From Candidatus Moraniibacteriota bacterium (GTDB taxonomy: Bacteria > Patescibacteriota > Minisyncoccia > Moranbacterales > UBA1568): DNA of 64,000 bases. The stretch is taken from contig CP064975.1 in assembly GCA_016699425.1 (NCBI GenBank), forward strand, positions 923,957 to 987,956, read 5' to 3'. Both the position numbers and the translations under genes were made by a program. The notes below the pieces were generated by a model that saw nothing but the letters and a program-made list of their open reading frames with translations, ran no database searches and was not told the origin of the DNA. This document shows, piece by piece, positions 1 through 64,000 of this stretch. The stretch's first letter is position 1, and every line of letters starts with the position of its first letter.

Positions 1-1126
1 TCGCCCGACCTTCGCTCGCGAGGAGCACATCGATGATGACTTCCTCCGGCGGCTTGCTATGGAGATGTGCGATGTCGGAAACCTTGCGCCGAGTGAGCAT
101 TTTACCGATATTGGTCACCGACAGGATCATCGACGAGTAGTCGACCCCGTTCTTCTGCATCTCAGCGACGACCGCGCTCCGGACCTCCGGGTCACGGAGC
201 CGAGCGAGCATGAGTCGCGCGCCATTCTCTGTAATCCACGTCGGCAGGAAAGTGTACAGCACCGAACCGGTCGCCGTATACGGGTAAACATCGAAACTGA
301 TATCTAGCTGGTTCAAAGCCGCCGTCTCGATGAGATTAAACGCCTCATCCATGAGCGGCCAATTCTTCTCCCCCACCGCCTTGAGGTGCGAGATGTGCAG
401 CGGGACTTTCGATTTTTGAGCGACCGTCACGGCTTCTTCTACCGCCCCAACGAGACCCTCTCCTTCATTGCGGACATAGGTCGCATAGACACCCTTCTCG
501 CCCCGGAGCAGTTCCACGAGCCGGAGAATTTCATTGGTGTGGGCACCACGGGCATGCGTATAGAGGAGTCCGGTCGAGAAACCGATCGCCCCTTGGTGGA
601 GCGCTTGTTTCAAGAGTCGCTCCATCACTTCCACTTCGGCATCATGGATCGGTCGTGTTTCATCTTTCATCACGCCGCGACGGAGCGTCCCGTGCCCGAC
701 GAGGGTCGCGAAATTCACCGCCGGCCGGCGCTTCTCTACCGCCGAGAAAAATTCTTCCATCGTGAGCCAGTTGAAATTGACCCGGCTCACATCGGTCCAC
801 TTTTGGATCGAACGGATGATGTCGGCCCGGGTGAGCGGCGCTAGTGACGAGCCGGAGTTCCCTCCGACAATAGTGGTAACCCCCTGATAGAGGAGGCTCT
901 CTAATTCCGGAAAGGCCAGCAGTTCCCAATACGTGTCCGAGTGATTATTGACGTCGATAAACCCGGGGGTAACATATTTGCCCGTCGCATCGATGACCCG
1001 TTCCGCCGCACCGTTCACGTTGCCAATCGCGACGATCCGGTCCTCTTGGACGGCCAGGTCGCCCTGAAACATCGGCTCACCAGAGCCATCGATCAAAGTC
1101 CCGTTCTTGATAAGGACGTCATACAT
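1..1126 (-). CDS. Amidohydrolase, N-acyl-D-amino-acid deacylase (D-aminoacylase)-like; C-terminus beyond window start
   Basis: Manual minus-strand translation from the ATG at 1126 gives MYDVLIKNGTLIDGSGEPMFQGDLAVQEDRIVAIGNV...TPGFIDVNNHSD..., typical of the metal-dependent amidohydrolase/D-aminoacylase fold. It is open to position 1 and is absent from the ORF track because it runs off the edge. Confidence 0.6.
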   Translation of the reverse strand, partial: MYDVLIKNGTLIDGSGEPMFQGDLAVQEDRIVAIGNVNGAAERVIDATGKYVTPGFIDVNNHSDTYWELLAFPELESLLYQGVTTIVGGNSGSSLAPLTRADIIRSIQKWTDVSRVNFNWLTMEEFFSAVEKRRPAVNFATLVGHGTLRRGVMKDETRPIHDAEVEVMERLLKQALHQGAIGFSTGLLYTHARGAHTNEILRLVELLRGEKGVYATYVRNEGEGLVGAVEEAVTVAQKSKVPLHISHLKAVGEKNWPLMDEAFNLIETAALNQLDISFDVYPYTATGSVLYTFLPTWITENGARLMLARLRDPEVRSAVVAEMQKNGVDYSSMILSVTNIGKMLTRRKVSDIAHLHSKPPEEVIIDVLLASEGRA

Positions 1127-1147
1127 ATCGTCCCGCTGATTTTGTTT

Positions 1148-2152
1148 TTACTTCACCAAAGCCGCCATCTCGACGAGGCGGTTCGAGTAACCCCATTCAT
1201 TATCATACCACGCGACCACCTTCACCAGATCACCGTCCACCACCTTGGTAAGCGACAGGTCGACAATTGCTGAGTGCGGATTACCGATAAAGTCAGATGA
1301 AACCAGTGGCTCGTCCGTGACATCTAGTACATGGGCGAAGCGTGGATTGCGGCTCGCTTCGGTCAAGACCGTATTGATCTCTTCCACCGTTGTCTTCTGC
1401 TTCAGGAGAAACGTGAAATCAGTCAGTGATACGACGATGGTCGGGACACGAAACGAAAGCCCATCGAAACGCCCCTTGAGTTCCGGGATCACCTGCGTGA
1501 CAGCAATCGCTGCCCCAGTCGTCGTCGGAACGATATTCTGCGCGGCAGCCCGGGCTCGACGAAAGTCCTTGTGCGGGCCATCTTGCAGTGTCTGATCGGC
1601 CGTGTAGGAATGGATCGTGCTCATGAGCGCCTTCTCGATACCGAAGCGTTCATGAATCACTTTGGCGATCGGGGCGAGGGAATTCGTCGTGCAACTCGCA
1701 TTGGAGATGACGGTTTCGCCAGCGTACTGATCCGCATTGACACCCAGGAGAAAGGTCGGCACCGCTCCATCATCCCCCTTCGACGGGGCCGAGAGCACAA
1801 CACATTTCGCGCCGGCCGTGATGTGCTGCGCCGAAGCGTCTTTATCCGTGAAGCGGCCGGTGCATTCGAGCACGACATCCACCGCCAGGTCCTTCCAGGG
1901 AAGTTTCAGCGGGTCCGGCTCAGCATACACCGGGTAGTCCTTCCCATCGACCGTGAGCTTCTCTTCTCCGACCGTGACCGTCTTGGCGTAGTGGCCATAG
2001 GCCGTATCGTGAGCGAGGAGGTGGGCGAGTATAGATACCTCGGCCAAGTCATTGATAGCGACCACTTCCAGCTCCGGTTTTTCCAACGCGATCTTGAAAG
2101 CCGCTCGACCAATCCGCCCGAAACCGTTGATGGCGATCCGTTTCTTTTCCAT
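1148..2152 (-). CDS. gap: Glyceraldehyde-3-phosphate dehydrogenase
   Basis: 334 aa. N-terminal INGFGRIGR Rossmann motif and an SCTTN catalytic-Cys motif with canonical GAPDH length and layout. Confidence 0.95.
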   Translation of the reverse strand: MEKKRIAINGFGRIGRAAFKIALEKPELEVVAINDLAEVSILAHLLAHDTAYGHYAKTVTVGEEKLTVDGKDYPVYAEPDPLKLPWKDLAVDVVLECTGRFTDKDASAQHITAGAKCVVLSAPSKGDDGAVPTFLLGVNADQYAGETVISNASCTTNSLAPIAKVIHERFGIEKALMSTIHSYTADQTLQDGPHKDFRRARAAAQNIVPTTTGAAIAVTQVIPELKGRFDGLSFRVPTIVVSLTDFTFLLKQKTTVEEINTVLTEASRNPRFAHVLDVTDEPLVSSDFIGNPHSAIVDLSLTKVVDGDLVKVVAWYDNEWGYSNRLVEMAALVK

Positions 2153-2172
2153 AACCCTGTGTGTGTTTATGT

Positions 2173-3033
2173 TTAGGCTTTGCCGGTTGAACCGAAAAGG
2201 TCCATCTTCCGCTTCACCGCTTCACGGAAACTCTCCCGCGCAGGCATGAGAATTTTCCGGATATCCACCGCTTCGTTTGTCGGCAAGGTCTCACGCAAGG
2301 TCGTGATGAACGCTGTCTTGGTCGCCGTCTCGACATTGAAACAGGCGACGCCGAGCCCGATCACGCGCGCGACTTTTTCTCCTTCCCAATCCGATGCCCC
2401 ATGCAGGACGAGCGGGAGTTTGATGCGCTCACGGATCGCCGCCAACCGATCAAAATCCGGTTCTGATCGTTCAGGAAATGAACCATGCGCATTGCCGATG
2501 CCGACCGCCAGCGTATCCACCCCGGTCGTTCGAACATACGCATCGGCTTGGGCTGGATTCGTCATGTACTTGTCCCAGTCCATATGCTCCATATCCGTCA
2601 CTTCCCCCTTGTACGGCACATTGCCGAGCTCGCCCTGGACGGTCGCGCCCTTGGTATGGGCTTCACGGACGATCGTCGCGGTCGCCTCCATATTTTCTTC
2701 ATAGGGCAGGGTCGAGGCATCCATCATGACCGACTTGAAGCCGATCGCGAGCGCCTCACGGACCACTGCCAGGTTACGCCCATGATCGAGATGGATCGCT
2801 AGCGGGATATCGGGGAAATAAAAGTCGGCGATATTCTTCACGAGATGATACATCGCATGCCCTCCGCCATACTGAAATGTCTTCTCCGTCATTTGTACGA
2901 TGACCGGTGAATGTTTTTCGGCGGCCGCTTCCAGGATGGCCCACGTCGTCTCGAGATTGACAGTATTGAACGCGCCGACGGCATACCCTTTTGTCTGCGC
3001 TTCCGTGAGGATTTTCTTGGCCGAAATAATCAT
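2173..3033 (-). CDS. fba: Class II fructose-bisphosphate aldolase
   Basis: Class II FBA/tagatose-bisphosphate aldolase family motifs (HLDHG, GNAHG...). The track ORF starts at an upstream alternative codon. The internal ATG (MIISAKKIL) at 3033 overlaps the tpiA stop in an ATGA arrangement. Confidence 0.88.
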   Translation of the reverse strand: MIISAKKILTEAQTKGYAVGAFNTVNLETTWAILEAAAEKHSPVIVQMTEKTFQYGGGHAMYHLVKNIADFYFPDIPLAIHLDHGRNLAVVREALAIGFKSVMMDASTLPYEENMEATATIVREAHTKGATVQGELGNVPYKGEVTDMEHMDWDKYMTNPAQADAYVRTTGVDTLAVGIGNAHGSFPERSEPDFDRLAAIRERIKLPLVLHGASDWEGEKVARVIGLGVACFNVETATKTAFITTLRETLPTNEAVDIRKILMPARESFREAVKRKMDLFGSTGKA

Positions 3034-3821
3034 AGTGTTTGCGATACGGGGTGACTGAAGGTATGTTCCGCCTCGAGTAGCATCTTCACGAGTTCGCGCG
3101 GATAGAGACTCTCTCCGCCGACGAGGACACCGGACATCTCTGCTTCCCAAGACACTGACGCGAGAGCCGTCGCTTTGACTGATCCGCCATAGATCACCGT
3201 CATCCGCTCGGCAAACGCCGGATCATAAAGCCCGGAGAACAGCTTACGGAGGTACACCTTCACCTGAAGGATATCCGCGGTCGTCGGCGTCACGCCCGTC
3301 CCGATCGCCCAGCGCGGCTCATAGGCGATGATCACCCGCTGTGCTAAAAGCGGTGAGAGATCGTCGAACACGGTCCGTACCGTTCGCTCAATGACCGTTG
3401 TCGTCTGCTCACGCTGACGTTCCTCTGCCGTCTCGCCGAGGCAGACGATGGGAATGATTCCTTCTTTCAAGGCCAGTCTGGTTTTCTTCGCGACGAGCGC
3501 ATCCGTCTCACCGGCATACGCCCGGCGTTCGCTGTGACCGAGGATGACATGTCCGACACCGGCATCGCGCAGCATCGCAGGAGAGATCTCGCCCGTGAAG
3601 GCGCCTTTCAGTTCCCACCCCATTGTCTGTGCGGCCAATGTGAAACCCGCTGGCAAATGACTGAAAGCGTGGAGATGGATCGCGGGTGGCGCGATGATCC
3701 CCCGGCTATGGGCGAAGGTCTTGCCTACGGACTCCCGCCGCAGCTGGGACAAGTACTCATTCACCTCAGTATGGGTGAGGAGGTGCATCTTGAGATTGCC
3801 GATGACGAGAAACGGTGACAT
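3030..3821 (-). CDS. tpiA: Triosephosphate isomerase
   Basis: 263 aa. Contains IAYEPRWAIGTG (TIM active-site signature) and GHSERR. Confidence 0.93.
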   Translation of the reverse strand: MSPFLVIGNLKMHLLTHTEVNEYLSQLRRESVGKTFAHSRGIIAPPAIHLHAFSHLPAGFTLAAQTMGWELKGAFTGEISPAMLRDAGVGHVILGHSERRAYAGETDALVAKKTRLALKEGIIPIVCLGETAEERQREQTTTVIERTVRTVFDDLSPLLAQRVIIAYEPRWAIGTGVTPTTADILQVKVYLRKLFSGLYDPAFAERMTVIYGGSVKATALASVSWEAEMSGVLVGGESLYPRELVKMLLEAEHTFSHPVSQTL

Positions 3822-3824
3822 AGG

Positions 3825-4895
3825 CTACGCGCTCTCGAGTTTCTCCCGCAGGAAGGCGGCCGCCGTTTCCGGCTCGATCGAAGAGATCTCAATCCCCGTG
3901 GACAGCTCGAATCCTGCCCAGGTCGCTGTGTGCGGTGCGATCTCGATATGCCACTGAAAATGCGGGTATTCCTTGCCATCGCAAGGTGCGGTGTAGAGAT
4001 AAAAGTTGTACGCCGGATCGCCGAGACCACGATACAGTACTTGGAGCGCCTTCTGAAGGGCCTCACCGCAGGCGAATTTCTCCTCATCGGTAATGCGCTC
4101 GAAGTACGGGTTCGGACGCTTTCCCACGACCCACAATTCAAACGCGACCCGTGAAGCATACGGCGCAAAAACAACGAAGTCATCGTTTTCGAAGACGAGC
4201 CGTTTCTTTTTCTCGCGCTCATACTCAACCATTGTCCCGTAGACCCGCTGCCGGTGGCTCTTGTAGAAACGCTCCGCCCCCGAGAGAATCGACTCGACAT
4301 AGGGCGCGACTACCGGGATCGCCATCAGCTGCGAATGCGGATGCGGGACAGACGCCCCGGCCTCGTGGCCGTGATTATGGAAAATCTGAATATAATTCAC
4401 GCTCGCCTTGTTCATGAGCGAGAGGTAGCGATCCTGATAGGCATCGAGGAGTTCGGCCACTTGCCAGGTCTCGAGTTCGGCGATCGAGCGCAAGGCATCG
4501 CGCGTCACGATCACCTCATGGTACCCGACCGCTGACATGCCGAAATATGGACCGTCCGCGAGCGACTTGGGTCGCCCGTTCGAGCGCGACACGGCCGGAA
4601 ACTTATTCGGGAAGACACGCAAGCTCCAATCCCCGTCGGGACGCATATAGATGAGCATATCCTCCTCTTGGCCACTCGCTTTTGGGTCTTCGAAAATATC
4701 CGGACTCTCTATGCCCGTCACTCGGGGCGGCGTGACGAAATCATCCGGCCGCTTCCCTCGGGCGGTTGCGATGATGACCCAGTCCCCCGTCACGATATCC
4801 TGCCGGAGTTCTGATGTGGATCGCTGTTTTTTATCTTGTGACTTCTCTGCTTCGCCTGCCATGGCTTTTGTTCTTGTGTGTTTTTGGGTTCTCAC
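3825..4895 (-). CDS. galT: Galactose-1-phosphate uridylyltransferase family protein (HIT-like GalT)
   Basis: 356 aa. Two half-domains with an HPHSQ (HxHxQ-type) nucleotidyl-transfer motif and GalT-like spacing. Confidence 0.75.
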   Translation of the reverse strand: MRTQKHTRTKAMAGEAEKSQDKKQRSTSELRQDIVTGDWVIIATARGKRPDDFVTPPRVTGIESPDIFEDPKASGQEEDMLIYMRPDGDWSLRVFPNKFPAVSRSNGRPKSLADGPYFGMSAVGYHEVIVTRDALRSIAELETWQVAELLDAYQDRYLSLMNKASVNYIQIFHNHGHEAGASVPHPHSQLMAIPVVAPYVESILSGAERFYKSHRQRVYGTMVEYEREKKKRLVFENDDFVVFAPYASRVAFELWVVGKRPNPYFERITDEEKFACGEALQKALQVLYRGLGDPAYNFYLYTAPCDGKEYPHFQWHIEIAPHTATWAGFELSTGIEISSIEPETAAAFLREKLESA

Positions 4896-4920
4896 CGATG
4901 CCTCTGTCGGACATTTGTCC

Positions 4921-5685
4921 TCACTGGATCTTATACTGACCAGTCAGGAGTCGCCACTTCGTCTTGAAGAGATCAATCAAGACCTGGATGAAACCATTCG
5001 GACCCGTGAGACTCACCGTTGAGCCCTCCTCATTCATCCAGCGAACGGGGATCTGTTTGATCTTGAAACCAAGCTTCTCCGCTAGAATAATCAGTTCGAA
5101 ATCAAAACCGAAGCGGTCCACGACCATCCGACTCGCGACCGCGTCAGCCGCCTTGGCCGAGAGCGCCTTGAAGCCGCATTGCGTATCCGGGAAACTCCAG
5201 AGACCGAGCACAATACGGATGAGCCAGTTACCGCCTTCGCCCATAATTTCACGGTGACGGGGCTGATGGACTTGGATGAAGGAACCCTCGATCTTGCGCG
5301 AACCAATGACGACATCATAGCCTTCCTGAAAGAATGGAAGACAGGCATCGAGATGTGTGATAGCGGTCGAGCCGTCGGCATCGAGAAAGACCCGATACTC
5401 GCCCTTGCCCTCAAGCAGTGCCTGACGCACTACATAGCCCTTGCCATGATTCTCCGGATTATTGATGACGCGGAGGTTCGGAACCGTCAGCGCATAATTG
5501 CTCGCCACAGCGGCTGTGTTGTCGGGCGATCCATCGACGACGACGACGATTTCATACGTGAAGGACTTGCTCTTCAAATAACGGTCAATCTCGAGGAGGT
5601 TGTGCCCGATGCGCTCCCCTTCTTTGTATGCAGGAATCAGGACCGACAGATACGGGGTGGTCTCCATACGGACTAGCTCAATCAA
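4921..5685 (-). CDS. Family 2 glycosyltransferase (dolichyl-phosphate sugar synthase-like)
   Basis: 254 aa. Starts LSVLIPAYKE and contains VVVDGSPDNT and DAD motifs typical of GT2/DPM-synthase-like enzymes. Confidence 0.8.
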   Translation of the reverse strand: MIELVRMETTPYLSVLIPAYKEGERIGHNLLEIDRYLKSKSFTYEIVVVVDGSPDNTAAVASNYALTVPNLRVINNPENHGKGYVVRQALLEGKGEYRVFLDADGSTAITHLDACLPFFQEGYDVVIGSRKIEGSFIQVHQPRHREIMGEGGNWLIRIVLGLWSFPDTQCGFKALSAKAADAVASRMVVDRFGFDFELIILAEKLGFKIKQIPVRWMNEEGSTVSLTGPNGFIQVLIDLFKTKWRLLTGQYKIQ

Positions 5686-5745
5686 ATCTTATAGCTTTAT
5701 TGTACCATAATCAGCTTCTGCAAGCATCGAAGATGCCGGAAATTG

Positions 5746-5816
5746 TCGGGCTGCCGGGAATCGAACCCGGCCTACGTGCACCCCATGCACGCGTACTGCC
5801 GATATACTACAGCCCG
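5746..5816 (-). tRNA. tRNA-Pro (anticodon GGG)
   Basis: The reverse complement folds as a cloverleaf. It has a 7-bp acceptor stem (CGGGCTG/CAGCCCG), anticodon stem CGTGC/GCACG with loop ATGGGGT, and T-arm CCGGG-TTCGATT-CCCGG. No CCA is encoded. Confidence 0.8.
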
Positions 5817-6291
5817 TATTTTTGTTCCTCTCGATTGCCTTCTGAAACACAGTGAGGATATCAAACCGAAGGAGAAATGAAAAGGAGCCCGGATCGCGGT
5901 ACTCCTTCCTTCGCTGCAGCGCAGCTAGGTTCGCCACGGGTAGTGGCTGTGTCGCTCGTTCACGACTCTACACGTTCTTCTTCGAATCCGCACGATGCGC
6001 TTGCCAGCGCGTCGAGGGCTGAGTGCGGAGGTTGGGATTGGTCACCCCGGAGTCATCCACACACAGCCGTCTATTGATTATCTCGAGCGGCGACAACCAC
6101 TCCCCATCCAGAGCAACGACCGGCAGATCCAGACCACTAAGGTCACCTTCTTGTGCGTTCATTTTGCACTCCTTCTCACAAAACAAGAACCACAGCAGGT
6201 GCATATCTTCCGACAGCACCCACCACCTACTCCTCGATCACCCACCGAGAAATATACGCTATCCTATACCTCCTGGATTTTTTTGCAAGGG

Positions 6292-6321
6292 GATGAAAAA
6301 AGGACCCTGTCAAGGGCCCTG
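6292..6321 (-). terminator. Rho-independent terminator downstream of ndk
   Basis: Minus-strand reading shows GGGCCCTTGACAGGGTCC followed by TTTTTTT, directly after the ndk stop. Confidence 0.6.
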
Positions 6322-6339
6322 ATTTCCCGGCTTGGAGAC

Positions 6340-6948
6340 TTACTCCAGAATGCCGTCGAGGTTCACATCGTAGAGGATTTGCTCTTGGACGAGACGGTAG
6401 TTGATGAGCTCTTCGGGCGTAAACCAGATGGCAATTTCACGCTCGGCTTCCTCAGGACTGTCAGAACAATGAATGAGGTTACGCACGGCCCGGTTGTCGA
6501 TGGCCGATAGACTGTAGGTGTCGATGGTGAAATCCCCGCGGATCGTCCCGACATCGGATGTACTGGGTTCGGTACTCCCCACCAGCTTGGTCGTGATTGC
6601 GACTGAACCCAGCCCCTCCACTACGAGACCGAGTACTGGTCCGGATGTCATGTATTCGACGATGGTACGGATGATGTCTTTGCCGTATTCAAGCGGCTCC
6701 TGCTCAATCGGCAGATCATGAGCCTTGCGGTCATCGATGACGCGCTGCCCCTTCTTCAGATACCACTCCTCGTTCTTCTGATAGTGTTCCCAGCACTGTT
6801 CCTCTTTGGCGACCATGAATTTCACCGCCACGAGCTTCAACCCAGTCCGCTCGATCCGGCGGATGACCTCTCCGATGAGTGAGCGTTGGATGGCGTCTGG
6901 CTTCAGGATCACGAGAGTGCGTTCTTTCTTCGGATGTGCGACAGCCAT
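6340..6948 (-). CDS. ndk: Nucleoside diphosphate kinase (long form with insertion)
   Basis: 202 aa. Contains ERTLVILKPD and NLIHCSD (active-site His region). It is longer than the typical about 140 aa form. Confidence 0.88.
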   Translation of the reverse strand: MAVAHPKKERTLVILKPDAIQRSLIGEVIRRIERTGLKLVAVKFMVAKEEQCWEHYQKNEEWYLKKGQRVIDDRKAHDLPIEQEPLEYGKDIIRTIVEYMTSGPVLGLVVEGLGSVAITTKLVGSTEPSTSDVGTIRGDFTIDTYSLSAIDNRAVRNLIHCSDSPEEAEREIAIWFTPEELINYRLVQEQILYDVNLDGILE

Positions 6949-7077
6949 AGACCTTCCTTTTAGAGAAAACGATTACGCTGGGACTGTAACACGAAAGGTT
7001 GTTTTCTGCAAGACGTGACACTCCTTCTCGGAAAACAACACCCAACAGACGGTGTAGATGCCTTACGAGACGCAGGT

Positions 7078-7926
7078 TTATCGTTCCCGCTGACAGGCAT
7101 TTTCCCGACAGCGGTAGACGATATCGCCCTCCATGTCAGTCCGTGAGACATTGACCCCGTGTGTCTGGAGCCGCTCCAAGACGGCCGGATGAGGATGTCC
7201 GTACGTATTCTTCCCGACCGAAATGATCGCTGCCTCTGGCCGCACCAGATCTAGTAAGGCATCGCTGGTCGAATACCGCGAGCCGTGATGACCGGCTTTC
7301 AGCACATCGACCGGCGTGAGATCAGGGATAAACCGCTCCTCATCGGGGAGGTCGCCCGTGAAGAGGAAACTCGTCTCGCCGTACTCGAAGCGCGCCACCA
7401 CACTCCCCTCATTCGTCTCAGGCACATCGGCTGGCTCTGGCGCATACGGATAAACGACGGACAATGCCCCGCCACCCGGCAATGTCACGCTCGTACCGCG
7501 CAGTGCCGGGACCCGGTCCGCCCCCTCCTGTTCCAAGTCGCGATAAAAGAGAAAAGCCGACCGCGTATCCGTCCGGGCCCCCGTATCGAGCACGGTCTTC
7601 ACCCGGTAGCGTTCGAGGAGAGCGGACAACCCGCCGATATGGTCCGCATCGGGATGGGTCGGGATGAGGACTTCGATGGTCCGATCATAGAACGGCACAT
7701 GACGGCCGAGCCGCGAGAGGAGGAGTCGCCCATCGCGTCCACCATCGATGACGATTTGATTCATCCCCTGGCTGATGAGGATGGCATCTCCTTGGCCGAC
7801 CGAGAGGAAGACTACTTTCGTTTCAGCGGCATTGGTCTGGATGAAAAACAACCACAACCCGAAGGCGAGGGTAAATGTCGCCAGCGCGCCGATCAAAACT
7901 GATTTAGTGATCCATCCCCAATACAT
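7078..7926 (-). CDS. comEC: ComEC/Rec2 C-terminal metallo-beta-lactamase domain ORF (split comEC, part 2)
   Basis: TM helix followed by VVFLSVGQGDAILI...HPDADHIGG...KAGHHGS, the MBL-fold motifs of the ComEC C-terminal domain. The track ORF begins at a TTG at 7992. The first ATG is at 7926. Confidence 0.8.
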   Translation of the reverse strand: MYWGWITKSVLIGALATFTLAFGLWLFFIQTNAAETKVVFLSVGQGDAILISQGMNQIVIDGGRDGRLLLSRLGRHVPFYDRTIEVLIPTHPDADHIGGLSALLERYRVKTVLDTGARTDTRSAFLFYRDLEQEGADRVPALRGTSVTLPGGGALSVVYPYAPEPADVPETNEGSVVARFEYGETSFLFTGDLPDEERFIPDLTPVDVLKAGHHGSRYSTSDALLDLVRPEAAIISVGKNTYGHPHPAVLERLQTHGVNVSRTDMEGDIVYRCRENACQRER

Positions 7927-9412
7927 AGCGTTTCCGTATTCTTTCGAGCCCGTAGACGGCCAGTCCCAAACCGACATACCAGAGTACGGCAAAAGACGGT
8001 GTCATGTCGAGCCCTGACAGATTGGCCCAGGGGACAACCGCCAGCCCTTCGGCTAGCCGGATGATCAGAGCGAGTGGCAGCCAGACGAGCGGCATGAGGA
8101 GGAATCCCAAACTCGGTACCAGCGCGGCCAGTCCGATAGCGGCCATACCGACAAACATGGCGATCGGAACGAGTGGCAAGACGAGCGCATTCGCGAATGG
8201 CGCCACCAACGATACGGTCCCAAAGGCCGAGATGATGATCGGTAGCGTGAAGAGTTCTATCACGATCGTCGTGAGGAACAGCGCCGACAGCTTGCCGTAC
8301 CAGCGTCGGAAGAATGCAAAAGTCTCGAAATGTCGGGCGAAGACGAGGAGGGCGAGCGTCGCGAGAAATGACAATTGAAATCCGACATCAAAGCGGATGA
8401 GGAGCGGATTGAAGCAGAGCATCACGACCCCCGCGAGCAAGAGTCCGTTCCACGAAGCAGCCGGCCGACCGACGAAATAGGCTCCGAACGCGAGCCACGC
8501 CATGAGAGCGGCCCGGAGCGATGCAGCCGATCCGTCGATGATGAGGAGAAAGAGTGCAAGCCCGATGACTGCCAAACCGACGGCCAGGCGCCGCCACAGT
8601 CCCAGTACGAGCGAGAGGATGACGAGTCCCTCCGCGACCACGCTCATGTTATACCCCGACACCGCGACGATATGTGACAGTCCGGCCCGAGCAAAGGCCG
8701 CTTTCGTCTCCGGGGCGAGCGTATCACTCCCACCGATGAGGAGCCCGGACAAGAGCCCCGCCTCCGGTTCCGGGATGAGCGCCTTGATCCGGGCCTGGAG
8801 TCCCGACTGAATGGAAGCCAGCCTCTGCCGAAGACTGACCCCTTCGCTCGGCGAAAGACGGCTCTGGCCGCCGTGTTCGCAGACATATCCCACGCCCCGC
8901 GTCGCGAGGAGTAACCGATAGTCGAACCCTGGCTCGAAGTTCTCGGGACGCGATACGGCGCACTGGAAATCCCATTGCTCACCCGGCATTCCGACAACAT
9001 CAGTCGGGGAACGATAGAGGATGTCACCGCCCGACCATATGACGTCGATCGGCCGCAGCGTCATCGGTCGATAGAACACCTTCGCTTCGCCGCGCTCGAT
9101 GATTTCTACCGGACCCATAAACGCTACCGTTTCCGGCAACACGTACCAACGAGTGAAGGCCTGAGTATACAAAAACATCCCCGCCCCGAATGCGAGCGCG
9201 CTGATAATTCCCAGCATGATTCGTTCGCGACTCGGAAAGAGACTCGCTATGATGATCGCCACTACCAGGCCGAGGAGCGCCAACACGCGCGCTTCAGTCC
9301 CCGCCCACGCGGACAAGAGCATCCCCGCCGAGAGTCCGATCGCTATCCCCGTCACCCACCTGGACATATCCGTATCCGCTCGCTCCGCTCTGGCGCGCTC
9401 CCGCGTAGTCAT
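7904..9412 (-). CDS. comEC: ComEC/Rec2 competence-domain polytopic membrane protein (split comEC, part 1)
   Basis: 502 aa with many TM helices. Has an N-terminal DUF4131-like region and a competence-domain hydrophobic core. It ends 23 nt inside the downstream MBL ORF, in a different frame. Confidence 0.8.
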   Translation of the reverse strand: MTTRERARAERADTDMSRWVTGIAIGLSAGMLLSAWAGTEARVLALLGLVVAIIIASLFPSRERIMLGIISALAFGAGMFLYTQAFTRWYVLPETVAFMGPVEIIERGEAKVFYRPMTLRPIDVIWSGGDILYRSPTDVVGMPGEQWDFQCAVSRPENFEPGFDYRLLLATRGVGYVCEHGGQSRLSPSEGVSLRQRLASIQSGLQARIKALIPEPEAGLLSGLLIGGSDTLAPETKAAFARAGLSHIVAVSGYNMSVVAEGLVILSLVLGLWRRLAVGLAVIGLALFLLIIDGSAASLRAALMAWLAFGAYFVGRPAASWNGLLLAGVVMLCFNPLLIRFDVGFQLSFLATLALLVFARHFETFAFFRRWYGKLSALFLTTIVIELFTLPIIISAFGTVSLVAPFANALVLPLVPIAMFVGMAAIGLAALVPSLGFLLMPLVWLPLALIIRLAEGLAVVPWANLSGLDMTPSFAVLWYVGLGLAVYGLERIRKRYVLGMDH

Positions 9413-9415
9413 GAA

Positions 9416-9868
9416 TTACTGATCGAATTTCTCGAGCACTCGGCGGAAGCCCCGCGCGCTGCCGAACGACTGGTAGACGCTCGCGAAGCGGATATACGCC
9501 ACCTCATCGAGGTCTTTCAATTTATCCAAAATGATCGTGCCGATATCGCGGCTGGCGATTTGATTCTTCTTCGCCCGTTCAGCAATCGTGTATTCGATCG
9601 CCCCCAAGAGCTTCTCCAGTCGATCATCCCCCATCGGCCGCTTTTCGAAGGCCTTGCGCAGTCCCACTTCGATCTTCTTGCGCTCATAGGGTTGATGCGA
9701 GCCGTCTTTCTTCACCACCGACACCCGAAAGAGCTCGGCCTGTTCATGCGTCGAGAATCGCGCCTGGCACGACAGACACTCGCGGCGCCGGCGGATGACT
9801 CGGCCTTCAAGCGTCTCGCGTGAGTCCGTTACTTTGGATTCGGGGTGATTGCAAAAGGGGCAGCGCAT
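9416..9868 (-). CDS. nrdR: Transcriptional repressor NrdR
   Basis: 150 aa. Has an MRCPFCNHPESKVTDSRE...C..C zinc ribbon plus an ATP-cone domain. Confidence 0.93.
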   Translation of the reverse strand: MRCPFCNHPESKVTDSRETLEGRVIRRRRECLSCQARFSTHEQAELFRVSVVKKDGSHQPYERKKIEVGLRKAFEKRPMGDDRLEKLLGAIEYTIAERAKKNQIASRDIGTIILDKLKDLDEVAYIRFASVYQSFGSARGFRRVLEKFDQ

Positions 9869-9956
9869 AGGGACTCAGGGGTTAGCTTGTAGCTGGTAGG
9901 GGGGGGTTAGGGGGATGCGAATCAAAGATCGTCCTTCACTCTAGCAAATTGGCGTC

Positions 9957-9990
9957 AAAAGAAAAGGCCGCCCAGTGTTGCTAGGCGGCG
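9957..9990 (-). terminator. Terminator-like hairpin (copy 1 of an identical 34-nt element)
   Basis: Minus-strand reading shows a GCCGCC...GGCGGC stem followed by TTTTCTTTT, directly downstream of the 324-aa ORF. It is identical to 11057..11090. Confidence 0.5.
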
Positions 9991-10012
9991 GAGAGGGAAC
10001 GAGGCCCTCACT

Positions 10013-10987
10013 TCAGCCGAGCCGAAAGGAACGCGGTGGCTTCGGCCGTGAGACGACCGTGATCCGGCGCGGACTTCCCTTCCCCTCAGGGTAGTAGTCT
10101 CGTGTGAGCACGGTCTGATCGCAGCGGAAGGCGAGCGGACATGGGGCACAGCTCCGCCGAAAGCGGTTAATGGTCGCAGGATCCTTCCAATCAGTCTCGG
10201 GCTCATTGTTAGCCCACCGGCAGCCCTCGCGCGAGAGGATAAAGAGTAGCTCCGAGAACTTGACCGGATCCACTCCGGGGAAACGATCGAGGTAGGCCCG
10301 ACCGATAGCATCCCCCGCCGCCATGATCGATTTCGGATTGTACGAGCCATTCTCGAGCTTGAACATACCCGTCCCGATGAGGACTCGCGTATGATGAAAG
10401 TCCACCGGAAACGACATGCTGATCCGCCGGATGAAACCCGCCTGCATCAGGTTGATGGTGAGGAGGGCGCACATCTTCTCCTGAAACCCGTAGAACCCAC
10501 GTTCTCTGAGCGGTAGGGTGTCGTCGCCCTTGTTCATCACGCGGTCCCTGACCTCAACTTCGGTCGTGAGGCCCTCGTAGACCGCGAGGATATCACCACC
10601 CCAGGCGATGAGGATCTCGGAATTGCGCCGCCAAGCTTCGCCATAATGCTGCTGGGGCGGGACCGTCCCGAATACTTGCTCCAGTCGCCGATCAATTTCC
10701 GCTGCTGAAAACTTGGCAGCTTCATACGGATCAAAGAGCTCGGGGTGTTTCGCACGAAGCTCGATGGCTCGTGCGGTCGCCATATGGCTCTGCACCTTGC
10801 CCCGAAGGAGGTGCGTGGTATAGAACCAGTCATTGGCGGTCCAGTCAGGGAGCGCCTGCACATCCACCATGTGATGCGGCACTCGAGCGAGATGTTCGGG
10901 TTGATAGGGAAATTCCTGCCGCCGATAGGCGTCGAGAAGCAAGGCGAAATTGCCATACACTCGCTTCCAATTGATAAGGTTCTCCAT
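10013..10987 (-). CDS. Hypothetical protein (324 aa) with C-terminal CxxCx5C motif
   Basis: Long ORF with GC3-biased codon usage consistent with its neighbours. No recognisable family motif by eye. C-terminus reads SCAPCPLAFRCDQ. Confidence 0.55.
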   Translation of the reverse strand: MENLINWKRVYGNFALLLDAYRRQEFPYQPEHLARVPHHMVDVQALPDWTANDWFYTTHLLRGKVQSHMATARAIELRAKHPELFDPYEAAKFSAAEIDRRLEQVFGTVPPQQHYGEAWRRNSEILIAWGGDILAVYEGLTTEVEVRDRVMNKGDDTLPLRERGFYGFQEKMCALLTINLMQAGFIRRISMSFPVDFHHTRVLIGTGMFKLENGSYNPKSIMAAGDAIGRAYLDRFPGVDPVKFSELLFILSREGCRWANNEPETDWKDPATINRFRRSCAPCPLAFRCDQTVLTRDYYPEGKGSPRRITVVSRPKPPRSFRLG

Positions 10988-11056
10988 GACACTCCCCTTT
11001 CGGAAGTAGTTTGGTTGCCTCCGATTATACAGGAAAGTACCAGTAGGTCAACGCGA

Positions 11057-11090
11057 AAAAGAAAAGGCCGCCCAGTGTTGCTAGGCGGCG
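11057..11090 (-). terminator. Terminator-like hairpin (copy 2 of an identical 34-nt element)
   Basis: Same 34-nt sequence as 9957..9990 (AAAAGAAAAGGCCGCCCAGTGTTGCTAGGCGGCG). It lies directly downstream of the NADAR gene. Confidence 0.5.
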
Positions 11091-11114
11091 TGGATGACAG
11101 ACCGAGAGGCCTGC

Positions 11115-11786
11115 TCATGCAGGAAAGACTTCGTCTCGAATTTCCTCCCAGATCTTGCCAAGCCAATTCTGGCCGGACCAGTTCGGACCACGACCCCAGT
11201 AGTCATCCCTATGCGTGTCCTCGACCAACGTCATTCCATGACTCCTGGAAAGTATCTTCCGCACGTACTCGTGCTGGGCAAGCTTGGCTTGGAGGATTTC
11301 TTTCATCACGGGGCGCTTGACTTCATCCCAATCAAGACGGATATCGTCTTGATACATGGACTCATCCCCGATCTTCTTTGCCTCGTGAGCCGAACGCGCT
11401 TGGAAGATACGTTCGATAATGTCCGGTCGATCGTACTTAGCCGCCTGGTAGGCGTGTTCGACGGTCGACCAAACTCGGTCGCGCCATTCCACAGCGTAGG
11501 CCGAGAAATTTTGGAGGCAATCCCACTCGTCGGCATAAAAGAGTGCGCAGTCCCTCCCGAGGAAGTTTTGAACCGCCGGTACCTCCTTCATCAGAAGTTC
11601 CATGACCTGTTCGTCGATGATGGGGTCGGCCGGCCAGGTATCCTTGGATCCGCGTTCGAGACGGAGATGGGCGATGAGGATGGCTAGCGCAGTTGGCATA
11701 CCGACCAGTTTAGCTGCGTTACCCAGCCCCCAGTAACCATCCGATTCGATCTTCTGAGCGGCAACCTGAAGCAATAGAACGTCCAT
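11115..11786 (-). CDS. NADAR-domain protein (YbiA-like N-glycosidase family, DUF1768)
   Basis: Contains ...LQNFSAYAVEW...VEHAYQAAKY...WGRG...NWLGKIWEEIRDE, which fits the NADAR family. The track ORF starts at a TTG at 11867. The ATG at 11786 (MDVLLLQ) has an AGGAG 8 nt upstream. Confidence 0.75.
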   Translation of the reverse strand: MDVLLLQVAAQKIESDGYWGLGNAAKLVGMPTALAILIAHLRLERGSKDTWPADPIIDEQVMELLMKEVPAVQNFLGRDCALFYADEWDCLQNFSAYAVEWRDRVWSTVEHAYQAAKYDRPDIIERIFQARSAHEAKKIGDESMYQDDIRLDWDEVKRPVMKEILQAKLAQHEYVRKILSRSHGMTLVEDTHRDDYWGRGPNWSGQNWLGKIWEEIRDEVFPA

Positions 11787-12007
11787 GAGAAAGTCTCCTG
11801 GGTTGATTGGAAAAGGAGGCAACGTATGTCTCCGCACAAAAACCATGTCCGAAATCGGACTGCTCAAGATATCACGCCTCCACTCCTCTGTCTACCCACA
11901 CTCCCACTTTGTTGCAGCGCACACAGTCGTCATCCCGTCTCTCTAAAGACAAATGAAAACCGATCCCACATTTTGTGAGACCGGCTGCAGGACGATACCT
12001 GCGAATG

Positions 12008-12211
12008 TCAACGCGCCGCTTCCGATTGCGGTGGTTCGACGGGTTGTTCTCTCCACGCCACCCAGTGAGGATTCTTGGCAACCGTTTCCTCTAAATCTCT
12101 GGCAGAGAACGCATTCAGGAGGATGTTCGCCAACTGCTTCAAACAGCTCTGCTCCGTTCCGTAGTCGATACCACATTCCGCTTTTTGGAACGTATTGTGC
12201 TTATTGGCCAT
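12008..12211 (-). CDS. Small hypothetical protein (67 aa)
   Basis: ATG lies 10 nt downstream of the preceding gene's stop, suggesting possible translational coupling. No recognisable motif. Confidence 0.25.
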   Translation of the reverse strand: MANKHNTFQKAECGIDYGTEQSCLKQLANILLNAFSARDLEETVAKNPHWVAWREQPVEPPQSEAAR

Positions 12212-12220
12212 CCGGAGCTC

Positions 12221-13036
12221 TTATCGGATATACGGGCTATCGCTTGAATTGCTGCAGAACGCCAGTACGAACTCTTCGCGAGTGACAGATCCCTTGCGCC
12301 AGTTCTGATCCCGCTCTTCACCCCCGAAGAGAATACTCATACTAACGGGGATGCCGTGATACTGACCGACTGCTATACCATGGTCATTCTGGCCGATATA
12401 GAGCATAAGAAGCTCGCTCGTCACTGCCTCGATATCCATCCGCCACTCCACATCCGGCACATAACGTCTCGCGGAAGCGAGCTCGGCTGCGACATCTATC
12501 TTCTTATTCCCATACGTCTGCCAACGCGGCATAGTGACAGTCCAACTTTGGACAAAGGGGTCAAAAGAATCGTAACCGCCTTCATCTCGTGGGTATGTCG
12601 CCATCCCCTCAAAAATTTCGGTTGCGTTCCGATGGATCGCACCTTTGGCATCTTGCGGTTTGATGCCGATACCGTCACCGAAACGCTTCAGGTGCAAGAC
12701 GACGCCCGTCAAGCCGATGAAGATCTCCGTGGCATTGCCATGCTGCAGCTCATTGGCGATAGCCTTGATGCTGTCAGTCCCGAAAATATCCTTGCCGTTA
12801 CAGCCGGCCTGGATACCTTCGATGAGGGATTTAATCACCGCCTCGGTGTCTCCATCCTTCTTCGCGACGTTTTGTCGGATGTGCCGGCCGAGGTACTCGC
12901 TGATGATGTGTCGCACACGTTCTTCCCCGAACAGCTCTGGGGAACGATATGAAGCGAAGACATAGTCGAGCAGAAACGGGTACTCGTGGCGTCGCTTTTC
13001 CAAGATTGGTTCGTGATACTTATTAAGCGTAGTCAT
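12221..13036 (-). CDS. Hypothetical protein (271 aa) with internal duplicated motif
   Basis: Clean long ORF. Contains two copies of H-x-NATEIF-x-G (QHGNATEIFIG and IHRNATEIFEG). No family recognised. Confidence 0.55.
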   Translation of the reverse strand: MTTLNKYHEPILEKRRHEYPFLLDYVFASYRSPELFGEERVRHIISEYLGRHIRQNVAKKDGDTEAVIKSLIEGIQAGCNGKDIFGTDSIKAIANELQHGNATEIFIGLTGVVLHLKRFGDGIGIKPQDAKGAIHRNATEIFEGMATYPRDEGGYDSFDPFVQSWTVTMPRWQTYGNKKIDVAAELASARRYVPDVEWRMDIEAVTSELLMLYIGQNDHGIAVGQYHGIPVSMSILFGGEERDQNWRKGSVTREEFVLAFCSNSSDSPYIR

Positions 13037-13250
13037 GTTAAAGATCTCCGGAGAGAGTGATGAGTGCGGTTGCCCGCAGACCGCCCGGTTGCCCGGCCGG
13101 ATACGATAGGAGGATCCCGTCGTACCATGAGTACCGTAAAAGTCCTTACGCTACCGAGGTCGACATGATACGCAGTTCACGGTATTGAACACCAGGCCAG
13201 CCATATAGTCAACAACGAACAAAAGCGCCCCTCTCGGAGCGTTTTGACTA

Positions 13251-14507
13251 TTATTTCTTCATCTTGCGGCGGATGAAGGCCGGGATTTCGAGGTCTTCCT
13301 CCTCGACGATATCCCTGGATTCTTGCCGGAGGCCGAAGCTCTTGGGCTGGATCTTTTCTTCGATGATGAGCGGGGTCGGCTCGATAGCGCGGGACGTGAA
13401 TGTGCGGAGCTCTTCCGGTTCATCGGTCGATTCCGTCACCGGTTCCTCGCGGCGATAGCTCTGCGCGTGACTCTCTTTTTGGGTGAGCTGACCGATGGTC
13501 GGATTCGGCTTGGCGCGCTGCACGAGACCGATCGGCATCTCTTGGATCTTGCCGGAATCGAAGCCCGTCGCCACGACCGTGATCTGGATGTCGCCCTTGC
13601 GGATCTGATCATCCACCACTGCTCCAAAGATCACTTTCGCGTTGGGGTCGATATTTTCCGTGATGATATTGGCGGCTTCGTTGATCTCGAGCATCCCGAT
13701 ATCCGTCGAGCCCGAGATATTGAAGAGCACGCCCTTGGCCCCATCGATAGAGAGCTCGAGGAGTGGGCTATTGATGGCGGCCTTGGCGGCCTCGACGGCG
13801 CGGTTCTCGCCACTGGCGATACCGATACCCATGAGGGCCGAGCCCGAGTCCTGCATGATGGCACGGACATCGGCAAAGTCGACGTTCACGATGCCCGGGC
13901 GGGTGATGAGGTCCGAGATCCCCTGCACACCCTGGCGGAGCACATCATCCACGATACGGAAGGCGCTGATGAGCGAGGTCTTACGGTCGATGATCGAGAG
14001 GAGTTTGTCGTTCGGGATGGTGATGAGTGTATCGACGCGATCCTTCAGGTTGTTCAGCGCTTCTTCGGCGATGGCGCGACGCTGTGACCCTTCGAAGGCG
14101 AATGGGCGCGTGACGACTCCGACGGTGAGGGCGCCGAGTTCCTTGGCCGTCTCCGCAACGATCGGCGCAGCACCAGAACCAGTTCCCCCACCGAGACCAC
14201 AGGCGACGAACACCATGTCGGCACCCTTCAAGACTTCCTGAATTTCGTCACGGTTCTCTTCGGCGGCTTGACGACCGATCTCGGGATTCATCCCGGCACC
14301 GAGACCCTTGGTCAGGTTCTTGCCGATATGGACTTTCTCCTGCGCTTTGGAATGATGGAGTGCTTGCGCATCGGTATTGATAGCGACGAATTCGACGCCC
14401 TTGATCTTGGCATCGATCATGCGTGAAATTGCATTGTTACCCGAGCCACCCACGCCGACAACTTTGATCTTGGCGAATGTCTCGATGTCGGGTTTGATCT
14501 CGGCCAT
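13251..14507 (-). CDS. ftsZ: Cell division GTPase FtsZ
   Basis: Contains GVGGSGNNA (FtsZ-type G-box lacking the tubulin GGGTGSG motif) and NTDAQAL. Start placed at the ATG for MAEIKPD (14507). The track ORF begins at an upstream alternative codon. Confidence 0.95.
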
Positions 14508-14745
14508 ACGGGCTCTACTATCTAGCAATCGTCGAATTATGAGCATCCAGCACCCCACTCGGGCGAATGAGCGCACCCCGGGCAGTTCGGCTTGATGCAC
14601 CACTCTATCACGCGATCCGACAGAGTGTCAACCCCGCGAGAAACGTGGTTTTTCCTTTTAAGCAAGGCATTTTTCAAACCCGCTCCCGTCCCGCTCAATC
14701 ACTCGTTTTGTATTCGTAAAACTTCTCGGAAAGCCGAGTCTCGGG

Positions 14746-16014
14746 TTACGGGAGAAAGCGGCGGAAAATTCCTTTGGCTTTGCCGGCGAGATCACCCCAG
14801 TCACCCGGCAAGCGCTGCATGAGCTGCGAAGCACCTCCCAATGAAAACCGCTCATGCACATTCCCTTCCTCGAGCGAGAGGAGGAGTAGTCCGACGACCG
14901 TGGCCGAAGCCGGGCCGTCCACATGATCGAGGATGCCACCCAAGGGCTTCGGATAACCGATCTGGGCCGGGAGCCGAAGGTGCCGCTTCGCGAGCTCCAC
15001 CGCACCCGGGACGAGGATACCCCCGCCCGTGAGCATGACCCCCGCCGGTAAGAGCGCCTCACGCTGGATGCTCTTGAGTTCGAGATTCACGTAATGGAAA
15101 ATTTCTTCGAGCCGCGCTTCGATGATCTCGGCGACATGGTACCGCGACACCTCATCCATTTCCTGCGAGTCAAATTCGGAGAGATCGATCGCCTCTTTTT
15201 TCCCCACCTCGGCAGGGATCGCGTGGCCGTACTGCAGTTTCACCGCTTCAGCGACATCAATCGAGATCCGGAGACCAATCGCGATATCATTGGTGATATG
15301 GCTCCCACCAACCGGCAGGACAGCGAGATGCAGGAGATCTCCGTCTTCGAAGACGGCGAGCGACGTCGTGTTGGCACCGATATTCACCATGACCACCCCG
15401 AGTTCTTTCTGCTTGGCCGAGAGGATGGCTTCGGCGGAAGCGAGCGGTTCGGCGATGAAGTGATGCGCGGAAATGCCGGCGAGCTCCAGACTGCGGACCA
15501 GATTCTTCAGATGATTGCTGCCCGTCCCGATGACGAGTGACGAGAGTTCGAGGCGGACACCTCGGAGGCCCACCGGATCCTTTATCCCACCCTGATCATC
15601 GAGGCGATAGTGCTGCGGGACGACATGGAGGATTTCTTTGTTGGGGCCCAGCACGGTACGCGCCTGTGTCTCCTCGACGATGCGGCCGAGATCGTCTTCC
15701 GTCACTTCGCCATCCGCTTTACCGACGGCGATGACGCCGATCGCTGACTGGGCAAAGAGGTCTGCTCCCGAAACCGAACAGGCGACGCTGTCGACCGCGG
15801 CCCCGGCCATCCGTTCGGCGGCTTCCAGCGCGGCATTGATCGATTTGGCGACTTCTTCAGGCTGGACGACGATGCCCCGCCGGATACCCACCGAAGGGAC
15901 TGCCCCAACGCCGACGACCTTTACGGGACCGTCATCGCGCGGTAATTCGGCGATAACCGCCCGGACAGTCGCCGAGCCGATGTCGAGGCCGATAGTATAA
16001 TGTGTTTTCGCCAT
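14746..16014 (-). CDS. ftsA: Cell division protein FtsA
   Basis: Actin-like ATPase fold (IGLDIGS...; GGG...). Located immediately upstream of ftsZ. Start placed at the ATG for MAKTHYTIGLD (16014). The track start is a GTG. Confidence 0.9.
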   Translation of the reverse strand: MAKTHYTIGLDIGSATVRAVIAELPRDDGPVKVVGVGAVPSVGIRRGIVVQPEEVAKSINAALEAAERMAGAAVDSVACSVSGADLFAQSAIGVIAVGKADGEVTEDDLGRIVEETQARTVLGPNKEILHVVPQHYRLDDQGGIKDPVGLRGVRLELSSLVIGTGSNHLKNLVRSLELAGISAHHFIAEPLASAEAILSAKQKELGVVMVNIGANTTSLAVFEDGDLLHLAVLPVGGSHITNDIAIGLRISIDVAEAVKLQYGHAIPAEVGKKEAIDLSEFDSQEMDEVSRYHVAEIIEARLEEIFHYVNLELKSIQREALLPAGVMLTGGGILVPGAVELAKRHLRLPAQIGYPKPLGGILDHVDGPASATVVGLLLLSLEEGNVHERFSLGGASQLMQRLPGDWGDLAGKAKGIFRRFLP

Positions 16015-16107
16015 AAGTATCAAACCGTACCAAAAGAAGAGAGCCACCAGTGCCACTCATGCGCCTCATTATACAGGAAGAAAAACATCCCTGCCACCGA
16101 CCTTTGG

Positions 16108-16470
16108 CTAGACGATATGCGGCAGGAAGATGAGCGCTCCGATGATGGCCGCTCCGATCGCGCTGATGAGCACTGATCCGGCGACGAGGTCCTTGATCAC
16201 CCGAACATACGGGTGAATACGTGGCTTCGTCATATCCAGCATCCGTTCGAACGACGTATTCACGAGCTCGAGCGCGAGAACCAGCACGATAACAAGCGTC
16301 AGGATCGCCCGTTCGTCAGAGGAAAGTGGGAAATACCAGGCAAAAAAAGCCACCCCGATAGCGATCGCGAGCTCGATATGAAAATTCCGCTCTTCCCGGA
16401 TTGCATACGCAATGCCTGCGAGAGCGTGCCGGAAACTGCGAACGAATTTTTGTATACTTACCGGACTCAT
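16108..16470 (-). CDS. dgkA: Diacylglycerol/undecaprenol kinase (DgkA family)
   Basis: 120 aa with three TM helices. Prokaryotic DAGK family pattern (RNFHIELAIAIGV...ELVNTSFE). Confidence 0.8.
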   Translation of the reverse strand: MSPVSIQKFVRSFRHALAGIAYAIREERNFHIELAIAIGVAFFAWYFPLSSDERAILTLVIVLVLALELVNTSFERMLDMTKPRIHPYVRVIKDLVAGSVLISAIGAAIIGALIFLPHIV

Positions 16471-16946
16471 TGCATCGGCTCTGGAATAATAGGCGCGAGT
16501 ACATCCGTCACCGCGTCCTGGATATCAAACATCCGCTCCTCATGATCGAATCCGACCAGATGAAGCACGCCGTGGGAAAGCACGTATGTATACTCACGCT
16601 TCCATGATACACCATCCTCCTTGGCCGAACGAGCGATGAACTCGGGCGAGAGGATGATTTGACCGAGGTCGATCGCTCCTTTCTTTGGTAGAGCGAGCAA
16701 TGCGGTCAGTCCTTCGAAATGGCCGAAGGAAAGGATGTCCGTCGGTTGCGTTTTCTTCCGGTAGTCACGGTTGAGCTTGGCGATCTCTGTATCCGTGACA
16801 CAGGCGACATCTATGATAGCTGTCCGGTCCGGTGTAAATACCTGAGGGAAGGATCGGGTCAGGGTCTCACGGATCACCTTGCGGAGAAAAAATGCCGTCA
16901 GCCCATGGAGCGCCTCCTCTCCCCGAAGCGTCAGCTGGATCCGCAT
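16467..16946 (-). CDS. ybeY: rRNA maturation endoribonuclease YbeY
   Basis: Contains HGVLHLVGFDHE, the zinc-binding H3xH5xH motif of the YbeY family. Confidence 0.9.
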   Translation of the reverse strand: MRIQLTLRGEEALHGLTAFFLRKVIRETLTRSFPQVFTPDRTAIIDVACVTDTEIAKLNRDYRKKTQPTDILSFGHFEGLTALLALPKKGAIDLGQIILSPEFIARSAKEDGVSWKREYTYVLSHGVLHLVGFDHEERMFDIQDAVTDVLAPIIPEPMQ

Positions 16947-16948
16947 AC

Positions 16949-17401
16949 CTAGTGGAGTTTGGCCGAGACGAGCTCTCGGACGATTTCACCATCGGCTTGG
17001 CCGGCCACTTCTTTCATCACGGCTCCCATGACACGGCCTATGTCTTTCGCTGTGACACCCGGCATGCCAGCGAGCACACGATCGACGATCTCGGCCACCG
17101 CCTCACGCGACAGCTGCGCCGGCAGATAACCCTGGATGAGCGCCAATTCGGCTGATTCTTTCGCCACGAGGTCTTCGCGCTGCGCGGCCTGGTACTGCTC
17201 GATACTGTCTTTCCGTTGCTTCACCAGCCGCTTCACGACGTCTTGGACTTGAGCATCCGTAAGCTCCGTGACTGGGGTACGGGCTTCGATCGCCACATTT
17301 TTCACGGCACTCTGAAGGAAACGCAACGTATCGCGTTTCACCGTATCCCCGGCCTTCATCGCCAGCTTCAGTTCGTCGCCGATCTGTGTAATGAGAGACA
17401 T
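16949..17401 (-). CDS. GatB/YqeY domain protein
   Basis: 150 aa all-helical protein. YqeY-like pattern (LKLAMKAGD...RDTLRFLQSAVKN). Confidence 0.8.
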   Translation of the reverse strand: MSLITQIGDELKLAMKAGDTVKRDTLRFLQSAVKNVAIEARTPVTELTDAQVQDVVKRLVKQRKDSIEQYQAAQREDLVAKESAELALIQGYLPAQLSREAVAEIVDRVLAGMPGVTAKDIGRVMGAVMKEVAGQADGEIVRELVSAKLH

Positions 17402-17534
17402 AGAGTTTTGACAGGGCCTTTGAAGATTTCGATGGGACGCGCGAAGCTTTTGAGCAGTAAGCGAGGCGTATCAGGGGCATACGCCAAGCGAACGGCGCAG
17501 AAAGCGACAAAGCGGACCGCCGAATCCAAAAGAC

Positions 17535-17786
17535 TTAGCGAATCTTCTTCTTGATGTCACGCAGCGCATCATCATCGAACTTCCCAAGCTTTTTCAAGCG
17601 ACCGATCTCTTTCCTGATCTTCACTTTGTAGAGCGCCTCGTCGCGGCGCTTGGGACGACTCTGTTCCTCTTGGCGGAAACGGAGTTTACGGACACGTTTC
17701 AACACGCCCGACTGCTGGACGCGGCGTGAAAAACGCCGGATGAGACTTTCCGCGGTTTCCTTCTCTTTTCGTTTGATGTGAATCAT
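17535..17786 (-). CDS. rpsU: 30S ribosomal protein S21
   Basis: 83 aa basic protein. Begins IHIKRKEKETAESLIRRFSRRV, the S21 signature. Confidence 0.9.
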   Translation of the reverse strand: MIHIKRKEKETAESLIRRFSRRVQQSGVLKRVRKLRFRQEEQSRPKRRDEALYKVKIRKEIGRLKKLGKFDDDALRDIKKKIR

Positions 17787-17937
17787 AGTGACCTCCTTTC
17801 TCTGTTACGCGTTTACTCTTCGAGAGAGCTCGCGTGCTCGGGTTCGTTCCACAGAACGGACACAGACACGGGATACCTCTTTTATCTCACGGGGTTTACC
17901 CTGTGTAATTCCGCCGAGCGGACCGGCCAGAGCCGGA

Positions 17938-18285
17938 TTACACAGGGCGAATATTCTCCGTCAGTCGCGCGCCACCAATGAGATGGAGATGGAGATGCGG
18001 CACCTCCTGTCCCCCATGTTCCCCCACGCGAAAGAGCAGCTTATACCCACTTTCTGCAATCTGCAAGTCTCGGGCGACATCGCGCGCCACCCGAAACATC
18101 CGGCCCACCATCGGCACATCTTCATCGGCCAGGGTAGCGATCGAGACAATTACTTTCTTCGGGACGATGAGCACATGCACAGGGGCGATCGGGGCGACAT
18201 CGTAGAAAGCCATGATCTCATCATCCTCGTAGAGAAACTCTTTGGGGATTTCCCGGTCGCGAATTTTCTCAAAGACCGTCTTCAT
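17938..18285 (-). CDS. HIT family (histidine triad) nucleotide hydrolase
   Basis: 115 aa. Has the HLHLHLIGG histidine triad and the HVLIVPK motif. Confidence 0.9.
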   Translation of the reverse strand: MKTVFEKIRDREIPKEFLYEDDEIMAFYDVAPIAPVHVLIVPKKVIVSIATLADEDVPMVGRMFRVARDVARDLQIAESGYKLLFRVGEHGGQEVPHLHLHLIGGARLTENIRPV

Positions 18286-18291
18286 GATGGG

Positions 18292-19836
18292 TTATTCCTT
18301 GGCTTTATTGCGCTTCTCTTTTTCGAGACGTTCCTTTTCCTCTTCCTCTTCGTCGTCCTCATCCGGCTTCGGGAGGGCGATGCCGTTGGGTCCCATGAGT
18401 GCCGTGTTAGTTCTCAGGATCTTCTTGGCGGCTTCGACGAGCTTGTCTTGTATGACCGTCTCCTGCGTCCCGGAGACCATGTCCTTCACGATCGCCGTGC
18501 CGTCGAGCGCCTCTTTCTGTCCGATGATGATAGTGACTTCGACGCCGATGCGGTGCGCGACACGGAGCTGCGACTTCAGAGTCCCACGACCGAACGATTC
18601 TGCGATGAGAATACCATTTTTTTCAAGGTCGGCGAAGAGTCGGAGTGATTTCTTCTTGGCCATATCACCAAGCTGAGCGAGAAAAACTCGAGGTTTCGGC
18701 TCCACATACGGCTTCACCTGGGTACGCTTCATCTCCAGGATGATGCGATCGAGCCCGAGACCGAAGCCGATGGCGGGCGTCGCTTCGCCGCCGAGCGCCT
18801 GGACGAGACGGTCATAGCGGCCGCCGCCGCCGAGCGAGTAGGTCCGCCCCTCTTTGTCGGTTGAGCGGATCTCGAAGACAGTGCGCGTATAGTAATCGAG
18901 ACCACGGACAAGACGGGTGTTGATGACATACGGAAGCTCAAGCTCGTCGAGGTATTCGAGAAGCCGCTTGAAGTGGTCGCGGGATTCCTGATCGAGATAG
19001 TCGAGCGACTGCGGCGCATGGGTCGTGATCTGGATACACTTCTCCTCCTTGCAGTCGAGGATGCGCATTGGATTGGTGGCGAGACGCTCTTTGCAGTTCT
19101 GGCAGAGCCGGTGCTTCTGGCTCTCCAGGTATCGGACAAGTACTTTCTCATAGTCGCGGCGTGATTCCGGCGTCCCAATGGAATTCACCTGAAACTCGAT
19201 ATTCTTCAGCCCGAGATCGCGGACCACACGGAACGCGAGCTGGATCACCTGGGCATCGAGGATCGGATCCTCTTCGCCAAAGACATCAAAGTTCGCCTGG
19301 GTGTGCTCACGGTAACGCCCCTCCTGTGGACGATCGTAGCGGAAGAGCGACCCCATAGAGAACAGCTTGATCGGCTTCGGCAAGACGCTCATCCCGTGCT
19401 CGATATAGGCACGGCATAATCCTGCCGTCATTTCTGGCCGGAGGGCGACCCGGTCGCCGCCACGCGTATTGAAGACATACATCTCCTTGTCGATGATATC
19501 CGTCCCTTCGCCGAGCGTCCGGAGATAGAGATGAGCAAACTCGACCATGGGGAGATCGATACGGCGATACCCGTATTCGAGCTGAGCATGTCCGAGGATA
19601 CGGCGCACCCGCTCCCAATACGGCTGTTCGTCCGGCAGGATATCCCGCATCCCGCGAAGTGCCTGGAGGAGGATTTCTTCCTGTGGCACCACCGACGTCG
19701 GAGCGACCTTTTTGGCTGATTCAGATACCGCCGGCGGCACCGCTTTCCGGGCGGGCGCGACACTCCGAACCGAGGCTTTCGTTTTCTTCGTAGCCGAGGT
19801 CTTCTTCGTTTCCTTTGTCTTCATTGTCTTGGCCAT
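18292..19836 (-). CDS. hisS: Histidyl-tRNA synthetase with K/A-rich N-terminal and acidic C-terminal extensions
   Basis: Class II aaRS motifs (GMRDILP, RPEMTAG, LGGGGRYD) and a C-terminal anticodon-binding domain. Has an N-terminal extension of about 55 aa that is Lys-rich and a C-terminal tail of EDDEEEEEKERLEKEKR. Confidence 0.9.
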   Translation of the reverse strand: MAKTMKTKETKKTSATKKTKASVRSVAPARKAVPPAVSESAKKVAPTSVVPQEEILLQALRGMRDILPDEQPYWERVRRILGHAQLEYGYRRIDLPMVEFAHLYLRTLGEGTDIIDKEMYVFNTRGGDRVALRPEMTAGLCRAYIEHGMSVLPKPIKLFSMGSLFRYDRPQEGRYREHTQANFDVFGEEDPILDAQVIQLAFRVVRDLGLKNIEFQVNSIGTPESRRDYEKVLVRYLESQKHRLCQNCKERLATNPMRILDCKEEKCIQITTHAPQSLDYLDQESRDHFKRLLEYLDELELPYVINTRLVRGLDYYTRTVFEIRSTDKEGRTYSLGGGGRYDRLVQALGGEATPAIGFGLGLDRIILEMKRTQVKPYVEPKPRVFLAQLGDMAKKKSLRLFADLEKNGILIAESFGRGTLKSQLRVAHRIGVEVTIIIGQKEALDGTAIVKDMVSGTQETVIQDKLVEAAKKILRTNTALMGPNGIALPKPDEDDEEEEEKERLEKEKRNKAKE

Positions 19837-19878
19837 ACGCGTGGGATTAAAATAGGACTATTGAAACACCTGCGGGCA

Positions 19879-20511
19879 TCAATATAGCGTCAGTTCGGAA
19901 ACTGGCCAGGCTCTGAGGAGCACCCGCCCGATAACCGCTGTTTTCTTGATCGGACCGAAGACGCGCGAATCATAGCTGAAGGCTCGATTGTCACCCATGA
20001 CAAAGTATTCATTGTCGGCGACCTTGGTGGCACCTAAGTCTGAAGTTTTCACGGCAGCATCGAGATAGGCGGATTCATCGAGTGCGTAGCCGTCCGGATG
20101 TACATGGTTGTAAATATATACTCTGCCATTCTTGATTTCGACGGTTTCTCCTGGCAGGCCGATGACTCGCTTGATAAAGAACTGGGATGGATCACGCGGG
20201 AAACGGAAGACGATCGGTTCCTGACGGCTGAGATCGCGGAACGGATTGGTCTCGATATTTACCAGCGGGATTTTCGTGTGCTTCAGTCCAAACTCACTAA
20301 TGACGAGATACTCCCCATCATCGAAATTCGGCTCCATCGACGACCCCTGAACGAAAAACGGTTGGAACAAAAAGGCTCGAATCGGTATAATGACGACCGC
20401 GGCCAAGACGAGGATCTTCACCATTTCGAGTAACAACGCGCTCGTTGAGAGGTACTCTTCATCTGGTTCGACCGGAGTCGACGCCGTAGAGACAGATATT
20501 TTTTCCGACAT
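19879..20511 (-). CDS. lepB: Signal peptidase I
   Basis: Contains GSSMEPNF (catalytic Ser box) and GDNRAFSYDSR (Lys/box E region). Has an N-terminal TM anchor. Confidence 0.9.
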   Translation of the reverse strand: MSEKISVSTASTPVEPDEEYLSTSALLLEMVKILVLAAVVIIPIRAFLFQPFFVQGSSMEPNFDDGEYLVISEFGLKHTKIPLVNIETNPFRDLSRQEPIVFRFPRDPSQFFIKRVIGLPGETVEIKNGRVYIYNHVHPDGYALDESAYLDAAVKTSDLGATKVADNEYFVMGDNRAFSYDSRVFGPIKKTAVIGRVLLRAWPVSELTLY

Positions 20512-20664
20512 AGGTAGTCCGAAGAATCAAAGGGCCAAGGGAGGATAAAGATGCTATCGTTGAAGTGGCCGAACAAGCAACAAGCTAATACCGACAATAA
20601 AACAACCCGATTGTACCACCAATTCAACCCGAAATCAAGAGCGAAATAAGGCTTACTCAAAGCA

Positions 20665-22209
20665 ATGCACCCGAATCAGACCGAGAAAAATCTGGCCACA
20701 TCCCGACCCAAGGGCTTCTCGCTCGGGCAAGCCCCCGTCGAAGCCCCGGAACGGCTGGAGCACCGTTCCCATCGGCACGCTCTTCCGATCATCGCTCTCG
20801 GAATCGTGCTCGTCGTCGCTGGTATCTCGATCGTCATCGGCACTCGCTTCACACAGTCCCTCCATTTCGAAAATCATGAACTCTCCTTCTTCCAGGGGAT
20901 GCGCATCATCGGTGACTCATTCCTCGGCACGGGCCAAGCGCTCTCCGGCGAATCAGAGGGTCGGATAAACATCCTCCTCCTCGGGCGCGCTGGCGAACAA
21001 TACCCCGGCCGCAACCTGACCGATACTGTTATGCTCCTCTCGCTCGATATGGAGAAGAAGCGTGCCGGACTCCTCTCACTCCCCCGCGACCTCTTCGCTC
21101 CGATTCCCGGCACCGGACTTTCGACCAAACTGAATTCGCTCTATCAGATCGGGATCAATGATGGTGTCGGCACCGAGATCCTGCGCAAGAGCGTCGCCGA
21201 AATAACCGGCCTCCCGATCCACTACTCTGTGATGATCGATTTCGATGGTTTCGAACGCATGATTGACGCCCTGGGCGGCATCCGAGTCGACGTCCAGCGC
21301 GATATTCATGATGAACGCTATCCGGGCAAGAATTACAGTTATGAAACCTTTGAGCTCCGGAAAGGCTGGCAGAAACTCGATGGTAAAACGGCCTTGAAGT
21401 ATGTGCGAGAACGCCACGATGACCCCGAAGGTGACTTCGGCCGAGCCAAACGACAGCAAGCGACGATGCAGGCGGTCCGAGAAAAAGCCTGGTCCATTCC
21501 CACTTTTCTCAACCCCTTCGCGCTTTCCGGTTTTCTCGAAAGCCTCGGGGACAGCATCACCACCGACATCCCGCCCGAAGCGATCGGCCGTTTCATCGAG
21601 CTCGCCCGCCTCTTTGATACGAAAAATATCTCGACCGTCGTCGTCGATGCATGGAAGAAAGAAAGCCTCTTGCGGGTCAGCCATATCGAATCAGGTGGTC
21701 TCCGCGCCTTTATCCTCGTCCCCCGAAGCGGCACATGGGACGAAATCCACGATGTCGCCGCGCACCTCTTCGAAGAACGGAAACGGGAGCAGCGTCGGAC
21801 TGAGATGGAACACGAATCCGCCCGGATCGTCATCCTTACCTCCCCGCGGTACCGCGCTGGGGCCGAAGCACTCGCTGCTGACATCCGCGAGACCTTCCCG
21901 GCCGAATCAGTAAAACTCCAAAGCGACAGCTGTTTGGATGCGAACCAGGGAACCGCTATGATACAAGATACGAGCGGTCTCCGGACGCCATACACGCTCG
22001 ACAGTCTCGTCGCCCGCTACGGACTCACACCAGGGACGCTGCCGCCTGATACTCGGGTACTCTCAGACGAAGCAGACCTCGTCGTGCTCTACCTCAGAAC
22101 TGATACACTCACTCTCCCCACGCTTGACCGCGCCGACTCCTCCCTCGGCGATACGGATTTCCAAGAACCGCTCACCCCTCAGAAAACACCCTCACTTCCC
22201 AGTCTATGA
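20665..22209 (+). CDS. LytR-CpsA-Psr (LCP) family cell-envelope phosphotransferase
   Basis: N-terminal TM helix, then ILLLGRAG...TDTVMLLSLD...LPRD and a C-terminal LytR_C-like region. Confidence 0.85.
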   Translation: MHPNQTEKNLATSRPKGFSLGQAPVEAPERLEHRSHRHALPIIALGIVLVVAGISIVIGTRFTQSLHFENHELSFFQGMRIIGDSFLGTGQALSGESEGRINILLLGRAGEQYPGRNLTDTVMLLSLDMEKKRAGLLSLPRDLFAPIPGTGLSTKLNSLYQIGINDGVGTEILRKSVAEITGLPIHYSVMIDFDGFERMIDALGGIRVDVQRDIHDERYPGKNYSYETFELRKGWQKLDGKTALKYVRERHDDPEGDFGRAKRQQATMQAVREKAWSIPTFLNPFALSGFLESLGDSITTDIPPEAIGRFIELARLFDTKNISTVVVDAWKKESLLRVSHIESGGLRAFILVPRSGTWDEIHDVAAHLFEERKREQRRTEMEHESARIVILTSPRYRAGAEALAADIRETFPAESVKLQSDSCLDANQGTAMIQDTSGLRTPYTLDSLVARYGLTPGTLPPDTRVLSDEADLVVLYLRTDTLTLPTLDRADSSLGDTDFQEPLTPQKTPSLPSL

Positions 22210-22799
22210 CCACCCTCCTCGTCGGCCTCGGCAATCCCGGACCAGAATACGTACGGACTCGCCACAATCTCGGTTTTCTCGCACTCGACTGGCTCCGGGA
22301 ACGGTTCGACGCGCCTGCGTTCCAGCCGGAAGCAAAATTTTTCGCCGACCTCTCGTCCGTGATGCAAGAGGGAAACAAGTTTATCCTCGCCAAGCCGACG
22401 ACCTTCATGAATGAATCCGGCCGGTCTGTCCGCGCTATCCTCGACTACTACAAACTCGGAATCGATACACTCATCGTCATTCACGACGATCTCGACATCG
22501 CACCCAGCACGCTCCGTACCACCGACTCATCGCGCGCTGCCGGACACAATGGCGTGCAGGATATCATCGACACGCTCGGGACTCAGGATTTCTTCCGTAT
22601 CCGCCTCGGCATCGGCCGGCCCGCAGAAGTGGAAGGTGTCTGCCCGCCCGAAACGCTCCGAGAGCCAGGCGTATCGGTGCGGGCGGGCATCCCGAGCCAC
22701 GACTATGTGCTCGGACATCTTTCGGACGAAGAATACACGAAACTCGAGGCGCTGTTCACCGAGATGGAGAAAGTACTCCGATCCCGCCTCGCGACTTGA
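22206..22799 (+). CDS. pth: Peptidyl-tRNA hydrolase
   Basis: LVGLGNPGPEYVRTRHNLGF is the Pth signature. It overlaps the upstream stop by 4 nt (ATGA). Confidence 0.93.
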   Translation: MTTLLVGLGNPGPEYVRTRHNLGFLALDWLRERFDAPAFQPEAKFFADLSSVMQEGNKFILAKPTTFMNESGRSVRAILDYYKLGIDTLIVIHDDLDIAPSTLRTTDSSRAAGHNGVQDIIDTLGTQDFFRIRLGIGRPAEVEGVCPPETLREPGVSVRAGIPSHDYVLGHLSDEEYTKLEALFTEMEKVLRSRLAT

Positions 22800-22828
22800 T
22801 TCGATAGAAATAAGAGTGGACAAAAAAA

Positions 22829-22850
22829 GCCGGCCGATGGCCGGTTTAAT
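22829..22850 (+). terminator. Rho-independent terminator after pth
   Basis: GCCGGCC-GAT-GGCCGG hairpin followed by TTTAAT, about 30 nt after the pth stop. Confidence 0.55.
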
Positions 22851-23080
22851 AGTGTCTTTGAAGAACAGGATTCCGCCGACAGCCGAAGAAAAGTCTGTTT
22901 GCACAGGCCTGACTTCGCAAGGGACGGGTGATAGGAGGGTATCACCCGAACGCTCTCGGCGGAAGCCTATACTCCAAGCCACTTCTCATAGAGACCGTTT
23001 TATTTTCCCCCCACCCTAGCGCGAGTGGGCCGTCCTGTCAATCCAAGCAAAGAAGAAGGCCGACAGTGGGGAGCTGTCGG

Positions 23081-23494
23081 CTAATGCGCGTGGCGCAAAT
23101 TTTTCAGACTGTCCGTTGCTGTACTGCCTCGTGGAATACTACTTTGTAGACCGCGAGTGCCGCGATAATGGCAAGGATGAAGAGACTGAGGCCGATCGGC
23201 ACTGCGACGAACGCGGTGACAACGATGATGACCAGTGGTAAAAAAAATGAAGGTCAGTACCTGGTGTAGTATGGACTTCGTCTCCTCGCTGACCCACAGG
23301 ATCCCCCAGATGATGCCGAGATAGGCGGCTGTCCCCATGAACAAAGCCTGGAGTTCCGCCCACTGGCTCACTTCCCCGGCCGCCATGTTGTGGTCATAGA
23401 CCACGTAGCCAACCATGACCGAAACCATCACGATGCAGATGCCCGTTGACAGCGCGACTACCCCCTTGACAAGGGTCCTACCGATTATTCCCAT
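23081..23494 (-). CDS. Small polytopic membrane protein, frame-disrupted at an A8/T8 homopolymer
   Basis: N-terminal about 90 aa shows 3 TM helices (MGIIGRTLVKGVVALSTGICIVMVSV...). After the A8 run at about 23232-23239 the +1 frame encodes a fourth clean TM helix (PLVIIVVTAFVAVPIGLSLFILAIIAALAVYKVVFHEAVQQRTV*). The current frame gives Arg/His-rich nonsense instead. Confidence 0.5.
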   Translation of the reverse strand: MGIIGRTLVKGVVALSTGICIVMVSVMVGYVVYDHNMAAGEVSQWAELQALFMGTAAYLGIIWGILWVSEETKSILHQVLTFIFFTTGHHRCHRVRRSADRPQSLHPCHYRGTRGLQSSIPRGSTATDSLKNLRHAH

Positions 23495-23613
23495 GACTTT
23501 CCTCCTCTGAGTAAAATGGGCCGCCTGATAGTTACATTTCTCAAGCGGTTTGTCAATGAATAAAGAAGGAGCCCCGAGCGGGCCTCTTCTTTGCTAGATT
23601 GAGAAGGGAGAGA

Positions 23614-24309
23614 TTATTTCTTCTCCTCTTTCTTGGCGTCCACCTTGCCACCTTCGGCTGGAGCCGCCCCTTCCGGCGTCTCTTTTACGACGCCCTCCAC
23701 CTTGGTCACATCCATCTCGACTTTTTCTTCGAGGGACGACATCTCGGCATCGGTGCGCGGCCGCATGACCGTCGCGACGATCGCATCGAGAGCGTCGAGC
23801 ATCTCCACACCCTCCGGCAAAGGAATATCGGAAACTTTCACCTGACTGTCAAAGTCCACGAGCTGAGCAAGATCGATAACAAATGAGTGGGGCAAATTTT
23901 TCGGGAGACACTTTACCTTCACTTCATCGAGGTTCCGGATGAGCACGCCGCCGAGTGCCTTCACCGCCGGAGACTCACCGACGAATTCAAGTGCGACTTC
24001 CGTCTCGATTTCTTCGTCCATGTTTACCTGGTAGAAGTCGATATGGGTGAAACGCCCGGAGAGCGGGTCAACCTGGACATCATGGATAAGCGTATTCACC
24101 GGTTTCTGCCCAGCAAAAGAAAGTTCGACAAGCGTACTTTCACCCGCCGCTTTATACAACTTTGAAAAATCTATGTATGGGACCGAGAGATTCACCGAAT
24201 CCTTGCCATGCCCATACCGAACTGCCGGGATGAGACCGTCCTTGCGAAGCTTCGCGAGTGCCTTGCCTGATTCCTTTCGTTCGAGCACATTCAGTTTCAA
24301 GATGTCCAT
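23614..24309 (-). CDS. rplY: 50S ribosomal protein L25 / general stress protein Ctc
   Basis: 231 aa. N-terminal L25 domain (LKLNVLERKESGKALAKLRKDGLIPAVRYG), a Ctc-type C-terminal domain, and a Lys/Glu tail. Confidence 0.88.
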   Translation of the reverse strand: MDILKLNVLERKESGKALAKLRKDGLIPAVRYGHGKDSVNLSVPYIDFSKLYKAAGESTLVELSFAGQKPVNTLIHDVQVDPLSGRFTHIDFYQVNMDEEIETEVALEFVGESPAVKALGGVLIRNLDEVKVKCLPKNLPHSFVIDLAQLVDFDSQVKVSDIPLPEGVEMLDALDAIVATVMRPRTDAEMSSLEEKVEMDVTKVEGVVKETPEGAAPAEGGKVDAKKEEKK

Positions 24310-24350
24310 AAATAGGTATCGATCAGTTTACAAAAATTGCTCTGGCTTGT

Positions 24351-24674
24351 CTAACGGATGAGTTCGTCGACACCGCCATGATGTTCCTTCAGGAACTGGT
24401 GGACCGTCAGCACTTCATCACTCGAGATCGCTTCACCTTTGAAGAGCCGTTTGGCCTCGCTCTGCTCCAGGTCCGTCAGCACCCCCATGGAGATGACCCC
24501 GACGGGCGACATCGAGACATAGACGAGGGTCGAGGCACCACAAGCCTCACAGGTGAGATGCAAGGTCGATCGCTTGTCTTCCTGATCGAGGAGCAGCATC
24601 TTGGCCGGCCGGTACTCCTTGTTGCAGACGGGGCAACGGACGAGTGCCTTCAGATTTTCGAGATTGGGTTTCAT
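24351..24674 (-). CDS. Hypothetical zinc-ribbon protein
   Basis: 107 aa with two CxxC pairs (CPVCNKEY ... CEACGAS). Confidence 0.5.
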   Translation of the reverse strand: MKPNLENLKALVRCPVCNKEYRPAKMLLLDQEDKRSTLHLTCEACGASTLVYVSMSPVGVISMGVLTDLEQSEAKRLFKGEAISSDEVLTVHQFLKEHHGGVDELIR

Positions 24675-24893
24675 GCTGTTATTTTAGCAAAAAATGCTTT
24701 GCAACAGCAATTTTCGAGTTTACCACCACACCAATAGCCCGCTCCGACACCCTCGGATTATCCCATCGACAAGCGTTTCATTGGTGTGGTGGCGAGAAGC
24801 AGTGTACCAAAAGGAACCCCTTGGGTCAACCCCAATCCAAAAAAATACGAGAGCTGGTCAGGCTCTCGGAAATCTTTACGACCGTTTGGGTTG

Positions 24894-25418
24894 TTACTCC
24901 GTCCAATTACACGCTTCGAGGAGTGGCCGCAGGTGCGGATTACGCTTCGGACTAATGTGTCGGAAGACCGTCTCCCGGCTGATCCAGCCAAGCTTGATGG
25001 CGAGAACGAACATCGCCGCTTCGTCCCACTTCTCGGGGAAGCCAGAGAATGACAGCAGATATTTACCCGCTCGGATCGCCCCGCCAAAACGCGGACATGG
25101 CACCTCTTTGCCGTCGATCACAATCGTGGCCTTGGGATTGCGTGTCCGGTAGCTCGTGAGGTGAAGGTTGTAGAGAGCAAGACGGGTCGGTTTTTCGAGC
25201 GCGAACTCTTGGCGCTTCGCTGTCTTTTCGAGTGGCATTTCGCCCCACATGAGACCAGCAATGATCGGCGTGCCGTCAGCAAAAGTCCAGGCTAGGTAAC
25301 CTCCCGAACAATCCGGTCGACCACCCGCGTGCACCATCTCCCGTGCCTTCGCTAGGACCTGGTCCGCGGTCCGGACGACACGGAGGACAAGATCACTCGA
25401 GATCGTAACAGTACTCAC
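24894..25418 (-). CDS. Hypothetical protein (174 aa)
   Basis: Clean ORF with codon usage like its neighbours. No recognisable motif. Confidence 0.45.
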   Translation of the reverse strand: MSTVTISSDLVLRVVRTADQVLAKAREMVHAGGRPDCSGGYLAWTFADGTPIIAGLMWGEMPLEKTAKRQEFALEKPTRLALYNLHLTSYRTRNPKATIVIDGKEVPCPRFGGAIRAGKYLLSFSGFPEKWDEAAMFVLAIKLGWISRETVFRHISPKRNPHLRPLLEACNWTE

Positions 25419-25537
25419 TTTGTCACCCCTTTCGGTTGGTTGAAGAACTCGTCCTTGATTTCAAGGAATCCGTACTCTACTCGCCTCCCCCCATTTCGTC
25501 AATATGAAAAGCTTTTCGAACTCTCTCCCCTTGTAGG

Positions 25538-25783
25538 TCAAGCGAGGGTAAAGCGCGTGACTGATTTTTCCTCCCACGCGACCATCTCGCGCCACTCACG
25601 GAGCGGCCGGGTGAAGAGCGGCGCATCCGGATGCTCATACAGCGGTTCATACACTACCATCCACTCCTCATCATTGGAATGCAAGGCGAGAGACTTCACA
25701 CGATACGAGTCACCCTTGTAGTGACGATAGATCTCACCCTCTTTCGGGGCACCTGCGGGTAGTGGTACGACATGGCCTTTCAT
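25538..25783 (-). CDS. DUF1653 family protein
   Basis: 81 aa. Matches the DUF1653 pattern YRHYKGDSYRV...HSNDEEWMVVYEPLY. Confidence 0.65.
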   Translation of the reverse strand: MKGHVVPLPAGAPKEGEIYRHYKGDSYRVKSLALHSNDEEWMVVYEPLYEHPDAPLFTRPLREWREMVAWEEKSVTRFTLA

Positions 25784-25795
25784 AATCGAAGCGCT

Positions 25796-27859
25796 TTACA
25801 CATCCAGGTTCTTTACGTTCTTCGCATGCGTCTGGATGAAGCGACGGCGCGGTTCGACCTCATTGCCCATGAGGACATCGAAGAGGCGATCGGCTTCCTC
25901 TGCATCATCAATCGTGACCTGGAGCATCAGTCGACGATCCGGATCCATGGTCGTCTCCCAGAGCTGCTCCGGGTTCATTTCTCCGAGACCTTTGTAGCGC
26001 TGGATATTGATACCGAAGACGTTTTCTCCGCCCTCACTGTTGGCCTCAGCGTTCTCCGGGACCTCGGCGACAATTTCTTCCTTCGCTTCGGCGACTTTCT
26101 TCTTGGCCGCTTTGGCAGTCTTGTTCGCTTCCGCGATCGCCTTCATGTCTTCGACGACGCGATCCTTTTCTTCTTCGGTATAGGCGTATCGGATGTCTTT
26201 CGCTTTCTGGAGACGATAGAGCGGCGGCTGTGCGATATAGATATACCCACCCCGGACCAGGGATTCATAGTAGCGGTAGAAGAATGTGAGGAGCAGCGTC
26301 CGGATATGCGAACCGTCGACGTCGGCGTCCGCCATGATGATGACTTTGTGGTAACGGAGGCGTGAGATGTCGAGCGTCTCACCGATCCCGACACCGAGTG
26401 CGATGATGATCGGCTTCAGTGTATCCGACTTCACGACCTTGTCGATTGTCGTCTTCTCCACATTCACCAATTTGCCGCGCAAAGGCAGTATCGCCTGGAA
26501 CTCGCGGTTGCGCCCCTGCTTGGCACTGCCACCGGCCGAATCTCCCTCGACGATGTACACTTCGGATCGGCTCGCATCCCGGCTCGAGCAGTCAGCAAGC
26601 TTGCCCGGCAAGGTCATGCCCTCGAGCGCGCCTTTTCGAATGACCGCGTCCTTGGCAGCACGAGCGGCGATTCGAGCACGGACGGTCAGAACACATTTGT
26701 CGACGATGGCTCGTGCATTGTTCGGGTGTGTCTCGAGATAGTCAGCAAAGGCTTCGGCGACGACGGACTGCACTGCCCCACGGACTTCGGAATTATTGAG
26801 CTTGTCCTTGGTCTGTCCCTCGAACTGTGGGTTCGCGAGCTTCACCGAGACGACGGCCGTCAGTCCCTCACGGAGATCTTCGGCGGAAAACGCCCCTTCC
26901 TTCTCCTTGATCAGGTTGTTCTTTTTCGCATAGTCATTCATGACGCGAGTCAGTGCCATCTTGAATCCGGTAACATGCGTGCCGCCGCCCGGGTTCACGA
27001 TATTATTGGCAAACGAAAACAGGTGTTCTTTGAAACTATCCGTATACTGAAGCGACGCCTCGACAAAGATATCGTCGACGGTCTTCTCGACATAGAACGG
27101 CATGTCGTTCTTCACATCCTTACCACGGTTCAGAAACTTCACAAACGAGATGATACCTGAATCGAAGTAAAAGCCGTGCCGGACGGCGAGGTGCTCATCC
27201 TTTTCGGTCACAACCTTCCGCCGATCCTCACAGAGTATCTTCACACCCTTGGTCAGGAATGCCTGATAACGGACATACTCGAGAATCTTGCTCCAAGAAT
27301 ATTCGATTTCCGGGAAGATTTCCGGGTCAGCCTGAAACGCCACTGTCGTACCAGTCTTATCGGTCTTGCCAATCGCTTTCACGCTCGCTTTTGGTTTACC
27401 CTGCTTGAATTCCTGTACCCAGATCTTGCCCTGCAGCTCGACGGTCACGCGCGTGTGGAGAGACAAGGCATTCACGACAGATACGCCGACACCATGGAGG
27501 CCGCCGGAGATCTTGTAGCCGCCCTCGCCGCCGAACTTACCACCGGCATGCAATACCGTGAGCACCGTCTCAAGCGTGGATTTTTTGGTCTGAGGGTGGA
27601 TCTCTACCGGGATGCCGCGACCATTGTCGATCACTTCGACCCAATTATCCGGCAGGAGCCGCACGACGATGTCCGTCGCATATCCAGCCATCGCCTCGTC
27701 GATCGAATTGTTCACGACTTCCCAGATGAGATGGTGCAGACCCTCGGGCGAGGTGCCGCCGATATACATACCGGGACGCTTCCGCACCGGATCAAGCCCT
27801 TCCAGGACCTGGATGGACTTCGCATTATAATTGCTGTCTACGGTTTTTGGTTTGGCCAT
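25796..27859 (-). CDS. gyrB: DNA gyrase subunit B
   Basis: 687 aa. Has the GHKL ATPase N-terminus (MYIGGTSPEGLHHLIWEVVNNSIDE), the TOPRIM region (EGDSAGGSAKQGR) and a C-terminal tail. It is of the short form lacking the E. coli insertion. Confidence 0.95.
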   Translation of the reverse strand: MAKPKTVDSNYNAKSIQVLEGLDPVRKRPGMYIGGTSPEGLHHLIWEVVNNSIDEAMAGYATDIVVRLLPDNWVEVIDNGRGIPVEIHPQTKKSTLETVLTVLHAGGKFGGEGGYKISGGLHGVGVSVVNALSLHTRVTVELQGKIWVQEFKQGKPKASVKAIGKTDKTGTTVAFQADPEIFPEIEYSWSKILEYVRYQAFLTKGVKILCEDRRKVVTEKDEHLAVRHGFYFDSGIISFVKFLNRGKDVKNDMPFYVEKTVDDIFVEASLQYTDSFKEHLFSFANNIVNPGGGTHVTGFKMALTRVMNDYAKKNNLIKEKEGAFSAEDLREGLTAVVSVKLANPQFEGQTKDKLNNSEVRGAVQSVVAEAFADYLETHPNNARAIVDKCVLTVRARIAARAAKDAVIRKGALEGMTLPGKLADCSSRDASRSEVYIVEGDSAGGSAKQGRNREFQAILPLRGKLVNVEKTTIDKVVKSDTLKPIIIALGVGIGETLDISRLRYHKVIIMADADVDGSHIRTLLLTFFYRYYESLVRGGYIYIAQPPLYRLQKAKDIRYAYTEEEKDRVVEDMKAIAEANKTAKAAKKKVAEAKEEIVAEVPENAEANSEGGENVFGINIQRYKGLGEMNPEQLWETTMDPDRRLMLQVTIDDAEEADRLFDVLMGNEVEPRRRFIQTHAKNVKNLDV

Positions 27860-27874
27860 ATGAGAGTAGTGAAA

Positions 27875-28252
27875 CTATGAGCGATGAAATTGACGGGCCG
27901 TGAATTCGAGGAGGAGGATGAGGGCCAGTGCAAGGAGCGCCACCCACCAGACCAGGTAACCGAGGAATTGGGCGAGGGCCAGGCTAGCGACATAAATTCC
28001 GACGAGCACACCTTGGCGCACGGCACCGGGGAGATAGGCTCGTGCCGCTGATTCATCGAGGAATCGACTGGCGAGCGAGAGGAGCCCGAGTGTCACACCA
28101 GCCGCCACCAAGAGCCACAATGCGAAGAAAAAGAGCCCTTGTCCCGCGATCGTAAGCGTCACCGGATCGACTCCAAAAATGAAAACGCCGAGGACGCCGA
28201 GGGCCGCGAGCAGGGTGAGCCGAAGGATGTTGAGCCAGGTGTGGAGATGCAT
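27875..28252 (-). CDS. Hypothetical membrane protein (4 TM)
   Basis: 125 aa made entirely of hydrophobic helices. Confidence 0.5.
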   Translation of the reverse strand: MHLHTWLNILRLTLLAALGVLGVFIFGVDPVTLTIAGQGLFFFALWLLVAAGVTLGLLSLASRFLDESAARAYLPGAVRQGVLVGIYVASLALAQFLGYLVWWVALLALALILLLEFTARQFHRS

Positions 28253-28423
28253 CGGAGAAAGGTACTTGCCTTCACGAACACTGGTTCCAGTATACGGTTT
28301 TTCGGCCCACTTAGCAAGGCTTCTCTTGGCTTATATAAAGGAAAACCCACTCGTTTCCTGGCGAGCGGAGGCTATTTTTTGGAGCTCTGATTTCTCTCGC
28401 CTCAAAGCCTATCCCGATCGGGT

Positions 28424-28981
28424 CTAAGCTCGCGAGACGTAGGTCCCCTTTTCCGTATTCACGATCACTCGGTCTCCCGTCTTGATGAAGAGTGGGGTGG
28501 TGAGTGTCATGCCTGTCTCGAGCGTCACGACCTTGTCCCCGCCCGAAGCCGTATCCCCTTTGAGCCCCGGCGGGGCATCGGCGACGGTGAAGGTCATCTT
28601 GATGGGGAGCTCGATATTGAGCGGCTGGCCGTTCCAATTCAGCATCGTGACTTCCGTCCCATCGATGAGGTATTCGGCCAATGGTCCGAGCGTATCCTTG
28701 TCGAGGGTGAACTGGTCATAGTCCGCCATATCCATGAAGGAGTACTCGTCGCCCGTGTGATAGAGGTACTGCGCCTTCGACTTCGCCACTTCCGCCTCCT
28801 CTACCTTATCTTTGTCCTGAAAGGTGTAGTCGATGATCGCGCCCGAGAGCAGATTTTTCAACTTCGTCCGCATCACCGCCCCGCCGCGGCCGAGAAAGCT
28901 GTGCTGGTATTCCACGACGACATACGGCTCCTCGTTCCAGAGAATCCTCTTACCCGTTTTAATTTCAGTCAGATTGAGCAT
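28424..28981 (-). CDS. efp: Elongation factor P
   Basis: Three OB/KOW-like domains with EF-P family layout. Starts at the ATG for MLNLTEIKTGK. The track ORF starts 7 codons upstream. Confidence 0.88.
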   Translation of the reverse strand: MLNLTEIKTGKRILWNEEPYVVVEYQHSFLGRGGAVMRTKLKNLLSGAIIDYTFQDKDKVEEAEVAKSKAQYLYHTGDEYSFMDMADYDQFTLDKDTLGPLAEYLIDGTEVTMLNWNGQPLNIELPIKMTFTVADAPPGLKGDTASGGDKVVTLETGMTLTTPLFIKTGDRVIVNTEKGTYVSRA

Positions 28982-29019
28982 ATGTTTAAACCGACAACTC
29001 ACAACCTACGACCTACAAT

Positions 29020-29355
29020 TTATGAATCCAATTTCTTCTTGAAACCACCGATTTGGTTTGCTATCACGCTCACCCTCTCACGTATTTGGGAAAATTCATC
29101 TTCATCAACCAGTTTCATCTCTTTGAATGTTTCAACGGCTGCAAGCGTTTCGTAGAGCGAGCCGAGAGCGATCTCGAGAAAGCGGTTCATCTCTCTGTCC
29201 GATGCTTTGCCGCTTCCTTCAGCGATATTCAACACTACTGATAATGACGAGCGGACGAGCTGGCTACCGAGTTCGTAACGATATTCCTTCGGCAATCCAC
29301 GAACCAGTTTCAGTATCGTGGCAATAGTTCTTGAGCCGAGCGATATACTGGCCAT
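29020..29355 (-). CDS. Four-helix-bundle protein (23S rRNA intervening-sequence protein family, TIGR02436-like)
   Basis: 111 aa. Has the NIAEG motif and the typical helical layout of this family. Confidence 0.8.
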   Translation of the reverse strand: MASISLGSRTIATILKLVRGLPKEYRYELGSQLVRSSLSVVLNIAEGSGKASDREMNRFLEIALGSLYETLAAVETFKEMKLVDEDEFSQIRERVSVIANQIGGFKKKLDS

Positions 29356-29419
29356 TCCAGAAACCGAAACTGTTTCATATCTCGTTGTCGGTTGTCAGTC
29401 GTTGGTTGTCGGTAGTAAG

Positions 29420-29620
29420 TTACTTCACGACGTACGGGATCAGCGCCATAAACCGCGCCCGCTTGATCGCGAGCGAGAGATTGCGTTGCTCCGTCGAAGT
29501 CAAACCGAAACGCTTCGGTGGATAGATCTTGCCTTGGGAATTGAGAAAGCGCCGGAGAAAGTATGCATCCTTGTAGTCGATGCGGCCGAGCTTCTTTCGT
29601 GAGTCTTGGTCGAGGGTCAT
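29420..29620 (-). CDS. rpsR: 30S ribosomal protein S18
   Basis: 66 aa. Contains IDYKDAYFLRRFLNSQGKIYPPKRFGLT, a conserved S18 motif. Confidence 0.9.
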   Translation of the reverse strand: MTLDQDSRKKLGRIDYKDAYFLRRFLNSQGKIYPPKRFGLTSTEQRNLSLAIKRARFMALIPYVVK

Positions 29621-29656
29621 AAAAATTCAGAGGTGAGGGATTAGGGAGAGTAGCGG

Positions 29657-30133
29657 TTAGAACGGGACGTCTTCGATCTTGATTTCCTTCTCATCGTCGA
29701 GATTGATGGTCGGGATCTCCTCTTCATTGATCGGTGCAGCATTCTTGGGCGCTGCGGCCGAACCGCTCGACTGTGGCCGCGGAGCACTACCCGCCGATGC
29801 GCCCTGGGCTCGCGAACCAAGCTGCATAGTCTCGCCGACGACCTCGGTGACGCGGCGCTGACTGCCGTCCTTGGCGGTGTACTCGCGTGTCTGGAGCCGC
29901 CCCTCGATGAAGCACTCCTGCCCCTTGGTCAGGTACTGCCCGGCGATCTCTGCTTGCCGCCCCCAGAGGATGACGGTGTGGAATTCAGTCTTCTCCTGCT
30001 TCTGACCACCCTTGTCCGTCCAGAAATTATTGGTCGCCATGCCGATAGTCGCGACACTCTGCCCCGTCGGTGTCGTGCGGATCTCCGGATCACGAGTCAG
30101 TCGACCGACGAGGATGACTTTGTTCACGTTCAT
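29657..30133 (-). CDS. ssb: Single-stranded DNA-binding protein
   Basis: OB fold (NKVILVGRLTRDPE...FHTVILWGRQAE), a Gly/Ser/Ala linker and an acidic DVPF tip. Confidence 0.9.
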   Translation of the reverse strand: MNVNKVILVGRLTRDPEIRTTPTGQSVATIGMATNNFWTDKGGQKQEKTEFHTVILWGRQAEIAGQYLTKGQECFIEGRLQTREYTAKDGSQRRVTEVVGETMQLGSRAQGASAGSAPRPQSSGSAAAPKNAAPINEEEIPTINLDDEKEIKIEDVPF

Positions 30134-30179
30134 AGCCTTGTTTGCTAAGAATTATGTTATGCGCAGAGAGCACAATGAA

Positions 30180-30707
30180 TTAGATATCTAGTTTTGCCTT
30201 CAACTGAGCATCGATTTCCTCTTTGCTCGCCTCTTTGGCAGGTGCCACTGGGGTAGGTGCTGGCGATGTGGTCGCACTGTGTGCATCACCTGTCGGCCGT
30301 TCGCGACGGAAGTTGCCCCGGGCGCGCGGGTCTTTCTTCGTGTATTCGGTCCGCTCGATCGGCTTCAGTTCCGGCAACGTGTCCGCCCGCATGATGAGCA
30401 CGCGTAGCACGGTCTTCGACAACGCAAACTTCCGGTTCATCCGCGTGATCGCATCACCCTTCGCCATTTCAACCTCAAACTCTTTCGCCGAGAGCTCACT
30501 CTTGTCTGGCAATGTGAAACGGCGGGCGATATAGATACCCCGTGTCTCATCTCCGACCTCATAGGCGAGCTTGCGCTTGTCCTGAGTCTCTGGCGCGAGA
30601 AACTCTGCTCCTTCCTCGCGACAGATTGCCTCGACCTCGGTTCGAATCGCATCGAGGCTCGGCTCCTTGCTCTCTCCGATCAAATAAAATAGTTCGTACT
30701 CGCGCAT
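30180..30707 (-). CDS. rpsF: 30S ribosomal protein S6 with C-terminal extension
   Basis: Contains MREYELFYLI...RKLAYEV, the S6 signature. First gene of the rpsF-ssb-rpsR cluster. Confidence 0.9.
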   Translation of the reverse strand: MREYELFYLIGESKEPSLDAIRTEVEAICREEGAEFLAPETQDKRKLAYEVGDETRGIYIARRFTLPDKSELSAKEFEVEMAKGDAITRMNRKFALSKTVLRVLIMRADTLPELKPIERTEYTKKDPRARGNFRRERPTGDAHSATTSPAPTPVAPAKEASKEEIDAQLKAKLDI

Positions 30708-31607
30708 ACTAGATCAGCTGATTATGTGGTTACTCTGCAGTATAAATAAAAAACCCAAGAACAATCGGGAAAGTCAGTGGGACGGGCGGACTCCTATCCA
30801 GTTCAGACCCTTCCCCGCCAGCTGGCGGATCAGGACTCACAGGCGGGAATCTCTCGGACTTTCTCAGTTGTTTCCAGAGTGTAGCCGATAATCCCGACCT
30901 TGGCAAGGCGCTAGTCATGAGTGACTCTCCTGAGTGATGCCGCCCGCAACCTGTGGAGAAATGATGCTGCCCCGGGATCGAATCGATCCTCGGGGCATGG
31001 TACTGCTTACTTCGGGTCTCGCCCTGAGGAGGACGAGACCATTGCCGATGTTATTCAGCTTCTTCGCGCAGCGTCGACCTGGCCGGATGCACCTGCATTC
31101 ACGCCCGAATGCGGCGAATCGTGGGTCTGCTCGTGTTGCCGGTGGACAGTCGCGCTTGACATCGCCTTGGCGCCATTCTCGAAGCGCAATGCCGGGGAGC
31201 CCCGAGGGGCCGATTTGATTCTGTGTTTCATACTCGCCTCTCCTTTAGAGACTGATGAAAACGAAATGACGCAGAACCTCTGGAAGATGCACCCGCTGGG
31301 ACACTACATGCTTCACGAGAGGCTTGCGCCGCCAACTGCCTCGATACAACCGAGAACAGCAGGGAAAGGAGAACCATGTTTCTACTCTCTCCGCTGCCCT
31401 CGACTCTTCGCCACGAAAAAGAACTCTGGACACAGTATAAGGAAAATCAGGATAGCGAGTCAAGAAGCTCCCCCAAGAACTCTGATGCTTTCAAGAAACC
31501 TATCTCCGAGAGTATTGCCCTGTCCGATTCTAATCCTCCTCCGAGATCACTCGACATTGAACCCCGTTGGCGCAGTGGGTGGTGTGGTGTCGCCTCAGAA
31601 CTCATCC

Positions 31608-32864
31608 TCAGAACAGTTTCTTGTAATTGTCCGCCCAGTAGAGGACGCCGTTGATATAGGGGGCATAGCTCGTGCCGAGGTAGGAGGCGGCTGCTTTCTT
31701 CCAGGCACTCCGACTGCCACTCGTGACACCCGGCGTCTTGGACAATTTGGTGGCCATCGCCATGACGCCATCGGTCAGGTTCCACGGGTCCGGCGGATTG
31801 TGTCCGGTCTTTGACGCGACCTGGGATTTGTACCCCATCCAGGTGTCCGGCATGAACTGCGCCACCCCCATCGCACCGCCGGTCCCCGTGTAGCCACTCG
31901 GATTACAGGAAACTTTTTTCTTTTTGTAATCGTAACCGAGTTCCTTCGTGATCGACTTGAAGACTTCGCGTCGACGCTGAAACGTCGCCCAGGAAGCCTT
32001 GGAAAGTTTCCCTGACTTGTAGCGTGCTTCCGCTCCCTTCTCCACCTCGGCATAGGTGCAACCACCGACGTTTTTTCCGAGGTTGGTCTCCATCTTCAGC
32101 ATCCCCATGAGGAAGCCCTTCGGGACACCGGTCTTCCCACTGGCATAGGTGACGGCTTCCTTGATGTCCCCTGCATCATATGACCCGCCTGTCAAGGCAT
32201 TCAAGTCGCTCTGCAATTCATTCAGCTCCTTCTGGAGACGAGACACCGTCTTGGCGACATCTTCGACATCCTCAAGCGTCTCCTGCTGATCAGAAACGAG
32301 TACATTCTTCTCGATGGCCTTTTTCTGAAGGAGCGTCTCATGATCCTTCTTCGCATCCTCAAGTGAGAGCTTTTCGGATTCCGTATCTGCCTGAGTCAGC
32401 GAGAGCGATTCGAGCATGGAAGAAATCTTCTCTCCGACAGTCAAGAGCTTGTCCGGATCATTGACCACATCCGTGAACCGCTCCTCGGCGACCAGGACAC
32501 GAGGCAAAGGCCACTCCCCCTGGTAGTACAATTCCCGCATGAGGCCAGTGATGAGCTCCTTCTTATCTACGATCTGTTCTTCGAGCAAAGCAACCTCGGC
32601 TTCTTTCCGCTCGATGGTATTCGCCGCCTGCTGGATCTTGATCTGTGTTTCCGCGATCGCGCGCTGCGTCGACGAGAGCGAGGCATTGATGCCGGCGAGT
32701 TCGGATTCGAGCGCTTTCTTTTTGGCTTCTGCCGCCTTGAGCTTCTTCTCGACATCGGAAATATCATCTTTGATCTCACCCGAATCAGCGGCAGCCAAAA
32801 CTGGCGGAGCCGAAGAAACGATGCTGCCCAGCATCAGGAGAGACAAGAAAAGAAAACCAAGCAA
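31608..32864 (-). CDS. Secreted coiled-coil protein with C-terminal lytic transglycosylase (SLT-like) domain
   Basis: Signal peptide or TM helix, about 200 aa of heptad-rich coiled coil, then GGAMGVAQFMPDTW, an SLT-type catalytic region. Confidence 0.7.
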   Translation of the reverse strand: MLGFLFLSLLMLGSIVSSAPPVLAAADSGEIKDDISDVEKKLKAAEAKKKALESELAGINASLSSTQRAIAETQIKIQQAANTIERKEAEVALLEEQIVDKKELITGLMRELYYQGEWPLPRVLVAEERFTDVVNDPDKLLTVGEKISSMLESLSLTQADTESEKLSLEDAKKDHETLLQKKAIEKNVLVSDQQETLEDVEDVAKTVSRLQKELNELQSDLNALTGGSYDAGDIKEAVTYASGKTGVPKGFLMGMLKMETNLGKNVGGCTYAEVEKGAEARYKSGKLSKASWATFQRRREVFKSITKELGYDYKKKKVSCNPSGYTGTGGAMGVAQFMPDTWMGYKSQVASKTGHNPPDPWNLTDGVMAMATKLSKTPGVTSGSRSAWKKAAASYLGTSYAPYINGVLYWADNYKKLF

Positions 32865-32943
32865 TGCTTGTTTGTTTTGATATGCATGTTCCTATTATAC
32901 CCCATACAAAAAGAGGCTCGGATGAGCCTCTTTTCCTGTTTTC

Positions 32944-33882
32944 CTACTTGGAAGACTCGACTTCGATCTCCTTTACCCGCTTCCAGATAGCCTTCTCAAT
33001 TTCTTTGCCAACTTTCGGATTCTCCTTGAGGAACGCTCGTGTCTGCTCCCGGCCGACGCCAAGCTTCACCTCACCAAAGGAATGCGTGTTCCCCTGCTTC
33101 TTGATGACTTCATATTTCACCCCGGTATCGAGCACGTCATCGCTCCACGAGATACCTTCGTTGTACATGATGAAGAACGATGTCGTCCGGAACGGCGGGG
33201 CCACTTTGTTCTTCACAACTTTCACATTGACCTGATTGCCGACGACTTCCTCACCCTTCTTCACCTGAGCACTCTTCCTGACTTCGATCCGGACGGATGA
33301 GTAAAATTTCAACGCATTGCCGCCGGTCGTTGTCTCGGGATTGCCGAACATGACGCCGATCTTCATGCGCAACTGATTGATGAAAACGACGACGACATTG
33401 GAGCGCGAGATAATAGCGGTCAATTTCCGGAGTGCCTGACTCATGAGTCGCGCTTGCCGGCCGACATGCTGATCACCCATCTCCCCCTCGATTTCCGCCC
33501 GCGGCACGAGCGCGGCGACCGAGTCGACGACGATGATATCGACGGCGTTCGAACGCACGAGTGTCTCGACGATATCGAGCGCCTGCTCGCCTGAATCCGG
33601 CTGAGAAATAAGCAGTTCGTTTACATTCACGCCGATGCGCTTTGCATACTCCGGATCGAGTGCATGTTCCGCATCGATGAAGGCTGCAACACCCCCCGCC
33701 TTCTGGGCATTGGCAATCGTGTGCAGCGTCAAGGTCGTCTTGCCTGAAGACTCCGGACCATAGACTTCGACGATACGGCCGCGCGGGACGCCACCGATAC
33801 CGAGCGCGATGTCGAGCGACAGCGATCCCGTCGGAATCGCCTCGACATCCACCTTCCGGACATCGCCGAGTTTCATGATCAT
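32944..33882 (-). CDS. recA: Recombinase RecA (N-terminal helix apparently frame-disrupted)
   Basis: Has the [10 protein letters not shown] Walker A, the L1/L2 loops and a C-terminal domain. The ORF begins at MIMKLGD, but the conserved QGKFGEG that precedes it is in-frame without a start codon. The first about 20 aa of a RecA N-terminus ([23 protein letters not shown]) are encoded in another frame from an ATG at 33965. Confidence 0.93.
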
Positions 33883-33977
33883 CCCCTCACCGAACTTCCC
33901 TTGATCTCGTCGACAACCGCGTCGACGCTCTTCCTCCCATTACTGACTGCTTTTTCCTTGGCCATACACATGTGGAT

Positions 33978-34964
33978 TTATGGATTAGCACTGACCGCAT
34001 CCTTTGTATATATCTTCCCACTGACGGGGACGGCTTCTTTCCCAACCAGCTCAGCTGGACCATCATCGAAACTTGTCTCCGTGTGCGACGCATCGTCGGT
34101 CGACAGTCGCACTGGATCAATGAGGCCAGCAAACCGCTGCTCCTTCCCAGGGAGCAAGGTGCCACTATACAACACTGTCTCACCGCTCGCAAGAGTCACA
34201 TCCACCGCCTCCGCGACGGCACGGACTGTGAACACAAAGCCTGGCAGGTGAGTCTCTGTCACGGCCGGTTCAGAAGTATGGCTCTCCGTTCGGCTTTCGA
34301 TCGCCACAGTCTCCTCTTTCGTCTTGTCAAACCGGTTGGTCGCCCGGATGACGATGCGGTTCATACCCTGTTGGAGAGTGATTTCTTCATTGAACTCACC
34401 CGCACTCCCGACAAAAACCGGCTCGCCATTCGCTGTAACAACAGTCCCGGGATCGGTCTGGCCACGCAGGGCGATGACAGACCCGTCTATTGTAGCACCT
34501 GAGATCGGGTCACTGATGACGAGACGCGGCTCAGCTACAAAGCTCCGAAATTCAGAAAACAGATACGCAAACGTCCCACCGAGGACCAGCACGAGGAGCG
34601 TGACGAGCAAAGTCCGCGGGGTGATGATCCATGCGTTCATTGCCGGATACCGGACCGATTCCTTGGGCCCTGGCTCATGGCCGAGGTTCATCCGGATATG
34701 TCGCTCTTTGTCATACAACTTCAAAAACGCACCCTCCTCGAGGCCGAGATGCCGCGCATAGCTCTTCAGAAACCCTCTGACATACACCTCGGCTGGCAAC
34801 TTCCCGTATTCCCCGTTCTCAAGATACTCCAAATACTTCGCCTGAATCCGAGTTGCCTTGGCGATCTCGGTATAGCTCATGCGGTACTGCTGGCGGAGTT
34901 TCTTCAACTTCTCTCCCAGGGTCAGCGATTCGACTTTCTTTCGGATAAAACCATCATTCACCAT
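33978..34964 (-). CDS. rodZ: RodZ-like cytoskeleton protein (HTH_XRE, TM helix, C-terminal DUF4115-like domain)
   Basis: N-terminal HTH (LGEKLKKLRQQYRMSYTEIAKATRIQAKYLEYLENGEY), a single TM helix and a C-terminal beta-rich periplasmic domain. Confidence 0.7.
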   Translation of the reverse strand: MVNDGFIRKKVESLTLGEKLKKLRQQYRMSYTEIAKATRIQAKYLEYLENGEYGKLPAEVYVRGFLKSYARHLGLEEGAFLKLYDKERHIRMNLGHEPGPKESVRYPAMNAWIITPRTLLVTLLVLVLGGTFAYLFSEFRSFVAEPRLVISDPISGATIDGSVIALRGQTDPGTVVTANGEPVFVGSAGEFNEEITLQQGMNRIVIRATNRFDKTKEETVAIESRTESHTSEPAVTETHLPGFVFTVRAVAEAVDVTLASGETVLYSGTLLPGKEQRFAGLIDPVRLSTDDASHTETSFDDGPAELVGKEAVPVSGKIYTKDAVSANP

Positions 34965-35060
34965 ATCAGATACTTTTCAGCTGTTTAGCTTTTTGGCTTC
35001 CTAGCTTACAACAACCCCGCTCTCCCTACAAGCTACGAGCTAAAGAGCTACCCGCTATCC

Positions 35061-37496
35061 TCACAGCTGCCACTTTTCTCGCTCCGCCTGATCCGACAGC
35101 GGATCGTCACCATACTGTTTCCCCTCCTCGAGAGTTTTCAGGATCACCTCGCGCTTCTTGTTCACCTCCGGCCCGACGACACCGCGCTGCTCGAGCGTCT
35201 GCATGACCCGTGCCGCTTTCGGATAGCCGATTTTGAGAAATGTCTGGAGATACGTCGTCGACGCACGCTGCGTTTCCACAACAAGTTTTTTTGCGGCTTG
35301 ATAGATCGGATCATGTTCATCCTCATCCGCTTCACCGACACCGTCGAGGTCGATCGGGTGTTCATCTCCCCCGCCGAAATCCTCACCGATCTCATCCATT
35401 CCTTTTTCAACTTTTTGTCGCTCGAGAAAACGCACCACCTTTTCAACTTCATCCTCCGAAACAAATACGCCCTGAATACGTTGAAGAGTCGATGTCTCGG
35501 CCGAAGAATAGAGCATATCACCATTGCCCAGAAGTTTCTCGGCTCCACCCGTATCGAGGATGGTGCGCGAATCGACATTGGACTTGAGCTTGAAGGAAAT
35601 CCGGGCCGGCATGTTCGCCTTGATGAGACCCGTGACGACATTTACCTCGGGACGCTGGGTTGCAAGCACCAGGTGGATACCCGCTGCCCGACCTTTCTGA
35701 GCGAGGAGGATGATGGATGACTCGACCTCTTTCCCATGGGCGACCATAAGGTCAGCCATCTCATCGATGACGATGACGACCTGTGGCATCGGGGCAAGTT
35801 CCTCTTCTCGGACTTCACTCGTCTCAGTATCGACGACGCGCTTCTTCTCGCCGCGGGCAATTTTTTCCCGGTAGGAGGAAATATCCCGCGACCCGACAGC
35901 CTCGAGCGCTTTGTATCGCCGCTCCATCTCACCGACAGTCCATTTCAGAGCGTTCACGACTTTGTGATTATCAACAATGACATCAGTCTTCAGGTGCGGG
36001 ATCCCCTTGTACAGCGACAACTCGACGCGCTTCGGATCAACGAAGATAAACTTCAGATCCTCGGGTGAATTCTGATAAAGGAGCGAGAGGATGAGGGTAT
36101 TGATACAGACGCTCTTGCCGGACCGGGTCGTCCCCGCGATGAGGAGGTGCGGCATGCGTCCCAGGTCGGCATAGACGTAGCGGCCTGAGACGTCCTGACC
36201 GAGAATGATGGTCAGGTTCGAGTGCCGCGCACGGAATTCTTTCGATTGGAGGAATTCGCGGAGACGGACATTCACCTTCGCCTTGTTCGGCACCTCGATA
36301 CCGATGAGCGACTTCCCAGGGATCGGTGCTTCGATCCGGATATGCTGCGCGGCAAGGGCGAGGGCGAGATCATTGTGGAGCGGCGTGATACTTGAAATCT
36401 TCACACCAACCGCCGGCCGGAAAGTGTACTGGGTCACCGTCGGGCCGACTTGGACTTCGCCCGGCTCCACATCGATATGGAAATGCTTCAGGGTCCGGAT
36501 GATGATGTCTTTATTCTGTTCGATATCGCCGCCACCACCCTTGGCATCGGACGCTGCGAGGAGCTCGAGTGGCGGGAGTTCCCACTGCACTCGTCGTCGC
36601 TTCGGCCGGATAAAAGCCGGGACCAGAACCGTCTCTTCTTCCCCATTCCCATTGGACATTCCCTCAACACCCTTCACAGCTGCTGTGGCTGTCTCTGTTG
36701 ATTCGTTCTCAGCAAAGCGGATATTTTGGATATTGCCGGCTGTTTGTTCGGCAGGTGCATCCACCTTCCCCTCGATCGTCTCCGGTACAGGTTCTGATAT
36801 CTCGGCCGACTTCAATGCCCCTTCGAGCGAAAGCGCTGCGTCGGCTACCGCCGGTGATATAAGCGCCGATTCCTGTCCATCGATCGACACCTCTTCGGTT
36901 GGTTCCTTTCGGAAACGCGCCGTCACATGCTCGAACCAATGCAGGAGCGACACATTGAATGCCGCGATGACTCCCGAGACGAAGAGCGTGAAGAGGACGA
37001 CGAACGCAGCAATCTTTCCCATCGCACCCGAAAGAAGACTCGCGAAGAGATAGCCGATGAAGCCGCCGCCCTCGCGTGCGAGCGCCACGGATCGCAATTC
37101 CTTGGCGGTGTCCCCGAGGAAGAGATGCGACAAACCAAGGAAGGCGAAGAACGCGAAGCCTAATCCGAAATACCGGATGATATCAGAGAGATTCGTCGCA
37201 TGTCGCCGGATAATGAAGTAACCAATGAGCGGTAACAGTGGGATAAGTAACCACTTGCTCCAACCCACGGTCACCCCCACCCACTGATCGACGTTCAGAC
37301 CGAAAGACCCTGCCTGCCCGATGAACGAGAGGAGGAAGAGGATAGCGAAGGCCAGGAGAAACAAAGCAGCGATACCGCGTTTGGCATCACTCCCGAGCGC
37401 TTCTCGCCGTTTCTCATCCGGCTTTTTTTCGGATTGATCTTTCTTTTTCCGCCCCATATATCTAATAGTATAGCAGCCCAATTGCAGTCGAATCAA
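35061..37496 (-). CDS. ftsK: DNA translocase FtsK/SpoIIIE
   Basis: N-terminal 4-5 TM helices, linker, motor domain with Walker A (GTTRSGKSV) and Walker B, and a C-terminal gamma winged-helix domain. Confidence 0.9.
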   Translation of the reverse strand: MIRLQLGCYTIRYMGRKKKDQSEKKPDEKRREALGSDAKRGIAALFLLAFAILFLLSFIGQAGSFGLNVDQWVGVTVGWSKWLLIPLLPLIGYFIIRRHATNLSDIIRYFGLGFAFFAFLGLSHLFLGDTAKELRSVALAREGGGFIGYLFASLLSGAMGKIAAFVVLFTLFVSGVIAAFNVSLLHWFEHVTARFRKEPTEEVSIDGQESALISPAVADAALSLEGALKSAEISEPVPETIEGKVDAPAEQTAGNIQNIRFAENESTETATAAVKGVEGMSNGNGEEETVLVPAFIRPKRRRVQWELPPLELLAASDAKGGGGDIEQNKDIIIRTLKHFHIDVEPGEVQVGPTVTQYTFRPAVGVKISSITPLHNDLALALAAQHIRIEAPIPGKSLIGIEVPNKAKVNVRLREFLQSKEFRARHSNLTIILGQDVSGRYVYADLGRMPHLLIAGTTRSGKSVCINTLILSLLYQNSPEDLKFIFVDPKRVELSLYKGIPHLKTDVIVDNHKVVNALKWTVGEMERRYKALEAVGSRDISSYREKIARGEKKRVVDTETSEVREEELAPMPQVVIVIDEMADLMVAHGKEVESSIILLAQKGRAAGIHLVLATQRPEVNVVTGLIKANMPARISFKLKSNVDSRTILDTGGAEKLLGNGDMLYSSAETSTLQRIQGVFVSEDEVEKVVRFLERQKVEKGMDEIGEDFGGGDEHPIDLDGVGEADEDEHDPIYQAAKKLVVETQRASTTYLQTFLKIGYPKAARVMQTLEQRGVVGPEVNKKREVILKTLEEGKQYGDDPLSDQAEREKWQL

Positions 37497-37548
37497 AATT
37501 CCCCAAGATGCCTTCGGGCTCAGAGGTAGTCAGTATGTATATCGGTAC

Positions 37549-39267
37549 CTACGGCGCTGTCCCACTGACGCACGGGCCGAAGCCATGCACGACCGTGACA
37601 CCATTGACATTCACACAGCTCGGTGAGAAGGCGGTCTGGACAGCAGAGAGGCTGGTATAGGTGGTGCCATGAATCGTCCAGGGGAAAGCGGGGGTACTGT
37701 TCGTGCCTGTACCACTCCCACCACCGCCACTTCCACTCCCCGAACCTGAGCCTGAACCACTCCCACTGCCGGCGGCACAGCTCACCGTGGTGCCACCCAA
37801 GACAGGAGGCTCTACGATTGAGACGCGACAGAGTGAATTCGTGCAACCGGAATCACTTCGGACATTGAGGTAATACAAACTACCGGAAATGACGGGACAA
37901 CCCGTTGGTCCAATGAGAATGCGGGGGTGACCACCTGGGTCAGCAGTCTGGGTACAGGCGGCCGAAGTCGAAAAATCATTGGGTCGAGTGGAAAGTGAGA
38001 TGGTGGTGCGTCCGGTCACGCCATCCCCGCTCCCAGTACCTCGGTGGACGTTTATATACTGCCCCGAAGATGGCATGGTTGTCGCGACATAACGTACCGC
38101 AACGACATGTCCATTGTCGAGAGTCATGCCATTAGGTGAAGCCCCGGGACAATTGAAGGCAAAGTTTATCCCATTTGGACAACCTGGGATAGCTGTATTA
38201 CTACCCGCGCCACCAAGACTGCTTTGATCCACCACCCAAACATTCGTCATGCCACTCGGTCGCCATGTGCCGCTCCCAAATCCCGGATCCCCTGGCGCAC
38301 CAGCCGAGCAGGACGCGGTTGTGCCTGTCCCCACAGTCGGTGCCGGACATGCTGCACCGGCATGCGGGTCACCGTTTTGAATATTGATGCCGACAGGCAG
38401 AATCGCAAACATACATGCTCTACTTCCTTGCCCACACCCACTGAGTGTGAAGTTAACATAGCCGGTTGCTGGAGGAACACAGTGTGTGTCATCAAGGATA
38501 ACCGTACCTCCAACGCCACTCGTACATTCAGGTGTTGCTCCGCCGCCGGGTGTTGAGGATAGGGATATTCTCGCGAGGCCAGCAGACCCGGCACCATCCC
38601 ACCACCGCGTTTGCACATTGCCTGTACCGGTTCGAGTATACGGAATAGAGACGATCCCCCCTACTACTCCCCACACATATACTTTCGATTCGACATCAAA
38701 ATATTGAAAGGGTGCGGTTGGAAAATCATAGACATTTGATGAAACAAGGGCCGTCCCAATCCGACAATTCCCCACCCCAGGGAGATAGACTCCTCCATCC
38801 GTCCCCCCACTCCCTCCACCCCCATCACTCCCACTCCCTCCCGAACACGCCCCCGTGACAAAGTTCTGCCCCTGGAAGGTCATCGTGGCACTCGTCCTTG
38901 GGGTGTAGGAAAGGATCGAAGCATTGAGGGTCACTTCACAGTAGTTGCCCTGAGCATTCGTCAGGCGTTGGGTCCCCGGACTCAAGACCTGGAAGGAGCT
39001 GCCTGTGACACTCCCAATGGGGACGGTGATCTGAGGGGACAGATCAGCTCCCCAGCCGAGGAGACTCATCCGACAGGTGACTCGATAGGTGAGCTGGTTG
39101 TTGGCATCAACACTCACTTCCCAACGGACGGGCAGGTTGTTGCCGGCTTGGGTGAAATCACTCACCCAGCTCTTGCCATACAGGAATTGGAGAGATCCTG
39201 GATCGGGACACATCGCCCCGGTCCCCGGTGTACTCCCAGGATTGGCAGGTGTCGTCACTCCCACCAC
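37549..39267 (-). CDS. Large secreted G/S/T- and Cys-rich protein fragment (carries the C-terminal half of an FN3 domain plus a (GS)n linker)
   Basis: 572 aa. Low-complexity Gly/Thr/Ser with many Cys, and GSGSGSGSGSGSGSGGGGSG near the C-terminus. The frame is open upstream of the GTG start and reads ...LTPGTSYSYHVRAITSAGVSTWSNV, which is the FN3 strands E-G. Confidence 0.6.
   Translation of the reverse strand: MVGVTTPANPGSTPGTGAMCPDPGSLQFLYGKSWVSDFTQAGNNLPVRWEVSVDANNQLTYRVTCRMSLLGWGADLSPQITVPIGSVTGSSFQVLSPGTQRLTNAQGNYCEVTLNASILSYTPRTSATMTFQGQNFVTGACSGGSGSDGGGGSGGTDGGVYLPGVGNCRIGTALVSSNVYDFPTAPFQYFDVESKVYVWGVVGGIVSIPYTRTGTGNVQTRWWDGAGSAGLARISLSSTPGGGATPECTSGVGGTVILDDTHCVPPATGYVNFTLSGCGQGSRACMFAILPVGINIQNGDPHAGAACPAPTVGTGTTASCSAGAPGDPGFGSGTWRPSGMTNVWVVDQSSLGGAGSNTAIPGCPNGINFAFNCPGASPNGMTLDNGHVVAVRYVATTMPSSGQYINVHRGTGSGDGVTGRTTISLSTRPNDFSTSAACTQTADPGGHPRILIGPTGCPVISGSLYYLNVRSDSGCTNSLCRVSIVEPPVLGGTTVSCAAGSGSGSGSGSGSGSGGGGSGTGTNSTPAFPWTIHGTTYTSLSAVQTAFSPSCVNVNGVTVVHGFGPCVSGTAP
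37711..37770 (-). repeat. Coding (GGN-AGY)n microsatellite encoding a (GS)n linker
   Basis: Tandem ccact/cc(a/g)ct hexamer-like repeats on the + strand. It is translated as GSGSGSGSGSGSGSGGGG. Confidence 0.5.
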
Positions 39268-39605
39268 ATTCGACCAGGTTGAGACTCCAGCTGAGGTGAT
39301 CGCACGGACATGGTAGGAATAGCTGGTACCGGGAGTGAGGGTGGTGTCGGTAAAACTCGTGGTATTGGACGTACCCAGGAGGTAAAGACGGTACAGGTCA
39401 GTCCCGTACAGCGTTCCACCTCATACCCGGTCGCTCCAGGCACTGCTCCCCATGAGAGGATTGCACTCGAAGCAGACGGAGCCGTCACACCAAGGCTCGC
39501 TGGCGAAGCGATGGGAGCAACAATGACCGCGCCGGATGTATCTCTGGGCAAGGTGACGAGATCACCTCCACCTCCCAGGCCCTCCACCCGTGCCACTCGC
39601 TCCAC
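39255..39605 (-). CDS. ORF fragment encoding the N-terminal half of an FN3 domain (probably part of a frame-disrupted surface-protein gene)
   Basis: Contains ...AILSWGAVPGATGYEVERCTG, which is FN3 strands A-C. The rest of the domain continues in another frame (the 37549..39267 ORF). The start codon is GTG. Confidence 0.4.
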   Translation of the reverse strand: MERVARVEGLGGGGDLVTLPRDTSGAVIVAPIASPASLGVTAPSASSAILSWGAVPGATGYEVERCTGLTCTVFTSWVRPIPRVLPTPPSLPVPAIPTMSVRSPQLESQPGRMWWE

Positions 39606-40104
39606 CTCCGCCCGTACTAGGGGTGGGGGTGGTTGTAGCCACCGCTCCCGTCGAGAGGGATGTGGTACTACAGCTCACCGTATCCCAACCGGTACGGATG
39701 AGACCGGTTGTAGTATTGATGATGGGAAGCGTCAAGATGAAGTTGACCGTGACCCAGGCTAAGAGGACGACACCGAGTCCAATCAAAGCCGCGAACATGC
39801 CTCCTTTGGCAAAGGTCATGCGACCTTCATTCCCCCCTGAGGTGAGGTAGATGATGGCCATCGCGACCAAGACGGCGACCGCGACTGCGGCCATGATGTT
39901 TCGGAGGAAGACGACGATGCGACTGATCCCCACCAAGAGATGGCAGAGGGTGCAACGTTCTGTCCCTCCTCCGGGGATATCGGGGTCTGGGGTGGAGAGG
40001 CCGCAGGGAATGAGGCCTGCGTGGAGAGACGTGGTGGGGACGAGGGAGAGGGTCGTGGTAGCGAGAATGAAGAGAGCGAGGAAGATGAGAAGGGAGCGGG
40101 GCAT
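39562..40104 (-). CDS. TrbC/VirB2-like pilin ('CPR pilin' family), possibly the N-terminal part of a longer frame-disrupted gene
   Basis: Signal peptide (MPRSLLIFLALFILATTTLSL), a conserved Cys pair region (PCGLS...CTLCHL) and two TM helices (VAVAVLVAMAIIYL / ALIGLGVVLLAWVTV). This is the layout of T4SS-type pilins common in Patescibacteria. A G/T/S tail runs into the next ORF in a different frame. Confidence 0.65.
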   Translation of the reverse strand: MPRSLLIFLALFILATTTLSLVPTTSLHAGLIPCGLSTPDPDIPGGGTERCTLCHLLVGISRIVVFLRNIMAAVAVAVLVAMAIIYLTSGGNEGRMTFAKGGMFAALIGLGVVLLAWVTVNFILTLPIINTTTGLIRTGWDTVSCSTTSLSTGAVATTTPTPSTGGGGASGTGGGPGRWR

Positions 40105-40278
40105 TTTTTTGAGAGGTGGGTTTTTGGGTAGTGTAGCACTCTTTTGGACATTCGGTCAGGGGGTCATCAAGGTCTCAAGCGGGTCACCATGGGCCTAAGC
40201 TAGCTTTTCCTGGGTAACAAAATCACCCTGGCATGCACCAGGGTGATTTTTGTCGTCAGACTCTCCTCGCAGGAAAAC

Positions 40279-43200
40279 CTAGCGTTTCTCCTGACCTTCG
40301 CGGTAGCCCGTCCCAGCCGGGATGAGTCGTCCGATGATGACGTTCTCCTTCAGGCCACGGAGTCGGTCCTCGCGACCCTGAACAGCTGCATTGATGAGGA
40401 CACGGGCGGTTTCCATGAAGGACGCCGCCGAGAGGAAAGACTCGGTCGAGAGCGCAACCTTCGTGATACCGAGCACCATGACTTCGCCGGTCGCTTTCGT
40501 TCCACCCGTTTTTTCAATCTCTTCGTTGGCTTCGTGGAATTGATCCTTCTCAACGATATCGCCTGGGAGGAGCATCGTGTCGCCCGGATCAGCCACTCGC
40601 ATACGTGAGAGCATCTGACGGATGATGACTTCGATATGCTTGTCATTGATACCTTCACCCTGCGCTGCATAAATCTCTTCGATCTCACGGATGATGTAGC
40701 GATGGACGGCTTCCTCACCCATGACTTCATGAAGCTTCTTCAGATCGACATGTCCTTCAGAGAGGATGGAGCCCTTGCCGATGAGGTCGCCAACTTTCAC
40801 TTTCACCGCAGCATTGGCTGGAGCTGAATACTCGTGTTCGACTTTCGCTTCATCAAGGACGGTAACTTTCACCACTTTCACTTCTTTCTCAATGGATGTC
40901 ACTTGACCATCGACCTCCGAGAGAATCGCTTCAGTCTTTGGTGTCCGAGCCTCAAAGATCTCTTCCACCCGTGGGAGTCCCTGGGTGATGTCGGACCCAG
41001 CCACTCCACCGACGTGGAAGGTACGCATAGTCAGCTGTGTCCCCGGCTCACCAATCGCCTGAGCCGCGACAACACCGACAGAAACACCAAGCTCGACCAA
41101 GGCATTGCGACCCAAATCGATACCGTAGCATTTCTGACAGACACCGCGCCGAGACTTACAGGTGACAAGTGAACGGACTTTGACCTTTGGAATCGCCTTG
41201 TTCGTCTCAATTTCCTTGCCCTTGGCACGAGAGATGAGCTCATTCTTCTTGGCGATAATGTCGCCCGAGGCCGGATCCTTGATCGTCTCAGCGGCGTAAC
41301 GGCCTTCGATACGACTCGCATAGGACATGCCGATCTTGTCGGAATCCTCGCGATAGAGATAGGCACCCGTCGTATCGGCACAGTCGTTCTCACGGACGAT
41401 GATATCCTGAGACACATCGACCAGACGACGGGTGAGATAGCCGGCAGTCGCCGTCCGGAGTGCGGTGTCGGCCATACCCTTACGTGCACCGTGGGTCGAG
41501 ATGAAGTACTCCAACACATTGAAACCATCCTTGAAGTTCGACTTCACTGGAAGCTCGATGGTTTCCCCAGTTGGGCCAGCCATGAGCCCCTTCATACCGG
41601 TCATCTGCACGACAACGGATTCCGAACCGCGCGCCTTGGAATAGACCATGGCATAGACTGGGCCTTCCTTGTCGAGCGTCGCGCGAACGGCGTCCGTGAT
41701 CTGATTCTTCGTCTCATTCCAAACTTCGATGACTCGACCCTTACGTTCTTCATTGGTGAGGAGCCCCATATTGAACTGATCCTTCACCAGTTTCACTTTT
41801 TCTTCAGCCAGACGGATCAGCTCATTCTTTTCTTTCGGCACCTTCAGATCATCCATGCCCCAGCTAAACCCTGACTTCGAAACCGACTTGAAGGCGAGAT
41901 CCTTCAAACGGTCAGCGAAGAGCGCTGCCTCATCCTGACCGAGCGTCTCGAGAATCCGCGAGATGAGCACTTTCAGGTCTTTCTTCGTCATTTCTTCGTT
42001 CACGAAGCGGAGTTCGGGTGGCAAGATATCATTCAGGAGAATCCGACCGACCGATGTCTCGATGATCGCGCCCGCCCAAGAGAGACGGACCAGGGCATTG
42101 ATCGCGATCGCCCCAGTGTCATAGGCAAGGATGGCTTCATCCATCGTCCCAAACGCTTTCCCTTCACCCTTGGCCGACACTTTGGTATGCGTCAGGTAAT
42201 AGGCACCGAGCACCATATCGAGAGTGGCCGACACGATCGGTTCACCAGAGGCTGGTTTCAAGAGGTTCTTGGAAGAAAGCATGATCGTCGCACACTCACC
42301 GCGCGCTTCGGCGGTCAGCGGCACATGGACCGCCATCTGATCACCATCGAAGTCAGCATTGAAGGCAGAGCACACCATCGGGTGAAGACGAATCGCCTTC
42401 CCTTCGATGAGGACCGGCTGGAACGCCTGGATCGAGAGACGATGGAGCGTCGGGGCGCGGTTCAGGAGCACATAGTGCTGCGGGATGATTTCGTCGAGGA
42501 TTTCATAGGCTTCTTCGCTCTCGGCATCCACCATCCGACCCGCGGTGCGGACATTGTGAGCATGTTCCTTCTCGATGAGTTTGTTGATGATGAACGGCTT
42601 GAAGAGTTCGAGCGCCATCTTCTTCGGGAGACCACACTGGTAGAGTTTGAGTTTCGGTCCGACGACGATGACCGAGCGGCCAGAGTAGTCAACCCGCTTA
42701 CCCAACAGGTTCTGACGAAAACGTCCCTGCTTACCCTTGAGGGCATCAGCGAGCGAGCGGAGTGGTCGGCGCTGGCCGGTCGATGCAGCAGTCGAAGCCT
42801 GTCCACGACGGGCCGAGTTGTCGAAGAGCGCATCGACAGCTTCCTGGAGCATGCGCTTCTCATTGCGCGTGATGACTTCCGGCGCACCGATCGCCAAGAG
42901 CTTCTTCAGCCGATTGTTGCGATTGATGATGCGACGGTACAGGTCATTCAGGTCAGATGTCGCGAACCGGCCGCCATCGAGCGCGACCATCGGACGGAGA
43001 TCTGGCGGGATAACCGGAATCGCGGTTGGCAACATCCACTCCAGACGCAGGTTGGCCTTCTGGAAGCCTTGGTAGACTTTCAATCGCTGGAGAAGTTTCT
43101 TCTGATCGACGGACTCATCCTCAGAAAGTTCTTTCTTCAGGATGTCCACCATGTCCGGGATATCCATCTTCTCGAGAATCTTGCGGATGGCCTCGGCACC

Positions 43201-43866
43201 AATACCGGCGGTGAAGACCTGACCGAAGCGACTCGAGAGATTGAAGTACTCCACTTCCGACAAGATCTGATTTGGACGCAAGTTCTTGATATCGTCCTTC
43301 GTGGTCCGATACTGCTCCTTCAGGTCTTCAAGTGCTTTCTCAAGTTTCGTTTCGTCTTTCTCGGCGGCCCGGATCTCTTTGGTCTTGGCCTTGTACTCCT
43401 TCTCGAGTGCTTCAAGCGTCTGCTCTTTCAGGGCTTCCTTCACCTCCATGATGATGTACGAGGAGAAATAGATGACGCGTTCCAAATCCTGCGGCGAGAT
43501 CCCGAGAGCGAGGCCGATCTTGGACGGCACACCACGGAGGAACCAGATGTGAGAAACCGGAGTCGCCAGTTTGATGTGGCCCATGCGTTCACGGCGAACG
43601 ATGGCGCGTGTCACTTCGACGCCGCACTTGTCGCAGACGATTCCCTGGTAGCGGATCCGCTTGTACTTGCCGCAGTAGCACTCCCAGTCTTTCGACGGGC
43701 CGAAGATCTTTTCACAGAAAAGTCCATCCGGTTCATACCGCTGGGTTCGATAGTTGATGGTCTCAGGCTTGGTGATTTCGCCTTTGGACCATTCGAGGAT
43801 GTCAGCGGGCGAGGCGAGCGTCAGTTTGACTGAGTCGAAATCGCTAACTTTGGTGATGTTTTCCAT
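40279..43866 (-). CDS. rpoC: DNA-directed RNA polymerase subunit beta'
   Basis: 1195 aa. Zn-finger CxxC...CxxC near the N-terminus, the NADFDGD catalytic motif, and the trigger loop. Confidence 0.97.
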   Translation of the reverse strand: MENITKVSDFDSVKLTLASPADILEWSKGEITKPETINYRTQRYEPDGLFCEKIFGPSKDWECYCGKYKRIRYQGIVCDKCGVEVTRAIVRRERMGHIKLATPVSHIWFLRGVPSKIGLALGISPQDLERVIYFSSYIIMEVKEALKEQTLEALEKEYKAKTKEIRAAEKDETKLEKALEDLKEQYRTTKDDIKNLRPNQILSEVEYFNLSSRFGQVFTAGIGAEAIRKILEKMDIPDMVDILKKELSEDESVDQKKLLQRLKVYQGFQKANLRLEWMLPTAIPVIPPDLRPMVALDGGRFATSDLNDLYRRIINRNNRLKKLLAIGAPEVITRNEKRMLQEAVDALFDNSARRGQASTAASTGQRRPLRSLADALKGKQGRFRQNLLGKRVDYSGRSVIVVGPKLKLYQCGLPKKMALELFKPFIINKLIEKEHAHNVRTAGRMVDAESEEAYEILDEIIPQHYVLLNRAPTLHRLSIQAFQPVLIEGKAIRLHPMVCSAFNADFDGDQMAVHVPLTAEARGECATIMLSSKNLLKPASGEPIVSATLDMVLGAYYLTHTKVSAKGEGKAFGTMDEAILAYDTGAIAINALVRLSWAGAIIETSVGRILLNDILPPELRFVNEEMTKKDLKVLISRILETLGQDEAALFADRLKDLAFKSVSKSGFSWGMDDLKVPKEKNELIRLAEEKVKLVKDQFNMGLLTNEERKGRVIEVWNETKNQITDAVRATLDKEGPVYAMVYSKARGSESVVVQMTGMKGLMAGPTGETIELPVKSNFKDGFNVLEYFISTHGARKGMADTALRTATAGYLTRRLVDVSQDIIVRENDCADTTGAYLYREDSDKIGMSYASRIEGRYAAETIKDPASGDIIAKKNELISRAKGKEIETNKAIPKVKVRSLVTCKSRRGVCQKCYGIDLGRNALVELGVSVGVVAAQAIGEPGTQLTMRTFHVGGVAGSDITQGLPRVEEIFEARTPKTEAILSEVDGQVTSIEKEVKVVKVTVLDEAKVEHEYSAPANAAVKVKVGDLIGKGSILSEGHVDLKKLHEVMGEEAVHRYIIREIEEIYAAQGEGINDKHIEVIIRQMLSRMRVADPGDTMLLPGDIVEKDQFHEANEEIEKTGGTKATGEVMVLGITKVALSTESFLSAASFMETARVLINAAVQGREDRLRGLKENVIIGRLIPAGTGYREGQEKR

Positions 43867-43970
43867 ATGATGATAACTGACAACTTACGACTGACTACCT
43901 ACAACAATTTGATTCTGAGAAGTATTTGTTGAGAGCAGTGGTTGGTTGTGGGTTGTTCGTTGTTAGTTAA

Positions 43971-46900
43971 TTATACGGTTTCAATATCATCCTCCCCGTC
44001 GATCGAGATTGTCTTTGCCCCCTTCAATTCGACATTGAGGCAGAGACCCTTGAGTTCGTTCACCAACACATGGAAGGAAGCCGGGATATTCGGACTCTTG
44101 ATCGCCTCTCCCTTGATGATGGACTCATAGGCTTTCGAACGGCCGAGCACATCATCACTCTTGATCGTAAGCATTTCCTGGAGGGTATGCGCCGCGCCGT
44201 AACCTTCGAGCGCCCATACTTCCATTTCACCGAAGCGCTGCCCACCGAACTGCGCCTTGCCACCGAGTGGCTGCTGCGTGATGAGCGAGTAGGGTCCGAT
44301 GGAGCGCATGTGGATCTTGTCGTCGACCAAATGGTTGAGCTTCATGATGTACATGACACCGACAGTCGACTCATTGTCATACGAATCCCCTGTCTTGCCA
44401 TTTACGAGGCGGATCTTACCTGATTCCGGCAGGCCCGCTTCTTTCAGTTGTGCCTTGATGTCGGTCTCCGAGACACCGTCGAGCGATGAGCTGGCAACCT
44501 TATAACCGAGGGTCGAAGCCGCCCAGCCGAGATGCGTCTCGAGGATCTGACCGATGTTCATACGCGAGGCGACACCGAGCGCGTTCAGGATAACGTCGAC
44601 GGGCGTACCATCCGGGAGGTACGGCATGTCCTCGACAGGAGCGACATGCGAGATGACGCCCTTGTTACCGTGACGACCGGCGAGTTTGTCGCCGACTTGG
44701 ATCTTCCGAAGCTGTGCGACGGAAATTTGGATTTGTTCGAAGACACCCATCGGGAGCTTGTCGCCCTTGTCACGGGAGAAAATCTTTACATCGACGACCT
44801 TGCCGTGCTCACCGTGCGGGAGGTAGAGGGACGAGTCCTTCACATCACGCGATTTCTCGCCGAAGATGACGCGCAGGAGTCGCTCTTCCGCGGTCAGATC
44901 ACCTTCACCTTTCGGGGTAATCTTGCCGCAGAGGATATCGCCGGACGACACTTCCGCTCCGATGCGGATGATGCCGTTCTCGTCCAAGTTCTTCAGGCGG
45001 TCTTCGCCGATGTTCGGGATGTCGCGAGTCACGACTTCCGGTCCAAGCTTCGTGTCACGCACGTCGATAGAGAAGTCTTCGATATGGATGGAACTCCAAC
45101 GGTCACGCTGGACGACGCGTTCGGAAATGATGATCGCATCTTCGTAGTTGTAACCCTCCCATGGGATGAATGCGACGAGCATGTTCTGGCCGAGGGCGAG
45201 TTCACCCTGCTCGGTCGAAGCGCCGTCCGCGAGGAGATCGCCTTCCTCGACTTTCTGGCCCTTGGTTACCCGGGGCACCTGGTTCATGGAAGTGAAGGCG
45301 TTTGATTTTTCGAAGCTCTGAAGCGGGTACTCACGATCGAGGTGTTCCTTCTTGGAGCCGACTGGGGCCTTGGAGCGGACTGTGATGTGATCCGCATCGA
45401 CAGCCACGACTTCGCCGCCATCGAGGGCGAGGACGACCTGACCCGAGTCACGAGCTGCCTTGTCTTCGATCCCCGTACCGATCACCGGCGACTCTGGGAC
45501 GACACACGAGACAGCCTGGCGCTGCATGTTCGAACCCATGAGCGCCCGGTTGGCATCATCGTGTTCGAGGAACGGGATGAGTGCCGTCGCGATCGAGATA
45601 CACTGCTTCACCGAGACATCGATATAGTCGACGGCTTCGGCCTCGATTGTTTCGGGGTGACCCTTCACGCGGGCTTCGACCTGCATTCCAGTAATATTTC
45701 GGTAGTCGTCGAGAGAAATCCCGGCATGCGCGATAATTTTGCGGTCTTCAACGATCGCATTCAAGTATTCGATTTCGAGCGAGACGAACGGCATCACGTC
45801 GACTGTTTTGCCTTTTTTCTTGGCCGCGACTTTTTCGGCGATTTCTTCGGTCAAGAGCTCGCCCTTCTTGGCCACACCCTCAACAGTCTCGCGGAGGATA
45901 CGGTGCACGAGCTCCTCTTTCTTTGCCGCGACTTCATGCTTCACGATGAGGTACGGCGTCTCGAGGAAACCGTATTCATTCACCCGAGCATAGGTCGCCA
46001 AGTGACCGACGAGCCCGATGTTCGGACCTTCCGGTGTCTCGATCGGACAGATCCGACCGTAGTGGCTGTGATGGACATCGCGCACTTCGAAGCCGGCGCG
46101 CTCGCGAGTGAGACCGCCGGGCCCCATGGCAGACAGACGGCGCTTGTGTTCGAGCTCGGCGAGCGGGTTGACCTGGTCCATGAACTGCGACAATTGCGAG
46201 CTGGAGAAAAATTCCTTCACGGCCGCCGCGACTGGACGCGGATTGATGAGTTGTCCCGGGACGACGGTCTCGACATCACAGGTGCTCATGCGATCCTTGA
46301 TGTTACGCACCATGCGGTAGAGTCCGACACGCAGCTTGTTCTGAATGAGTTCGCCCACGGCGCGGACGCGACGGTTGCCGAGGTGGTCGATATCGTCGGC
46401 CTTGCCTTCCGGATCATTGTTGAGGCGGATGACCTCGCGAATGATGAGGATGAGATCGTCGAGATTCAGGACACGATTCTCTTCCTTGTCGGGACGATCG
46501 ACTTCCAGGCGCTGATTCAAGCGATAGCGGCCAACCGCACCAAAGTCATAGCGCTCGTAATTGAAGAACATGCCATCGATCATCTGCTTGGCGTTTTCCT
46601 CGGTGGCGAGGTCCCCCGGGCGGAGACGTTTGTAGACCTCGCGATAGGCTTCGCCCTGGTTAGCCGCGCCGTCCTTGGCCAGAGTCGTCTCGATATAATG
46701 AATGTCTCCCTTGTCGATATCGGTAAAGGCCTTACGGATGTCCTTTTCGGTCAGGCCAAATGCCTTGAGGAGTGCGGTCACAGCGAGCTTACGCTTGCGA
46801 TCAATTTTCACAGACAAGACGCCATCGAGGTCAGTCTCAATCTCGAGCCAAGCCCCACGATTCGGGATGATTTTCGCACCGAAGAGCTTCTTGCCCTTCT

Positions 46901-47375
46901 GGTACTCCATGGTGAAAAACACGCCTGGGGAGCGGATAAGCTGGGAGACGACGACACGCTCCACACCATTGATGATGAAAGTACCGCGCTCAGTCATGAG
47001 CGGGACTTCGCCGAGATAGATCTCTTGCTCTTTCACTTCGCCTGTCTTCTTCATGAGCAAAGTCGCCTTTGCGCGAAGCGGCGCCTCATAGGAGATATTC
47101 TTGTCTTTCGCCACGCTCGCAATATATTTCGGCTCATCGAGGTAGTACCCATTGAGAGAGAGCTCCAGGTCCTTGCCGGTAAAGTCCGTCACCGGGTTAA
47201 TCTCATCGAGGAGCTCTTGGAGGCCTTTCTTCCAGAACCAGTCGTACGAAGCCGTCTGCACTTCGATGAGGTCCGGTAGGGACACGGTGATGCGGTTCTT
47301 GAAGAATCGACGCTTCTTCAATGAGGAACCGGTGCTGATAGCGTCCTTGACACGCAGCGCTTTGCCCTTGGTCAT
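43971..47375 (-). CDS. rpoB: DNA-directed RNA polymerase subunit beta
   Basis: 1134 aa. Rif-cluster-like region and canonical beta-subunit motifs. Lies immediately upstream of rpoC. Confidence 0.97.
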   Translation of the reverse strand: MTKGKALRVKDAISTGSSLKKRRFFKNRITVSLPDLIEVQTASYDWFWKKGLQELLDEINPVTDFTGKDLELSLNGYYLDEPKYIASVAKDKNISYEAPLRAKATLLMKKTGEVKEQEIYLGEVPLMTERGTFIINGVERVVVSQLIRSPGVFFTMEYQKGKKLFGAKIIPNRGAWLEIETDLDGVLSVKIDRKRKLAVTALLKAFGLTEKDIRKAFTDIDKGDIHYIETTLAKDGAANQGEAYREVYKRLRPGDLATEENAKQMIDGMFFNYERYDFGAVGRYRLNQRLEVDRPDKEENRVLNLDDLILIIREVIRLNNDPEGKADDIDHLGNRRVRAVGELIQNKLRVGLYRMVRNIKDRMSTCDVETVVPGQLINPRPVAAAVKEFFSSSQLSQFMDQVNPLAELEHKRRLSAMGPGGLTRERAGFEVRDVHHSHYGRICPIETPEGPNIGLVGHLATYARVNEYGFLETPYLIVKHEVAAKKEELVHRILRETVEGVAKKGELLTEEIAEKVAAKKKGKTVDVMPFVSLEIEYLNAIVEDRKIIAHAGISLDDYRNITGMQVEARVKGHPETIEAEAVDYIDVSVKQCISIATALIPFLEHDDANRALMGSNMQRQAVSCVVPESPVIGTGIEDKAARDSGQVVLALDGGEVVAVDADHITVRSKAPVGSKKEHLDREYPLQSFEKSNAFTSMNQVPRVTKGQKVEEGDLLADGASTEQGELALGQNMLVAFIPWEGYNYEDAIIISERVVQRDRWSSIHIEDFSIDVRDTKLGPEVVTRDIPNIGEDRLKNLDENGIIRIGAEVSSGDILCGKITPKGEGDLTAEERLLRVIFGEKSRDVKDSSLYLPHGEHGKVVDVKIFSRDKGDKLPMGVFEQIQISVAQLRKIQVGDKLAGRHGNKGVISHVAPVEDMPYLPDGTPVDVILNALGVASRMNIGQILETHLGWAASTLGYKVASSSLDGVSETDIKAQLKEAGLPESGKIRLVNGKTGDSYDNESTVGVMYIMKLNHLVDDKIHMRSIGPYSLITQQPLGGKAQFGGQRFGEMEVWALEGYGAAHTLQEMLTIKSDDVLGRSKAYESIIKGEAIKSPNIPASFHVLVNELKGLCLNVELKGAKTISIDGEDDIETV

Positions 47376-47681
47376 AGAAAAACACTCACGCCGCTCCGTC
47401 TTATCAGGCGAGATGATAAGCCGGGGGTATGAGGATTACGTTATTTACTTGTCCCAACGATGGTCGAATTGTTCGAGCACTCGACTGTATGCATCACCCG
47501 TGCCTTAGCGAGTAAGCCTATCGAGAAACCACTTCCCTCTTGAAAACAGCTTTTCGACAGACCTCGTTCCAGAAATCGAAAACTTTCTCTAAAGTACTTG
47601 TGAGTGTAGCAAGAGCTAAAAATCCTGTCAAATAGGACAGAAAAACCCCTGGCTCTGGTTGAGTCCTGGGTCGGTTTTCAG

Positions 47682-48002
47682 CTACTTTTTGTCTGTTTTT
47701 CCTTCACTCAGCGTCACAGTGTCGCGAAGTTTCCCTTCGCTCACTGCCCAAGTATACACTCCTGCCACCGTCTCAGCAATTTTCACCGAGGTGAAGTTGT
47801 CAGAAACGGTTGTTTCAAGCCGAAAATCGCTCACATCCCCAGGATGCAGGTTGTTTCCCGAGAGCAGCGCCTCGATCCCCTCAAACAGCTGCCGCCCCAA
47901 GTCCCGGCTCTCGGCCCAGCTTTTTTCCGCGACAACCTCCCCATCCTTCATAAGAACGAGCCGGGCATCAGTCTTGGTGAGAGTGAGAAGGAAAGAGTTC
48001 AT
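47682..48002 (-). CDS. Truncated TsaB/YeaZ-like (inactive Kae1 paralogue) N-terminal domain protein
   Basis: 106 aa. Pattern LLTLTKTDARLVLMKDGEVV...SDNFTSVKIAETVAGV resembles the N-terminal half of TsaB (GPGSFTGxRIG region). Confidence 0.45.
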   Translation of the reverse strand: MNSFLLTLTKTDARLVLMKDGEVVAEKSWAESRDLGRQLFEGIEALLSGNNLHPGDVSDFRLETTVSDNFTSVKIAETVAGVYTWAVSEGKLRDTVTLSEGKTDKK

Positions 48003-48251
48003 AGTATATAAAAAAGTATTGGCCCTGTGTCAGTTGTACTGTATCACGGAGCCAGGGTGAATCAAGCTGTGGCACGCTTAGACTTATAAGCACACCGATT
48101 GACCTTTCGGCTTTGTCATTAAACTTATGCTTTCTGTTAAATTTTTCGCTTTCTTACTGCTACAATGGGCCTGGATGCGTTCACCGTCAATATGTTAAGA
48201 ATATTGCAACAACAATCCGAGGGGGGGAACATCATCAAACAAGACTGATTT

Positions 48252-49970
48252 ATGAAGTTGCACAGCTTTGTAAAGAATTTTTCCTATCAACAATTTACTT
48301 ACCTGTTGGTAGGGCTCACTGTTCTTGTTTACCTAAACGGATTATTCGGCGAATTTCTTTCAGACGATCGGAAGCAAATCCTCGATAATCCGATCGTGCA
48401 TTCCTTTTCAAACTTCTTTACTTTTTTCCAAGGAAGTACCTTTGATGCTGGCGACGGGACTTTGGTCGGGCTGTTCTATCGTCCCTTGCAGACCATCTAC
48501 TTTTCTCTTCTTTGGAGCATTTTTGGAGCCCAGCCCGTCTTTTTCCATTTTTTTCAGCTCATCATTCATATCATCAATGGTCTTCTTGTTTTTTTTATTT
48601 TTAAGCACTGCTTTAGTAAAGTACTCGCTTTTTCCCTCAGCCTCATATTCATGATTCATCCAATGAATGTAGAGGCTGTTGCATACATATCGTCTTCAGG
48701 GGTCATACTGTCCCTTCTATTCGGCCTACTTGCATTCAGGATTGTTATCAGAAACAATATCAGGCCAAGGGATTACGCCCTACTTTCGAGTTTCTTGTTA
48801 CTCTCAGTCTTATCTCATGAAATTGGCTCCCTATTCATCCCCATTATCCTGTCATTTAAATTCTTATACGATAAGAAAAACGTATTCTCATGCGCTGGTA
48901 GTTTAGTATTTGTGGTGATTGTCTACGCCATCCTACGGTTTGGTGTTGGGCATGTCTATTTTCCTGAGGTTCATCAGTCGCCCATCATGACAATGTCTTT
49001 GATTGAAAGACTCCTGCACATTCCGAAAATTCTCATAACCTACCTCGGCACCTTCTTATTCCCGCTTCACCTGAGTTTTTCACAAGTCTGGACGATTCCA
49101 GAGATTGGATTCAGCAATTTTTACATACCATTGATGATTTTGCTCATTTTACTGGCTGGAAGCATTATCTTTACGCACCATCTCTACAAATCAAAAAGTG
49201 GCGAGTTTATCCTCTTCATATTTTTTGCGACTTGGTTACTCATAGGACTAATTCTTTTTATCCAAATAATTCCCGCTGAGCAAACCGTATCAGAGAGATG
49301 GTTCTATTTCCCGATGATAGGATTTCTCGGATTATTGGGGGTACTAGCGCAATACTTTATCGAAAAAAGGAATGGGGGTGTCATCAATTACCTGGCAATC
49401 ACCGTCTCTATCATTATTGTTCTCCTATCAGTCAGGACTATCGTGAGAAATAATGATTGGAGTGATGAGTTCACTTTAGCCAAACATGATATAAAGCACG
49501 ATCCAAATAACTATATACTTGCCAATGCGGTGGGCGCAGAATATCTCAGACGTGGCGACGCAAATAACGCAATCGGCTTCTTAGAGAAGTCTTCATCCCA
49601 CTTTACCGACGCCCAGACACTTAGCAATCTCGGTGCTGCGTACCTCATGCTGGGGAATTATTCAGAATCAAAAGAAGCATTGCAGAAATCCATAGAGATA
49701 AATGAGCTCAGCGACACTGTTACAAATATGGCATGGTTACTGGCAACGAGGGGTGATCCTGTAGAAGCGGAGGCTTTCATACGAAACAAACTCGACAAAT
49801 ATCCGCAGCTTTGGAAGCTTTGGATGGATTTGGCAATAGCAGAATATAAACTAAGTAAAAGAGATGAGGCATTACAGGCAGCTAAGCAAGCCTATTCATT
49901 GGCTCAAAACGGAGAAACGGCCTACCTCTATAACCAGATCAGTAAAAATCTCCCCTTGAAAATAGATTAG
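48252..49970 (+). CDS. GT39/PMT_2-like polytopic membrane glycosyltransferase with C-terminal TPR repeats
   Basis: 572 aa. About 11 TM helices in the N-terminal two thirds, then TPR-like helical repeats (...LGAAYLMLGNYSESKEALQKSIE...). The gene is markedly AT-rich (about 40% GC) compared with its surroundings. Confidence 0.7.
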   Translation: MKLHSFVKNFSYQQFTYLLVGLTVLVYLNGLFGEFLSDDRKQILDNPIVHSFSNFFTFFQGSTFDAGDGTLVGLFYRPLQTIYFSLLWSIFGAQPVFFHFFQLIIHIINGLLVFFIFKHCFSKVLAFSLSLIFMIHPMNVEAVAYISSSGVILSLLFGLLAFRIVIRNNIRPRDYALLSSFLLLSVLSHEIGSLFIPIILSFKFLYDKKNVFSCAGSLVFVVIVYAILRFGVGHVYFPEVHQSPIMTMSLIERLLHIPKILITYLGTFLFPLHLSFSQVWTIPEIGFSNFYIPLMILLILLAGSIIFTHHLYKSKSGEFILFIFFATWLLIGLILFIQIIPAEQTVSERWFYFPMIGFLGLLGVLAQYFIEKRNGGVINYLAITVSIIIVLLSVRTIVRNNDWSDEFTLAKHDIKHDPNNYILANAVGAEYLRRGDANNAIGFLEKSSSHFTDAQTLSNLGAAYLMLGNYSESKEALQKSIEINELSDTVTNMAWLLATRGDPVEAEAFIRNKLDKYPQLWKLWMDLAIAEYKLSKRDEALQAAKQAYSLAQNGETAYLYNQISKNLPLKID

Positions 49971-50014
49971 CCCATTTCATTTGCTCTTTTAAAAACCCGC
50001 AGCAGTATAAACAA

Positions 50015-50791
50015 TTATTTCAGCCTCTTCCAGTCGAATTTCCAGGGGTCAGACTTCCGGCCAGGGGCGATATCGGCGTGGCCAACGACAGACTTTATCT
50101 TGTAGCGGCTCTTGATATCCCCGACGAGCGCGTTCACGGCTGCGTACTGCTTGTCCGTGTAGCCGCTTTCCTCGGTCGCGATGATCTCGATGCCGATAGA
50201 GAAATCATTTACGTTCTTGCGGCCGTCGGGCATTTTCGATGCCCCCGCGTGGTAGGCAATGTTTACTTCCTCGATGAGGCGGTAGACTGTGCCCGTCCGG
50301 TCGATCAGATAATGAGCGCCAACGCCGTCGCCTTCATACTCGGTGATGACTTTGTCCACCAGATACGGGTCCCCGCCGAGCGCATTGTACGACGAATGCA
50401 AGACGATGGTGTCGATACTGCGCGGGGCCGGCGGGACACGATAGCCAAAACGCAAGAGCCGAGGCTGAACCGATAGACCGCTTGTCGCATTTGGCTCCGG
50501 TGTGGCTGCCTCCGCTGGCTTCACGGCTGCCGCTTCTCCGGTCGGCTTCTGCGACTCAGGGGGTCTTTCTGGCTCTGAGGCAGGTGCGGGAGCGCTCGCC
50601 TGGGGCGCTACCGATTCCGTCAACGGAGTATCGGTCGGCTGCGGTTCTAGAGTGAGCGGGGCGTTTTCGAATGCGGTCTCATCGAGTGGGGTACTGTCTG
50701 AAAAACTGTACCACAACCCACCTGCGGAAGTCGCCAGGAAACCGACAATAACGAGGAAAAGGCGAAGCATAGGGTATGGCTCTCTCTGCAC
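50015..50791 (-). CDS. N-acetylmuramoyl-L-alanine amidase (Amidase_2/PGRP fold), secreted
   Basis: N-terminal TM or signal, a Pro/Ala/Glu-rich linker, then IVLHSS...AHYLIDRTG...NIAYHAG...FSIGIEI...VVGHADI, the zinc-amidase motifs. Confidence 0.8.
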   Translation of the reverse strand: MQREPYPMLRLFLVIVGFLATSAGGLWYSFSDSTPLDETAFENAPLTLEPQPTDTPLTESVAPQASAPAPASEPERPPESQKPTGEAAAVKPAEAATPEPNATSGLSVQPRLLRFGYRVPPAPRSIDTIVLHSSYNALGGDPYLVDKVITEYEGDGVGAHYLIDRTGTVYRLIEEVNIAYHAGASKMPDGRKNVNDFSIGIEIIATEESGYTDKQYAAVNALVGDIKSRYKIKSVVGHADIAPGRKSDPWKFDWKRLK

Positions 50792-50885
50792 CGATTATAC
50801 CCCAATGGAAAAACTCGAGGAAACCCGCCTCATGTACCCCGACGGATGACGGCAAACACCCGGGAACATAACAAGGCTTATCACT

Positions 50886-51221
50886 CTAGTGCCGGCGCGA
50901 AGCAAGCCAGACGATACCCGTCACGAGCAATGTGAGCGAGCCAAGGACAATTTGTCCGATACCGGGGAACTGCACGATATGGTCGATGACCCGGACCCCT
51001 CCTGTCAAGAGGAAAATGATACCAATGACGAGGAACAAACATAGGAGGAGACGCGACACGACCAGACTGATGACTGCGAGTGCCCGGTCCTCAGCGATGC
51101 CTGAAACTCGGTCGATGAAACGCTCGACGGCACCAAACAGGTGCTCGATGAAGCGCGGAACAAAACTCGTGTGTTCCGCATCATCTTCCGTGACTCTCAT
51201 TCTTTTTTTCTTTTCGGACAT
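50886..51221 (-). CDS. Hypothetical membrane protein
   Basis: 111 aa. Acidic N-terminus followed by two TM helices. Confidence 0.45.
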   Translation of the reverse strand: MSEKKKRMRVTEDDAEHTSFVPRFIEHLFGAVERFIDRVSGIAEDRALAVISLVVSRLLLCLFLVIGIIFLLTGGVRVIDHIVQFPGIGQIVLGSLTLLVTGIVWLASRRH

Positions 51222-51236
51222 ATTTCTTAGTCACTC

Positions 51237-52616
51237 TCAGCGTCGGTTGAGTTGGGTGTATCGGCTATCGAGTATCGAAAGGGCTTCGCTGACCGTCCGT
51301 TCACCGCGCACCACCGCGCTGATCGTCTCGACGAGCAGTCCCTCCGCCTGTTCAATATTCCCCGGCTTCCAACTCTTCGCGATGAGGTTGCCGGCGACGA
51401 ACGGACTGAGGACGACATCGTCCTTTTGAGCATCGATGAGATCTCGGCGCGCCGCTGGTTTCTTCGTCAGTTCGATATATTTTTTGGCTGGGTCGATGGG
51501 GAGAGGAAAGTCCGCCGTCTTCCCCGAAAAGGCATTGGCAAGCTGCAGCACCCCAGTCGGATGGGGCAAGGTCAAGTATGACAGGAACTGCCATGCCTCA
51601 TGCACCCGAGCCTGTTGGTAATTCTCGGTCGAGAGTGTCGCCTGTGGCCGCGAGAGATCAGCGACCTGAGTCTTGTTCTTGGTGACAGCGAAACCCCAAT
51701 AGTTGGCGAAGTTCACTGGGGCACGATCCCTGAATTGGGGCAGTGGCGCGATGGCAAAGTTCAGCTTCGCGTTCTTCTGTTTTATCGTCGAGTAGTGATA
51801 TGAGTAGTTGATCATCATCCCGAGCGTCCCCTCATAAAACGCATCAATCGAGTAGTGCTGCCGTTGGTTCCAGGTATAGGTCGGCAGACCGAGTCGGGCA
51901 AACTGCGTATAAAACTCGAGCGCCTGCCGATTCAGCTGGTCGCCGAAGTGCGGATCCGTTATCGGTGCCCCGTACTGCTGCATCAGATTGAGCAGGATAT
52001 CGGAAGAACGATTCACATTTTCGCCCGCCCCGAGCGCGATCGCGGCCTGATTGATATTGCCGAACTCATCCTGCTTGACGAGGAGTGGGACCATCGCGAC
52101 GAGCTCCTCCCAGGTCTTGGGTGGCGCCGTGATGCCCGCCGCATTGAAGATATCCTTGTTGTAATAGAGCGCGAGTGAATCGACCGACAGAGGGACCGCC
52201 ATCACCTGCTTGTCCGCGTTGAGGAAATCGTCGGCCACGACATCGACGAACGAGTCACGGACGGTCTTTTCGGTCAGGAAATTGGCCGGGGCCGGGATCG
52301 CCTTGTCAGCAAAACTAGAAAGCCAGGTATTGCGAAGCATGAAGATATCTGGCCCATTGCCCGAAGCCATCGCGTCGAGCAAGTCTTCCTTGTACGTCTC
52401 GGGAGCGATCTTGCGATACTTGATCTGCTTTACATAGGGGTTGAGCTTCGTGTATTCGTTGGCAATCTGATTGAACGCATCAGAATCATCAAATGTCCCC
52501 CAGATTTCAAGAGAAACCTCGTACGGTACAGAATCCGGCCCGCCACAACCAGAGAGCGTGAGCAGAGAACCACCGAGGAGAACGAGGGAGGCGAAGAGTG
52601 ATATACGACGTTTCAT
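51237..52616 (-). CDS. ABC transporter substrate-binding lipoprotein (extracellular solute-binding protein family 1, sugar type)
   Basis: Lipoprotein signal with lipobox (LLTLSGCGG). 459 aa with the SBP_bac_1-like two-lobe composition. No cognate permease or ATPase genes are adjacent. Confidence 0.8.
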   Translation of the reverse strand: MKRRISLFASLVLLGGSLLTLSGCGGPDSVPYEVSLEIWGTFDDSDAFNQIANEYTKLNPYVKQIKYRKIAPETYKEDLLDAMASGNGPDIFMLRNTWLSSFADKAIPAPANFLTEKTVRDSFVDVVADDFLNADKQVMAVPLSVDSLALYYNKDIFNAAGITAPPKTWEELVAMVPLLVKQDEFGNINQAAIALGAGENVNRSSDILLNLMQQYGAPITDPHFGDQLNRQALEFYTQFARLGLPTYTWNQRQHYSIDAFYEGTLGMMINYSYHYSTIKQKNAKLNFAIAPLPQFRDRAPVNFANYWGFAVTKNKTQVADLSRPQATLSTENYQQARVHEAWQFLSYLTLPHPTGVLQLANAFSGKTADFPLPIDPAKKYIELTKKPAARRDLIDAQKDDVVLSPFVAGNLIAKSWKPGNIEQAEGLLVETISAVVRGERTVSEALSILDSRYTQLNRR

Positions 52617-52619
52617 AGG

Positions 52620-53228
52620 CTAGTGTTTCTTCTCAACCAGAAAAGCGTAGTGGAAGCCACCGACCGGCGGCTCTTCGACGACCTCCAGTCCGGCATCTGC
52701 AATGACGCGTTTCATTTCATCTGGCTTGATGCGCAGTCCTCTTTCGGGACCGACAATCGATTCATCCGGGTCCCATTCGACGATGAGTGCTCGACCGGTG
52801 GGCTTCAGGATACGGGCCACCTCGCGCATGATGACGCCTTTGTCTTTGTTCTGGAGCAACACATCCTTGGCGATAACCCAATCGACAGACGCTGCGCCGA
52901 GACCGGATCCGTTCGCGCGCTCCAAATTGCAGCGCTGCGCGACAACATTGCCGAGTCCGAGCGTCTTGGCCTGGCTCGTGATCGCCTCCAGGGCTGAAGG
53001 CAAGACATCGAGCGCGTAGACCGTACCATCAGACCCGACCGCCCGGGCGAATTCGAACGAGAAGTGCCCTGATCCCGCGCCAAAATCTGCAACGGTGTCC
53101 CCCATGCCGACCGGTAAAGCGCGAATCACTACGCGCGGCTCGACGAAGGTCAGTGTTTTCGGTACATCCATAGTTTTGTTTGCTTTCTCTTCCTCTTCAA
53201 TTGTACAACGAAAGAAGCGGGTTTCCAA
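52620..53228 (-). CDS. Class I SAM-dependent methyltransferase
   Basis: Contains VADFGAGSGHFS (motif I) and ALDV (motif II), a Methyltransf_11/25-like fold. Confidence 0.85.
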   Translation of the reverse strand: METRFFRCTIEEEEKANKTMDVPKTLTFVEPRVVIRALPVGMGDTVADFGAGSGHFSFEFARAVGSDGTVYALDVLPSALEAITSQAKTLGLGNVVAQRCNLERANGSGLGAASVDWVIAKDVLLQNKDKGVIMREVARILKPTGRALIVEWDPDESIVGPERGLRIKPDEMKRVIADAGLEVVEEPPVGGFHYAFLVEKKH

Positions 53229-53375
53229 CGCTCCTCATGGCCACGGTTGCCCTCGAGCCATTCTTTCGCTAGACTGTGCTCGTTACAAATGGAAAGGTGG
53301 CCTCCGCCCAAGACGGACCGGCCTTGGGTCGGGAATGGTTCTGAATAGATTGTACTTGAGAAAATTTACGCAGCT

Positions 53376-53425
53376 GGAAAGGTGGCCGAGTCCCGCCAGA
53401 GGCGGGCAAGGGTTTAAGGTCTTGT
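53376..53425 (+). other. tRNA-Ser 5'-end partial duplicate fused to a GC hairpin
   Basis: GGAAAGGTGGCCGAGT matches the first 16 nt of the downstream tRNA-Ser at 15 of 16 positions. It is followed by a CCCGCC-AGAG-GCGGG hairpin. There is no T-arm or acceptor 3' strand. Confidence 0.4.
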
Positions 53426-53491
53426 TTGTTACCAATTTGTCGAAAATTGAAGAAACAATTTTTGGTATATAATTGAAATCCGCCTTAGAGC

Positions 53492-53576
53492 GGAAGGGTG
53501 GCCGAGTGGTTGAAGGCACACGCTTGGAAAGCGTGCATACCGCAAGGTATCGCGGGTTCGAATCCCGCCTCTTCCG
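53492..53576 (+). tRNA. tRNA-Ser (anticodon GGA)
   Basis: Cloverleaf with acceptor GGAAGGG/CTCTTCC, D-arm, anticodon stem CACGC/GCGTG with loop TTGGAAA, a long variable arm, and T-arm GCGGG-TTCGAAT-CCCGC. The acceptor stem is extended by the flanking agagc/gctct. No CCA is encoded. Confidence 0.85.
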
Positions 53577-53583
53577 CTCTGTG

Positions 53584-53670
53584 GCGGAGAAAGCCAGTCA
53601 CGTCGTTCGCGAACGACGTGACAAGCGTATGAGCAATCGTACCGGGGATTCGAATCCCCCTTTTTCCGCA
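53584..53670 (+). other. Non-canonical tRNA-like element (acceptor-like stem, T-arm and a 13-bp perfect palindrome)
   Basis: GCGGAGAA pairs with TTTTCCGC. The T-arm GGGGATTCGAATCCCC matches the tRNA-Ser 3' region at about 21 of 26 positions. A GTCACGTCGTTCG/CGAACGACGTGAC palindrome sits in the middle. No standard D or anticodon arm. Confidence 0.35.
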
Positions 53671-53853
53671 GAGAGCGGAGCGAACAAGGAATGGAGCACG
53701 CCAACTGCTTGGCGTGCGTGGGGGATGAGAATGACGGAGCACTGCCGAACAAGCATGAAATTTTATCGCATCAAACATTCAGAATTGAGGATAACGCGGG
53801 TGTTTTGAACGAACTATCCCGGATGGAATCACTACTGCAGCCAGCGTGATTTA

Positions 53854-55740
53854 GTGGTAAAATACAATTACAAAAGAAAACAAATGCTTTCTGCGAATCA
53901 TCATCAGGGCTTGCTTGTCTTTGAAAGAGGTGGCCGAGTGTATCTTTTTTGGCGTTCTGCCGAGCGCTCGATGCCGGGCATCTTCTCGGTCGAGAGTCCG
54001 GATGGCAGAAAATTCAAGAAAACACTTTCTTTCGTCGCTCTGTACCGTCCAGACGGCACCAAGACCGTGCTGGGTTCCTCGCCCGAACTCCGCGCCGGCT
54101 CGCTCGGCACCAAGACGCTGCTCAGCTTCCTCGATGAACGGAAGAACACACTCTTCGCCGCGATTGAAAAGGATGGTGCATGGAAGATCATTGCTGCCAC
54201 CGATAGCTTCCGTGCCCCGAGTGTCGTACTTGCTCCGAAGTCAACCCTGACCGCAAAAAGTCCGGCGCTCGCCTTCTTCAGCCGAGATGGCCGGATCATC
54301 TCGCTCGCCCGATCAACTGGCGACCTAACCCGCTGGAAGGACCTCGGTGATGTCCTCACTGTTCGGCCGAACAACTTTGATGCAGCGAATCTCTCTCCCC
54401 TGCATGCCGAAATCACTGTGCAAGGCACCCTCCTCGTCTACTCGGCTCAGGACCGCTCCGGCCAGATCGTCATCGGCGCCGCACTTTTCGATCGCAAGCA
54501 TCCGACGACCACATTGTGGCGCAGTGATCATGCTTTGTGGACCGCACCGATCGATACGCCACCAGACGCTGCGATCATCGGCGGAGGGAACATCGGGAAA
54601 TACTTCTCGATCTATCTCCAGTCAGCGGAACACGGCATTGAATCATACCCGATCGCTCGCTACTGGGAAACGTACCGGCAGCGCGTTCGACCGGCACTCC
54701 CCCTGCCGCCACGCATACCGGGTATACGCATCCCGATCGAGCGTTTCGCCCAAAATCCGATCATCGAACCAGTCGTCAGACATTCCTGGGAGGCCTTCGC
54801 GACCTTCAATCCGGCTGCCATCTGCCTCGACGGACGCATCCATCTCCTCTATCGGGCACAAGGCTATGACGGACAGTCCGTTCTCGGGTATGCCTCGAGC
54901 GGAGACGGTGTCCACATTGATGAACGACACGCCAACCCCGCCTTCGTCCCGTCTCGTGCTGCCGAGTCAGCGGCTCGGACACACGCACTGTCCTTTGTCT
55001 CCGGCGGTGGGACGGGCGGATGCGAAGATCCGCGACTCGTCGAAATCGATGGGGTGGTCTATCTCATCTATGTCGCTTTCGATGGCGCCAATCCCCCCGG
55101 TGTCGCGCTCACACATATTGCCAAAGCCGATTTCCTTGCGAAGCGCTGGGAGTGGGCCCGACCGAAGCTCATCTCGCTGCCGGGAGAAATTCAGAAAAAC
55201 TGGGTTCTCTTCCCAGAGCAAATCAATGGAAAATACGCGATCATCCACGGTCTGAGCCCTGAAATCCGGATTGAATATGTTGACAGCCTGAAAAGACTTG
55301 GGGATGGCCACTATATCCGAAGTCTCAAGTCGCATGGTGGCCGCGGCTATATCGAGCCGGCTCGGCTGCGTGCCTGGGACAATATCGTCCGTGGGGTCGG
55401 CGCACCACCCATCAAGACCGCGTATGGCTGGCTCGTGTTCTACCATGGTATGGATCTGCGGGACCCGGGTAAATACAAAGTCGGCGTCATGCTCCTCGAC
55501 CTCGAACACCCCGAGAAAATTCTCCGACGTGCCCTAGAACCGGTACTCGAGCCGGAAACCTTCTACGAAAACAGCGGCCACAAGCCTGGTGTCATCTATG
55601 TCTGCGGTGCCGTCATTAAAGACAAGAAGCTCCTCGTTTATTACGGAGCAGCTGATCGCAGTACGGGGGTCGCGATGGCCGATCTCGACTCCTTCCTCGG
55701 TGATCTCTTGAAAAATACGCCCCCACCCTCACGAAGATGA
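53854..55740 (+). CDS. Glycoside hydrolase family 130 (DUF377) protein with extra N-terminal domain
   Basis: 628 aa. The C-terminal about 320 aa show GH130 hallmarks (FNPAAI..., GCEDPRLVEIDGVVYLIY, GWLVFYHGMD...KYKVGVMLLD, LVYYGAADR). The N-terminal about 300 aa are beta-rich and may be a degenerate GH130 or other beta-propeller domain. Confidence 0.75.
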   Translation: MVKYNYKRKQMLSANHHQGLLVFERGGRVYLFWRSAERSMPGIFSVESPDGRKFKKTLSFVALYRPDGTKTVLGSSPELRAGSLGTKTLLSFLDERKNTLFAAIEKDGAWKIIAATDSFRAPSVVLAPKSTLTAKSPALAFFSRDGRIISLARSTGDLTRWKDLGDVLTVRPNNFDAANLSPLHAEITVQGTLLVYSAQDRSGQIVIGAALFDRKHPTTTLWRSDHALWTAPIDTPPDAAIIGGGNIGKYFSIYLQSAEHGIESYPIARYWETYRQRVRPALPLPPRIPGIRIPIERFAQNPIIEPVVRHSWEAFATFNPAAICLDGRIHLLYRAQGYDGQSVLGYASSGDGVHIDERHANPAFVPSRAAESAARTHALSFVSGGGTGGCEDPRLVEIDGVVYLIYVAFDGANPPGVALTHIAKADFLAKRWEWARPKLISLPGEIQKNWVLFPEQINGKYAIIHGLSPEIRIEYVDSLKRLGDGHYIRSLKSHGGRGYIEPARLRAWDNIVRGVGAPPIKTAYGWLVFYHGMDLRDPGKYKVGVMLLDLEHPEKILRRALEPVLEPETFYENSGHKPGVIYVCGAVIKDKKLLVYYGAADRSTGVAMADLDSFLGDLLKNTPPPSRR

Positions 55741-55772
55741 ACGTAAAAAAACTATCCTCCTAATCTCTCCTT

Positions 55773-57695
55773 ATGCCATTCTTCAAACGCTCGTTCGAAA
55801 ACCCAATCCTCGTACCACAGAATGACCTCCCTTGGGAGTCTGATGGGGCCTTCAATGGATCGGCCATTCGGGAGAAAGGCAAGACCCGTCTTCTTTATCG
55901 AGCGCAGTCTCTCCCGCTCCTCCACGACGATGGGCCGTGGCTCTCCCTTTCATCCATTGGCCACGTCGAGAGTACTGATGGGATACATTTCAAGAATCAC
56001 CGCCAGGTCATCAAGCCAGAACTGCACTGGGAACGCTATGGCTGCGAAGATCCCCGAGTCACAAAATGCGATGGCAAATATTATGTGTTCTATACAGCAC
56101 TCTCGGAATTCCCCTTCCGCGCCGAGGGCATCTCGGTCGGTCTCGCCATCACCAAGAACTTCAAAACGTTCGAGAAACATCACATCACACCCTTCAATGC
56201 GAAAGCGATGACGCTTTTCCCGGAGCGAATCGGTGGCAAACTCTGGGCGATACTCTCAGCCAATACCGATCAGCCACCTGCGACCATCGCGCTCGCTTCC
56301 TTTGACGATGAGACCGACCTCTGGGATCAGGCGCGTTGGCAGGCCTGGTATCAGGAATTAGACCAGCACGGACTCGAACTCCAGCGGACCGATAATGATC
56401 ACGTCGAGATCGGTGCGGCGCCGATCAAAACCAAGGAAGGCTGGCTGCTCCTCTATTCCTATATCCAGCAGTACCATACCGCCTCCCCCATTTTCACGGT
56501 CGAAGCCGTGCTCCTCGATCTCGAGAATCCTCGGAAAATCATCGCCCGAACTGATGTGCCACTCCTCGTCCCAGAGGAAGAGTATGAACACTACGGCAAG
56601 GTGAAGGATATCGTCTTCCCGACTGGAGTTGTGCTACGCGGTGACTCACTGTTTCTCTACTACGGTGCGGCTGACACAACCACCTGCGTCGCCATCGGGA
56701 GCTTGAAGACAATACTGAAGGAGATGCGATCCGACCCCAAACGGCGACCGCAATTTGAGCGCTATGGGCACAATCCCGTGCTCGCACCCGTCGCGAAACA
56801 TGACTGGGAAGCCAAAGCAGTCTTCAACCCCGCTGCTATCGACGTCCCAGGGAAAACAGTCATCCTCTACCGTGCGATGTCCGCCGATGACACCTCTGTC
56901 CTCGGGTACGCGGAAAGCAAGAATGGTTTCCGTATCAACCGCCGCCTCCCCGATCCGGTCTATATCCCCCGCGCGCCGTTTGAAACAAAGAACGCGCCGG
57001 GTAATTCCGGTTGCGAAGATCCCCGCCTTACGCGTTTCAACGATACCTACTACATGCTCTACACCGCGGTTGATGCCGCTACCCCGCCGCGCGTCGCGCT
57101 TACGACTATCCCAGTCGATGATTTCCTCGCCGAACGTTTCGAACGTTTCTCCGATCCAGTCCTCATCTCGCCGCCGGGCATCGATGACAAAGACGCCTGC
57201 CTCTTTCCGGAGAAAATCGGTGGCAAGTATGTCGTCCTGCATCGCATCCAGCCCTCGATCGACATCAATTTTCTCGATGACCTTGCCTTCGACGGCACCT
57301 CGCGATTTCTGATGCATCGTCCGTTCATCTTCCCACGGCGCGGCATGTGGGATAGCCGAAAGATCGGCATCAACACCGCCCCGATACGAACTAAAGCTGG
57401 CTGGCTCATCCTCTACCACGGTGTCTCTGAGTACGATGGTCACTACCGTGTCGGGGCGATTCTCCTAGATCTCGAAAATCCCGAACGCATCATCGGCCGC
57501 AGCCGGCACCCGCTCTTCAGCCCCGAGGAAGACTATGAACGCGTGGGGGTTGTCCCCAATGTCGTCTTCCCTTGCGGTGCGGTCGTCCGCGGGACCAAGC
57601 TCATCACCTACTACGGCGGGGCTGACCGTGTCGTCGGTGTTGCATCCATCGCGCTGCCCAAACTCTTGAAGTCCCTCCTCGCTGATGGCGTGTAG
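55773..57695 (+). CDS. Tandem-GH130 (two DUF377 glycosidase/phosphorylase domains) protein
   Basis: 640 aa. Two homologous halves each carry FENPIL/GHNPVL, (Y)GCEDPR, GWL(L/I)LY...Y and (Y)YGAAD/YYGGAD, the mannoside-phosphorylase-type GH130 motifs. Confidence 0.82.
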   Translation: MPFFKRSFENPILVPQNDLPWESDGAFNGSAIREKGKTRLLYRAQSLPLLHDDGPWLSLSSIGHVESTDGIHFKNHRQVIKPELHWERYGCEDPRVTKCDGKYYVFYTALSEFPFRAEGISVGLAITKNFKTFEKHHITPFNAKAMTLFPERIGGKLWAILSANTDQPPATIALASFDDETDLWDQARWQAWYQELDQHGLELQRTDNDHVEIGAAPIKTKEGWLLLYSYIQQYHTASPIFTVEAVLLDLENPRKIIARTDVPLLVPEEEYEHYGKVKDIVFPTGVVLRGDSLFLYYGAADTTTCVAIGSLKTILKEMRSDPKRRPQFERYGHNPVLAPVAKHDWEAKAVFNPAAIDVPGKTVILYRAMSADDTSVLGYAESKNGFRINRRLPDPVYIPRAPFETKNAPGNSGCEDPRLTRFNDTYYMLYTAVDAATPPRVALTTIPVDDFLAERFERFSDPVLISPPGIDDKDACLFPEKIGGKYVVLHRIQPSIDINFLDDLAFDGTSRFLMHRPFIFPRRGMWDSRKIGINTAPIRTKAGWLILYHGVSEYDGHYRVGAILLDLENPERIIGRSRHPLFSPEEDYERVGVVPNVVFPCGAVVRGTKLITYYGGADRVVGVASIALPKLLKSLLADGV

Positions 57696-57867
57696 GCTAG
57701 CGTGCAAGACTATACATTGAGTCTTGAATAAACTTTGTTATTTATTGGTTCAACCGAGCGGACAGGTGAGGCTTTGAATCGAGAGGGTCTAGGTAAGGAT
57801 AATCAGAAATCCGAACCAGTGTCGATAAAAAACAGAAGACCCGGAGGAGCAGTCTTCTGCTCGCGGG

Positions 57868-58251
57868 TCACTTCTTCCGCAATGGTTGGGCATGCCGCCA
57901 CTGTACGACGCATGGCTCCGGTTCGTCCAAGTGGTGACGCACTGTCACACCTCGACCATCGGCCGACAGACAAAGCTGAGTCCCTCTGACTACCTGAAAA
58001 CCGTGGTCATCATCCGGTCCCTCGTGGCACGTGATTGCGCCCTCCAGATGGATGTAGCAGTCACCGCCACCCATCTCACCAACGTATGGTCCAGAGACAT
58101 CAGCGGACTCACCGGGCTGGATGGTAACGTCCTCGGCATAACCTTGTTCAACGTGGTAACCGAAAGCGATGATGGGATACGATGTCTTGTTAATGACCTT
58201 CATGCTTCTACCTCCCTCGATGTAGGTTGGATAATCTGTCCTCGAGCTCAA
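57868..58251 (-). CDS. Hypothetical small protein
   Basis: Track ORF of 127 aa. A likely start is the internal ATG (MKVINKTSYPII) at about 58203. No recognisable motif. Confidence 0.4.
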   Translation of the reverse strand: MSSRTDYPTYIEGGRSMKVINKTSYPIIAFGYHVEQGYAEDVTIQPGESADVSGPYVGEMGGGDCYIHLEGAITCHEGPDDDHGFQVVRGTQLCLSADGRGVTVRHHLDEPEPCVVQWRHAQPLRKK

Positions 58252-58510
58252 GGACTTATCAGACTACTTACTTTAGCAACTTTAGTCAATACATGATGTT
58301 TGAATCCCATCCGTGATAACAATAAATAAGGCTGTTACAGCCCTTCTTTGAGAGTATTCCCTCTAGTGAACAAACTTAGGACTTTGGATTGGAGAAGTAT
58401 TGGGAAGATGGTGGGAGAGATGGGGACAGTTTTAGCGTAAAAAAGGGAGTGGGTATTGCCGTGTTAGGCTCACCACTCCTTTGTTCGTCTCGGCCGCTGC
58501 CACGCTTGCT

Positions 58511-58648
58511 TTAGGCAAAAATGCAGTTAGCGACCCAGATGAGGGCGCCTAGAACGCCCGATATGAACGCCATCAGTCCGACGTTCTTTTCCTGCCACGC
58601 TTGGCGCAGAGAAATCTTTGGGGTACACAGATACGCGTTCGGTATCAT
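58511..58648 (-). CDS. Candidate small membrane peptide (45 aa)
   Basis: Found by manual translation. GAGAGGAG Shine-Dalgarno sits 6 nt upstream of the ATG. A single C-terminal TM helix (GLMAFISGVLGALIWVANCIFA). Too short for the ORF track. Confidence 0.3.
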   Translation of the reverse strand: MIPNAYLCTPKISLRQAWQEKNVGLMAFISGVLGALIWVANCIFA

Positions 58649-58806
58649 GCTCAACTCCTCTCGTAAAAAATGATTGCTTTACCCTAACCAATTCACCTCC
58701 TACTCATGTCCAAACTGGACTGAACATACTATCAGAGTTTTACATAAAGTCAACAGAGGGCAACAAAAAAGGTTCCACTTTAGAGCATTACCCATCTCGA
58801 AATAAT

Positions 58807-59511
58807 TCAGCGCCTTAACATCTTTTGAAAAAGGGGCTTAAACATATCATCCTCGATATCAATGTGAAGCTCATTCCGATTCACTCTTTCACAAAACTCT
58901 ACTGGCACATCCTGAATAAGAGCGAGTGGTTGTTTTTCGTCTCCCTCGCCCATAAGGAGAACTGCCGCGGTTGCCAAACTATCCGCCACATCAGTACTCG
59001 AGAACTTGAGCTTTCGACCATAGATATCCGGTTTCCCTCGGTAATCTCTGAGACCGCGAAAGCCCGCATACCCCAGCGCTATTCCGACCACACCGGAGCG
59101 GAGCGGCATCGTTCTGCTATCCGTCAAAATGATCCCCAGGTTTTTCACTCTGTAATATTTCTGTAGCTTCATGCGGATGAGAGAGGCAGATCGAAAGCTA
59201 TCCTTTGGTAACAGAATGAGTTTGCCATTGGCATTTGATTCATCGATGCCGGCTGAGGGCAGGATCATCCCATCTTTGATAGTAAGCCAAACGTATTTCG
59301 TCTTCAGTGCAAAGCTACTTTCAGCACGGATCGCTTCCTCTTTCGTTTTGGAATCCTTGATAATCACCGTTCTTCTTTCTGCAAGAGCAACTATTTTGGA
59401 AGTAATAACAATGACTGACTTCTCAGGAATTTTTTCAATATAAGAAGTTATAAATGGTAGAAGATTCTCTCCTTCCAAAAACGTCCGAGTTTTTATGGCT
59501 TGAGTATGCAT
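58807..59511 (-). CDS. CofE-like F420-0:gamma-glutamyl ligase family protein
   Basis: 234 aa. Contains SKIVALAERR, AGIDESNANGKLILLP and TDSRTMPLRSGVVGIALGYAGF, the CofE family pattern. The gene is AT-rich. Confidence 0.7.
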   Translation of the reverse strand: MHTQAIKTRTFLEGENLLPFITSYIEKIPEKSVIVITSKIVALAERRTVIIKDSKTKEEAIRAESSFALKTKYVWLTIKDGMILPSAGIDESNANGKLILLPKDSFRSASLIRMKLQKYYRVKNLGIILTDSRTMPLRSGVVGIALGYAGFRGLRDYRGKPDIYGRKLKFSSTDVADSLATAAVLLMGEGDEKQPLALIQDVPVEFCERVNRNELHIDIEDDMFKPLFQKMLRR

Positions 59512-59528
59512 ATAGATGAAGGTACTGA

Positions 59529-60167
59529 TTATTGTTCATTATCTTTGAGGAGATGAATCCCTATGTAGGAAAGGGGCGTATAGAGCATCCCCATTGCGAC
59601 CTTATACAACCACCAGGAGAAAATAATGCTCACCAACGTGGAAGCGCTGTAGACACCAGCAAAGGCAATGACCATAAAAATAGTCGTATCCAGCAATTGC
59701 GACCACAGATTAGACAGAGATGAGCGGAGCCAGAAATACTTTATTTTCAGCTTGTTTCGAAAGAAAAAGAAGGAGAAGACATCTTGATACTGTGCGATCA
59801 AGAATGCGGCGAGTGAAGCAAGAGCAATCCGTACCGAAACCCCGAAGACTTGATCATAGCCATCCCGTACCCAGCCCCCAGCCTCAGACCAGGGCATAAC
59901 AAGCGACACAAGTGAATATGCGATGAACAGTGCCGTACTCAAAAACCCAGCGAGAACGAAATATTTTGCCATGCTCTTCCCATATACTTCGCCGATTACG
60001 TCATTCATCAAGAACACGATGGGGAATGAAAACACTGCGACAGAGAGATGAGACCCAAAAATGAAGGGCATAATTTTCAGGCCCAATGTGTTGGCCGCGA
60101 ATAATGAAGTCAGATATATGGCCAGTGCGATTATAAGCTTTCTGAACGAGCGGTCAGTAAGAATCAT
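59529..60167 (-). CDS. yhhQ: Queuosine-precursor transporter family protein (YhhQ/VUT, DUF165)
   Basis: 212 aa with 6 TM helices. Contains FPIVFLMNDVIGEVYG, the VUT family signature. The gene is AT-rich. Confidence 0.78.
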   Translation of the reverse strand: MILTDRSFRKLIIALAIYLTSLFAANTLGLKIMPFIFGSHLSVAVFSFPIVFLMNDVIGEVYGKSMAKYFVLAGFLSTALFIAYSLVSLVMPWSEAGGWVRDGYDQVFGVSVRIALASLAAFLIAQYQDVFSFFFFRNKLKIKYFWLRSSLSNLWSQLLDTTIFMVIAFAGVYSASTLVSIIFSWWLYKVAMGMLYTPLSYIGIHLLKDNEQ

Positions 60168-60180
60168 ATTTTAAGAGAGT

Positions 60181-60210
60181 AAAGAATAAATAAAACCGCC
60201 TGACAGGCGG
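60181..60210 (-). terminator. Hairpin plus T-run immediately upstream of the yhhQ start (terminator or attenuator)
   Basis: Minus-strand reading shows CCGCCTGTCAGGCGG followed by TTTTATTTATTCTTT. It ends about 15 nt before the yhhQ ATG. Confidence 0.45.
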
Positions 60211-60665
60211 AACTGAAAAGGCTAAAATTTCCGCTCTATCAGGATAGGATTGCGGTATTGTGGACAAAGCCGGACCAGGTTTTCGTGTATCGATTGTGGA
60301 GCATGAAAAGACTATACCAGGATTGATAGTGAAATTCAAATCGGGTCCTTTATAAGACTCTATTTGAATTTGCTCCGACGACAGACCCGAACCCCCGAGA
60401 GGAGAAGTTCGCTTAGAGTCCCAACACATCCGTGCTTCAAACCCTGGAATTACTCGCGGTCCGTAGATAGCCCATCTAGTTCGGGAGAAGAATCGGGCCG
60501 AGGGCGACCCCGAGAAAATACGGCCAAAGGATGACGGCCAAGATTCCCTGCCCAAACGTCAGGTGCAAGAAACCAATCGTGAAAAGCCAGCCAACACACC
60601 ACAGCCCGCCAGAGAAAACATGATTTTCCACCTTGATTTTCTCCACACGACGCCAGATTACATGA

Positions 60666-60902
60666 TTACGGTCTGGATGATTCGGATGCGGTGCGTTCCG
60701 CGTGCTTTACAGGCACGATAAAAATTGCGAGGACATAGGCGATGACACCCGGTGCAAATCCCGTAAAGACGGTGACGAGAATCCACAACAGTCGCAACAC
60801 CACCGGATCGACGGCCCAGTATTCACCCAGACCACCGCAAATTCCTGCCAGAACTTTATTCGACTGACTTCGTAGATGCTTCGTTGGTGCTCCTGTTTCC
60901 AC
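60666..60902 (-). CDS. PspC-domain membrane protein
   Basis: 78 aa. Contains KVLAGICGGLGEYWAVDPVVLRLLWILVTVF, the PspC domain signature, followed by a TM helix. Confidence 0.75.
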   Translation of the reverse strand: METGAPTKHLRSQSNKVLAGICGGLGEYWAVDPVVLRLLWILVTVFTGFAPGVIAYVLAIFIVPVKHAERTASESSRP

Positions 60903-60981
60903 ATCGTTAGATTAATTTTTTCAGATCCGCGTGAATCCTTTCCCCCATCCATCGGAAACGCACGCGCCCCTGACTCTCCCG

Positions 60982-61650
60982 CTACTGTACGGGAGCCGGC
61001 GCGCTCGGGAGCGTCATCCCGGCCGGCAACTTATCCTTCATTTCTTGCATGAGTTTCGTCGACTGCTCCAGCATCGCGCACTGGTCAGTGAACGTGACAT
61101 CCTTCGGGATCGTGAAATCAGCACCCGATGCCGGTTCACATTTCACGTTCTTGGCCATATCGAACGCCTTCTCCATATCCTGAGGCTCAGCTGGAGTCGG
61201 TGCCCCAGCAGGCTTGGGCAGATCCTTCACACTCGTCTGAAGCTTCTCGAGACAGGCCTTGGACATCCGCATGCCGGTCTTGGAAGCACTCGTCCACGAA
61301 TACTGGTTTTCACCATCCATGAGCGAGTACATCGTCATATCACCCACGGTCGTTGTCGACTTCACCTTGCTGCCTTCGATGAAAACGGTTGACACAACCT
61401 GATCATCCCCTTTGCTCATCGCATAGGTGCACTGCATCTTCTGACCGAGCCCCATCGCTTCTTTGAGGGAGGACACCATACCTTTCTCCTCCGCCATGGG
61501 AGTTGGATTCTTGGCAGCCACTTCATTGTTCGGATCCATTTGACCCGCCAGCGGCATATCGTTCGCAACCGGTTTCGGCCGGCTATTCCAGTAGAGGAAC
61601 CCGCCAATGAGGAGCACTGCCACCACGACCAGCCCGATGATTTTTCCCAT
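60982..61650 (-). CDS. Hypothetical membrane-anchored/secreted protein
   Basis: 222 aa. N-terminal TM helix (IIGLVVVAVLLIGGFLY), then a polar extracellular region with several Cys. Confidence 0.5.
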   Translation of the reverse strand: MGKIIGLVVVAVLLIGGFLYWNSRPKPVANDMPLAGQMDPNNEVAAKNPTPMAEEKGMVSSLKEAMGLGQKMQCTYAMSKGDDQVVSTVFIEGSKVKSTTTVGDMTMYSLMDGENQYSWTSASKTGMRMSKACLEKLQTSVKDLPKPAGAPTPAEPQDMEKAFDMAKNVKCEPASGADFTIPKDVTFTDQCAMLEQSTKLMQEMKDKLPAGMTLPSAPAPVQ

Positions 61651-61688
61651 AGTTATACGTTAATTGTTTCCAGTATACCACCCCACTA

Positions 61689-62009
61689 ATGTACTGGCGG
61701 AGCGGTCACTCGAGGTTCTCACAGGCAGTGTACAATAGAATTATGAAGAAAACCTCTCCTGATTCTCTCCAATCTATCCCCGGCATCGGTCCAAGCCTAG
61801 CCCGAGACCTCCGCGATCTCGGGATAAAACGCCCGAGCTGTCTGAATCGCGAAGATCCGGAACGGCTCTATCGCAAGCTGGAACGGCTCCGCGGTACTCA
61901 TATCGACCGTTGTGTCCTCTATGCCTTCCGCTGTGCCGTCTACTATACTTCCCACCGACAGCATGATCCGGAAAAGCTCAAGTGGTGGCATTGGAAAGAT
62001 GCAAAATGA
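61689..62009 (+). CDS. Helix-hairpin-helix domain protein
   Basis: Contains LQSIPGIGPSLARDLRDLGI, an HhH motif. An alternative start is at 61743 (MKKTSPD). Confidence 0.5.
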   Translation: MYWRSGHSRFSQAVYNRIMKKTSPDSLQSIPGIGPSLARDLRDLGIKRPSCLNREDPERLYRKLERLRGTHIDRCVLYAFRCAVYYTSHRQHDPEKLKWWHWKDAK

Positions 62010-62087
62010 GGCTCTGAGGGACAGCCTCCCCCGACTCGACCTGGTTTACAGCGCGCCGTATTCCTGCTAGGCTCCCCGTACAGGCCT

Positions 62088-62603
62088 ATGCTCGCGCGAC
62101 TCCTCGAACCGACCCTTCTTCTCGCCTGTCTGGGCGTTTTTTTCCTTTTATTGGGTGGACTCGCCATCTGGATGGCGCTACTCGCCCGGAAACTCCGAGA
62201 CCAAGAGAAGAAGCTCGGCATCTTTTTTTCCGGCAAAGAGGCAAAGGATCTCGAAACACTCCTGCTCGAAGAGAAAGCGCTCATCGCCTCAGTCGATGGC
62301 GACGTCCAGGAACTCTTTGAGATTTCGAATACGCTCCATCAACTCGGGGGCCGGAGCCTCCACAAGTGTGCAGTCCGGCGTTTCAACCCCTTCTCGGAGA
62401 CTGGCAGCCATCAGAGTTTCGCCGTGGCGCTCCTCGATGGCAAAGGCTCGGGTGTCGTGCTCTCTTCGCTCCACACCCGCGAAGGCACCCGCGTCTTCGC
62501 CAAACCAGTCAAACAGGGCGAGGCCGATGGCTACCCCTTCACCGAGGAAGAGAAGGCCGTGATCCGAGAAGCAGAACAAAGTGCCACCGAAAAGAAAGTC
62601 TGA
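62088..62603 (+). CDS. DUF4446-like membrane protein
   Basis: 171 aa. N-terminal TM helix, then RFNPFSETGSHQSFAVALLD...VVLSSLH, a pattern recalled for DUF4446. Confidence 0.5.
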   Translation: MLARLLEPTLLLACLGVFFLLLGGLAIWMALLARKLRDQEKKLGIFFSGKEAKDLETLLLEEKALIASVDGDVQELFEISNTLHQLGGRSLHKCAVRRFNPFSETGSHQSFAVALLDGKGSGVVLSSLHTREGTRVFAKPVKQGEADGYPFTEEEKAVIREAEQSATEKKV

Positions 62604-62655
62604 ACTCACCGAACGCCTCCCATCATTAATTTACTCACCCGACCCATCAACCACC

Positions 62656-64000
62656 ATGAGCACACCCGAGACTGAACCCATGAAGTCCGTCGCCCTGCCC
62701 GAAACCATGACCGTCAAGAAATTGGCGGAGTTTCTGCATGTCCCGGTCTCGAATGTCATCATGGAGCTCATGAAGAACAAGATCATCGCGACGATTAACG
62801 AAGAGATCGACTTTGACACGGCTTCCATCATCGCTAACGATCTCGGCTTCCAGACAACCGCCGATACGGAGGAGAAGGCCGGCTCACTCACACTCGTCGA
62901 CCTGGCCCGGATTGTCGCAGCTGAAAAAACCGAGGCAGATCGCAAGCTCGTTCCCCGCTCGCCAATCGTCACCATCCTCGGCCACGTCGATCATGGCAAG
63001 ACGACTCTGCTCGACACCATCCGCAAGGCAAATGTCGCCGCCGGTGAAGCAGGTGGTATTACCCAAAAGATCAGCGCTTATCAGGTGAAGAAGCACGGCC
63101 AGCTCATCACCTTCATCGACACGCCCGGACACGAGGCCTTCTCTGGTATGCGCGAACGCGGCGTCTCGATCGCCGACATCGCCATCCTCGTCGTCGCCGC
63201 CGACGATGGCGTCCGACCTCAGACGAAAGAAGTCATCCAGTTCATCAATGAGAAGAAGCTCCCCGTCATCGTCGCCATCAACAAGATCGACAAGCCCGAG
63301 GCCAAGGCTGATCGGGTCAAGCAAGAGCTCGCTGAAAATGGTCTCCTCTTTGAAGGCTGGGGAGGGGATGTCATGTGTGTCGAAGTCAGCGCCAAAGGCA
63401 ATATCAACATCGACAAGCTCCTCGATGCAATCCTCCTCGTGGCCGAAGTCGAAGAGTTCACCGCCGATGAAAAGCGCGATGGTCTCGCTGTCATACTTGA
63501 ATCCCACCTCGATCCCCAAAAGGGTCCCGTCGCGACGGTGCTCGTGAAAACGGGCACGCTCAAAGTCGGCCAGGATATCATCGCTGGTTCAGCGTTCGGC
63601 CGCGTCCGCCGACTGGAGGATTTCACCGGCAAGAATCGTGAGTCAGCCGGTCCGTCGGTCCCCGCCATTCTCTATGGTTTCAGCGATGTCCCCCAAGTGA
63701 ACGATGTGGTCCAGGTCGTCAGTGGCAAGTCGCTCGCCCGGATGAAGTCTCAGGAAGCGCTTCTCAAGGAAGGTGAAGTGAAGAAAGTGATCCGAAAGGA
63801 AGACGAGAATGTGAAGCGTTTTGCCATCATCATCAAGGCTGACGTCCAGGGCTCACTTGAGGCGCTCCAGCAAATCCTCAGCGCTATCGAACATCCGGAA
63901 GTTGCACTCGATGAGATCGCGTCAGGCGTCGGTAGCATCACGGAATCCGATGTGAAACTCGCCGCCTCGAGCAGCGCAAAGATTTTCGGGTTCAATGTCG
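62656..64000 (+). CDS. infB: Translation initiation factor IF-2 (N-terminal 448 aa; continues beyond window end)
   Basis: G domain with GHVDHGKTTLLD, DTPGHEAF and NKID motifs, followed by domain II. Open to the window edge, so it is absent from the ORF track. Confidence 0.93.
   Translation, partial: MSTPETEPMKSVALPETMTVKKLAEFLHVPVSNVIMELMKNKIIATINEEIDFDTASIIANDLGFQTTADTEEKAGSLTLVDLARIVAAEKTEADRKLVPRSPIVTILGHVDHGKTTLLDTIRKANVAAGEAGGITQKISAYQVKKHGQLITFIDTPGHEAFSGMRERGVSIADIAILVVAADDGVRPQTKEVIQFINEKKLPVIVAINKIDKPEAKADRVKQELAENGLLFEGWGGDVMCVEVSAKGNINIDKLLDAILLVAEVEEFTADEKRDGLAVILESHLDPQKGPVATVLVKTGTLKVGQDIIAGSAFGRVRRLEDFTGKNRESAGPSVPAILYGFSDVPQVNDVVQVVSGKSLARMKSQEALLKEGEVKKVIRKEDENVKRFAIIIKADVQGSLEALQQILSAIEHPEVALDEIASGVGSITESDVKLAASSSAKIFGFNV

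Follow-up and report, generated by a model that had tools for sequence, protein, structure and literature searches.

The DNA analysed here is a stretch of 64,000 nucleotides (the window, 64 kb) from Candidatus Moraniibacteriota, a member of the CPR. The nearest homologues of the locus are likewise found in Candidatus Moraniibacteriota, in agreement with the CPR-like genome that had been proposed from the sequence. At the locus two adjacent genes lie on the + strand: gene A (53854..55740, 628 aa) codes for a two-propeller GH130 protein and gene B (55773..57695, 640 aa) for tandem GH130 propellers; two neighbouring genes of about 630 aa had been predicted. The distance from the stop codon of A to the start of B is 32 nt, and gene A may start at the ATG at 53884 instead of the GTG at 53854. 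For gene A 113 full-length homologues (~625 aa) were found, and those with a name are from Moraniibacteriota; homologues of gene B with 56-89% identity are found across the CPR. Signal peptides and transmembrane segments are absent from both proteins, which are predicted to be cytoplasmic, and A lacks an N-terminal hydrophobic segment. The window also encodes the glycolysis genes FBA, TIM and GAPDH.

The C-terminal half of A (A_C; 54730..55740, +) and the two halves of B (B_N; 55773..56738, +, and B_C; 56739..57695, +) score 148.8, 153.4 and 196.4 bits, respectively, against Pfam Glyco_hydro_130, for which the cut-off is 26 bits; these are the domains that had been assigned to GH130. The whole B protein gives two stretches with 345 bits summed, and its AlphaFold model is confident as a two-domain unit (pLDDT 93.2, pTM 0.85). 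The N-terminal half of A (A_N; 53854..54729, +), which had been described as beta-rich, gives zero matches to Pfam. Its profile matches the profiles of A_C, B_N and B_C with 96.6-98.1% probability in hhalign (98.1% and E 9.6e-14 for the family profiles of A_N and B_C), and the 33 top Foldseek matches of its AlphaFold model (pLDDT 88.9, pTM 0.86) are all GH130 structures (E 3e-11, TM 0.65, 15% identity). By these comparisons A_N is a degenerate GH130-type propeller, recognisable solely by profile-profile comparison and fold. The original prediction of four GH130-type domains thus holds for the propellers, but a canonical phosphate site is found in one of them only.

The same prediction described B as a clear tandem duplication. 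Two GH130 domains are present, but the tree places B_C nearer to A_C than to B_N, and because of this the two halves are regarded as long-diverged paralogues which were joined by an ancient fusion. A collapse artefact in the assembly could be ruled out because B_N and B_C are only 36% identical as proteins, because the DNA-level repeats in the region are motif-sized (25-41 nt, 60-85% identity), and because the GH130 architecture was found again in more than 80 independent assemblies. Li et al. 2020 (PMC7660257) included four GH130-GH130 bimodular sequences from CAZy, noted in passing and uncharacterised. They share with B the presence of two GH130 modules on one polypeptide; in those proteins, however, both modules belong to the same sequence cluster (PMC7660257), whereas B_N and B_C have different active-site signatures.

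Active-site residues were mapped by alignment to reference enzymes, including Teth514_1788 and Uhgb_MS, using the residue roles given in PMC12814180, PMC4264767, PMC4599007 and PMC7660257. The reference residues for catalysis, phosphate binding and the beta-1,2 marker (K184, R202, R242 and E136-D137) were those of Uhgb_MS and Lin0857, which are GH130_4 beta-1,2-mannobiose phosphorylases (PDB 9ERG, 5B0P); none of the domains of A or B aligns with their 48-residue GH130_4 lid loop part, and the significant matches start after it. A census was made of 114 A-family and 112 B-family proteins, with ~72-81 domains from species-representative genomes. No variation was seen in A_C, B_N or B_C at the Asn, the Glu-Asp, the Lys or the C-terminal Asp, so that the catalytic Asp is kept in three of the four domains. 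In A_N the equivalent position is hydrophobic in 114 of 114 family members and the Glu-Asp is lost; judged from these residues A_N is a catalytically dead pseudo-enzyme.

The complete phosphate-binding set occurs in B_C only. Its residues are N352, E415-D416 (D416 codon 57018-57020), K473, H490-R491, K530, H549 and D618. All are invariant among the 112 family members, and among 80 genomes too save for the second basic position, where 75 have Lys and 5 have Arg; the His-Arg and the His are found in 80 of 80. The best solved relatives of B_C are 9fj8 (E 5.7e-58) and 7fip (E 4.4e-53). B_C has the signature of a canonical GH130 phosphorylase domain of the beta-1,2 type. In characterised GH130 enzymes Tyr/Arg marks the beta-1,4 linkage, Glu/Arg the beta-1,3 linkage and Glu/Lys the beta-1,2 linkage (PMC7660257, PMC4599007); A_C, B_N and B_C all have Glu/Lys without exception. 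The nearest characterised relatives are also beta-1,2 enzymes, and beta-1,2-mannobiose phosphorylase is the top NCBIfam model for each of the three domains. They reach 175-245 bits, far under the equivalog cut-off of 450, and form a clade distinct from every characterised enzyme with at most ~40% identity, so a specificity which is predicted from two marker residues only could be wrong. The target might then be Man-beta-1,4-GlcNAc of host N-glycans, beta-1,3-mannosides or a mannosylated small molecule; given the invariant Glu/Lys pair we find this quite improbable.

The other two domains with a catalytic Asp have kept the mannose -1 subsite and changed the phosphate site. In A_C the subsite consists of N319, E391-D392 (D392 codon 55027-55029), K448 and D601, and the anion site of H465-G466, V512-R513 and H531. 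A_C splits into two perfectly covarying subtypes, and the one in the window is the remodelled HG..IVR..H form. In B_N the subsite consists of N28, E92-D93 (D93 codon 56049-56051), K144 and D301, and S162, H210 and S229 stand in place of the phosphate-binding Arg and His; in the census the Arg is replaced by Ser or Thr and the His by Ser. Close to this site lie D166, which never varies, and T165, D209 and E212, which hardly vary. In the AlphaFold model of B the beta-strand of H210 and E212 is that of K530 and G532 in B_C, and D166 and E212 would lie in the nucleophile site, a placement made by beta-strand register alone; the carboxylates of B_N may correspond to Glu227 and Glu268 of the GH130_3 hydrolases.

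With these residues B_N is predicted to be a non-phosphorylase resembling the GH130 hydrolases. BT3780 and BACOVA_03624, which are GH130_3 beta-1,2-mannosidases (PDB 5A7V, 3QC2), have likewise kept the Asp, the Glu and the beta-1,2 Lys, have lost the basic phosphate residues and carry conserved carboxylates there (PMC4599007). B_N, unlike them, is a cytoplasmic domain joined to a phosphorylase, and its sequence is not nearer to hydrolases (103 bits to the BT3780 model vs 175 to the phosphorylase model). Characterised GH130 hydrolases are often secreted, which for a cytoplasmic B_N counts against a hydrolase role. In GH130 and GT108 a subtle or a distal change can be enough to switch the activity (PMC10913872, PMC12814180), so that residues are a weak basis for predicting mechanism.

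It could be argued that B_C is the sole catalytic domain and that A_N, A_C and B_N are lectin-like or scaffold propellers which give the oligomer interfaces and extended substrate subsites that single-domain GH130 enzymes obtain by forming homo-oligomers. B_C is the only domain with the features of the published phosphorylase criteria (PMC7660257), and A_N is demonstrably degenerate. Furthermore, GH130 enzymes are dimers or hexamers, with loops of the partner subunit shaping the active site of Uhgb_MS (PMC12814180), and in the predicted structure of B the two domains are fixed relative to each other. However, the -1 subsite and the proton-donor Asp of A_C and B_N are invariant in hundreds of sequences from many phyla, and these domains do not show the decay which is expected once catalysis goes and which is seen in A_N. 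The residues which replaced the phosphate site are themselves conserved (T165, D166, D209 and E212 in B_N, R513 in A_C), which implies selection on a functional site. A single active site is therefore unlikely in our view.

The gene pair is widespread, being conserved in hundreds of CPR genomes. Relatives of B are encoded in at least 545 matched stretches of the collection of species-representative genomes, which is at variance with the idea that such a locus is unusual for a reduced genome. Across many CPR phyla A is followed by B in ~70 of the 80 species genomes sampled, with differing flanking genes, and in four proteins of 971-1110 aa A_C, B_N and B_C are fused in that order. Gene order and fusions suggest that the A and B proteins associate physically. 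A_C, B_N and B_C are three ancient GH130 paralogues, beside which A_N is a fourth propeller in Moraniibacteriota. We found no earlier description of the link to the upstream A_C gene or of the wide spread in CPR.

The metabolic context was surveyed with two genes on either side of the module in 48 diverse loci (150 neighbours). Recurrent neighbours were limited to a mannose-6-phosphate isomerase cupin (17 of the 150 neighbours), phosphomannomutases, of which 6-8 were of the HAD type and 3 of the PGM/PMM type, and a nucleotidyltransferase (3); nucleotidyltransferase-phosphomannomutase fusions adjoin the module in 7 loci. Genes for phosphomannomutase and mannose-6-phosphate isomerase are absent from the 64 kb window itself. 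With the catalytic Asp in three of four domains and these genes next to the module in other CPR, the locus is well described as being of the mannoside-phosphorylase type, as had been proposed. The closest known system is Teth514_1788/Teth514_1789 of Thermoanaerobacter sp., beta-1,2 phosphorylases of GH130_6 which are the top sequence and structure matches for every domain and which cluster with the A_C+B_C clade in the tree (34/50 bootstraps). They have the same -1 subsite, Glu-Asp motif and Lys as A_C, B_N and B_C and the same phosphate site as B_C, and like A and B they are encoded by two adjacent cytoplasmic paralogous genes tied to Man1P metabolism (PMC4264767). In contrast to the four domains in two proteins with one canonical site described here, both are single-domain (~300 aa) canonical phosphorylases, and the cluster of ABC transporter, GH5 and guanylyltransferase genes in Thermoanaerobacter is not present at the A/B locus.

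Upstream of A lies a gene for a lipoprotein with a solute-binding-protein fold (51237..52616; SBP_bac_1 7.9e-31), which has an N-terminal hydrophobic segment with the lipobox LSGC and weak matches to MalE and UgpB. It had been postulated that this sugar-type protein captures external mannosides for an ABC importer with membrane parts that are missing, located elsewhere or replaced. The protein is real, its gene is 1.2 kb from gene A, and the GH130 cluster of Thermoanaerobacter includes an ABC transporter (PMC4264767). As predicted, none of the ORFs of 150 aa or more that were scanned in the window contained an ABC permease or ATPase domain. The lipoprotein gene is, however, on the minus strand, divergent from A, and between them lie a class I SAM methyltransferase gene (52620..53228, -; Methyltransf_31 2.1e-18), lying 3 nt upstream of the lipoprotein gene in the same orientation, and a tRNA-Ser(GGA) gene (53492..53577, +; ARAGORN, Rfam tRNA 59.2 bits). 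A fragment like a tRNA 3' half follows the latter at ~53622-53670 (blastn vs relatives). The order methyltransferase, binding protein is kept at three loci (L086, L087, L088) without GH130 genes or ABC partners. The binding protein is found near the GH130 pair in close relatives only, where ~4 kb of variable, unrelated genes separate the two units, and is absent beside the pair in more distant genomes; no transporter or binding-protein family recurs beside the module (48 diverse loci; L001-L005). Because it lies on the opposite strand and is conserved with the methyltransferase and not with the GH130 genes, the lipoprotein is not a partner of the latter: methyltransferase and lipoprotein are a separate conserved two-gene unit. 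The scavenging pathway is disfavoured and we regard it as very improbable.

In a further model beta-1,2-mannan would be an intracellular reserve that the three live GH130 paralogues both make and break down: A_C or B_N would serve as mannosyltransferase or primer, dependent on nucleotide-mannose, and B_C would remobilise the polymer as Man1P. It resembles the mannogen cycle of Leishmania, in which the GT108 paralogues MTP1-7, five-bladed propellers with a GH130-like active site, divide synthesis and phosphorolysis of intracellular beta-1,2-mannan (PMC12814180, PMC10913872); CAZy classes GT108 apart from GH130, and neither A nor B showed a sequence match to it. The active-site layout of GT108 is the same as that of GH130, and GH130 beta-1,2 phosphorylases, Teth514_1788 included, show measurable GDP-Man transferase activity (PMC12814180, PMC10913872). 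The enzymes are cytoplasmic and the module is never linked to a transporter, it is a core feature of CPR with 50-60% identity between phyla, which suits housekeeping better than foraging on rare glycans, and the nucleotidyltransferase-phosphomannomutase fusions suggest local synthesis of nucleotide-mannose. On the other hand, R202A and R202H abolish the transferase activity of Uhgb_MS (PMC12814180) and this Arg is missing in A_C and B_N, beta-1,2-mannan in CPR cells has no report, and the isomerase and phosphomannomutase neighbours suit catabolism equally well. We consider such a reserve cycle rather doubtful.

The explanation that we favour, and hold to be probable though well short of certain, is that A and B are an operon-like cytoplasmic module for beta-mannoside processing, conserved in CPR, with a division of roles among the propellers. 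B_C would phosphorolyse beta-1,2-mannooligosaccharides to alpha-mannose-1-phosphate, which phosphomannomutase and mannose-6-phosphate isomerase could pass into glycolysis as fructose-6-phosphate. B_N, with carboxylates at the phosphate position, would act independently of phosphate; most likely it would hydrolyse a substrate or chain length which the phosphorylase is unable to complete. A_C with its relocated Arg may take a different donor, acceptor or chain length, and A_N would be a structural partner. The four propellers may form one covalent or non-covalent assembly, taking the place that homo-oligomers have in GH130 enzymes with a single domain. The gene pair is a new architecture within the known GH130 family, and it is common in CPR.

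Two units make up the region, one on each strand. The plus strand carries gene A (53854..55740, an ORF of 628 aa with an alternative ATG start at 53884) and gene B (55773..57695, an ORF of 640 aa), which begins 32 nt past the stop codon of A. The minus-strand unit consists of the gene for a class I SAM methyltransferase (52620..53228) and, 3 nt downstream of it, the gene for the binding protein (51237..52616), a lipoprotein with the lipobox LSGC and a match to SBP_bac_1 (7.9e-31). A tRNA-Ser(GGA) gene (53492..53577, plus strand) sits between the two units. For A, B and the binding protein alike, the closest homologues belong to Candidatus Moraniibacteriota, and the window is therefore of CPR origin, as was correctly guessed in the original prediction. 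Housekeeping genes found elsewhere in the window are rpoB, rpoC, gyrB, recA, ftsZ, ftsA and ftsK. A scan for promoters and terminators around the genes gave results near the expectation for shuffled sequence and was uninformative, and exact-sequence look-ups with B and with the binding protein matched no record.

All four halves of the two proteins (A_N and A_C, B_N and B_C, for the N- and C-terminal halves) are GH130 propellers, A_N being recognised solely by hhalign and by its fold. A_C, B_N and B_C pass the gathering threshold of the GH130 family in Pfam, PF04041, with 148.8, 153.4 and 196.4 bits (cut-off 26); A_N alone fails it, and the Pfam search with this half gave no match. When family profiles were compared with hhalign, A_N was aligned to the other three domains over some 250 columns with 96.6-98.1% probability (E down to 9.6e-14). 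The best 33 Foldseek matches of its AlphaFold model (pLDDT 88.9, pTM 0.86) are all GH130 crystal structures, ahead of other propeller families. Pairwise identity is 43% for A_C and B_C, 36% for B_N and B_C, and 30% for A_C and B_N. Among characterised enzymes, Teth514_1788 and Teth514_1789 (GH130_6) come closest. None of the domains reaches the 450 bits required by NF052550, the equivalog model for beta-1,2-mannobiose phosphorylase (A_C 205, B_N 175, B_C 245), and the 416 bits of whole B are reached just by adding its two domains; B_N obtains 103 bits with NF058598 (cut-off 550). Because the domain scores are well under the NCBIfam equivalog cut-offs, the domains of A and B should be considered family members and not equivalogs.

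The residue roles were transferred via HMMER alignments to Teth514_1788, Teth514_1789, Lin0857 and Uhgb_MS, and the residue census included 114 A-family and 112 B-family proteins as well as domains from 80 species-representative genomes. The roles of the proton-donor Asp and of the Asn and Asp of the -1 subsite are from PMC4264767. Markers of beta-1,2 specificity are a Glu beside the catalytic Asp and a Lys in the +1 subsite (PMC4599007, PMC7660257), and the phosphate ligands are the equivalents of Uhgb_MS K184, R202 and R242 together with the His of the Arg/His pair (PMC12814180, PMC7660257). The criteria for a GH130 mannoside phosphorylase include conservation of this phosphate-binding pair, R168/H231 in UhgbMP, and the lack of a signal peptide, i.e., a cytoplasmic location (Li et al., 2020, PMC7660257).

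On these alignments the locus has three predicted mannose-binding GH130 sites with beta-1,2 markers, one of them with a complete phosphate site. The proton-donor Asp and the -1 subsite (Asn, Asp and C-terminal Asp) are invariant in A_C, B_N and B_C among the 112-114 family members and in the species-genome sample, and the beta-1,2 pair of Glu and Lys, seen as a CEDPR motif plus the Lys, is invariant in the same three domains. A_N does not have the catalytic acid; all 114 family members have a hydrophobic residue where the catalytic Asp would be, the adjacent Glu position is variable, and A_N is therefore a pseudo-enzyme. The original prediction spoke of a mannoside-phosphorylase-type locus with four GH130-type domains. 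The mannose site is indeed kept in A_C, B_N and B_C, but the complete phosphate site is found solely in B_C, and A and B should not be annotated as four phosphorylase domains.

In B_C, H490-R491 and H549 are invariant, and K530 completes the phosphate site; the second basic position is Lys in 75 of 80 domains and Arg in the other 5. Both members of the Arg/His pair are thus present, and by the published criteria B_C is predicted to be a beta-1,2 phosphorylase. B_N has neither member of the pair: the Arg is replaced by Ser or Thr, the second basic residue is H210 (His in 63/81, Gln in 17/81) and the His of the pair is S229. Past the replaced Arg there is an inserted N-T-D loop, in which D166 is invariant and T165 nearly so, and H210 is flanked by the nearly invariant D209 and E212. 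In the confident AlphaFold model of B (pLDDT 93.2) H210 and E212 are at the beta-strand positions that K530 and G532 hold in B_C, which gives E212 the strand face that the phosphate-binding Lys has in B_C; from this shared register with G532, E212 should point into the B_C-equivalent phosphate site. In GH130 hydrolases of the GH130_3, BT3780 type, carboxylates take the place of the basic phosphate-binding residues and serve as the catalytic base. The basic residues have likewise been lost in B_N, where D166, D209 and E212 flank those positions. By the published criteria B_N is predicted not to be a phosphorylase, and it resembles the hydrolases.

A_C has lost the Arg and kept the His of the pair. 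H465 and H531 are kept, the Arg has become Gly, Asn or Ser, and the second basic residue has become Val, Ile or Met with an Arg one residue on; as judged from these substitutions, it is a re-engineered anion site. There are two perfectly covarying subtypes of A_C, a canonical one with the signature HR..RK (13/72) and a remodelled one (59/72), to which the A_C of the window belongs (HG..IVR..H). The HR..RK signature, found at the relatives' loci L041, L057, L064, L066, L067, L069, L074 and L080-L083, covaries perfectly with absence of the shifted Arg, and these sequences may therefore show the A_C site prior to remodelling. Because the three domains differ in the phosphate-binding pair, the locus as a whole falls on neither side of the phosphorylase criterion.

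Relatives of B were sought in one genome per GTDB species, and at least 545 stretches encoding such a relative were found. Four GH130 domains had been thought unusual for a reduced genome; the module formed by A and B is instead common in CPR. The 80 loci among the matches listed come from Moran-, Sung-, Staskawicz-, Levy-, Brenner-, Campbell-, Uhr-, Wolfe-, Colwell-, Magasanik-, Gottesman-, Zambryski- and Ryanbacteria and from Paceibacterota, with a few bins labelled archaeal or Omnitrophota, and the identity of B between CPR phyla is 50-60% in this set. A gene of the A_C type directly precedes B in about 70 of the 80 listed loci, most exceptions being contig ends. This gene includes A_N in Moraniibacteriota and some other lineages and encodes a single domain of 340-450 aa elsewhere. 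The flanking genes of the module are otherwise unrelated between loci. Four metagenome proteins of 971-1110 aa (P0063, P0189, P0192 and P0194) carry A_C, B_N and B_C in one chain in the order of the module, P0189 with an additional remnant of A_N, and these fusions suggest that A and B act together.

The two GH130 domains of B had been described as a clear tandem duplication. There are two domains, but a recent internal duplication is ruled out by the phylogeny. In a neighbour-joining tree with 50 bootstraps each domain type is monophyletic (46-50/50), B_C is the sister of A_C in 46/50 and groups with B_N in 0/50; Teth514_1788 and Teth514_1789 join the pair of A_C and B_C (34/50) and B_N branches outside. 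B is therefore a fusion of long-separated paralogues. That the architecture could be an artefact of assembly collapse was likewise checked and rejected: the halves of B are only 36% identical, the DNA-level repeats in the region are motif-sized (25-41 nt, 60-85% identical, coding for common protein motifs), and the same architecture is present in more than 80 assemblies.

The neighbourhood of the module was surveyed for 150 genes within two genes of it at 48 diverse loci. The recurrent families are a mannose-6-phosphate isomerase cupin (17 of the 150 genes), a HAD-type phosphomannomutase (6-8), a PGM/PMM-type mutase (3) and a cytidylyltransferase-like nucleotidyltransferase (3), the last often fused to phosphomannomutase; no other families recur, and this includes transporters and binding proteins. 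The isomerase gene typically starts about 8 nt past B. The isomerase and phosphomannomutase neighbours tie the module to Man1P, Man6P and Fru6P, and A and B form a conserved operon-like unit, sometimes fused, that is linked to mannose-phosphate enzymes. Fusions of the nucleotidyltransferase to the eukaryote-type (HAD) phosphomannomutase adjoin the module at L038, L055, L061, L076, L077, L079 and L084, a hint that some CPR lineages go from Man6P to a nucleotide-mannose by an unusual route in a single protein. In the window the slot occupied by the isomerase in other lineages has no recognisable mannose-metabolism gene; a 127-aa ORF (57868..58251, minus strand) without a Pfam match converges on the end of B. 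The window also holds the glycolysis genes FBA, TIM and GAPDH, adjoined by a galactose-1-phosphate uridylyltransferase-like gene (PF01087 and DUF4921) and a GT2 glycosyltransferase gene (3825..5685, minus strand), which might give this genome a further entry point for sugar-1-phosphates.

The original prediction coupled the lipoprotein to the GH130 genes as an orphan sugar-binding protein without permease or ATPase partners within reach. The missing partners are confirmed, as ABC permease or ATPase domains were not found in any ORF scanned in the window. The lipoprotein is a genuine orphan and is conserved as one, but this is unrelated to the GH130 genes. Minisyncoccota and other Moraniibacteriota keep the methyltransferase and binding-protein pair, with an identity of about 55% (L086, L087 and L088), and have neither ABC genes nor GH130 genes near it. 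Solely in close relatives (L006, L007, L010 and L029) is the binding protein found near the GH130 pair, and there some 4 kb of variable, unrelated genes part the two units, e.g., GTP cyclohydrolase II, OMP decarboxylase fused to guanylate kinase, and a GT2-methyltransferase. The pairing with the methyltransferase, the variable gap and the lack of recurrent transporter neighbours rule out the binding protein as a partner of the GH130 proteins, and binding-protein-dependent ABC uptake was dropped with it. Since the pair is kept in loci that lack ABC permease and ATPase genes, the binding protein may belong to no transporter, and in annotation it should not be read as the transporter of the neighbouring GH130 proteins.

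The DNA past the tRNA gene is variable among the relatives, with 4 kb of unrelated genes where the window has 280 nt. In 53492..53670, tRNA-Ser(GGA) is succeeded by a fragment (about 53622-53670) that resembles a tRNA 3' half and includes the T-arm GGGGATTCGAATCCCC, and 53584..53668 folds as a stable tRNA-like structure (-45.7 kcal/mol). In L007, L010 and L029 the matches to the first 41 nt of the tRNA and to the 3'-half fragment adjoin each other. The site has the look of a tRNA gene at which integration or excision has taken place. Two low-GC islands, 48200..50000 (40-43%) and 58400..60200 (44-47%) against a background of 55-57%, may have been horizontally acquired. The former contains the gene of a multi-pass membrane protein (572 aa) that ends in TPR repeats at its C terminus, the latter the genes of an F420-0:gamma-glutamyl ligase-like protein and a transporter of the Vut_1 family.

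A and B have no signal peptide and no transmembrane-like segment by a simple hydropathy test, which is not SignalP (maximum Kyte-Doolittle value, window 19, first 30 residues: 0.18 for A and -0.26 for B). This is expected for phosphorylases that use cytoplasmic phosphate (PMC7660257). We propose that B_C would phosphorolyse beta-1,2-mannooligosaccharides to Man1P, that B_N would act independently of phosphate, probably by hydrolysis, and that A_C would have a modified donor, acceptor or chain-length preference. A_N would have a structural role, and the four propellers may form one assembly replacing the homo-oligomers of single-domain GH130 enzymes.

The module may serve either to forage glycan from a host or to turn over a reserve of the cell's own. 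A more far-reaching model postulates an endogenous cytoplasmic beta-1,2-mannan reserve in CPR, similar to mannogen, which the GH130 trio would make, trim and remobilise. A_C would be primer- or transferase-like, B_N hydrolase-like and B_C the phosphorylase, all wired to phosphomannomutase and mannose-6-phosphate isomerase. Taken as a whole this model is improbable in our judgement; it is kept alive because the proteins are cytoplasmic, no importer is linked to the module, the module is conserved across CPR and it has nucleotidyltransferase-phosphomannomutase genes as neighbours. Its basis by analogy is that GH130 beta-1,2 phosphorylases have weak GDP-Man transferase activity and are similar to GT108 enzymes (PMC12814180, PMC10913872). 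If true, these ultra-small symbionts would have a carbohydrate-storage cycle, the first to be described for them, and the GT108 system of Leishmania would have a counterpart in bacteria.

Carbohydrate-active enzymes are very scarce in CPR bacteria. Of the five glycoside hydrolases in one complete Microgenomates genome, two are GH130 (PMC7143001), and the literature on GH130 in CPR/Patescibacteria was found to hold passing mentions only (e.g., PMC7143001). For tandem GH130 we found nothing beyond the count of four rare, uncharacterised GH130-GH130 entries in CAZy (PMC7660257). The small number of such enzymes, the many phyla, the fixed gene order and the fusions together indicate that the module is probably central to hexose acquisition or storage in CPR. 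For enzymology it places one canonical and two naturally remodelled active sites side by side, with a clear case of pseudo-enzyme decay, A_N, inside the same protein as A_C, and so offers a ready test of what makes a GH130 propeller a phosphorylase, a hydrolase or a transferase. The interest of the module lies in this division of labour among active sites and in what it may reveal about the carbon metabolism of CPR bacteria.

Follow-up and report, generated by a model that had tools for sequence, protein, structure and literature searches.

The window analysed here, a stretch of 64,000 nucleotides from a Candidatus Moranbacteria genome (candidate phyla radiation, CPR), carries a tRNA-Ser locus in the spacer between a methyltransferase gene and a GH130 gene (Table 1). 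The initial annotation had placed a canonical tRNA-Ser(GGA) in this spacer, and this was borne out on the + strand by both programs used: ARAGORN called a tRNA-Ser with anticodon GGA and canonical tRNA features, without an encoded CCA, and Rfam assigned the same bases to RF00005 with 59.2 bits against a gathering score of 29. This gene, the live tRNA, is the sole working tRNA gene of the spacer. Its leader (AATCCGCCYTAGAGC) and trailer (CTCTGTGGCGGAG) can pair with each other (hp2; inverted repeat I2, 18 nt, 89% complementary), which lengthens the acceptor helix of the tRNA. Minimum-energy folding gives this pairing both in the window and in a relative, L081; it is kept in L081 and L102, and in a further relative, L106, the two 6-mers of hp2 form a closed hairpin, with the halves ATCCGCCTT and TGGCGGAG.

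Table 1. Features of the tRNA-Ser spacer, with positions in the window.
Feature	Position	Strand	Basis or detail
Putative promoter block of the native tRNA-Ser, with short leader	53247-53290	+	TTGCCC, 17 nt, TAGACT, ~15 nt
Stub A, first 12 nt of old tRNA-Ser(GGA) allele, GGAAAGGTGGCC	53291-53302	+	12/12 vs old allele
X1, spacer after stub A with small GC hairpins	53303-53375	+	near-neutral identity
Unit 2, decayed old-allele tRNA-Ser copy	53376-53491	+	allele matches (p = 0.01); L105 homologue
Unit 2: old positions 1-16 (stub B), GGAAAGGTGGCCGAGT	53376-53391	+	16/16 vs old allele
Unit 2: GC hairpin hp1, CCCGCC-aga-GGCGGG (53392-53406), plus CAAG	53392-53410	+
Unit 2: old positions 17-34	53411-53428	+	17/18 vs old allele
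Unit 2: AT-rich imperfect hairpin with TATAAT -10-like box	53429-53473	+
Unit 2: TTGAAATCCGCCTTAGAGC, leader of live tRNA	53473-53491	+
Leader-trailer pairing around live tRNA (hp2)	53479-53588	+	TCCGCC..AGAGC with GCTCT..GGCGGA
Live tRNA-Ser(GGA), new allele	53492-53577	+	ARAGORN; Rfam RF00005
Element D, tRNA-Ser pseudogene or junction chimera, 86 nt, cloverleaf-like	53584-53669	+
Perfect 26-nt palindrome, halves GTCACGTCGTTCG and CGAACGACGTGAC	53597-53622	.	anticodon-arm position of element D
Element D: variable arm	53627-53642	+
Element D: T-arm relic, hairpin GGGGATTCGAATCCCC then CTTTTTCCGC	53644-53669	+
M1, trailer module native to the old tRNA gene, truncated here	53670-53760	+
Conserved hairpin, 9 pairs, GCACGCCAA/TTGGCGTGC	53696-53717	+	within M1

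Comparison with related genomes (L numbers; L081 is GCA_049290235.1 and L106 is GCA_030690925.1) separated the tRNA-Ser(GGA) genes into two allele classes, here called old and new, that are 77-82% identical to each other. The old alleles are mutually 94-100% identical and the new alleles 99-100%. The live gene of the window belongs to the new class: it is 100% identical in L081 and L102, 99% identical in L105 and 91% identical to the gene of L017, a distant lineage whose GH130 is 55% identical. The single tRNA-Ser(GGA) of the nearest relatives is of the old class, and about 10 related genomes have one old-allele gene directly behind a conserved promoter block. The search for empty sites that the initial annotation had proposed was thus successful, the unoccupied single-gene sites being those of L085/86/88, L094, L095, L227 and L006. 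The composite layout of the window was found also in L102 and L081. In L084, L096, L097-L101 and L103 a 5′ stub and a decayed copy (Y), which weakly resembles the old tRNA (p = 0.02), stand with a live old tRNA.

At the upstream end of the spacer lies what we take to be the promoter of the native tRNA-Ser. Its hexamers were picked by eye and the site was not listed by a consensus scan; the assignment is suggested by the conservation of the block TTCTTTCGCTAnACTGTGCTCG, with TTGCYC upstream, in L006, L081, L084, L085, L094, L095, L096, L097 and L103 (and with one substitution, ACTGCGCTCG, in L227), and in the relatives the block is always ~8 nt ahead of the tRNA-Ser start. Its identity between the window and L081 is 0.79, compared with ~0.55 for neutral sites. 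A metagenome scan with this block gave only two relevant new loci out of seven. Stub A, which the first reading of the sequence had overlooked, follows the conserved leader at the position where the single tRNA starts in L085, L227, L094 and L095. The spacer behind it, X1, is probably the decayed rest of a partial copy; its identity to L081 (0.64) is near neutral, with one compensatory change (CCCAAG/CTTGGG to CCCAGG/CCTGGG). X1 was also tested as a diverged form of either the old tRNA or the Y element of the relatives, and rejected: compared with these two and with the next unit it showed no significant similarity (p = 0.14 to 0.88).

Unit 2 extends up to the base preceding the live gene. It opens with stub B, which starts 116 nt upstream of the live tRNA, matches the first 16 nt of the latter at 15/16 positions and is followed without a gap by hp1. 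This is the near-exact 5′ copy fused to a GC hairpin that had been described at the outset (53376-53410), but the UUA anticodon attributed to it was the product of a misfold: the bases concerned, GGTTTAAGG, are a D-loop and D-stem segment of the old allele (positions 18-26; 17/18). Unit 2 reads as an old tRNA with a hairpin inserted in the D-loop and an AT-rich stretch replacing the middle. The -10-like box in that stretch was spotted by eye and is absent from the listing of the consensus scan. The L105 homologue of unit 2 is a decayed old tRNA (p = 0.002) with no interruption, whose end, AATCCGCCCTAGAGC, directly adjoins the new tRNA. An exact 11-mer, GGTGGCCGAGT, occurs three times in the 64 kb, always between 53381 and 53939. 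Its occurrence at 53929 (53924-53939) was considered as a third 5′ copy and discarded as a coding coincidence within GH130, where it encodes ..ERGGRVY.. and where the nucleotides are not kept in relatives.

The downstream tRNA-like element, initially given as 87 nt, was found as the 86 nt of element D. It begins with the strand GCGGAGAAAG, continues with the palindrome and ends with old-allele positions ~40-88 (53622-53669), and GCGGAGAAAG closes the structure by 10 pairs with CTTTTTCCGC. The last ~48 nt correspond to the anticodon-stem 3′ strand, variable arm, T arm and 3′ end of the old gene, and finish with the 3′ acceptor strand of the old allele. The 3′ 31 nt (53639-53669) match the live tRNA (53547-53577) at 25/31 positions, or 81% (direct-repeat family D2). 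Over the longer 3′ part the old allele is matched at 44/49 positions in the window and at 48-49 of 50-51 in L102 and L081, compared with 36-37 for the live allele. The region 53570-53685 is predicted to fold into a three-way junction of -63 kcal/mol (z = -8.05), and none of 200 shuffled sequences was as stable. The perfect palindrome reported for the D and anticodon region of this element was confirmed. It is present once in the window, where chance would produce none even with three mismatches allowed, and it is identical in L102; its counterpart in L081 is an unrelated 18-nt stretch between GCAAG direct repeats (0.33 identity, non-homologous). The palindrome is a lineage-specific filler. It was discarded as a repeated element, since it occurs once in the window and in none of the other loci searched. 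A hairpin at 7294-7324 of L026 is loosely similar to it. We also considered an IS200/IS605-type miniature element (53429-53620), for which the only fitting feature was TTAC at the left junction; it was rejected because the AT-rich left hairpin and the GC-palindrome right hairpin are unrelated, the right one is wholly different in L081, and the palindrome does not recur in the window or in the other loci searched.

The T-arm relic at the end of element D forms a hairpin of six pairs, four of them G-C, followed by a U-run, and matches the consensus for an intrinsic terminator, a match that does not by itself prove function; it is the sole terminator-like site that the consensus scan gave for the + strand of 53100-54000. 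This form is owed to changes that the window has and that L102, L081 and the old allele do not, and the region differs from L102 at 5 positions in 50 nt, compared with ~1% elsewhere in the shared block. Element D is mutating and decaying in the window. The relatives have a canonical terminator after the tRNA or after D, which the window lacks. Beyond element D, module M1 is homologous to the sequence directly 3′ of the single old-type tRNA in L227 and L095, and is 93-95% identical to positions 103-192 of L080. It contains the further hairpin, described initially with 8 bp, whose pairing survives three double compensatory changes in L095.

None of the flanking pieces was recognised as a tRNA. 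ARAGORN called no tRNA or tmRNA at element D or the stubs, and Rfam (run with gathering scores for the whole window and with E<=10 for the spacer) gave no tRNA-clan or tRNA-like match in 53150-53950 besides the live gene; likewise only the live gene was called in L081 and L102, in which D is better preserved (Rfam at E<=1 in the relatives). The remaining Rfam matches were antisense ones to RF04351, a plastid trnS-derived family that also matches real tRNA-Ser 3′ halves. The elements do not score as ordinary tRNAs, and the suggestion of an independent, non-canonical tRNA-like RNA found no support in the tRNA and Rfam models, with D mutating in the window and the T arm of its L106 counterpart broken. 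Because element D folds stably and shows an acceptor-like stem, a variable arm and a T arm (TTCGAA loop), we considered whether it is a genuine unusual tRNA (for example a D-armless one) or another tRNA-like RNA of known type: a tmRNA domain, a viral-type tRNA-like structure or a Y-RNA-like RNA. We regard this as very improbable, since besides the lack of program calls a closed 13-bp palindrome replaces the anticodon loop, the acceptor register is off by 2 nt, the window has a T loop of 6 nt, and the middle part is not conserved among relatives. Element D may, on the other hand, be a co-transcribed structured trailer. The outer tRNA was also considered as an intron-containing functional gene and rejected: with the insert taken out there is no GGA anticodon and the loop has only 3 nt, and substitutions as well as a deletion are present in the 5′ half.

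The surroundings of the tRNA vary strongly. Gene content downstream of it is different in nearly every relative (DKNYY in L080, ribA/pyrF-gmk in L081, a restriction-modification system in L083/L099, VTT/GT2 in L084/L096), the GH130 pair is missing at the locus in L227, and additional tRNA 3′-end remnants lie downstream in relatives. Between the window and L102 a recombination breakpoint falls exactly at the old tRNA 3′ end. The pieces themselves are conserved above the neutral level: between the window and L081 unit 2 is 0.82-0.92 identical, and the 3′ half of D is 50/50 between L102 and L081 (0.88-1.0 overall), compared with 0.50-0.57 for four-fold degenerate sites and 0.56 for the left spacer. 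In L106 a nested array around a tRNA-Ser(TGA) shares non-tRNA blocks in the same order, namely GTGGCCGAGTCCCGCC (16/16), ATCCGCCTT (9/9) and TGGCGGAG.AA..CAGTC. Orthology of this array by way of the promoter block was tried and was not significant (p = 0.11). A loose motif scan for more stubs in 851 kb of Moranbacteria loci found, near tRNA-Ser genes, only the sites already known.

Taken together, the partial copies are probably decayed relics of an older tRNA-Ser(GGA) allele that was replaced by a different allele, and not new kinds of tRNA. The order of a decayed old copy, the new tRNA and a displaced old 3′ half resembles attL, element and attR at a recombination-prone site, and both native ends have been kept, with stub A behind the conserved leader and the 3′ end of D followed by the M1 trailer. 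Unit 2 may be the original partner of the displaced 3′ half, its own 3′ end being very degraded. The spacer would then record several rounds of turnover of the tRNA-Ser(GGA) gene. We infer that a segment with a second tRNA-Ser(GGA) allele entered the region of the resident gene, either carried by an integrating element whose crossover fell in the anticodon loop or through recombination with foreign DNA, and left the old copy, the new tRNA and the displaced old 3′ half in the geometry of attL, element and attR. With two redundant genes present the old copy would have decayed, the incoming segment except its tRNA would have been lost from the small genome, and a local partial duplication could have added the extra 5′ stub. 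Today the relics would probably be mere context for the live gene: the -10-like box within the dead copy may serve as its promoter, and the old T arm is predicted to form a hairpin and U-run that may end transcription, as the canonical terminator of the relatives is missing in the window.

The initial annotation had offered a scar of repeated site-specific integration or excision as its first option. What stands of it is that the pieces are tRNA-Ser relics, that single-gene sites exist, that the flanks are variable with GH130 absent in L227, and that 3′-end remnants lie downstream in relatives. What does not fit is the lack of an integrase and of a duplicated core, the allele of the downstream copy and the 5′ stubs. 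Pfam gave no integrase or recombinase in the genes within ~6 kb either side of the locus, and no integrase, excisionase or transposase in the tables of L080-L106 and L227. The proposed search for an integrase pseudogene near the locus came back empty both for the window and for about a dozen relatives that have gene tables; the mechanism of insertion is for this reason only an inferred one. Neither in the window nor in L081 do the junctions share a recognisable duplicated core; only in L106 was a candidate, TTG(A), seen. The downstream copy matches the older allele, and the 5′ stubs are not predicted by 3′-directed integration. As the displaced 3′ half lies only ~45 nt from the live gene, any element must have vanished almost wholly. 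On a viral origin of the new allele with its trailer, or of the shell around them, three specific scans of viral contigs gave 0 matches; a fourth, with a 14-mer, gave at least 120, which were treated as chance given the short pattern.

Two further findings sit badly with simple decay. Inert DNA of equal age should have diverged, and the relics are more conserved between the window and L081 than neutral sites, so that either some constraint or later recombination, which would make the relics younger, has to be assumed; and the blocks shared with the L106 tRNA-Ser(TGA) array are not accounted for by a one-off scar. Both would be met if the pieces formed a functional scaffold RNA co-transcribed with the live tRNA, made up of a 5′ half with a D-loop hairpin, a TCCGCC/GGCGGA clamp and element D as a D-armless cloverleaf, a reading that we consider unlikely but keep for these two reasons. 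Such an RNA could be a processing handle, with RNase P or RNase Z recognising D and freeing the 3′ end of the live tRNA, or a conformational switch in which GGCGGA pairs with the upstream TCCGCC or the downstream TTCCGC. Stems are kept while loops change (aga vs caa in hp1, aagaaa vs cttct in the AT hairpin), yet there is almost no true covariation, the stems being identical and not compensated, and the high identity may reflect recent exchange in a locus that is a recombination mosaic. The folds are strong in three genomes (z about -6 for the whole array) and in L081 the insert leaves every helix of the old cloverleaf able to form, but the middle hairpin of D is non-homologous between L081 and the window, D changes fast in the window, and its L106 counterpart has a broken T arm. 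Although the same blocks recur around another tRNA-Ser in L106, they were found in only 3-4 genomes among ~850 kb of Moranbacteria DNA searched, ~10 relatives have none of these pieces, and no Rfam family matched. Likewise unlikely, in our judgement, is the specific proposal that the tRNA-Ser-derived shell is a selected co-transcribed scaffold, kept by some Moranbacteria, that controls tRNA maturation or 3′-end formation by mutually exclusive GGCGGA pairings. The live gene does occupy a pocket in the shell in both arrangements, inside the clamp in the window and inside the anticodon-like loop of the cloverleaf in L106.

Foreign DNA would not be needed if the resident tRNA-Ser had undergone purely local tandem duplication followed by decay of all but one copy, the new allele having diverged in place or the old and new alleles being ancient paralogues that were differentially lost. 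This explanation, which we think doubtful, agrees with the failure to find mobile-element genes, with the direct-repeat family D1 (spacings of 85 and 116 nt) and with the native leader on the first unit and the native trailer on the last. L105 has old and new copies in simple tandem, and the sister lineages with stub, decayed Y and live gene fit as well, Y being weakly like the old tRNA; the similarity of X1 to unit 2, however, is not significant (p = 0.14), and the flanks are strongly variable. Moreover, the live allele is closer to that of distant L017 than to the allele of all the near relatives, so that divergence in place would need convergence. Finally, the anticodon stem is where the displaced 3′ half starts, and the split in its L106 counterpart lies in the anticodon loop, which is reportedly a typical site of integrase crossover.

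Replacement of the old allele, the reading preferred here, makes the locus a case of an already known kind, that of partial tRNA relics. Partial tRNA genes arise through integration as attL/attR remnants, as in PYG1 of Pyrococcus yayanosii and others (PMC9897764), and tandem or degraded partial tRNAs mark degraded elements in the Prochlorococcus islands beside tRNA genes (tycheposons; 10.1101/2020.12.28.424599). The window is like these in having a full tRNA followed by a direct partial 3′ copy that begins at the anticodon stem, in the further remnants, variable adjacent genes and single-gene sites of its relatives, and in that tRNA-finding software does not take the fragments as real genes. 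It is unlike them in having no recognised integrase or element body at the locus, in having 5′ stubs upstream and in the conservation of its fragments above neutral across species. The fragment is, in addition, not near-identical to the adjacent functional gene, as an att repeat would be, and fits the older allele better.

A second comparison is with tRNA-dependent lysogeny, in which integrating phages can carry a same-isotype tRNA (Guerrero-Bustamante and Hatfull 2024, PMC10865867, citing the Lj965 prophage of Lactobacillus johnsonii). The incoming tRNA of the window likewise appears to be the copy on which the cell depends, here even with the same anticodon, the new-allele tRNA-Ser(GGA) lying between relics of the old tRNA-Ser(GGA). 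The phages in question keep a prophage and its integrase, whereas at this locus no phage, integrase or common core was found; Pfam gave no tyrosine integrase or prophage in the genes of the locus or the tables of the relatives, and the viral-contig scans for the new allele and its trailer were negative. The window also has a full, now decayed, old copy upstream. Because of this copy (unit 2) and of L105, the host gene may have been rebuilt or intact at first and lost later through redundancy.

Sequences derived from a tRNA 3′ end also occur next to tRNA genes elsewhere. Downstream of E. coli tyrT lie 178-bp repeats, described in the 1980s literature, each of which begins with the tRNA 3′ end; as there, the repeats in the window are directly downstream and in the same transcription unit, but the E. 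coli repeats are regular, in tandem and taken from the 3′ end of the adjacent gene itself, whereas the copies in the window are irregular, come from another allele and are accompanied by 5′ stubs. By functional analogy only, element D may also be compared with the mascRNA of MALAT1, a eukaryotic tRNA-like 3′-end processing module cleaved by RNase P, as a tRNA-like fold directly 3′ of a mature RNA could be seen by RNase P or RNase Z; unlike mascRNA, D has no canonical acceptor register and its middle part is not conserved.

On the replacement reading, a very small genome has probably exchanged an essential single-copy tRNA gene for a foreign allele, in a way that can be traced nearly base by base: the two ends of the old gene remain with the new gene between them, and the debris appears to provide the promoter region, leader and terminator of the survivor. 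If the hairpin blocks shared with L106 were selected, the locus would represent a new RNA structure flanking a tRNA, and a true scaffold would mean that bacteria with a reduced set of RNases have a tRNA-embedded processing or regulatory RNA of a new class. The tRNA-Ser(GGA) site is also a hotspot of gene gain and loss in Moranbacteria, with the GH130 pair among the variable genes. For annotation, tRNA-like folds beside tRNA genes are usually fragments and should be named with caution.

Almost all homologues of the two proteins flanking the spacer came from Candidatus Moranbacteria / Moraniibacteriota, and the source of the window is a candidate phyla radiation (CPR) bacterium of this group. 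Taking the methyltransferase (MT) gene from its ATG start and the first of the two GH130 genes from its ATG placed the true spacer at about 53172-53883. Everything described there by the initial annotation was recovered, namely a tRNA-Ser(GGA), a 16-nt copy of its 5' end joined to a GC hairpin, a downstream element (element D) and a perfect palindrome. The palindrome occurs only once in the window. ARAGORN and Rfam agreed on a single tRNA, and the extra pieces of the spacer were scored as tRNA neither by Rfam at E<=10 nor, as tRNA or tmRNA, by ARAGORN. Element D gave a predicted fold of -63 kcal/mol (z = -8.05). The 5' motif also matched a third time, at 53924-53939; this match was dismissed as a coincidence because it lies inside the GH130 reading frame and its nucleotides are not conserved in relatives.

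Features of the tRNA-Ser locus in the window and in related genomes (L-numbers)
Feature	Position	Strand	Remarks
tRNA-Pro(GGG)	5745-5816	-	sole tRNA in window besides tRNA-Ser
Class I methyltransferase (MT)	52620-53171	-	extent from ATG start
U1	53291-53375		stub A plus spacer X1
Stub A	53291-53302	+	12-nt tRNA 5' copy, overlooked in the initial annotation
U2 (unit 2)	53376-53491		decayed old copy; hairpin in D-loop, AT-rich middle
16-nt copy of tRNA 5' end	53376-53391	+	runs into hairpin CCCGCC-aga-GGCGGG
TATAAT box	53468-53473		inside dead copy, about 19 nt before live gene; TACAAT in L081
U3, live tRNA-Ser(GGA), new allele	53492-53577	+	sole tRNA call of ARAGORN and Rfam in spacer
U4, element D	53584-53669	+	10-bp closing stem, palindrome, variable-arm hairpin, T-arm-like hairpin; degenerate 5' strand, filler hairpin, old 3' half
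Perfect 26-nt palindrome	53597-53622		inside element D
9-bp trailer hairpin	53696-53717		pairing kept through three double substitutions in L095
First GH130 gene	ATG at 53884	+	other flank of spacer
Stub + Y	L084 1734-1847		
Stub + Y	L096 about 5774-5885	-	
Stub + Y	L097 about 140-252	-	
Stub + Y	L103 about 940-1052	-	
L106 array	3170-3460 of JAUYFO010000085.1 (GCA_030690925.1)		full tRNA-Ser(TGA) at 3296-3383
HTH + type IIG RM insert	L083 162-3056; L099 215-3109		
Different HTH-containing insert, same place	L101 1-763		

The corresponding loci of relatives, retrieved by way of their GH130 and methyltransferase proteins and of a conserved promoter-block pattern, fell into three layouts. In the simple layout (L085/86/88, L094, L095, L227 and L006) the block TTCTTTCGCTAnACTGTGCTCG, with one substitution in L227, is followed about 8 nt on by a single tRNA-Ser(GGA), and these loci provide the empty site sought by synteny; L021 and L017 are also simple but with different flanks. 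The stub-plus-Y layout (L084, L096, L097-L101 and L103) consists of the promoter block, the first 19 nt of the tRNA, a conserved insert of about 97 nt (Y) and a complete tRNA. Stub plus Y has a conserved multi-stem fold in which the changes are mostly GC to GU, and Y weakly resembles a decayed tRNA-Ser (p = 0.02). The composite layout of the window recurs in L102 (about 99% identity over 53056-53669) and in L081 (87-89% identity of the flanking proteins).

Two alleles of tRNA-Ser(GGA) could be distinguished. The single tRNA of the simple and stub-plus-Y layouts, GGAAAGG...CTTGC TTGGAAA GCAAG CGTACGAGCAATCGTAC ...GGGGGTTCGAATCCCCC CCTTTCC, is 94-100% identical among those genomes and is referred to as the old allele. 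The live tRNA of the window, L081, L102 and L105 (the new allele; 99-100% mutual identity) is 91% identical to that of the distant lineage L017 but only 77-82% identical to the old allele. The pieces flanking the live gene matched the old allele at 16/16 positions in 53376-53391, at 17/18 in 53411-53428 (D-loop, D-stem and anticodon-stem 5' strand) and at 44/49 in 53622-53669, where L102 and L081 retain 48-49 of 50-51. Judged by these matches, the flanking pieces belong to the old allele, and the UUA anticodon previously read in the upstream copy is a misfold of GGTTTAAGG, which lies in the 53411-53428 segment. Stub A occupies the exact start of the old gene in simple layouts, and the old gene's own trailer (53670-53760, homologous to the post-tRNA sequence of L227 and L095, and to L080) directly follows the old 3' half in element D; thus, the resident old gene retains both of its ends at their native places, 318 nt from each other. 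The trailer module is found in full in L227 (about 170 nt after its tRNA), L095 (10110-10300) and L080 (103-270), with conserved flanks, GAACRAGGAATGGA ... GTGGRGAYGAGA, beside the 9-bp hairpin, in which three double changes are compensatory. In relatives the module is closed by a T-loop-type tRNA 3' remnant (GACCGAAT..TTTCCGCA) and a terminator.

Between these two ends, the stretch of L105 from the native leader to the new tRNA aligned end to end with the old tRNA (p = 0.002), its decayed old copy ending ...GTAATCCGCCCTAGAGC immediately 5' of the new gene. By this comparison TTGAAATCCGCCTTAGAGC (53473-53491), which forms the live gene's leader in the window, most likely represents the T-loop and 3' end of the preceding old copy in decayed form. 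The filler of element D is lineage-specific, being the palindrome in the window and L102 and, in L081, an unrelated 18-nt stretch flanked by a GCAAG repeat. A hairpin resembling the palindrome, GCCACAGTCGTTCacgAACGACGTGGC, lies at 7280-7345 of L026, nested in a longer inverted repeat (cattccggac...gtccggaat-like), and may represent a small palindromic repeat family in Moranbacteria.

The tRNA-Ser locus behaves as a hotspot. The genes after the tRNA differ in almost every relative (DKNYY, ribA/pyrF-gmk, a restriction-modification system, VTT/GT2, M23 peptidase and others), the GH130 pair is absent from this site in L227, and extra tRNA 3'-end remnants such as GACCGAAT..TTTCCGCA occur downstream in L227, L095, L080 and L081. 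Inside the methyltransferase gene, at about 53056 (53050-53060), identity between the window and L102 rises from about 80% to 99% and stays so to 53669, divergence beginning exactly at the old tRNA 3' end; this reflects either a recombination tract or a chimeric contig, as L102 is a 1181-nt contig of low coverage (1.9x) and part of the switch could be an assembly chimera. At four-fold degenerate sites the window and L081 agree at 0.50-0.57 in the MT, SBP and first GH130 genes compared with 0.83 in the second GH130 gene, which points to recent exchange of the latter, and on such comparisons the region is clearly a recombination mosaic. The protein of the second GH130 gene (55773-57695; L081 11889-13811) is 98.6% identical, its neighbours 87-89%. 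In the lineage with a 76%-identical GH130, an HTH regulator and a type IIG restriction-modification enzyme (N6_Mtase/Eco57I) lie between tRNA-Ser and GH130. A 111-aa ORF in L081 (6766-7101), right after the tRNA array and before ribA, has CxxC pairs resembling a zinc ribbon and gave no Pfam match. An AT-rich island at 48000-50000 of the window (GC 0.41) contains the gene of a 572-aa TPR protein, which has a similar gene in L097 and is absent from L081 and L085, so that it too is variable; a second island (58000-61000, GC 0.45-0.49) contains F420-0:gamma-glutamyl ligase and a Vut_1 transporter. Neither island showed a link to the tRNA locus.

The pieces derive from older copies of tRNA-Ser(GGA) and survive as pseudogene relics on either side of an allele that replaced them; the tRNA locus itself is variable and recombination-prone, and the window holds an unusually legible case of a known kind. 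As a probable origin, integration of an element in the anticodon loop of a tRNA gene would leave this geometry: the old copy comes first, then the new tRNA, the old 3' half displaced from the anticodon stem onward, and the native trailer, with the rebuilt gene as attL, then the element, and the displaced 3' half as attR. Integrases reportedly favour the anticodon-loop sublocation of tRNA genes. An element carrying its own tRNA-Ser(GGA) would have given the cell two redundant genes, after which the old gene would have decayed and the element DNA been lost except for the tRNA. There is precedent in the literature: phages can carry a same-isotype tRNA into a tRNA attB site (PMC10865867), partial tRNA genes from integration are common (PMC9897764), and in Prochlorococcus islands degraded elements have left scattered partial tRNAs (10.1101/2020.12.28.424599). 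However, neither the genes neighbouring the locus in the window nor the relatives' gene tables contained an integrase, the junctions showed no recognisable duplicated core, scans of viral contigs gave no match to the new allele or to the shell of tRNA-Ser-derived pieces around it, and the 5' stubs require partial duplications, which 3'-directed integration does not yield. Consequently, part of the history may instead reflect local tandem duplication and a later exchange of alleles by recombination, an alternative to be taken seriously. The integration or excision scar proposed in the initial annotation is partly supported, by the tRNA-Ser relics, the variable locus and the empty sites, but not by an integrase or core, and it does not account for the 5' stubs.

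Conservation within the array bears on a functional reading of the pieces. Between the window and L081, unit 2 (0.82-0.92 identity) and the 3' half of element D are far more similar than neutral sites (about 0.55), and this 3' half is identical at 50/50 positions between L102 and L081; the values for X1 (0.64) and for the left portion of the spacer (0.56) resemble neutral ones. The excess reflects either later exchange of the block between lineages or some constraint. In L106, a more distant Moranbacteria genome, a similar array surrounds tRNA-Ser(TGA), and the GH130 pair of that genome lies 2.9 kb downstream. The shell of this array has a tRNA-Ser-like 5' half with the D-loop hairpin GAGT then CCCGCC...GGCGGG, as at 53388-53406 in the window, followed by a closed hairpin of ATCCGCCTT and TGGCGGAG where the window holds the live tRNA, and by a D-like unit starting GGCGGAGCAACAGTC with the live tRNA-Ser(TGA) inside its anticodon-like loop; the shell acceptor halves GGAGGAG / CTCTTCC still pair. 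This colinearity of non-tRNA blocks shows that the units of the window and L106 either share ancestry or are selected. Together with the above-neutral similarity to L081 it would suit a scaffold in which the conserved hairpin blocks have a function, but such a role seems improbable, since the outer T arm is broken in L106, the stems show identity instead of compensatory change and the blocks are entirely missing from about ten relatives.

In the probable present-day working of the locus, the native promoter block would still be directed into the array, and pairing of leader and trailer (TCCGCC..AGAGC with GCTCT..GGCGGA) would lengthen the acceptor helix to about 18 bp. A canonical terminator follows the tRNA or element D in relatives and is missing from the window. 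Element D of the window carries 5 differences in 50 nt, compared with about 1% elsewhere in the block common to L102 (roughly P = 1e-4, a binomial estimate). Its T arm has window-specific changes, namely G>A, two C>T and the loss of one C, which give rise to GGGGATTCGAATCCCC and then CTTTTT, a predicted terminator-like site and the sole one on the + strand in 53100-54000.
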